From Parcubacteria group bacterium (GTDB lineage Bacteria; Patescibacteriota; Minisyncoccia; Phycocordibacterales; DATDWN01), in assembly GCA_040079825.1 (NCBI GenBank), contig JBEBJP010000019.1, positions 1-14,635 on the forward strand: 14,635 nucleotides of DNA, read 5' to 3'. Both the position numbers and the translations under genes were made by a program. Below are positions 1-14,635 of this stretch, piece by piece. Every line of letters begins with the position of its first letter. Within the stretch, counting starts at the first letter, position 1. The notes under the pieces are model-generated. The model was not told where the DNA came from, searched no databases, and worked only from the letters and a program-made list of their open reading frames with translations.

Positions 1-515
1 GACAGACTTATATCATTATCTAATTCATTAAGCTCACGCTCGGATAATTCATAAAGATTTTTGAGTTTTAATTTTGCTTTCTTTGCACGTTTCTTGGTTA
101 TGCGCCACGCATAAAGCACAAGAAGAACATTCATTGGTATTGCACTAATTAGAGGAAGACCATCAATAAAAAGACCAAGAAACCAAAAATAAAACTTTAT
201 TTTCCATTTCAAAAACCAACCTTTCCCAAGCATGAAAAAGAAAAGAAATGAAGTTAGAAAAAGACCTGTAAAAAAACTAACTCCAGGAATAAGACCAATC
301 ATTAAGAAAGTTAAAACTATATCTAAAAAATCCTTAAACGCCGCGAGAAGTAAAGGAATCATAAAAGCAGACTCGTCGTTCCCTTTTTCGATCTCAGTAT
401 TTAATTTTATCGCTAACTTTTTAGCTAGGTGTATTATTCTCCGTTCAACAGCAACATCTCTAACGATCAGTGATTTTAATGTGCTTTTTCCAGAATAATG
501 ATAGTTGTCAGCCAT
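1..515 (-). CDS. Membrane protein, truncated by the window edge (first 171 codons present)
   Basis: Hand translation of the minus strand from ATG (complement of 513-515) stays open to position 1: MADNYHYSGKSTLKSLIVRDVAVERRIIHLAKK..FMIPLLLAAFKDFLDIVLTFLMIGLIPGVSFFTGLFLTSFLFFFMLGKGWFLKWKIKFYFWFLGLFIDGLPLISAIPMNVLLVLYAWRITKKRAKK.. It has several long hydrophobic stretches. It is missing from the supplied track because it has no stop inside the window. The listed + ORF 232-498 is its Lys-rich antisense shadow. Confidence 0.5.
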   Translation of the reverse strand, partial: MADNYHYSGKSTLKSLIVRDVAVERRIIHLAKKLAIKLNTEIEKGNDESAFMIPLLLAAFKDFLDIVLTFLMIGLIPGVSFFTGLFLTSFLFFFMLGKGWFLKWKIKFYFWFLGLFIDGLPLISAIPMNVLLVLYAWRITKKRAKKAKLKLKNLYELSERELNELDNDISL

Positions 516-556
516 ACAAATAATTCAAAAGGAGTAAATATAATCTGTTAATTATG

Positions 557-612
557 TGCTAACTATAGTATGTAGAATCAAAGTTAGCAAGTATCTACAC
601 TTTTAGTGTAGA
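557..612 (+). promoter_or_regulatory. Two palindromic candidate operators in the divergent intergenic region upstream of the XRE gene
   Basis: TGCTAACT (557-564) and AGTTAGCA (582-589) form an 8-bp inverted repeat with a 17-bp spacer. TCTACAC (594-600) and GTGTAGA (606-612) form a 7-bp inverted repeat with a 5-bp spacer that touches the ATG at 612. Both were read directly from the sequence. The operator function is inferred. Confidence 0.35.
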
Positions 613-827
613 TGATAAATAAACAAATACTTACACAATTTGGGAAGCGAGTACGACAAGAACGAGATAAGAAAGGTTACTCTCAAGAAAGACTGGGAGA
701 ACTCGCAAAAGTACACCGAACATATATCGGCATGATTGAGCGTGCTGAGAAAAATATTACCCTGACAAATATGGAAAAGATCGCTCGTGCTTTAGGTAAA
801 AAAGTAAATGACCTTGTGGATTTTTAG
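612..827 (+). CDS. XRE-family helix-turn-helix transcriptional regulator (71 aa), resembling R-M controller (C) proteins
   Basis: The ORF track protein contains the typical HTH_3 pattern: GYSQERLGELAKVHRTYIGMIERAEKNITLTNMEKIARALG. The small single-domain size matches this family. Confidence 0.85.
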   Translation: MINKQILTQFGKRVRQERDKKGYSQERLGELAKVHRTYIGMIERAEKNITLTNMEKIARALGKKVNDLVDF

Positions 828-945
828 ATAAGGATTATTTTGGGATTAGTTAATAATTTATTTATATAATTGTCCTTGTTCAAACATAACTATTTTATTG
901 GTGAGTGTCTTCAAAGTATTTAAAATCAATATCATCTGCACAATT

Positions 946-1215
946 TTAGTTTGGAAATAATTTCGAAATATCAAACTCAAAAACAGCACTTGCTCTTGAT
1001 TTGATTCCCCTTAGTTCTTCGTCGGTCAAATCACTTCGACCAATTCTCTGAATAAGAGTTTCAATTGCATCTTTAACTTTTGCTAAGTGACTAATCGTTT
1101 CGGCTTTTTCTCCTTCAATCATTGTCATGGCTTTTGAGGTGTCTAGAAAACCATCAGCATTTTGTTTTGCACCCACAATTTTTTCAGAACCATTGTTATA
1201 CCCCTCCATTCCCAT
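946..1215 (-). CDS. Hypothetical protein (89 aa)
   Basis: ORF only, with no motif I recognise. It has its own promoter-like element upstream and follows the terminator of the toxin gene. Confidence 0.4.
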   Translation of the reverse strand: MGMEGYNNGSEKIVGAKQNADGFLDTSKAMTMIEGEKAETISHLAKVKDAIETLIQRIGRSDLTDEELRGIKSRASAVFEFDISKLFPN

Positions 1216-1244
1216 AAATTTTGTAGTTAAATGTTAATAAGATA

Positions 1245-1273
1245 ATTATAGTATGTATTTTTGCTATAAACAA
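1245..1273 (-). promoter_or_regulatory. Candidate sigma70-type promoter for the 89-aa ORF
   Basis: On the minus strand: TTGTTT (complement of 1268-1273), a 17-nt spacer, then TATAAT (complement of 1245-1250). It lies about 30 nt upstream of the ATG at 1215. Confidence 0.3.
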
Positions 1274-1311
1274 GGGCAGGTTGAACTAAATTTGTAATAT
1301 TGATTGTTCAT

Positions 1312-1339
1312 TTGACATTCATATTCAGTCCTGTATACT
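1312..1339 (+). promoter_or_regulatory. Near-consensus sigma70-type promoter on the + strand with no ORF downstream
   Basis: TTGACA (1312-1317), a 16-nt spacer, then TATACT (1334-1339). Transcription would start near 1346 and run into the hairpins at 1353-1362 and 1368-1393. Confidence 0.35.
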
Positions 1340-1367
1340 AATGGTACAAAGTGCCGAAAGGCTCCGA

Positions 1368-1393
1368 GAAACCCCGCAGAGATGCGGGGTTTC
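1368..1393. terminator. GC-rich hairpin at the 3' end of the MazF-like gene, a possible bidirectional terminator
   Basis: GAAACCCCGCA-GAGA-TGCGGGGTTTC is an 11-bp stem. It lies 3 nt from the toxin stop codon (1397-1399). It is followed by TTTC on the minus strand and GATTTAT on the plus strand, so both T-runs are weak. Confidence 0.5.
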
Positions 1394-1396
1394 GAT

Positions 1397-1801
1397 TTAT
1401 ACTAGAAATCCTCTCAATTTATCTCTTACTTTTACAAAGTCGTTATTGGAAATATCGTATATTTTTCTTTTCAATCTTTTTACACTAACCAGTTTTAATT
1501 GAGCTAAAATAACAGAAACCTTTTCTCCATTTGGATCAGTAAAATTAAAATAAAAATCAAATTTCTTTTGTTTGGTTGAAAGCGAAGCACACCAAAACAT
1601 GTGATTGTTAAATTTTTTAACGACTAGAACAGGACGAGAAAAATTTGTTCCACTTCCATTTTGTTCAAAACCGATATTCTTGCCAAGTGAAGACATCCAA
1701 ACTTCTCCCTCCTTTGGAAAGTAATCTGGCTCGGTAGTTTCAGATTGAATCTTTTTCTTTAGCTCATTCCAAGCGTCATATTCTTTTTCTTCATTATTCA
1801 T
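1397..1801 (-). CDS. PemK/MazF-family toxin-like endoribonuclease (134 aa)
   Basis: Family signature in correct order and spacing: GEVWMSSLGKNIGFEQNGSGTNFSRPVLVVKKF...SLSTK...VSVILAQLKLVSVKRLKRKIYDIS. Compare E. coli MazF: GDLIWVDFDPTKGSEQAGHRPAVVLS...ADQVKSIAWRAR. Confidence 0.75.
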   Translation of the reverse strand: MNNEEKEYDAWNELKKKIQSETTEPDYFPKEGEVWMSSLGKNIGFEQNGSGTNFSRPVLVVKKFNNHMFWCASLSTKQKKFDFYFNFTDPNGEKVSVILAQLKLVSVKRLKRKIYDISNNDFVKVRDKLRGFLV

Positions 1802-1821
1802 TTGCTTATCTTCTCAAATTT

Positions 1822-2357
1822 GTTTGCCGTAGGCAAACGGCTCAATTCTTCCCATGTGAGCAGTAAGGCTCACACTTGCGAGGGAGTCTTCTCGCCGTAG
1901 GCGTTCTCGTGTGCGCGCATGGGAGGGTTGGGGCAAGCACACATAATACTTTGAGTCTCGGACATGTTCCGTTTTGGGCGTGGTTAAATAAAAACAAAAG
2001 TGTACACTAACCACTAGCCCAAAGGAATGTGCGAGACACCATTTGAATTGGCACTAGAATTCCGTCAGTTTCTCCCTTAAGGAGAAACCCGCCCGAGACT
2101 CACCCCCGCCATACCGAATCCAAATGCAATCCGCGCCAAACAAACTTGCATGGGGTCGGGGGCGGGGCGAGGGCGGACACGGAACAGCGGGAACGGAGGC
2201 AGACTGTCGTACCCGACAGTCTGGTGGAGTGGACGCTGTGCCGTGACGGAATTCGTCGTGGAGCGTACAGATTAACTCAACACAACCACACGCTTCGCGC
2301 GTGCGACATCATTACTCACCGATTTTGGAAACAGGTTCGGATTTGGTAAAATAAACG
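1822..2357. ncRNA. Candidate large structured non-coding RNA, or other structured non-coding element. Strand and class are undetermined.
   Basis: G+C jumps sharply: 36 of 60 in 1861-1920 and 42 of 60 in 2161-2220, against 14 of 60 in 1441-1500. Stems are dense. Local hairpins are at 1822-1838, 1855-1874, 2068-2088 and 2200-2223 (a perfect 10-bp stem). Long-range pairs are 1952-1961 with 2093-2102 (10 bp) and 2104-2110 with 2161-2167. Only two short ORFs of odd composition are present. Confidence 0.4.
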
Positions 2358-2504
2358 CACCTTAAACGAACTAAAGGGTTCTGAATGCGAACCCAAGCGG
2401 AACGCCCGAAGGGCGTGCCAAGGATTTTCTGGCGGGGTTGCAAGGGAATTCTGGGATTTTGGCGCGCAAGCGCGCAAGGTTTTTTCGCCGAGGAGGAGGT
2501 TCGA
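2358..2504. repeat. Left copy of a perfect 147-bp inverted repeat (IR-L)
   Basis: A block-by-block reverse-complement comparison with 4077-4223 gives 147 of 147 identity. Identity breaks at 2357/4224 and at 2505/4076. Confidence 0.97.
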
Positions 2505-2553
2505 TATCAGAAACGATTTTGACTATGTACATGCTTCGCATACAAAAAGAATT

Positions 2554-2582
2554 TTGTTGCTAATTGTTTTTATTGGTATACT
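2554..2582 (+). promoter_or_regulatory. Candidate promoter of the recombinase gene
   Basis: TTGTTG (2554-2559), a 17-nt spacer, then TATACT (2577-2582). TG at 2574-2575 gives an extended -10 (TGgTATACT). It lies about 100 nt upstream of the ATG at 2688. Confidence 0.4.
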
Positions 2583-2687
2583 ACATTTGCTCTTAGTTCT
2601 ATTCGTTAATTCCAATAGCCACTTTGTGTTAGTTTTTTCTCACGATTAAGCTAAGAGCCACAGAGTGGTTATTCGAGTTTTAATTTT

Positions 2688-4406
2688 ATGTCACAAAAAT
2701 TCTTTTTGTATGCTCGCAAGAGCACCGATGTCGAGGATAAACAAGTTTTGAGTATTGAGGCACAGTTAACGGAATTGCGCGCGTTTGCTCGTGAACAGAA
2801 TTTAGAAATAGTTGAGGAGTTGGTGGAGAAACAGTCGGCCAAAATTCCTGGTCGTCCTATATTCAACAGTATGATGAAAAAACTTGAGCAAGGTGTTGCT
2901 CAAGGAATTTTGGCCTGGCATCCCGACAGACTGGCGCGCAATTCTGTAGACGGCGGACAAATAGTGTACTTTCTCGACATCGGAAAAATTCAAAATCTAA
3001 AGTTTATCTCGCACTGGTTTGAAAATACTCCGCAAGGAAAATTCTCATTATCAATGGCTTTCGTCCAAAGCAAATACTATGTCGATTCTCTTTCCGAAAA
3101 TACGAAACGCGGACTTCGCCAAAAAGTACGCATGGGTATATTCCCAAGCCAAGCTCCTTTGGGGTATTTGAACGACAGTAGAACAAAAACTATTGTGGTA
3201 AATCGAAAGCAAGCAAAAATTATCCGCTTGGCTTTTGAGAAATATGTTAAAGGTGGTGAGAGACTGGAAGATATCGCAAACTTTTTGGCGAAGTCCGGCA
3301 TTCTCACATGGAACGGAAAGAGAATCTCAAAAACAAGAACATCATTCATTTTGTCTAATACATTTTATGTTGGTTTCTTCAATTATTCTGGAGAATTGCA
3401 CGAAGGTAAACACGAGCCAATCATTTCAAAGAAACTTTTTGATGAAGCACAGGAAATGTTAAGAAAAAGAGGTCAGCCAGAGCGAAAAGCTAAAAATGAA
3501 CCTCAACCTTTTTGTGGATTAGTGTCCTGTGCTTCATGTGGAATGATGATAACTGGCGAACACAAATTCAAAAGGCAGAAGAATGGCAATGTTCACGAAT
3601 ATACTTACTATCGCTGTACTAAAAAACGTAAAGATTTTCAGTGTAAAGAATCTGCCGTTAGAGAAAAAGAAATGGATCGCCAGTTATCATCCCTAATTCA
3701 AAAAGTTTCTTTACCCAAAGACTGGGCGGAGGAGTTATTAACCATGGCGGAAAATGACCACAAGAACTCCGCCCCGTCTTTGGTTGCTTGTGTGAAAGAG
3801 AAACAAGAGATGATTTCTTCTTTGTCTAAAAAACTAGAGCGACTTCTCAATGGTTACCTCGACCAAGATATTGAAAAAGAAGTGTATCGTGTAGAAAAAG
3901 CAAAATTGTTATCCACGAAGAAGTCGCTCGAAGAAGAAATGACATCTCTTTCACACAAGCAAAATGATTGGCTCGAACCGATGCAAAAGTGGATACAAAA
4001 GGCTCAAACAATGGACAAAATCGCTTCTGATCCAGACCTTTTTGCTAAAAAGGTCTGTGCCAAAGAAATCTTTGGCTCGAACCTCCTCCTCGGCGAAAAA
4101 ACCTTGCGCGCTTGCGCGCCAAAATCCCAGAATTCCCTTGCAACCCCGCCAGAAAATCCTTGGCACGCCCTTCGGGCGTTCCGCTTGGGTTCGCATTCAG
4201 AACCCTTTAGTTCGTTTAAGGTGTCCGAGAGAGGACTTGAACCTCCACAGCTTGCGCCATACGAACCTCAATCGTACGTGTTTACCAGTTACACCACTCG
4301 GACATCAAACAATCAAATATACTTGAATTGTTGCTTTTTATCTATTTTCAAAGTCGTTTCTATTTTCTCGCGTTTTCTAGACAAACAAACAACATCTGAA
4401 CTATAG
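2688..4406 (+). CDS. Large serine recombinase/integrase (resolvase catalytic domain, recombinase domain, zinc ribbon, coiled coil)
   Basis: N-terminus FFLYARKSTDVEDKQVLSIEAQ carries the catalytic Ser motif, and HPDRLARN follows. The zinc ribbon is CGLVSCASCG...YYRCTKKRKDFQC, followed by a long coiled-coil region. The conserved family end (EIFGSNLLLGEKTL) lies near 4070-4110. The ORF then runs without a stop through IR-R, antisense tRNA-Leu and antisense HE gene to 4406. The last 60-100 residues are probably fortuitous read-through. Confidence 0.9.
   Translation: MSQKFFLYARKSTDVEDKQVLSIEAQLTELRAFAREQNLEIVEELVEKQSAKIPGRPIFNSMMKKLEQGVAQGILAWHPDRLARNSVDGGQIVYFLDIGKIQNLKFISHWFENTPQGKFSLSMAFVQSKYYVDSLSENTKRGLRQKVRMGIFPSQAPLGYLNDSRTKTIVVNRKQAKIIRLAFEKYVKGGERLEDIANFLAKSGILTWNGKRISKTRTSFILSNTFYVGFFNYSGELHEGKHEPIISKKLFDEAQEMLRKRGQPERKAKNEPQPFCGLVSCASCGMMITGEHKFKRQKNGNVHEYTYYRCTKKRKDFQCKESAVREKEMDRQLSSLIQKVSLPKDWAEELLTMAENDHKNSAPSLVACVKEKQEMISSLSKKLERLLNGYLDQDIEKEVYRVEKAKLLSTKKSLEEEMTSLSHKQNDWLEPMQKWIQKAQTMDKIASDPDLFAKKVCAKEIFGSNLLLGEKTLRACAPKSQNSLATPPENPWHALRAFRLGSHSEPFSSFKVSERGLEPPQLAPYEPQSYVFTSYTTRTSNNQIYLNCCFLSIFKVVSIFSRFLDKQTTSEL
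4077..4223. repeat. Right copy of the perfect 147-bp inverted repeat (IR-R)
   Basis: Exact reverse complement of 2358-2504. It lies inside the recombinase reading frame. Its outer 2 nt (4222-4223) are the discriminator and last acceptor base of tRNA-Leu. Confidence 0.97.
4096..4119 (-). terminator. Weak terminator-like hairpin downstream of tRNA-Leu, with a mirror copy on the + strand at 2462-2485
   Basis: Read in the repeat orientation: GCGCG-CAAG-CGCGC, then AAGG, then TTTTTT. The stem is short and there is a 4-nt gap before the T-run, so this is tentative. Confidence 0.3.
4222..4303 (-). tRNA. tRNA-Leu (anticodon GAG), type II with long variable arm
   Basis: Reverse complement folds as a cloverleaf: GTCCGAG TG GTGT AACTGGTAA ACAC G TACGA TTGAGGT TCGTA TGGCGCAAGCTGT GGAGG TTCAAGT CCTCT CTCGGAC A. 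All stems pair, the T-loop is TTCAAGT and the discriminator is A73. Confidence 0.9.
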
Positions 4407-4990
4407 TACATTTTCTTAATGATTTCCATTGCCTCTCTTTTTGCATATTTTAATTGATAACAACCATTTACTCTTTTTGTTGAAGTAATATACCCAACGA
4501 CTTCAATTCGTTTTTTTAATTCCTCTTGAATCCATTCAAGAAATTTTCTACTGCCAGAAGAAAAGCCTATATAGTACATAAAACTTGAACGCCACCGTGG
4601 ATCCCAATAGCTATAGCTCGACCCGTCACCATCAAAACAACCACGCAAAAAATCAAAGAAATATTTCGGTGGGATTTCAATTTTTCTCAACGTAAGAGAT
4701 TTTTTATTAGTCAATCCAATAGAAAGAAGGAAGTTGTAAAAAATACGATTTTTAAATTGTATTCTTAATGCTTTTCTTCCAAAACCAGAAGATTTTTCAC
4801 CTATTTTAAAATCAACACCAAGACATTTTGAATAATTTTTCAATTATTCCATTTCAATAGATGTCAAATCGATAAGTAACCCATCACAAGATAGATAACC
4901 ATCAGTAGTTATTAGGCCGATTGCATATGCTAAATTTGACCTCCAAGTAACGTCAATAATCTTTTTTGGTTTCGGTCCCCTTTTAACCAT
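4313..4990 (-). pseudogene. Two-motif LAGLIDADG homing endonuclease interrupted by one in-frame TAA (codon 49)
   Basis: The N-terminal piece (4847-4990) reads MVKRGPKPKKIIDVTWRSNLAYAIGLITTDGYLSCDGLLIDLTSIEME and carries motif 1. A TAA follows at 4844-4846. The same frame then continues as LKNYSKCLGV...FFDFLRGCFDGDGSSYSY (motif 2) to 4313. Confidence 0.7.
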
Positions 4991-5042
4991 GTCTAATATT
5001 ATAATATCTCAATGTAATAACGTCTACTAATTTATCCTAATC

Positions 5043-5068
5043 AAAAAACATCCTTTCGGATGTTTTTT
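5043..5068. terminator. Bidirectional intrinsic terminator after rplS
   Basis: AAAAAACATCC-TTTC-GGATGTTTTTT lies 2 nt from the rplS stop (5071-5073). Confidence 0.75.
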
Positions 5069-5070
5069 GA

Positions 5071-5493
5071 TTATTCTTCAGATTCTGTTTTTGCTTCCTC
5101 TGTTGTCTCTTCAACGTCGGCACTTGGAGTATTGTCTGGAAGAGCTCTGATATTTCTCATTTGTCGTCTGATCTCCTTAGCAGCTTTGTCTCTTATGTGA
5201 TATAGCTTTGCTCGTCTAACTTTTGATCTCTTTATAGTTTCTATAGAATCGATCATAGGAGAATATAGAGGGAAGATTTTCTCAACTCCTACACCTGACG
5301 CAACACGTCTCACTGTGAAAGTTGCCCCAGCTTCTTTGCCGTGCTTTACAGCTATTACCAAACCTTCAAAAGCCTGAAGTCTTGTCTTTCCTTTTTCCTG
5401 AATTTTTTGCCAAACACGAATAGAATCGCCTGATCTAATATCAAGTGCTTTTCTGTCAGCTACTTTAACTGGTGACTGAATAGTTGTTTCCAT
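5071..5493 (-). CDS. rplS: 50S ribosomal protein L19 (bL19) with an acidic C-terminal tail
   Basis: IRSGDSIRVWQKIQEKGKTRLQAFEGLVIAVKHGKEAGATFTVRRVASGVGVEKIFPLYSPMIDSIETIKRSKVRRAKLYHIRD matches the conserved bL19 core. Confidence 0.95.
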   Translation of the reverse strand: METTIQSPVKVADRKALDIRSGDSIRVWQKIQEKGKTRLQAFEGLVIAVKHGKEAGATFTVRRVASGVGVEKIFPLYSPMIDSIETIKRSKVRRAKLYHIRDKAAKEIRRQMRNIRALPDNTPSADVEETTEEAKTESEE

Positions 5494-5516
5494 AACCCAA
5501 GTAATCTATCACAGGA

Positions 5517-6254
5517 TTAGTAGCTTTGCAATAGATCCAGGGCGTTCGCAAAATCCGCAGGGTACGGGGCTACTATGGTGTGTGTGTCCCCTTTTTGGTC
5601 AGCAAACGACAGGCAATACGAATGCAGAGCTAGTCTGACAAAACCCAGGTTGTTTTCCCTGTTTGGAGCATAAACCGAGTCGGCCACCAAAGGATAACTA
5701 ATGGCTTTGAAATGCACACGAATCTGGTGGGTCCTACCTGTTTTAGGCTTAACCTCAACAAAAGAATAGTCTTTGTTACTTTTTAAAACTTTGTAATGAG
5801 TCTCCGCTTCTCTTAACTCACCCCTGGCACCCCTTTGAGCCGACCACATTCGGAAATCTTTTGAACTCCTGCCGATAGGACGGTCTATAACGTCTTCTGT
5901 TTTTTTTAATTGACCATAAACAAACGCATGATAAGTTTTTTCTATATTGTGATTCTTAAATTTATCCTTTAAAAATTCAAAAGTTTCTTGATTTTTAGCA
6001 ATCATCATTACACCAGAAGTTTCCCTATCCAAACGATGAACAATACCCGAACGTAGAACGGTTTCTCCGTTTGCTGTTCTTCCGGGCTCGCCAACATCCT
6101 TGATTTGTGGGTAGTTTTTTAATATCCAGTCCACCAGATTTTTCTCTTTGATCTTTCCTGCTTCTTTTGCATGCCCGTCATCATGAACAACCAATCCAGA
6201 CGGTTTGTTTATGACCAAAATATTAGCATCTTCGTACAAAATAGTAGGTTCCAT
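5517..6254 (-). CDS. RluA-family 23S rRNA/tRNA pseudouridine synthase (no S4 domain)
   Basis: ILVINKPSGLVVH, the catalytic motif HRLDRETSGVMMIAK, and TGRTHQIRVH are present. I prefer the ATG at 6254, 1 nt after the uppS stop, over the TTG at 6266 used in the track. Confidence 0.85.
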   Translation of the reverse strand: MEPTILYEDANILVINKPSGLVVHDDGHAKEAGKIKEKNLVDWILKNYPQIKDVGEPGRTANGETVLRSGIVHRLDRETSGVMMIAKNQETFEFLKDKFKNHNIEKTYHAFVYGQLKKTEDVIDRPIGRSSKDFRMWSAQRGARGELREAETHYKVLKSNKDYSFVEVKPKTGRTHQIRVHFKAISYPLVADSVYAPNRENNLGFVRLALHSYCLSFADQKGDTHTIVAPYPADFANALDLLQSY

Positions 6255-6255
6255 A

Positions 6256-6951
6256 TTACTTACCAATTCTTCTTTCCCTGTTACTGTACTCTTCTATAAT
6301 CTTTAAAAATTCTTCTTTATTAAAATCTGGCCACAGTGTTTTTGTAAAAAACAGCTCACTGTAAACTCCTTGCCATGGTAAAAACCCAGACAACCTCATT
6401 TCACCTGAAGTTCTAATAATAATATCTGGATCAGGCATCGGATATGTCTGCAAATTTTTTGCAAAGAAGTCCTCGTTAATATCCTCTATATTTGGATTTT
6501 GCTGGATTATTTTTTTAACTGCCGACAGTATCTCGGCTCTTCCGCCATAGTTTAAAGCGAAGTAAACATTTATACCTGAATTATTTTTTGTTTTTTCAAC
6601 AGATTCAGACAGTGTCCTTTGTAGACCTTCGGAGAAACATGAGAGATCCCCAACATAATGCAAAACACCGTTTTCTTTATTAAAATAATCTAGTTCTTTT
6701 TTTATAAAACCACTGATCAAATCCAGTAGATAAAAAACTTCTTCATCCGAACGTTTCCAGTTCTCTGTAGAAAACGTATAGAAAATAATATGTTTAATAC
6801 CTAGATCATTGGCATCTTTAATGATTGTCTTTAGAGTCTGCCCCCCAGCCTGATGCCCCTTCAATATATGCATCTCGTTTCCCCTGGCCCATCTCCTGTT
6901 ACCGTCCATTATTATACCTACACAATTGGGTATTTTCATTTCTGCACTCAT
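6256..6951 (-). CDS. uppS: Isoprenyl transferase / undecaprenyl-diphosphate synthase
   Basis: GIIMDGNRRWA, FSTENWKR and IRTSGEMRLSGFLPWQ are hallmark cis-prenyltransferase motifs. Confidence 0.92.
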   Translation of the reverse strand: MSAEMKIPNCVGIIMDGNRRWARGNEMHILKGHQAGGQTLKTIIKDANDLGIKHIIFYTFSTENWKRSDEEVFYLLDLISGFIKKELDYFNKENGVLHYVGDLSCFSEGLQRTLSESVEKTKNNSGINVYFALNYGGRAEILSAVKKIIQQNPNIEDINEDFFAKNLQTYPMPDPDIIIRTSGEMRLSGFLPWQGVYSELFFTKTLWPDFNKEEFLKIIEEYSNRERRIGK

Positions 6952-7016
6952 TCGAATAATTGTACATTATTTTGTTGCTTGATAAAAGAGGATTAATGAT
7001 GTAATCTAAAAACATT

Positions 7017-7090
7017 GCGGGATTAGCTCAGTTGGTTAGAGCAATTCATTTACACTGAATAGGCCGGGGGTTCGAGTCCTCCATCCCGCA
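7017..7090 (+). tRNA. tRNA-Val (anticodon TAC)
   Basis: Acceptor GCGGGAT pairs with ATCCCGC. D arm is GCTC-AGTTGGTTA-GAGC. Anticodon arm is ATTCA-TTTACAC-TGAAT. T arm is GGGGG-TTCGAGT-CCTCC. No CCA is encoded. Confidence 0.92.
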
Positions 7091-7155
7091 CAAGTCATAG
7101 ATATTTTGCTAGTAAATCACTCGCAAAATTCTACGACCCTGCCTCGCTCAAATAT

Positions 7156-7227
7156 GCTCTCGTAGTTCAATGGATAGAACAGAGCTCTTCTAAGGCTTTG
7201 ATGTAGGTTCGATTCCTGCCGAGAGCA
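7156..7227 (+). tRNA. tRNA-Arg (anticodon TCT)
   Basis: Acceptor GCTCTCG pairs with CGAGAGC. D arm is GTTC-AATGGATA-GAAC. The anticodon loop is CTTCTAA. T arm is GTAGG-TTCGATT-CCTGC. Confidence 0.9.
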
Positions 7228-7230
7228 CAA

Positions 7231-7274
7231 CAAGCATGAAAAAAACTGGATCATTCCAGTTTTTTTCATGCTTG
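7231..7274. terminator. Long bidirectional intrinsic terminator shared by the tRNA pair (+) and the pil operon (-)
   Basis: CAAGCATGAAAAAAACTGGA-TCAT-TCCAGTTTTTTTCATGCTTG is a perfect 20-bp stem containing A and T runs. Confidence 0.8.
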
Positions 7275-7304
7275 CATCAATTGTTTTTTAACTCAAATAT
7301 ATTT

Positions 7305-7640
7305 CTAAAAAGAAGGATCTGGAGGTATGTTTTTGTCATTTTTTATCGCTTCTAAAGACTCTGCCCTAGAGTTTATACCATCTACGACTTTTTTTATAAG
7401 CTTCTCATCTAGTTTTAACTCCTTACTCATTTCATCATAGTCAGAAACAAAGAGTCGGTTGTTATCTACCTCCACATAAATATAGAACGCAAAAGACAAC
7501 ATAGCTAAAATCAAAATAAAACTTAGTACAAACATAATACTCCAATCTCGTTTTGGTCTATAGCCCTGTGGTTTGTAGGATACTTTTTTTACCCCCGTGT
7601 CTCCAAACCAACTTTTTAACTTTTGTAAAATTTTATTCAT
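7305..7640 (-). CDS. Small single-pass membrane protein, last gene of the pil-like operon
   Basis: The ORF has one hydrophobic segment (WSIMFVLSFILILAMLSFAFYIYV). It is tightly coupled to the upstream ORF, whose stop is at 7642. No motif was recognised. Confidence 0.5.
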   Translation of the reverse strand: MNKILQKLKSWFGDTGVKKVSYKPQGYRPKRDWSIMFVLSFILILAMLSFAFYIYVEVDNNRLFVSDYDEMSKELKLDEKLIKKVVDGINSRAESLEAIKNDKNIPPDPSF

Positions 7641-7641
7641 A

Positions 7642-8196
7642 TTATTTGTACTTCAACAAATATACCTCAAACTGACTTTGCCATTCGGTCTTCTTTTTAT
7701 TTGTACCTAAAGAAACTTCCTGACCCAAGATTGAAAATTGGGAAACTTTTATTTTAAGTGGAAGTGACTCTATTTGATTCAAGAACCTATAAGTATCAGC
7801 CCAACTACCTCTGGTTTTTGCACGAATTTTGAAAATTACGACACCGCTCGCCAAAGTTCTAGGCTGATCTTCTAGCAAAAGCGACTCTATTTCCAACTCC
7901 AAATCGTTTGAGTTAGCCAACAATTCAAAATCCTCAATAAACTGAATATCACCGCCGTAAGGAATGATGGAGTTGTTTATGTTGGCAATATCAGAACTGA
8001 TACTTTCTATTTTATTTTTTGTTGAAATAGCATACTTTTCCGCTTCTTCCTGAAGGGACAGTTCATGCGTTAGTTTAGAAATATGACGGCTTCTATTTTT
8101 TATATCCAAATACAAAGCATAATAAAATCCAATAATTATAAAAACTACTAGTGTAAGAGTTGCCAATATTCTTTTTAATGGTTTACCTCTAGACAT
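7642..8196 (-). CDS. PilO-like type IV pilus assembly protein
   Basis: An N-terminal TM helix is followed by a coiled-coil segment. The gene sits directly after pilN-like and pilM-like genes. The call rests on architecture and position only. Confidence 0.45.
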   Translation of the reverse strand: MSRGKPLKRILATLTLVVFIIIGFYYALYLDIKNRSRHISKLTHELSLQEEAEKYAISTKNKIESISSDIANINNSIIPYGGDIQFIEDFELLANSNDLELEIESLLLEDQPRTLASGVVIFKIRAKTRGSWADTYRFLNQIESLPLKIKVSQFSILGQEVSLGTNKKKTEWQSQFEVYLLKYK

Positions 8197-8200
8197 GTTT

Positions 8201-8740
8201 TTATGAACCTATGGTCATTGTTATTGAAAATTTTATATCTCTATCTTTTGTAAAATTTGAAATTGGCGAATCTATTTTTTTAAAAGAATGAGTATCTTCT
8301 AGTCCCTTTATAAAATCTGACAGAGACTCTCTGGTAGCAGAAACACCTTGTATGATCATTATAGATGATGAAGCTGTATTTGATTTGTAGGCAAATTGAT
8401 TTATTTTTATATAACGTGACTTATTTGTTAGAACGGTGTTTATAACTGGAACCACTTCTTTATACTCTAGAGTTGCATTGATCACACCAACTTTCTGGTT
8501 AACTGATTTTATTATGGATTTAGTTGAACTTGCACTCAAGACTGAAATTGAATTATTCATTTTGTCTGATTGCAGGATCAAATCTTTCTCTCTATAAAAT
8601 GAAGTTAACCATGATGGTAAAATAAACACTATAAAAACCACCTGAATAAACAAAATAAAATATAGTATTGTTATAAACCTTCGAAGTCTGTACTCCGATT
8701 TTATTTTATTTTTTAATTCATCAGGAAGAAGATTGGACAT
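8201..8740 (-). CDS. pilN: PilN-like type IV pilus assembly protein
   Basis: The N-terminal NLLPDE motif is followed by a TM helix (FITILYFILFIQVVFIVFILP). The gene lies immediately downstream of pilM. Confidence 0.6.
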   Translation of the reverse strand: MSNLLPDELKNKIKSEYRLRRFITILYFILFIQVVFIVFILPSWLTSFYREKDLILQSDKMNNSISVLSASSTKSIIKSVNQKVGVINATLEYKEVVPVINTVLTNKSRYIKINQFAYKSNTASSSIMIIQGVSATRESLSDFIKGLEDTHSFKKIDSPISNFTKDRDIKFSITMTIGS

Positions 8741-8744
8741 GATT

Positions 8745-9713
8745 TTATATTAAAATATTTACAGGTAGTGCTAGGCCAATAGCCGCGGAGTATTTCAAGG
8801 AATCGGTATGCGAAATAGCTGGAATGTCAGTTTTTATATCAAAGGCGTTTGTCCAAACATTTCCCAAAATCACTTTGGTCTGATGATTGGATGCTAAATA
8901 TGGAATAATTGATTCTGAAAAATTCTCTCCTGAGATAATAATCTGACTTATCTTTCTCTCCTCTTTATCTGCATTGTCTTTCAATAAATGCCAGTAAGCA
9001 AAAAGTCTTTTTATCTCTTGCGAAAGAAAATCTGGATTGTTAGAAACATCACCCTTTATGTTTACTGTAGAAGTAAAACGAACAACTCGGTCACTTGCGA
9101 CATACAGACCAACTTTTTCTGGACCAAAATGCACGATCAAAACAGTGTCGTCGCTATCTGGTGGCAGAAGACATCTTGCTATAGCTTGAGATTCTACTTC
9201 CATAGATAATGGATAAAGACCTGCACTGTTTGTAATACCCACATAACTTTCAACAACAGTTATCGGTAATGTAGAAACAGCTACGTCTATATGACCAGCT
9301 TCATCGTGCTCTATGAGTTTGTAGTCAAATATCAACTCACTCGGAGATACTGGTACATTTTCTTCTATCTTGGACTCTATTGCCTCTTTTATTTCACTCG
9401 GTTTAACCAAAGGTATCTTTGTTGTAAAAAGATAAGCTTTCTCTTCTGGTAAAGAAACTTTTACATAAGTTAAATCAAGATCCTTCTTCAATTCCTGAAG
9501 TATCGTTGTTAGAACTTCTTTGTCGTTGACCTCGCCTGAAGTAATAACTCCTTTTGGTACAACTTTCTCACCGTATTTTTTTATATGTAACCTACCCCAC
9601 TTGTTTTCAAACTGAATACAATGTATCGAGTTGTCAGAAATAGATAATCCAGCAAACGGAATGTCTAGAAACTTTGGTGGAGGAAAAGCATCAAATATTT
9701 TATTAAAGTTCAT
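8745..9713 (-). CDS. pilM: PilM-like type IV pilus assembly ATPase-fold protein
   Basis: The length and sequence pattern are actin-like (AGLSISDNSIHCIQF...VKVSLPEEKAYLFTTKIP...ELIFDYKLI), and PilN/O-like genes follow. The ATG at 9713 (MNFNKIF..) is preferred over the TTG at 9740 used in the track. Confidence 0.75.
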   Translation of the reverse strand: MNFNKIFDAFPPPKFLDIPFAGLSISDNSIHCIQFENKWGRLHIKKYGEKVVPKGVITSGEVNDKEVLTTILQELKKDLDLTYVKVSLPEEKAYLFTTKIPLVKPSEIKEAIESKIEENVPVSPSELIFDYKLIEHDEAGHIDVAVSTLPITVVESYVGITNSAGLYPLSMEVESQAIARCLLPPDSDDTVLIVHFGPEKVGLYVASDRVVRFTSTVNIKGDVSNNPDFLSQEIKRLFAYWHLLKDNADKEERKISQIIISGENFSESIIPYLASNHQTKVILGNVWTNAFDIKTDIPAISHTDSLKYSAAIGLALPVNILI

Positions 9714-9763
9714 CCACTCAATTATATAACAAAGAAACAATAAATACAGGGATAAATAGTTTT

Positions 9764-10105
9764 TTATTTAACAGAACTACCTGGAACAACATCACTTCCT
9801 GTTTCCAAAAGAGAAAAATATTTATTTTCACCGACTACACCAGAAACTGCCATTATCATACCCTGACTTTCTAGTCCCATAATCATTCGAGGTTCTAGGT
9901 TTGCGACAAATGCACATTTTTTACCAACCAAATCTTTTGGATCAGAGAAAAATTGTTTTATTCCAGAGACAATTTGTCTAGGAGACTCTTCCCCCATGTC
10001 CACAGTCAACTTGTATAGCTTATCTGAACCAACTATCTCTTCAGCATTCACTATGTGGCCTATTTTTATTTCTACTTTTTTAAAATCATCTATTGATATA
10101 GTCAT
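9764..10105 (-). CDS. tRNA-binding domain protein (CsaA/Trbp111/MetRS C-terminal-like)
   Basis: FKKVEIKIGHIVNAEEIVGSDKLYKLTVDMGEE.PRQIVSGIKQFF..DLVGKKCAFVANLEPRMIMGLESQGMIMA is the classical OB-fold tRNA-binding domain pattern. Confidence 0.8.
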   Translation of the reverse strand: MTISIDDFKKVEIKIGHIVNAEEIVGSDKLYKLTVDMGEESPRQIVSGIKQFFSDPKDLVGKKCAFVANLEPRMIMGLESQGMIMAVSGVVGENKYFSLLETGSDVVPGSSVK

Positions 10106-10106
10106 A

Positions 10107-10535
10107 TTATTTGTTTTTGTTAATGTCTAAAAAGCTTCTTAATATTATCGCAGCAGCACTAGCGTCATGCATTTTATTTATCACCTCACGACTTCTTAGT
10201 CTAGTCCCTGTCGGCATGCGTCTTGTCTGTGTACGCTCTGCTTCTTCTGAAGTCATAAACTCTGGATGCAAGTGGACCTGCAAACCAGACCTGGCTTTTA
10301 GACTTTCTACAAAAGGTTTTATGTCTCGCATTATTTTATTTTCATTTTGCGAAAAATCTAGAGACTCACCCACCACGATCTCCCCAACCTCCTTATCTTT
10401 ACATATATCTAAAATATCACTTACCAAGTTTTCAGAATTTATAATAACTTTTAACGGCATAGCCAAAAGTCCCGATTCATCGGAAAGTGCTACCCCAACC
10501 CTTTTAGAGCCATAATCAATACCCATATACCTCAT
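10107..10535 (-). CDS. ruvX: Holliday junction resolvase-like protein RuvX/YqgF
   Basis: GIDYGSKRVGVALSD at the N-terminus, VVGESLDFSQNE and SEEAE match the YqgF family. Confidence 0.88.
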   Translation of the reverse strand: MRYMGIDYGSKRVGVALSDESGLLAMPLKVIINSENLVSDILDICKDKEVGEIVVGESLDFSQNENKIMRDIKPFVESLKARSGLQVHLHPEFMTSEEAERTQTRRMPTGTRLRSREVINKMHDASAAAIILRSFLDINKNK

Positions 10536-10587
10536 AAAGATAGTCTAACTTAAACTAAAAACAATTGCATTATGGCCTGATTTTGCT

Positions 10588-10824
10588 ATGATGTCCCACA
10601 TGAACCAAGTGGCAACACTAAACGATTCCACTCTATGGCTTATAGTCATATTGACTATACTTTCATTGCCATGGAAAGGTATTGCACTATGGAAAGCAGC
10701 ACAACTTTCACATAAAAAATGGTTCGTTATTTTACTTATTACGAATACTGTAGCTATTTTGGATATAATATATATCTTCTATGTTGCAAGAAAATACAAA
10801 GTAGAAATATTGGAAGAAAAATAA
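10588..10824 (+). CDS. Small two-TM membrane protein, DUF5652-like
   Basis: PWKGIALWKAAQLSHKKWFVILLITNTVAILDIIYIFY resembles the DUF5652 pattern as I recall it. The family name is from memory and has not been searched. Confidence 0.55.
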   Translation: MMSHMNQVATLNDSTLWLIVILTILSLPWKGIALWKAAQLSHKKWFVILLITNTVAILDIIYIFYVARKYKVEILEEK

Positions 10825-10829
10825 AATAC

Positions 10830-10914
10830 GGAGGTGTCGCATAGTGGTCGAGTGCACCCGTCTTGAAAACGGGAGAGCCGCAAGGTTCCGTGAGTTCGAA
10901 TCTCACCGCCTCCG
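10830..10914 (+). tRNA. tRNA-Ser (anticodon TGA), type II
   Basis: Acceptor GGAGGTG pairs with CGCCTCC. Anticodon arm is CCCGT-CTTGAAA-ACGGG. There is a long variable arm. T arm is GTGAG-TTCGAAT-CTCAC. The discriminator is G. Confidence 0.92.
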
Positions 10915-11196
10915 CAACGTAATATCATCGGTCTGCCTTGCCATTAAATTGAATGGAGAACGCAAGGAAAACTCTAGCTTTTTTCCGTTTAATACACAGT
11001 TAGAAAGTAGGAAACCCAAAAGTTGTCTCTTTTCACTGACTTCAGAACTTATAAAGATTTCTTTTGCTCGTTTAGCTAGATTTAACACAGTGCCTGCACT
11101 GATATAAAACTGTTCATCAGCATCAGAGTGGTCTTTCATCTGTTCAAGTATTTCTGCTTGTCTGGATTTGTAATCTCTTAAATAATTGTCATACAT
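10903..11196 (-). pseudogene. C-terminal remnant of a second large serine recombinase, running into the 3' end of tRNA-Ser
   Basis: The ORF track protein ...ISSEVSEKRQLLGFLLSNCVLNGKKLEFSLRSPFNLMA... parallels the C-terminal end of the intact recombinase (AKEIFGSNLLLGEKTL.....P....SLA). No catalytic or zinc-ribbon part lies upstream. The stop codon lies inside the tRNA (10903-10905). Confidence 0.55.
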
Positions 11197-11273
11197 TTCT
11201 TCTGTAATTCACAAGCAGAAAAACAAAATACGAACGCAGAGCAACGAATATAATTAAAAGCTATAATAAAACT

Positions 11274-11699
11274 ATGTCTATAGAAAAAACTGGGGAATTT
11301 ACAAGAGAAAATGAGTTGCCTGAAAATGTTTCTGGTCAGGAAAAAAGTCCTAATGACCAGCTATTTGAAATCTATTCAGGAATACAGATACAAAATACTC
11401 ATCCAAGTTTTAGCGAGAAGCCCGAAGATACTTTTTATTGGAAAGGAGACAGATTGGAAGCTGTAAAACAAGGGTTAGCGACAATAGAAGATTTATCTGT
11501 TCAAAATCAAATTTCAGAAGTTGTAAGTCCTTTTAATAGTGAAGAAAGAGTAAATGTGCAACCCTTTATTGATAAAGTTAAAAGGTCTATTGAGTACTCG
11601 GAACAAATAAATGAACAATTAAAAACTCAACCTGAAGTTTCTGATGAGGAAAAAGCTAGACGGAAAGCGGAGATAAGAAAAAGACTCTTGGGAGAATAG
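11274..11699 (+). CDS. Hypothetical acidic protein (141 aa)
   Basis: ORF only. TATAAT lies 6 nt upstream of the ATG, suggesting a leaderless or very short leader mRNA. Confidence 0.45.
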   Translation: MSIEKTGEFTRENELPENVSGQEKSPNDQLFEIYSGIQIQNTHPSFSEKPEDTFYWKGDRLEAVKQGLATIEDLSVQNQISEVVSPFNSEERVNVQPFIDKVKRSIEYSEQINEQLKTQPEVSDEEKARRKAEIRKRLLGE

Positions 11700-11709
11700 A
11701 TAACCTATA

Positions 11710-12474
11710 TTACTTCTTCAGCAAACGAAAAATAGTGAACTCGGGTAGCTTTGTAAGTTTTTTATATTTCTCTGGAAACTCACTTTTCATACCTTCAGTT
11801 GGCATTGGGTCAATGATTTGCTCAATCAAAAAGCCAGAAGAATGTATCTCGGCTGAGATTTCTGCATACGATTTTCTCCAACAGGTAATTGTGTTTTTAC
11901 CAAAACCATCTGGAAGTTTCTTTCTTGCAACATAATCGCCTGTAATCTTATATTCTTTGGTTTCTTTATTTTTTACAAGTTCAAGCTTATTAACCCAATC
12001 CGTATCAGTATTTGCTCCATCCATTGCATATTTCACTGGATGACCGCAAGAAAATAGAAAATATGAATTTGGTTTCAATACCCGATACACTTCTTTGAAA
12101 ACCGTTGTCCAATCTTCAATGTAGTGTATAGCAAGACTGGAATAAGCAAAATCAAAAGTAGAGTCTGAAAAATCAAGGTGTTCCATATCCATTACTTTGA
12201 ACTCACACTCAGGATGAACTTCTTTTGCAAGTTTTATCTGTTCTGAAGAAATATCAATTCCTACTGACTTATCTGCACCTAAGCTTTTTAGGTAGGCACT
12301 GTCTGTTCCTGCCCCACAACCCAGACTTAATACAGTATTACCTTTTATATCAGGAATAAGCCCATACATTGCAGGTTTCTCATAAAACTGATGGTAAGGA
12401 GAGCTACTACTATCGGCAGTATAGTCTCTGGCGTTCGCATTGTACCAATCTATACTGTTTTTATCTGTAGACAT
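11710..12474 (-). CDS. Class I SAM-dependent methyltransferase
   Basis: Motif I is VLSLGCGAGTDSAYL. It is followed by GIDISSEQIKLAK and FDFAYSSLAIHYI, the typical Methyltransf_11/25 arrangement. Confidence 0.85.
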   Translation of the reverse strand: MSTDKNSIDWYNANARDYTADSSSSPYHQFYEKPAMYGLIPDIKGNTVLSLGCGAGTDSAYLKSLGADKSVGIDISSEQIKLAKEVHPECEFKVMDMEHLDFSDSTFDFAYSSLAIHYIEDWTTVFKEVYRVLKPNSYFLFSCGHPVKYAMDGANTDTDWVNKLELVKNKETKEYKITGDYVARKKLPDGFGKNTITCWRKSYAEISAEIHSSGFLIEQIIDPMPTEGMKSEFPEKYKKLTKLPEFTIFRLLKK

Positions 12475-12649
12475 ATAGCAGAGTATACTAAAAAATTGCT
12501 TAAAGGTTAAGGATTTAGAGAGGTAAATAATTTAATTTGCAGATATGTTCACAAATTGAGATACTGGAAACAAGCTGATGTACTTCAAATCCTGTTGTAT
12601 ACTCTTCCAATTCACAGTTCTGAACGCATCTAACCACTCCCGCATAAAG

Positions 12650-12674
12650 AAAACCCGAAAGGGTTTTTCTTTTT
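12650..12674 (+). terminator. Orphan terminator-like hairpin in the intergenic region upstream of the VOC gene
   Basis: AAAACCC-GAAA-GGGTTTT is followed by TCTTTTT on the + strand. There is no + strand gene upstream. Flanking bases can extend the stem (CCACTCCC at 12634-12641 with GGGTGG at 12675-12680). Confidence 0.4.
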
Positions 12675-12773
12675 GGGTGGCAAGCAAAGTGTGGCAGTCT
12701 GACCAAACCTCTCTTCTTCCATTCAATAGCGTAACAACGTACAATTAATCGATAACTTTAAAACATAAAAAAT

Positions 12774-13199
12774 ATGGCAACAATAAACCCCTATATTAAC
12801 TTCAATGGAAATGCCGAAGAAGCATTTACGTTTTATAAATCTGTTTTCGGTGGAGAGTTTACAGATATAACTCGCTTCAAAGACCTAGCGAGTGATGAGT
12901 TTCCCGTGCCAGAAAATGAAGCAGATAAAATAATGCGGATCGCTTTACCTATTGGTAACAATGTACTTTTAGCAAACGACATCCCTGAAAGCATGGGACG
13001 AGTAAACGAAAACGAAAATAGATCCAAGATTGCAATTACCACACAAAACAAAGAAGAAGCAGACAATGTTTTCAATAAACTTTCAGTTGGTGGAACAGTT
13101 GAAATGCCGATGTCAGAAAGTCCTTGGGGCACTTACTTTGCAATGTTTAGAGACAAGTACGGTATTGAGTGGACTATTGAATTTGATTCAAAAAAATAG
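12774..13199 (+). CDS. VOC/glyoxalase-fold protein (PhnB-like)
   Basis: INPYINFNGNAEEAFTFYKSVFGGE, the central IMRIALPIGNNVLLAND and the C-terminal PWGTYFAMFRDKYGIEWTI are typical of the PhnB-like VOC family. Confidence 0.8.
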   Translation: MATINPYINFNGNAEEAFTFYKSVFGGEFTDITRFKDLASDEFPVPENEADKIMRIALPIGNNVLLANDIPESMGRVNENENRSKIAITTQNKEEADNVFNKLSVGGTVEMPMSESPWGTYFAMFRDKYGIEWTIEFDSKK

Positions 13200-13266
13200 T
13201 CGCAGGTTATCCTTCTTTCAAACTTGTGAATTCGAATTTTTTCATTTCTTCTTGTATAATTAAGTC

Positions 13267-13719
13267 ATGAATTTAAAACAATACTCTGTTCTTCTATCTA
13301 GAGTTTCATTATTTATAATTTATTTTTGGTTTGGTATTTTAAAAGTTATAGGATTATCCCCTGCTAGTGGAATAGTGCAAGAACTTTTTAGTAAGACACT
13401 TGCTCACATGCCAATAGTTTCAAGCATGCCATCCGCAAACTTTTTGGTTTTGTTTGGAGTGTTTGAGGTTATTATCGGAATACTATTTATTATTCCTGAA
13501 AAAGAAAGATGGGCTTCATATGCTTTTATTGCGCACATCATAACAACAGGACTTCCCCTATTTTTCCTAGGAAGTTCCGTTTGGTCAGGAATTTTCGTAC
13601 CCACCTTAGAAGGACAGTACATCATCAAAAACCTTGCACTTATATCATGTGTTCTAAATATATGGACAAACACCTCTATGACTCAAAAACAGATTATCAG
13701 CACTAACCCTGTAATATAA
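13267..13719 (+). CDS. Four-TM membrane protein, possibly DUF417/DoxX-like
   Basis: It has four hydrophobic segments. The TLEGQYIIKNLALIS motif resembles DUF417-type proteins as I recall them. The family assignment is tentative. Confidence 0.55.
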   Translation: MNLKQYSVLLSRVSLFIIYFWFGILKVIGLSPASGIVQELFSKTLAHMPIVSSMPSANFLVLFGVFEVIIGILFIIPEKERWASYAFIAHIITTGLPLFFLGSSVWSGIFVPTLEGQYIIKNLALISCVLNIWTNTSMTQKQIISTNPVI

Positions 13720-13721
13720 AA

Positions 13722-14177
13722 ATGGAAAAAATATCTTGGCAAACACACGAATACCACCACACAGAAAAAACTTCTGATTGGTATTGGATTGTCGGTATAG
13801 TAACAGTATCTATCGCAATAATAGCTATTATTTTAAATAATATAATATTTGCTCTTCTTATTATTGTTTCCTCTATTACTTTGTCACTTTTTGCCTCAAA
13901 GAAACCTGAAATAATAGATGTGAATATTGATAACTCTGGAATAACGATAAATAAAACCAGATACCCATATAGTCATCTCGACTCTTTCTGGGTAGAACTG
14001 ACTCATTTTAGACCAAGAATAATCTTGAAGTCTAAAAAACTACTTATGCCTTACATTGTTATTTTTATAGAAGAAGTTGAACCTGAAGAGATCAGATCTG
14101 TCCTATCTAGCAAACTTGAAGAAGTTGAGCATCACGAACCTTTTTTGGAAAAACTATTGATATATTTGGGATTCTAG
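13722..14177 (+). CDS. Hypothetical two-TM membrane protein
   Basis: The ORF is tightly coupled to the previous gene. The N-terminal WYWIVGIVTVSIAIIAIILNNIIFALLIIVSSITLSLF forms a TM hairpin. Confidence 0.5.
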   Translation: MEKISWQTHEYHHTEKTSDWYWIVGIVTVSIAIIAIILNNIIFALLIIVSSITLSLFASKKPEIIDVNIDNSGITINKTRYPYSHLDSFWVELTHFRPRIILKSKKLLMPYIVIFIEEVEPEEIRSVLSSKLEEVEHHEPFLEKLLIYLGF

Positions 14178-14231
14178 AGAGAATTGTAACTTATGGAAAT
14201 TAGATAATTTTTGTGCTAGTTTTAGTTCTCT

Positions 14232-14303
14232 GCTCTTGTAGTTTAACGGATAGAATGCTGGCCTGCGAAGCTGGCGATCCAGGTTCGACTCCTGGCGAGA
14301 GCA
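14232..14303 (+). tRNA. tRNA-Arg (anticodon GCG)
   Basis: Acceptor GCTCTTG pairs with CGAGAGC. D arm is GTTT-AACGGATA-GAAT, which is wobble-rich. Anticodon arm is CTGGC-CTGCGAA-GCTGG. T arm is CCAGG-TTCGACT-CCTGG. Confidence 0.85.
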
Positions 14304-14347
14304 CAAGACGAAAAAATCTGGACTTCTCCAGATTTTTTCGTCTTGTG
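14302..14347. terminator. Long intrinsic terminator after tRNA-Arg(GCG)
   Basis: CACAAGACGAAAAAATCTGGA-CTTC-TCCAGATTTTTTCGTCTTGTG is a perfect 21-bp stem. It has the same design as the terminator at 7231-7274. Confidence 0.8.
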
Positions 14348-14462
14348 CTGGACGGAGATATGTTTTTTCATCAGAAAAAACAATCGAGTCAGGGTCGTGG
14401 AAATTTCGTTTTGACGAAAACAAAATTATCCCTGACCACACAAACCCCTGACCACAAAATAC

Positions 14463-14487
14463 AAAAAGCGCCCATCGGGCGCTTTTT
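14463..14487 (-). terminator. Intrinsic terminator of rpsT
   Basis: AAAAAGCGCCC-ATC-GGGCGCTTTTT lies 1 nt from the rpsT stop codon (14489-14491). Confidence 0.8.
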
Positions 14488-14488
14488 G

Positions 14489-14635
14489 TTACTTTGCTTT
14501 AGTTATCATTGCTGATATTCTGGATTTCTTTCTAGAAGCAGCATTCTTTTTTATAAGACCAGTCTTGACTGACTTATCAAGAATTTTTTGTACTTGAGGC
14601 ATAAACGCCACAGCTTCTTTTATTTTCTTTTCAGC
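14489..14635 (-). CDS. rpsT: 30S ribosomal protein S20 (bS20), C-terminal 48 codons. The N-terminus lies outside the window.
   Basis: Hand translation of the minus strand gives AEKKIKEAVAFMPQVQKILDKSVKTGLIKKNAASRKKSRISAMITKAK*. The LDK...G.I.KN.A.RKKSR pattern is the bS20 C-terminus. Confidence 0.85.
   Translation of the reverse strand, partial: AEKKIKEAVAFMPQVQKILDKSVKTGLIKKNAASRKKSRISAMITKAK

Follow-up and report, generated by a model that had tools for sequence, protein, structure and literature searches.

Large serine recombinases are thought to need only a protein and two short DNA sites, and they are widely used in genome engineering. In members of this family such as A118/LI integrase, SPbeta SprA, phiC31, Bxb1 and TnpX, a Resolvase domain, a Recombinase domain and a zinc ribbon are followed by a coiled-coil, and the elements that they move have precise junctions with a short common core. 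GOLLD and ROOL are large, ornate RNAs that are GC-rich relative to their surroundings and are found near tRNA genes and in integrated elements (PMC5737381). In phage lambda, whose integrase is of the tyrosine type, attP stands between the integrase gene and the structured element sib, one RNase III hairpin that acts on the sense transcript of int, and the two are joined only in the attP configuration. In IS110/IS1111 elements, a noncoding bridge (seek) RNA lies beside a DEDD recombinase and spans the element junction, and its loops are complementary to both target and donor. In the Hin segment and in the FLP/FRT system of the yeast 2-micron plasmid, the recombinase, a small invertase or FLP, resides inside inverted repeats that hold the recombination site, and both orientations occur.

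Patescibacteria have tiny genomes and few described mobile elements. The window analysed here, a stretch of 14,635 nt from a Parcubacteria group bacterium (contig JBEBJP010000019.1), contains a GC-rich block between a toxin gene and a recombinase gene (Table 1). On the evidence of its junctions, this block is part of a serine-recombinase mobile element lodged at tRNA 3' ends in many Patescibacteria. By protein family, the element belongs to the large serine recombinases, with which it shares the domain set; its junctions, which end at the same nucleotide in dozens of loci, would resemble theirs in having a short common core. Its RNA, if transcribed, forms a new family. However, the element departs from described serine recombinase elements in several ways. 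The targets are the 3' ends of many different tRNAs, and the crossover falls within the integrase ORF itself, with 14 codons left to the stop. An inverted repeat of ~147 nt keeps an intact, inverted copy of attP in the integrated element, which is a non-canonical layout, and a structured noncoding arm of 300-600 nt adjoins attP. Like lambda sib, the block is placed beyond attP, so that integration separates the structured element from the integrase gene; among the contigs, configurations in which block and recombinase are joined and unjoined both occur. The block domain greatly exceeds sib in size and probably gives a transcript of the opposite sense. The block resembles GOLLD and ROOL in its size, its ornateness, its relative GC content and its setting of a tRNA and an integrated element. 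Unlike them, it is physically tied to the attachment site of a serine recombinase, and the membership in these classes that was suggested in the initial annotation is not borne out, as neither covariance model matches on either strand, even at E<10. The candidate noncoding RNA resembles the bridge RNAs in lying beside a recombinase and spanning an element junction, but comparison of the block with the adjacent tRNA found no locus-specific match that would correspond to the target complementarity of a bridge RNA. Finally, as with Hin and FLP, the recombinase is found in both orientations between its repeats: 43 instances have the orientation of the window, with the gene facing away from the block, and in about 12 it faces the block. 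The enzyme, however, is an integrase-type large serine recombinase, and the repeats are also the att arms of the element.

Table 1. Positions of features in and around the GC-rich block of the window
Feature	Position	Strand	Basis and remarks
PemK/MazF-like toxin gene	1397..1801	-	Pfam PF02452, E 4.8e-9; divergent from block
Two window-specific hairpins (1822-1838, 1855-1874)	1822..1874	+	Missing from 17 other full-length 5' ends; outside covariance-model match
Conserved 5' domain	1881..1970	+	Alignment A4, model R1; AGGGAG start 1881-1886; variable hairpin 1893-1896/1900-1903
5'-domain stem UGUGC/GCACA	1910-1914/1937-1941	+	Inner pairs 1917:1934 and 1918:1933; G-rich loop GGGAGGGUUGGGG
Long variable hairpin GTCTCG...CGAGAC	1955..2037	+	MFE fold; homologues L003, L018, L159, L140, L175
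Multi-helix core domain	2057..2254	+	Alignment A1; closed by GAAUUCCGUC/GACGGAAUUC (2057-2066/2245-2254)
Core helices	2068-2075/2081-2088, 2089-2112/2150-2176, 2198-2209/2214-2225	+	Alignment A1
Sequence-conserved linker GGAGCGUAC and hairpin 2287-2303	2255..2315	+	Alignment A3; little covariation; hairpin recovered by terminator scan
P arm of crossover site, with tRNA T-loop-like GGTTC motif	2316..2357	.	Antisense is last 14 recombinase codons and stop
IR-L ("I")	2358..2504	+	100% inverted repeat with 4077-4223; antisense copy of recombinase codons 464-512 (49 codons)
IR-L hairpins H1, H2 and terminator H3	H1 2376-2394, H2 2399-2419, H3 2462-2475 and U-run 2480-2485	+	Fold, terminator scan
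Intergenic region, likely recombinase promoter	2505..2687	+	Conserved beside IR-L in more than 20 loci
Large serine recombinase	2688..4223	+	Core 2688-4076, then IR-R 4077-4223; Pfam domains
tRNA-Leu(GAG)	4220..4303	-	ARAGORN, Rfam; 3' end ..GGACACC is target-side half of IR-R junction

The recombinase matches the Pfam families Resolvase (E 3.7e-21), Recombinase (8.3e-18) and Zn_ribbon_recom (1.6e-7), and its closest relatives of solved structure (PDB) are SPbeta SprA and A118 integrase, with E about 1e-11. The arms of a perfect inverted repeat of 147 nt enclose the gene in the window, and the right arm extends at its outer end over the final 4 nt of tRNA-Leu(GAG), which is on the opposite strand. 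The ORF runs past IR-R into the antisense of this tRNA, up to 4406. An exact look-up of the 572-aa ORF returned no record, a blastn search against phage and plasmid collections returned nothing, and no element or RNA of such a description was found in the literature searched. A scan of GTDB species genomes with the recombinase yielded 125 relatives; 80 loci, nearly all from Patescibacteria MAGs and with 45-87% identity, were kept. The same inverted repeat flanks the recombinase in most of these 80 loci, with arms that are usually 95-100% identical. In about 50 loci a tRNA 3' end, that of a tRNA for Leu, Gly, Val, Arg, Lys, Thr, Glu, Ser, Tyr or Met, directly adjoins the right arm. Many Patescibacteria lineages have the element, at tRNA genes of diverse identity. 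Metagenomes scanned with the junction motif of the P arm added at least 120 further stretches, and the same scan of IMG/VR found none. Cargo varies among the loci, with no replication gene consistently linked; the PemK/MazF-like toxin gene is probably cargo of the element. An independent Logan contig (L001) is identical to window positions 6-2348 (100%) and ends 10 nt short of the repeat.

At the left junction, the end of the GC-rich block carries the motif GATTTTGAAAATAGGTTC..TTGGTA.AATA.../CACCA (the slash marks the junction), which is conserved in more than 30 loci. Three loci (L008, L029 and L050) instead have a real tRNA at the left arm, where the block otherwise stands, and one of them (L029) has tRNAs at both arms; the element may therefore drive inversions between tRNA loci. 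Where the flanks are long (12 loci), the last 115-405 nt of the block recur once more, inverted, 1.7-5 kb further out. These copies end at the identical crossover nucleotide, where they are joined to unrelated DNA, and the intervening genes vary. At locus L222, the block is joined to the native tRNA-Val/tRNA-Arg spacer, which in other genomes follows an unoccupied tRNA-Val(UAC); this spacer is 98.6% identical to the unoccupied site in L021. From these arrangements, the junctions are read as attL-like (tRNA joined to I), attP-like (block joined to I) and attR-like (block joined to the former downstream DNA of a tRNA), and their comparison shows the crossover point to be the outer end of I. In IR-L this outer end is CACC, the core in common with the tRNA end; the left boundary of the window's own element (attR) lies outside the window. 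The GGTTC of the P arm stands about 4 nt further from the core than it does in a tRNA, an offset that may resemble the way in which the zinc-ribbon motif is known to be moved outward in attP compared with attB. The GGTTC at the block end is read as a mimic of the tRNA at the level of DNA. A tRNA- or tmRNA-like 3' end of the block was also considered and was rejected, as ARAGORN and Rfam are negative and inspection by eye finds no T-arm/acceptor fold.

The recombinase gene continues across the crossover. Its frame runs without a stop through the right arm of every one of the 45 loci examined and is open in 107 of 109 repeat copies, versus 38% for the other two frames. In this frame only, a tail of SLLYQ(A/V)RTYFQN(K/R), followed by a stop at codon 13-15, extends across the junction in 101 of 119 unique copies, and contigs in which the gene is joined to the block end (L221, L153, L219, L018 and L201) have ORFs of about 527 aa that include the tail. 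In the attP configuration, the ORF thus reads through I and 14 codons of the block end to a conserved stop, which places the crossover inside the gene. In the window this stop is TCA at 2316-2318 (TGA antisense), and the minus strand of the conserved linker region (2255-2315) would lie just downstream of it in the attP configuration. Since the ORF crosses its own crossover, integration rewrites the C-terminus of the enzyme. The amino acids encoded by the repeat shift along with covariation of its hairpins (DALRAS, ACLRHA, AALCAA), indicating that pairing of the nucleic acid is also selected there. A candidate recombinase promoter, TTGCTA ... TATACT, can be read directly in the intergenic region beside IR-L. 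The terminator-like hairpin with T6 that the initial annotation placed at 2462-2485 on the plus strand is recovered by a terminator scan; among 119 copies, the T-run is present in 116, while the H3 hairpin varies in sequence and often has a UUCG loop. Attachment-site junctions of the attR type were also considered as always carrying the native terminator of the tRNA, an idea that was set aside because an obvious terminator is seen at only 14 of 83 attR-like junctions.

The GC content of the interval 1822-2504 is 53.9%, compared with 32% for the DNA to its left and 35% for positions 4304-14635. The initial counts of G+C (36/60 at 1861-1920, 42/60 at 2161-2220 and, in the neighbouring gene, 14/60 at 1441-1500) are exact on recount. 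The ORFs present are all short, and the two of about 66 aa already listed there are now placed at 1814-2014 on the minus strand and 2146-2349 on the plus strand. A Pfam search of 11 ORFs gave no match, and the homologues differ by frame-breaking indels of 1-2 nt; both results support the view that the block is noncoding. The interval was also compared with 4227 Rfam models, including GOLLD, ROOL, HEARO, OLE, raiA, tmRNA, RNase P and the group I/II introns. No family matches it on either strand, at the gathering threshold or at E<=10, in keeping with the earlier failure to place it by eye among tmRNA, RNase P or group I/II introns. No match falls within the homologous blocks of 12 related loci, and across the window and these loci Rfam finds only tRNAs and, elsewhere, a single group I intron. 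As an RNA, the block would thus represent a new family, neither GOLLD nor ROOL.

The interval folds well as a plus-strand RNA, with an MFE of -288.3 kcal/mol versus -233.6 +/- 5.9 for dinucleotide shuffles (z = -9.3); for the minus strand, the corresponding z is -6.9. All four local stems and all four long-range complementarities described in the initial annotation are present at their coordinates, and homologues discriminate among them. The pairing of GTGTGC with GCACAC (1909-1914/1937-1942) is backed by compensatory changes and by an inner pair that covaries 8:8, CCCCGCC/GGCGGGG (2104-2110/2161-2167) falls within conserved helix 4, and the hairpins at 2068-2088 and 2200-2223 covary. However, the pairing of CCCATG with CATGGG (1851-1856/1918-1923) is not conserved, nor are the hairpins at 1822-1838 and 1855-1874, both of which precede position 1881, where the conserved 5' part begins. 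The segment 1952-1961 does have its complement at 2093-2102, but this partner is doubtful; both the MFE fold and the homologues make a local pairing, 1955-1960/2032-2037, the likelier one. The extent of the interval is modified as well: positions 1822-1880 are outside the conserved unit, and positions 2316-2504 are dual-use, since their antisense codes for the recombinase C-terminus.

Covariation among the collected homologues supports the pairing in three alignments. A1 contains the window-type core (about 2040-2315) from 7 alignable, fairly close sequences. Of the 74 pairs in its consensus fold, 11 are changed on both sides. In this fold 95.7% of cells are paired, compared with 34-41% when the partners are slid, and the covariation score is 0.169 versus 0.03-0.04; 0 of 500 shuffles reach the observed value. 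Purine-rich joining strands of the core domain (GGCGAGGGCGGA) are conserved. In A4, a consensus folding of the 5' domain, one inner pair occurs as C-G and as A-U in eight sequences each, and the stem shows a C-G to U-A change. In A2, compensatory changes affect 5 of the 8 pairs of hairpin H2 within the repeat (8-15 of 34 sequences). Model R1, a covariance model built for the 5' domain, matches window positions 1881-1970 with 62.2 bits (E 9e-13) and has 27 single-copy instances among about 170 loci; 18 full-length copies, the window included, have this domain in common. Copies of the 5' domain have an AT-rich upstream region with a -10-like hexamer (TAnnnT, 6-9 nt upstream of the 5' start in homologues), a fixed AGGGAGC start and an optional hairpin with covarying arms. 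In the window itself the promoter region departs from this pattern, as two additional hairpins take the place of the AT-rich -10 context.

Downstream of the 5' domain, the hairpin at 1955-2037 measures about 80 nt both here and in L003; in other members it has about 50 nt and a CCCCAGA loop. The middle modules of other subfamilies differ yet are equally hairpin-rich, for example with two hairpins that have conserved CCCCAGA loops; the arms of such hairpins pair over a mean of 11.8 bp with their own partner versus 7.6 bp with arms from other copies. Because the middle domain varies between subfamilies, no single common fold is established. In A3 (38 sequences), the last ~90 nt before the junction are conserved in sequence with almost no covariation, which is explained by the role of this DNA as an att half-site and by its antisense coding. 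The alignments together show 1881-2315 (~435 nt) to be a modular domain in which predicted base pairing is conserved with compensatory changes. Thus, of the original proposal of a large structured noncoding RNA, the noncoding character (Pfam, indels) and the structure (compensatory pairing in the alignments) stand. The idea of a free-standing gene between toxin and recombinase does not, as the block belongs to the mobile element of that recombinase, of which it forms the arm next to the attachment site. Two further candidates were discarded: a pseudoknot of the 5' G-rich loop with the CCCCAGACCCC hairpin loops, for which no covariation is seen by eye, and the pattern GGCGAGGGCGGA..ACGGA as a search motif, which is non-specific (50 chance matches in GC-rich viral contigs).

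Several features bear on which strand would function as RNA. In Watson-Crick-seeded hairpins, G.U and A.C stem mismatches number 71 and 58 in the block and are about equal in I, and so reveal no strand bias. In the plus sense, unpaired positions are 37% A versus 23.5% U, with A exceeding U in 69 of 86 blocks, and the plus strand folds slightly better across blocks (Wilcoxon p = 0.009). The A-rich unpaired positions, the fixed 5' start with its promoter-like context and the downstream terminator favour the plus strand. Our best reading, to which we give about half of our confidence, is that the interval is an arm of the integrative element whose plus strand specifies a structured RNA across the attachment site, coupling recombinase expression to the integration state. 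Transcription would begin at a promoter just upstream of the AGGGAG start, near 1881, and the transcript would cross the crossover site and stop at the terminator inside I. At attR junctions, which lack I, its end would instead fall in the former downstream DNA of the tRNA. Such a transcript would run antisense to the mRNA of the recombinase over its final ~63 codons, and both its 3' partner sequence and the 3' end of the recombinase itself would change with the integration state. Expression or stability of the recombinase could in this way be tied to integration, either through antisense control or through retroregulation as in lambda sib; the large folded body would then confer stability or serve as a platform for protein binding. 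The position of the block suggests that coupling is probably its function. Control of the recombinase by configuration would be the most economical function, with a logic like that of lambda sib and a form like that of cis-antisense RNAs.

The hairpins might instead act in the DNA, as DNA structures or palindromic protein-binding sites within an extended accessory attP arm (a synapsis or architectural site), or as the origin or single-strand hairpin region of an excised circle. We consider this somewhat unlikely. It would fit the location of the block directly beside the crossover site and the inverted duplication of the two together, and it would fit the good folding of both strands and the lack of a G.U over A.C bias among stem mismatches. 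However, for characterised large serine recombinases, sites of about 50 bp are sufficient (e.g. PMC12286644). Moreover, the stems covary freely while loops and purine-rich joining strands are conserved, a pattern typical of RNA and not of protein-binding sites; the unpaired positions are A-rich on one strand; and the cargo varies, with no replication gene linked consistently. The same absence of G.U bias, together with the minus-strand z of -6.9, would also be compatible with a functional minus strand. In that case there would be no separate RNA gene, and the block, which in the attP configuration comes immediately after the ORF stop at 2316-2318 (antisense), would be a structured 3' UTR that stabilises or destabilises the recombinase mRNA, as in retroregulation of the lambda sib type. 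This is unlikely, since the unpaired positions would then be U-rich, the AGGGAG end and the -10-like element beyond it suit a 5' start better than a 3' end, and direct reading of the sequence finds no terminator after the block in the minus sense. In addition, the recombinase does not face the block in the window and 43 other instances.

The true tRNAs that occupy the block position at L008, L029 and L050, the T-loop-like GGTTC in the block end and six block copies with no recombinase within 6 kb or more could indicate a housekeeping noncoding RNA gene of the host, whose 3' end is simply another integrase target, as tRNAs are. We hold this to be highly improbable. The antisense of the block end codes for the conserved recombinase tail with its position-fixed stop, partial inverted copies end exactly at the crossover point, and at L222 the block is joined to native tRNA-Val downstream DNA. 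Furthermore, the type of block tracks the relatedness of the recombinase (L003, whose recombinase is 87% identical to that of the window, has the window's block type), and ARAGORN and Rfam detect no tRNA-like or tmRNA-like gene. A decayed protein gene of higher GC content, or an inverted repeat created during assembly, is effectively refuted. The two ORFs of ~66 aa could be remnants of such a gene, but the 11 ORFs have no Pfam match and the homologues differ by 1-2-nt indels. Many related contigs do break inside the repeat, as an artefact might; however, dozens of independent assemblies, produced by different assemblers, contain the repeat together with its inner junction to the recombinase upstream region, and the link between the block and PemK is confirmed by the Logan contig.

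Besides coupling by configuration, the block RNA could be a partner of the recombinase, serving as an RNA directionality factor, as a scaffold that chooses tRNA ends or as a sensor of the integration state. This is very unlikely; if true, it would constitute the first RNA-dependent large serine recombinase system, carried by an undescribed family of inverted-repeat elements that rearranges Patescibacteria tRNA loci. Comparison of the block plus I with the 3' half of the adjacent tRNA reveals no locus-specific identity or complementarity. The longest substring that a tRNA 3' half has in common with the block plus I of its own locus measures 7.6 nt in the sense and 7.2 nt in the antisense direction, versus 7.3 and 6.9 nt for the blocks of other loci. 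A guide-RNA role of the bridge/seek type was rejected on this comparison.

If the block is an RNA that controls or assists the recombinase, it adds an RNA layer to the large serine recombinases. If it is only a structural 3' region, it still defines a new RNA family and a new type of element for genome annotation. The element leaves a live-looking copy of attP in the chromosome. The inverted-repeat element also explains the frequent contig breaks in assemblies of these organisms: 12 contigs begin inside the left arm and 4 consist of repeat-gene-repeat alone, as is expected of a true repeat.

At three related loci from other genomes, a tRNA stands in the place of the block beside the recombinase cassette. 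In L029, tRNA 3' ends flank the cassette on both sides (5698-5772 and 7529-7613); L008 and L050 have a tRNA directly next to the left arm. Identity between the two repeat arms is just 81-88% in L008 and L029. The position of these tRNAs and the arm identities in L008 and L029 suggest recombination between a second tRNA and the internal attP copy, the junction of block and repeat that is kept within the integrated element, with inversion of a segment of the chromosome. Another locus, L064, looks like a pile-up of these serine recombinase elements (table).

Features of the window and of related loci
Feature	Location	Strand	Details
LAGLIDADG homing endonuclease gene	window 4313-4990	-	two abutting ORFs, 4844-4990 and 4313-4843
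Promoter and terminator pair	window 1312-1400	+	near-consensus promoter; terminator 1368-1393
Perfect hairpins	window 7231-7274 and 14300-14349		20-23 bp, between A and T runs
Three recombinase copies or fragments, several nested inverted repeats	L064 1766-8973		one Woesebacteria contig
Group I intron	L053 8959-9191		Nomurabacteria genome; Rfam, 78 bits

The split LAGLIDADG gene lies immediately upstream of the target tRNA-Leu of the element; no intron was detected near this gene and tRNA in the window. The L053 intron is near a tRNA cluster that adjoins another copy of the element.

Beside the PemK-like toxin gene, a promoter (TTGACA, 16 nt, TATACT) matches the consensus at 11/12 positions, and a strong terminator lies ~30 nt downstream of it. 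This pair would yield a predicted RNA of ~50 nt, transcribed convergently towards the toxin gene's 3' end. There is no antitoxin ORF upstream of the toxin gene, and the candidate RNA could be an RNA antitoxin or an antisense RNA. Its sole Rfam match, rnk_pseudo, is weak (E 0.13) and is driven by the terminator.

The 5' region of the GC-rich block contains four G-tracts (1882-1933), GGG at the 5' start and then GGGAGGGUUGGGG, from which an RNA G-quadruplex is conceivable. All four are kept in most full-length block copies; the L201 copy lacks the first.

The perfect hairpins, which directly follow tRNA-Arg(UCU) and tRNA-Arg(GCG), are native tRNA terminators, of the type displaced by the element at occupied tRNAs. 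Finally, several loci carrying the Patescibacteria-type element come from MAGs whose labels read Gammaproteobacteria, archaeon or Woesearchaeota, probably through binning errors.

Follow-up and report, generated by a model that had tools for sequence, protein, structure and literature searches.

The window, i.e. the whole 14,635-nucleotide stretch analysed here (contig JBEBJP010000019.1 of a Parcubacteria group bacterium), contains a gene for a large serine recombinase (LSR) bracketed by a long inverted repeat. The two repeat arms, 2358-2504 and 4077-4223, are 147 nt long, 100% complementary and spaced 1572 nt apart. A repeat search over the whole window gave as runner-up an inverted pair of just 43 nt at 72%. 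The search confirms the perfect repeat described in a first-pass annotation made from the sequence alone. The statement that the 1,866-bp unit holds the recombinase gene only also holds, its content being a single ORF (2688-4406) and a 183-nt upstream region. The same is true of the GC-richness of the repeat, 0.558 compared with 0.387 for the interior and 0.363 for the window. The features of the locus are as follows.

1-1903: part of a cargo segment (the E2 interior), cut by the left end of the window
6-515, minus strand: truncated ORF in the cargo segment
612-827, plus strand: HTH_3 protein (Pfam) in the cargo segment
946-1215, minus strand: 89-aa ORF in the cargo segment
1397-1801, minus strand: PemK/MazF-like toxin (Pfam) in the cargo segment
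1904-2089: region 'a', conserved and non-repeated, adjoining the IR2 arm
2090-2360, plus strand: arm of a second inverted repeat (IR2), rich in GC and in hairpins; the related loci L085 and L001 have homologous arms, and the partner of this one lies outside the window
2322-2357, plus strand: X arm, proposed P-type half-site of junction J1 (..AGGTTCGGATTTGGTAAAATAAACG), conserved in relatives whichever the tRNA partner
2358-2360, plus strand: core CAC of junction J1, X-CAC-Y (attP-like, intact), holding the presumed crossover dinucleotide (CA or AC)
2358-2504, plus strand: IR1_L, left arm of the 147-nt repeat (repeat search, alignment fold, terminator scan)
2376-2394: hairpin 1 (terminator scan)
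2399-2419: hairpin 2, with a 9-bp GC stem and a GAA loop (alignment fold); mirror copy at 4162-4182
2462-2485, plus strand: hairpin 3 and T-run (GCGCGCAAGCGCGC AAGG TTTTTT), terminator-like and facing inward (terminator scan)
2505-2687, plus strand: LSR upstream region
2688-4406, plus strand: LSR ORF, 572 codons as it stands (Pfam Resolvase, Recombinase, Zn_ribbon_recom)
4077-4223, plus strand: IR1_R, right arm of the 147-nt repeat, coding for LSR residues 464-512
4220-4303, minus strand: tRNA-Leu(GAG), a host gene left intact and the putative B-type half of a recombined attachment site (ARAGORN 4220-4303, Rfam 4222-4303)
4221-4223, minus strand: core of junction J2, tRNA-CAC-Y (attR-like), equal to tRNA positions 72 and 73 and the next C

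Bases 2506-2555 of the upstream region are ~84% conserved among relatives. A promoter-like TTGACT-16 nt-TACAAA was read by eye within this stretch; it is not listed by a consensus promoter scan.

From the tip to the inside, the left repeat arm comprises the Y tip (the proposed P' half-site), three hairpins, a T-run and an antisense copy of LSR codons 464-475. The three hairpins noticed earlier were recovered, those at 2376-2394 and 2462-2475 by the terminator scan and that at 2399-2419 by the alignment fold. Across 29 elements, 98.3% of the cells in hairpin 2 are paired, without G-U pairs, and compensatory double changes occur at 5 of 8 pairs. Its covariation score was reached by none of 500 shuffles. 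Covariation was demonstrated for hairpin 2 alone; the other hairpins of the repeat appear by eye to covary. The mirror of the terminator-like site at hairpin 3 lies on the minus strand at 4119-4096, ~100 nt downstream of the tRNA-Leu 3' end. In Rfam searches the window (E <= 1) was matched by tRNAs only, and five related loci likewise had no hit except tRNAs at the gathering score. A known structured RNA was thus rejected as an identification of the repeat and the GC-rich block.

The LSR possesses an N-terminal resolvase catalytic domain (PF00239, residues 6-150, E 3.7e-21), a recombinase domain (PF07508, residues 174-261) and a zinc ribbon (PF13408, residues 274-333). The serine nucleophile motif YARKST was read from the translation at residues 8-13. 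The zinc ribbon is followed by a long stretch in the place where LSRs carry a coiled coil, an assignment made here by position. The best relatives of solved structure are the SPbeta and A118 integrases, with low sequence identity, E values of about 1e-11 and an alignment that reaches residue ~446. More than 7,700 homologues score above the search threshold, and the listed source names point to Patescibacteria/CPR. Exact-protein look-ups showed that neither the LSR nor the LAGLIDADG protein of the window is on record. A phage or plasmid origin was rejected, since IMG/VR yielded no relative and every match in PLSDB and a phage collection was below 30% identity.

[quoted passage not shown] The ORF traverses the entire arm and then the tRNA in antisense, so that residues 1-475 form the conserved enzyme, residues 476-512 derive from the hairpin part of the repeat, and residues 513-572 correspond to antisense tRNA-Leu and its flank. 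In all 17 loci compared, the LSR frame passes through the repeat without a stop, and the other five frames have stops in 7-13 of the 17. An untranslated tail is doubtful because of this open frame. A purely protein-constrained tail was rejected, because the covariation of hairpin 2 entails radical amino-acid changes and the outer 37 codons of the repeat-encoded tail show weak codon periodicity. Among 120 homologue ends, the tail LLYQVRTYFQN[KR] encoded by X occurs in 19-22 and antisense-tRNA tails in at least 77. Read antisense, the left junction of the window gives RLFYQIRTCFQNR-stop; in a flipped orientation the LSR frame would meet its stop 14 codons past the repeat.

The first-pass annotation described the repeats and their content rightly. 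One point needs correcting: the unit does not stand alone, for the GC-rich block at ~1904-2357 on its left is a conserved part of the same element. Window positions 1904-2361 match the reverse of L085 3139-3593 at 89% and also match L001 2580-2851. L085 is the closest relative, with an 88% LSR, the same tRNA-Leu(GAG) and a complete two-segment layout, and its two IR2 arms (3139-3407 and 5771-6039) are 100% identical to one another. The window holds one X copy only, and the partner arm of the outer repeat is absent from it at up to 3 mismatches. Completeness of this element is beyond demonstration because the second IR2 arm lies outside the window. One other trace of IR2, a 13-nt match at 8615-8627, is probably due to chance. 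A 2.3-kb Logan contig, found via the MazF-like protein, equals window positions 6-2348 at 100% and ends at both limits. It was the sole contig of the same population to emerge from the exact-protein look-ups, and no near-identical genome with an unoccupied site turned up.

The cargo differs in every relative. Homologues of the MazF-like protein recur in two of them, in L157 within the cargo that the repeats enclose and in L049 immediately beyond X'. No protein is common to the cargo segments, and their Pfam matches are assorted enzymes or none. A second recombinase or a replication protein was accordingly rejected as the content of the second segment. No conserved small gene fit to be a recombination directionality factor was found in the element, and for this reason excision, which in LSR systems needs such a factor, is unexplained.

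The outer tip of the repeat overlaps the last 2 nt of tRNA-Leu(GAG), as the limits set by ARAGORN and Rfam confirm. These are acceptor base 72 and the discriminator, and the overlap becomes 4 nt if the following CC is counted. The repeat tip supplies the CCA end in most relatives; here its contribution is limited to the second C of CC, since CACC is followed by T and A76 is lacking. Twelve relatives contain both repeat pairs and show three junctions, X-CAC-Y, tRNA-CAC-Y and X-CAC-B', and CAC is the sole run of bases common to all three types. A second segment, likewise bounded by repeats and carrying variable cargo, abuts the first, and the X-CAC-B' (attL-like) junction marks its far end. The B' sequences vary and are rich in AT, and several of them can be read as hairpins. 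In 11 of the 12 relatives the two repeat pairs overlap by 3-6 nt where they meet, the overlap being the common core. Both element ends are seen in these relatives; in the window, where ARAGORN and Rfam still call the tRNA, the tRNA end alone is visible.

The distance from GTTC to the core is 23 nt in 83 X junctions versus 19 nt in 115 tRNA flanks. The DBD2 domain of SPbeta integrase sits 4 bp nearer the centre on attB than on attP half-sites (PMC11722253). As judged from sequence, the motif in X is offset from that in the T-arm by the same 4 bp as in the P/B shift of that integrase. The sites thus combine a short common core with a motif 4 bp nearer the centre on the attB-like side, within the 4-5 bp usual for LSR sites. 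Against such a reading, Y is no mirror of X, B' lacks conservation, and each partner shows just one good half-site. X was also considered as a decayed tRNA 3' half, and this was rejected because its spacing is 4 nt too long, its stems are unpaired and ARAGORN calls nothing there.

More than 100 independent Patescibacteria contigs have homologous LSRs bracketed by this repeat. They stem from many studies and were built by many assemblers, and some are 148-623 kb long. The repeat flanks homologous recombinases at most of the loci in two sets, 80 from genomes and 80 from metagenomes, and it recurs at the 3' ends of many different tRNAs. The tRNA slot is taken by Leu, Val, Arg, Thr, Gly, Tyr, Glu, Ala, Ile, Lys, Asp, Met or Gln, and LSR genes 91-94% identical in nucleotides occupy different tRNAs. 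Of the 84 arm pairs that reach 120 nt or more, 35 show 100% identity, 27 fall at 95-99% and 10 lie under 95%. L085 and L105 contain tandem arrays. A more distant case is L079, a locus retained at 51% identity, whose second LSR copy likewise has two repeat pairs that abut.

The flanks are arranged as X, LSR reading rightward, tRNA in 55 loci and as tRNA, LSR reading rightward, X in 3, counts in which the orientation of the enclosed segment is unreliable for short-read contigs, the window included, when the arms are 100% identical and longer than the assembly k-mer. Among loci with arms that differ enough for reliable assembly the ratio is 20 to 1. X flanks the LSR on both sides in L015, L139 and L145. 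In L015 and L139, which are reliably assembled because their arms are 89-91% identical, a complete X-CAC-Y lies on either side of the LSR. Two different tRNA genes flank the LSR in each of L010 and L021, without X; in L056 a tRNA is at the left and the contig ends 2 nt past the right arm. None of the relatives surveyed had a copy in which a tRNA flank was paired with a flank of ordinary target DNA, and no closed circle or otherwise excised form was recovered from their loci.

We consider it likely that the unit is one of two segments of an LSR-driven integrative element that inserts at tRNA 3' ends and carries its attP region twice, in inverted orientation. The element is apparently a very common, undescribed mobile element of Patescibacteria. 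The attachment region would span ~400 bp and comprise the X arm, the CAC core and the Y arm, with GC-rich hairpins behind both arms, and one copy would lie on each side of the LSR gene. The perfect 147-bp repeat would then be the Y-side (P'-side) half of the duplicated, inverted region. The copy downstream of the LSR would have recombined with the tRNA-Leu 3' end, leaving its Y half (4077-4223) next to the tRNA and its X half at the far end of the cargo segment, outside the window. The copy upstream would still be intact: X occupies 2322-2357, the core 2358-2360, and Y runs inward from 2358. The LSR probably recognises a GGTTCGA-like motif in both partners, as a B-type half-site in the tRNA T-loop and as a P-type half-site in X, where it lies 4 bp further out. 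This would explain the many different tRNAs used as targets. The repeat also carries the tRNA CCA end in most relatives, the inward terminator-like hairpin and the last folded LSR codons. With the crossover inside the LSR frame, integration would swap the conserved 13-codon tail for antisense-tRNA codons.

X-CAC-Y is probably a functional attP, judging by these junctions and the motif spacing, and integration of the element is inferred from junction logic. The free form would presumably be a circle with two attP copies. The enclosed segment may also invert, and gene conversion may keep the arms identical through homogenisation. Equivalent attP copies predict parity of the two orientations, so the skew of 55 to 3 means that some bias or selection must be assumed.

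Three other explanations were weighed against this two-segment element. That one repeat arm is an assembly artefact, a chimeric or fold-back join, had been named as a finding that would undo the first interpretation, and it deserves hardly any credence. Assemblers do mis-walk here, L117, L083 and L091 being palindromic walks of this kind and L117 having the same tRNA on both sides at 100% identity. However, the shared architecture of the more than 100 contigs is not accounted for in this way, 37 arm pairs of at least 120 nt are below 99% identity, which is not expected of a fold-back, many contigs break exactly at the arms, as a true repeat would cause, and the junction sequences are shorter than one read. 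It is also very improbable that the unit of 1,866 bp moves on its own, as a recombinase-only transposon whose terminal inverted repeats are the 147-bp arms. Its circle, as in one of the two earlier readings, would contain a 294-bp palindrome with a joint reading ..TTCGTTTAAGGTG followed by CACCTTAAACGAA... In favour of this, the unit is compact, with perfect repeats at its bounds and a recombinase as sole content, and the L010 and L021 copies do sit between two tRNA genes with X absent. However, the cores at its tips are inverted (CAC 2358-2360, GTG 4221-4223), so conservative site-specific recombination between them would invert the segment and could neither excise it nor resolve it into a circle. 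The flank opposite the tRNA is almost always X, conserved in at least 55 loci and never ordinary target DNA, and X belongs to a second repeat pair abutting the first. A transposon with terminal inverted repeats would have variable target DNA at both ends, and here one flank is always conserved X or tRNA.

The remaining alternative, that the cassette is chiefly an invertible switch, is unlikely but has more in its favour. The arms would recombine, by the LSR at the cores or by homologous recombination, and flip 2505-4076. This would toggle the LSR between the native tail encoded by X and an antisense-tRNA tail, or change what its promoter reads into. Both orientations exist among relatives, with L082 reliably assembled because its arms are only 96% identical; the orientations give different C-terminal tails, of which LLYQVRTYFQN[KR] is conserved and held in frame; and long identical arms imply ongoing exchange between them. 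Nonetheless, free flipping predicts a ratio of about 1 to 1, in conflict with the skew both overall and in the reliably assembled loci, and characterised LSRs pair attP with attB or attL with attR, not attP with attR (PMC11722253). The contigs L148 and L149 are 100% identical, yet disagree in orientation and in far flank, which is no clean flip. This disagreement and the palindromic walks led us to drop the contigs as proof of inversion. The self-inverting cassette proposed in the other earlier reading is thus possible in principle, given both orientations in relatives, but its suggested read-through to the MazF-like toxin is unsupported: that gene is variable cargo, a terminator-like hairpin on the minus strand (2303-2287) lies ahead of it, and the flipped frame stops 14 codons on. 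A switch could also act on top of the integration that we favour.

If the two-segment element is real, an integrase that reads the universal tRNA T-arm would have nearly any tRNA gene as a landing site. The choice of attP copy, or later inversion through the 147-bp arms, would switch the LSR between a native and a scrambled tail, and its activity or directionality would be controlled from within, with no need of a separate directionality factor. The internal attP, being intact, could bring about both exchange of cargo and inversions between tRNA genes. Its proximity to many potential tRNA targets may account for such inversions in these genomes; the cassette lies between two different tRNAs in L010 and L021, and a tRNA is at the one flank that the L056 contig retains. 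An unrecognised class of Patescibacteria elements that jointly combines the T-arm-reading integrase, two identical inverted attP copies, the tail-switching crossover and exchange driven by the internal attP is a tentative proposal, and it is doubtful that all its parts hold together. The attachment-site assignment with its 4-bp motif shift is directly testable on short synthetic sites. The analysis places an unstudied family of more than 7,700 LSR relatives in a defined mobile element of tiny-genome organisms, whose gene-exchange routes are poorly known. Many CPR assemblies end beside tRNA and recombinase genes because assembly stops in these repeats. For genome engineering, it would be of use to have an integrase that recognises, at a fixed register, the T-arm conserved among many tRNAs. 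The double-attP layout, which resembles engineered cassette-exchange designs, may also interest genome engineers.

Full-text literature searching found no account of such an architecture, in line with the first-pass annotation, which knew of no described system of this kind. The tycheposons of Prochlorococcus are cargo-carrying integrative elements at tRNA genes, a minority of which have a large serine recombinase (10.1101/2020.12.28.424599). Each of their integrases is specific to one tRNA, their direct partial-tRNA repeats are ~40 nt, and many carry replication genes (10.1101/2020.12.28.424599). Like the present elements they occupy tRNA genes in small, streamlined genomes, and no inverted duplication of the attachment region is reported for them (10.1101/2020.12.28.424599). 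The LSR shares its domain set, and a short core common to its sites, with the large serine integrases (SPbeta SprA/YokA, A118/LI, phiC31 and Bxb1), and its partner sites, like attP and attB of SPbeta, have the outer motif shifted by 4 bp. Unlike known serine integrases, the present system has an attachment region duplicated in inverted orientation within a ~400-bp hairpin-rich repeat, many tRNA targets, a crossover inside the integrase frame and no conserved directionality factor gene. The earlier judgement that a perfect 147-bp pair is far outside the usual ends of LSR elements is upheld.

The DNA invertases Hin, Gin, Cin and Pin belong to the small serine recombinases; they are ~190 aa long, carry an HTH at the C-terminus, act on 26-bp sites and need a Fis-bound enhancer. 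The Hin gene lies inside its invertible segment, and systems of this type are neither mobile nor tRNA-linked. A serine recombinase gene and a segment bounded by inverted repeats are common to both, but the enzyme here is an LSR of 475+ aa and the orientation is strongly skewed; at least 475 residues are conserved, the domains are those of LSRs without an HTH, and the repeats are 147 bp long. An attP inside its own integrase gene occurs in intP of myxophage Mx8 and in int of fusellovirus SSV1, both coding for tyrosine integrases, and integration of SSV1 splits the int gene rather than altering its tail. Integration would likewise alter the 3' end of the integrase frame here, with a ~13-codon conserved tail replaced by antisense-tRNA codons, but Mx8 and SSV1 are not known to carry a second, inverted copy of the site and gene end. 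The yeast 2-micron plasmid carries FLP/FRT inside two 599-bp inverted repeats. FLP, a tyrosine recombinase, recombines two identical sites and inverts the segment, which amplifies copy number. The serine integrase studied here is instead expected to pair attP with attB, and its element has no conserved replication gene. If the free form is a circle, the two would nonetheless share the same layout, in which two long inverted repeats bearing the sites separate two unique segments, one of which codes for the recombinase.

Self-comparison of the window identified one dominant inverted repeat, whose two arms are 100% complementary over 147 nt and lie 1572 nt apart; the runner-up inverted pair spans only 43 nt at 72%. 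The gene between the arms encodes a large serine recombinase (LSR) with Resolvase, Recombinase and Zn_ribbon_recom domains, the closest solved relatives of which are the SPbeta and A118 serine integrases.

Features of the window surrounding the LSR gene, by position.
1-1903: cargo, comprising a truncated ORF, an HTH protein, an 89-aa ORF and a PemK/MazF-like toxin
1904-2089: 'a', a conserved non-repeated region beside one arm of a second inverted repeat pair, IR2 (comparison with locus L085)
2090-2360: IR2 arm (comparison with locus L085)
2322-2357: X, the conserved flank opposite the tRNA, reading ..GAAACAGGTTCGGATTTGGTAAAATAAACG
2358-2504 and 4077-4223: opposed arms of the 147-nt inverted repeat
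2399-2419, mirrored at 4162-4182: hairpin 2 of the repeat (covariation, 29 elements)
2688-4406, plus strand: LSR gene, the sole gene between the arms
4220-4303 (ARAGORN) or 4222-4303 (Rfam), minus strand: tRNA-Leu(GAG)
4313-4843, minus strand: free-standing LAGLIDADG_3-like ORF, 176 aa, directly upstream of the tRNA-Leu(GAG) 5' end

By the tRNA coordinates, the repeat terminus covers the final acceptor base, the discriminator base and the CC after it. The right arm starts exactly at codon S464 of the LSR gene, and the reading frame crosses the entire arm and continues antisense across the tRNA to a stop at 4406. The repeat has a GC content of 0.558, against 0.387 for the interior and 0.363 for the window. 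The repeat, tRNA, domain and GC analyses thus bear out everything that the first-pass annotation had observed directly about the repeat, the gene, the tRNA overlap and the base composition. Its interpretation, either a recombinase-only mobile unit or a self-inverting cassette, holds in part: the feature is real, but it is not a stand-alone transposon with terminal inverted repeats.

The search with the LSR gave more than 7,700 homologues, with identities of 61–84% among the top 120, and source names among the homologues listed point to Patescibacteria/CPR. Homologous LSR loci (L001, L085 and so on) were retrieved, 80 from reference genomes and 80 from JGI metagenomes. Self-comparison of these loci revealed a ~147-nt inverted repeat (range ~130–180 nt) bracketing the LSR wherever the contig was long enough, and recurrence of the unit in relatives and at other tRNA 3' ends, a question raised by the first-pass annotation, was confirmed among them. 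A great many of the relatives' contigs terminate within the repeat, as expected because a true repeat breaks assemblies. The 147-nt repeat is a family trait, neither accident nor artefact. Its inner boundary falls at a constant codon in all loci, between ..AKEIFG and SNLLLGEK... Identity was compared for 84 arm pairs of 120 nt or more: it is 100% in 35, 95–99% in 27 and below 95% in 10. The spread of arm identity extends from 100% down to 78–83%, and the two repeat pairs are concordant in some elements and not in others. Identity within an element is high compared with the 15–40% divergence of the repeat from element to element, and the two arms therefore evolve in concert, for which gene conversion is the simplest idea.

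From the tip inward, the repeat consists of the tip Y, three hairpins, a T-run and a sense or antisense copy of LSR codons 464–475. The tip reads CACC[A/T]..A....ACT, with invariant alignment columns C3, C4, A8, A13 and C14. In most elements Y supplies the CCA end of the tRNA; the window version has CACC followed by T and so lacks A76. Hairpin 2 is paired in 98.3% of cells across 29 elements and shows compensatory double changes in five of its eight pairs (48 double-change cells versus 13.7 in shuffles, the observed value being reached by 0 of 500). This covariation passes through radical amino acid changes in the overlapping frame (WDALRAS, WAALCAA, WACLRHA, WHALRAF). No G-U pairs occur in hairpin 2 across the 29 elements, which is compatible with a constraint acting on the two strands alike or on the DNA as such. 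Hairpin 3 and the T-run are terminator-like and face inward at both arms, one copy lying ~100 nt past the tRNA and the other preceding the LSR promoter region. The inner 12 codons of the repeat carry a coding signature and synonymous Leu changes, with codon periodicity weak over the outer 37. Nevertheless, no stop interrupts the LSR frame within the repeat in any of 17 loci; each of the other five frames has stops in 7–13 of them.

The tRNA whose 3' end adjoins the repeat tip varies by locus. Leu isoacceptors are the commonest, the other partners being Val, Arg, Thr, Gly, Tyr, Glu, Ala, Ile, Lys, Asp, Met and Gln tRNAs, and LSR genes that are 91–94% identical in nucleotides occupy different tRNAs. 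At L119 (3404-3470) the repeat tip adjoins a T-arm-like sequence (..CAGGTTCGAGTCCTGGTACT directly followed by CGCACCA) that neither ARAGORN nor Rfam calls as a tRNA, the closest called tRNA being ~106 nt off; this sequence is possibly what is left of a tRNA, or a further target resembling one. The flank opposite the tRNA is almost always one conserved sequence, X (consensus ATTTTGAAAATAGGTTCTAACTTGGTACAATAGAGA), which is the tip of IR2. The IR2 arms are GC-rich and 170–400 nt long. One of them abuts the 147-nt repeat, overlapping it by 3–6 nt in 11 of 12 complete relatives, and the other lies 2–6 kb farther off. The contents of the enclosed segment differ in every element compared, and no protein common to these segments was found. 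Pfam matches include LD-carboxypeptidase, HIT, nucleotidyltransferase, glycosyl- and methyltransferases, peptidase S51, aminotransferase, glutamate dehydrogenase, a Schlafen/AlbA_2 protein and an IS transposase; many cargo proteins have no Pfam match. In L059 (3446-3773) a minimal X'-240 bp-X unit without a cargo gene stands beside the LSR cassette, so that the cargo segment can apparently shrink to barely more than its two repeat arms.

The closest relative of the window is L085, which has 88% LSR identity, the same tRNA-Leu(GAG) and the complete layout. By this comparison the window shows the recombinase segment and part of the cargo segment; the partner IR2 arm was not found within the window. 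Window positions 6-2348 are matched at 100% by a Logan contig from the same population that ends at both limits; an assembly break therefore probably accounts for the window's left end. MazF-like cargo genes occur again in L157 and L049. A strong terminator-like hairpin (GAAACCCCGCAGAGATGCGGGGTTTC, 11 pairs) lies on the plus strand at 1368-1393, between the 89-aa ORF and the MazF-like gene. On the other side of the element, homologues of the LAGLIDADG_3-like protein (44–64% identical) occupy the same position beside tRNA-Leu(GAG) in L003, L104, L107 and L118, and additional homologues are present in L040, L141 and L045. This gene has the appearance of a conserved host gene next to tRNA-Leu(GAG) that does not belong to the element.

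Three junctions were lined up on their core in 12 relatives that have both repeat pairs. The middle junction is X-CAC-Y, the tRNA junction, in the tRNA sense, is tRNA-CAC-Y, and the far junction of IR2 is X-CAC-B', where B' is variable and AT-rich. CAC, which matches tRNA positions 72 and 73 plus the C that follows, comprises the sole bases common to the three junctions, with the exception of CTC in L063. L065 lacks a second repeat pair and carries TAC in its place. This pattern is expected from recombination of an attP (X-CAC-Y) with an attB (tRNA-CAC-B'), which yields both outer junctions. It is unusual that an intact attP-like site persists in the middle of the element. It follows that a ~400-bp region around the core, IR2 plus the 147-nt repeat, occurs twice in inverted orientation, one copy being intact and the other split by integration, and the 147-nt repeat would be the Y-side half of the duplicated attachment region. 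Several B' sequences can be read as hairpins resembling the terminators that follow unoccupied tRNA genes in the window (7231-7274 and 14300-14349). At 7228-7274 and 14304-14349 the two tRNA-Arg genes end ..GAGAGCACAA with CCA not encoded, and each is directly followed by a perfect 20–23 bp hairpin terminator; these ends look like the unoccupied target (tRNA-CAC-A..hairpin). The CACCA of most relatives comes from the element tip. A 13-nt exact match to the end of the X arm (TGGTAAAATAAAC), followed by AC, lies in direct orientation at 8615-8627, within an ORF on the minus strand (8201-8740), and may be chance or a pseudo-site.

Across all loci, GTTC precedes the core by exactly 19 nt in 115 tRNA flanks, corresponding there to the T-loop, and by 23 nt in 83 X flanks. 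Large serine integrases tell attP and attB half-sites apart by where the second DNA-binding domain sits, with a shift of mostly 5 bp, and 4 bp for the SPbeta integrase (PMC11722253). Among solved integrases, the SPbeta enzyme is the one nearest to the LSR. A near-universal T-loop sequence read at a constant distance from the core would account for the wide range of tRNAs used.

The presumed crossover falls within the LSR reading frame. Among the best 120 homologues, at least 77 have antisense-tRNA tails of variable length past the repeat, and 19–22 read X backwards and end in a conserved tail, LLYQVRTYFQN[KR]. The left junction of the window, in antisense reading, gives ..FSSFKVRLFYQIRTCFQNR-stop. 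When the putative attP copy on the 3' side of the LSR gene recombines, a conserved 13-codon tail is therefore traded for scrambled codons.

With the LSR read left to right, 55 loci have the order X, LSR, tRNA and three (L027, L082 and L148) have the order tRNA, LSR, X; X flanks both sides in L015 (the same as L126), L139 and L145. Contigs cannot settle the orientation of a segment enclosed by identical arms; among loci with arms divergent enough for reliable assembly the ratio is 20 to 1, and the cassette therefore does not flip freely, or one state is strongly favoured. Possibly there is selection for the form in which the integrase tail is scrambled on integration. L148 and L149 derive from the same organism and are 100% identical, yet their orientation and far flank disagree. 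The cargo segment was found in both orientations relative to the LSR, with the same caveat for assemblies of identical arms: the 'a' region adjoins the distal IR2 arm in L001, L008, L044 and L085, and the proximal arm in the window. Palindromic contigs were encountered in L117 (1-455 / 2034-2488), L083 (909-2251 / 5033-6375) and L091 (1-2202 / 4920-7119), with the same tRNA or the same LSR inverted at both ends at 99.7–100% identity; these are most likely assembler mis-walks through the repeats.

In L010 (5590-7563) and L021 (5698-7613) two different convergent tRNA genes flank the LSR cassette, the arms of which are only 83–88% identical, and X is absent; in L056 (4934-6749) the tRNA is on the left and the contig ends 2 nt beyond the right arm. 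These three loci are consistent with recombination of the internal attP with a second tRNA, or with cassette exchange. A second LSR cassette with its own repeat arms was observed on the far side of the cargo in L085 (1909-3177) and L105 (1440-3042). These second cassettes are partial and partly decayed, with residues 2–248 matched in L085 and 2–436 in L105, and the resulting arrays alternate as cassette, cargo, cassette, tRNA.

We propose an LSR-driven integrative element whose two segments, LSR and cargo, would be divided by a repeat that bears attP and is present as two inverted copies. This element would enter the tRNA 3' end via the attP copy downstream of the LSR gene, and its free form would carry two attP copies. 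The internal attP could recombine with a second tRNA, leaving the cassette between two tRNAs and chromosome segments inverted. The assignment of X-CAC-Y as the site, together with integration at the tRNA 3' end, is probably correct; the remainder of the mechanism is put forward with less assurance. The loci with X-CAC-Y on both sides, the L085 and L105 arrays and the L059 loop lend indirect support to a free form carrying attP twice. The loci examined yielded neither a circle nor an empty site, and no directionality factor is conserved in the element.

At the level of its sequence, the enzyme is predicted to be a large serine integrase. A Hin-type invertase system was rejected for this element, as was a self-moving transposon with terminal inverted repeats. 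A full-text literature search, with most subscription journals outside its coverage, returned no description of the architecture or of serine recombinase elements in Patescibacteria, and the feature is a real, widespread and, as it seems, undescribed variant of the LSR integrative element. It resembles the tycheposons as an integrative element that targets tRNA genes, whereas it has neither their long direct tRNA repeats nor their tie to one tRNA. In layout, the double inverted attachment region is reminiscent of the yeast 2-micron plasmid, although the chemistry and the expected pairing of sites differ. The att site lies within the integrase frame in Mx8 and SSV1, and the putative att site of the present element has a like position inside the integrase frame.
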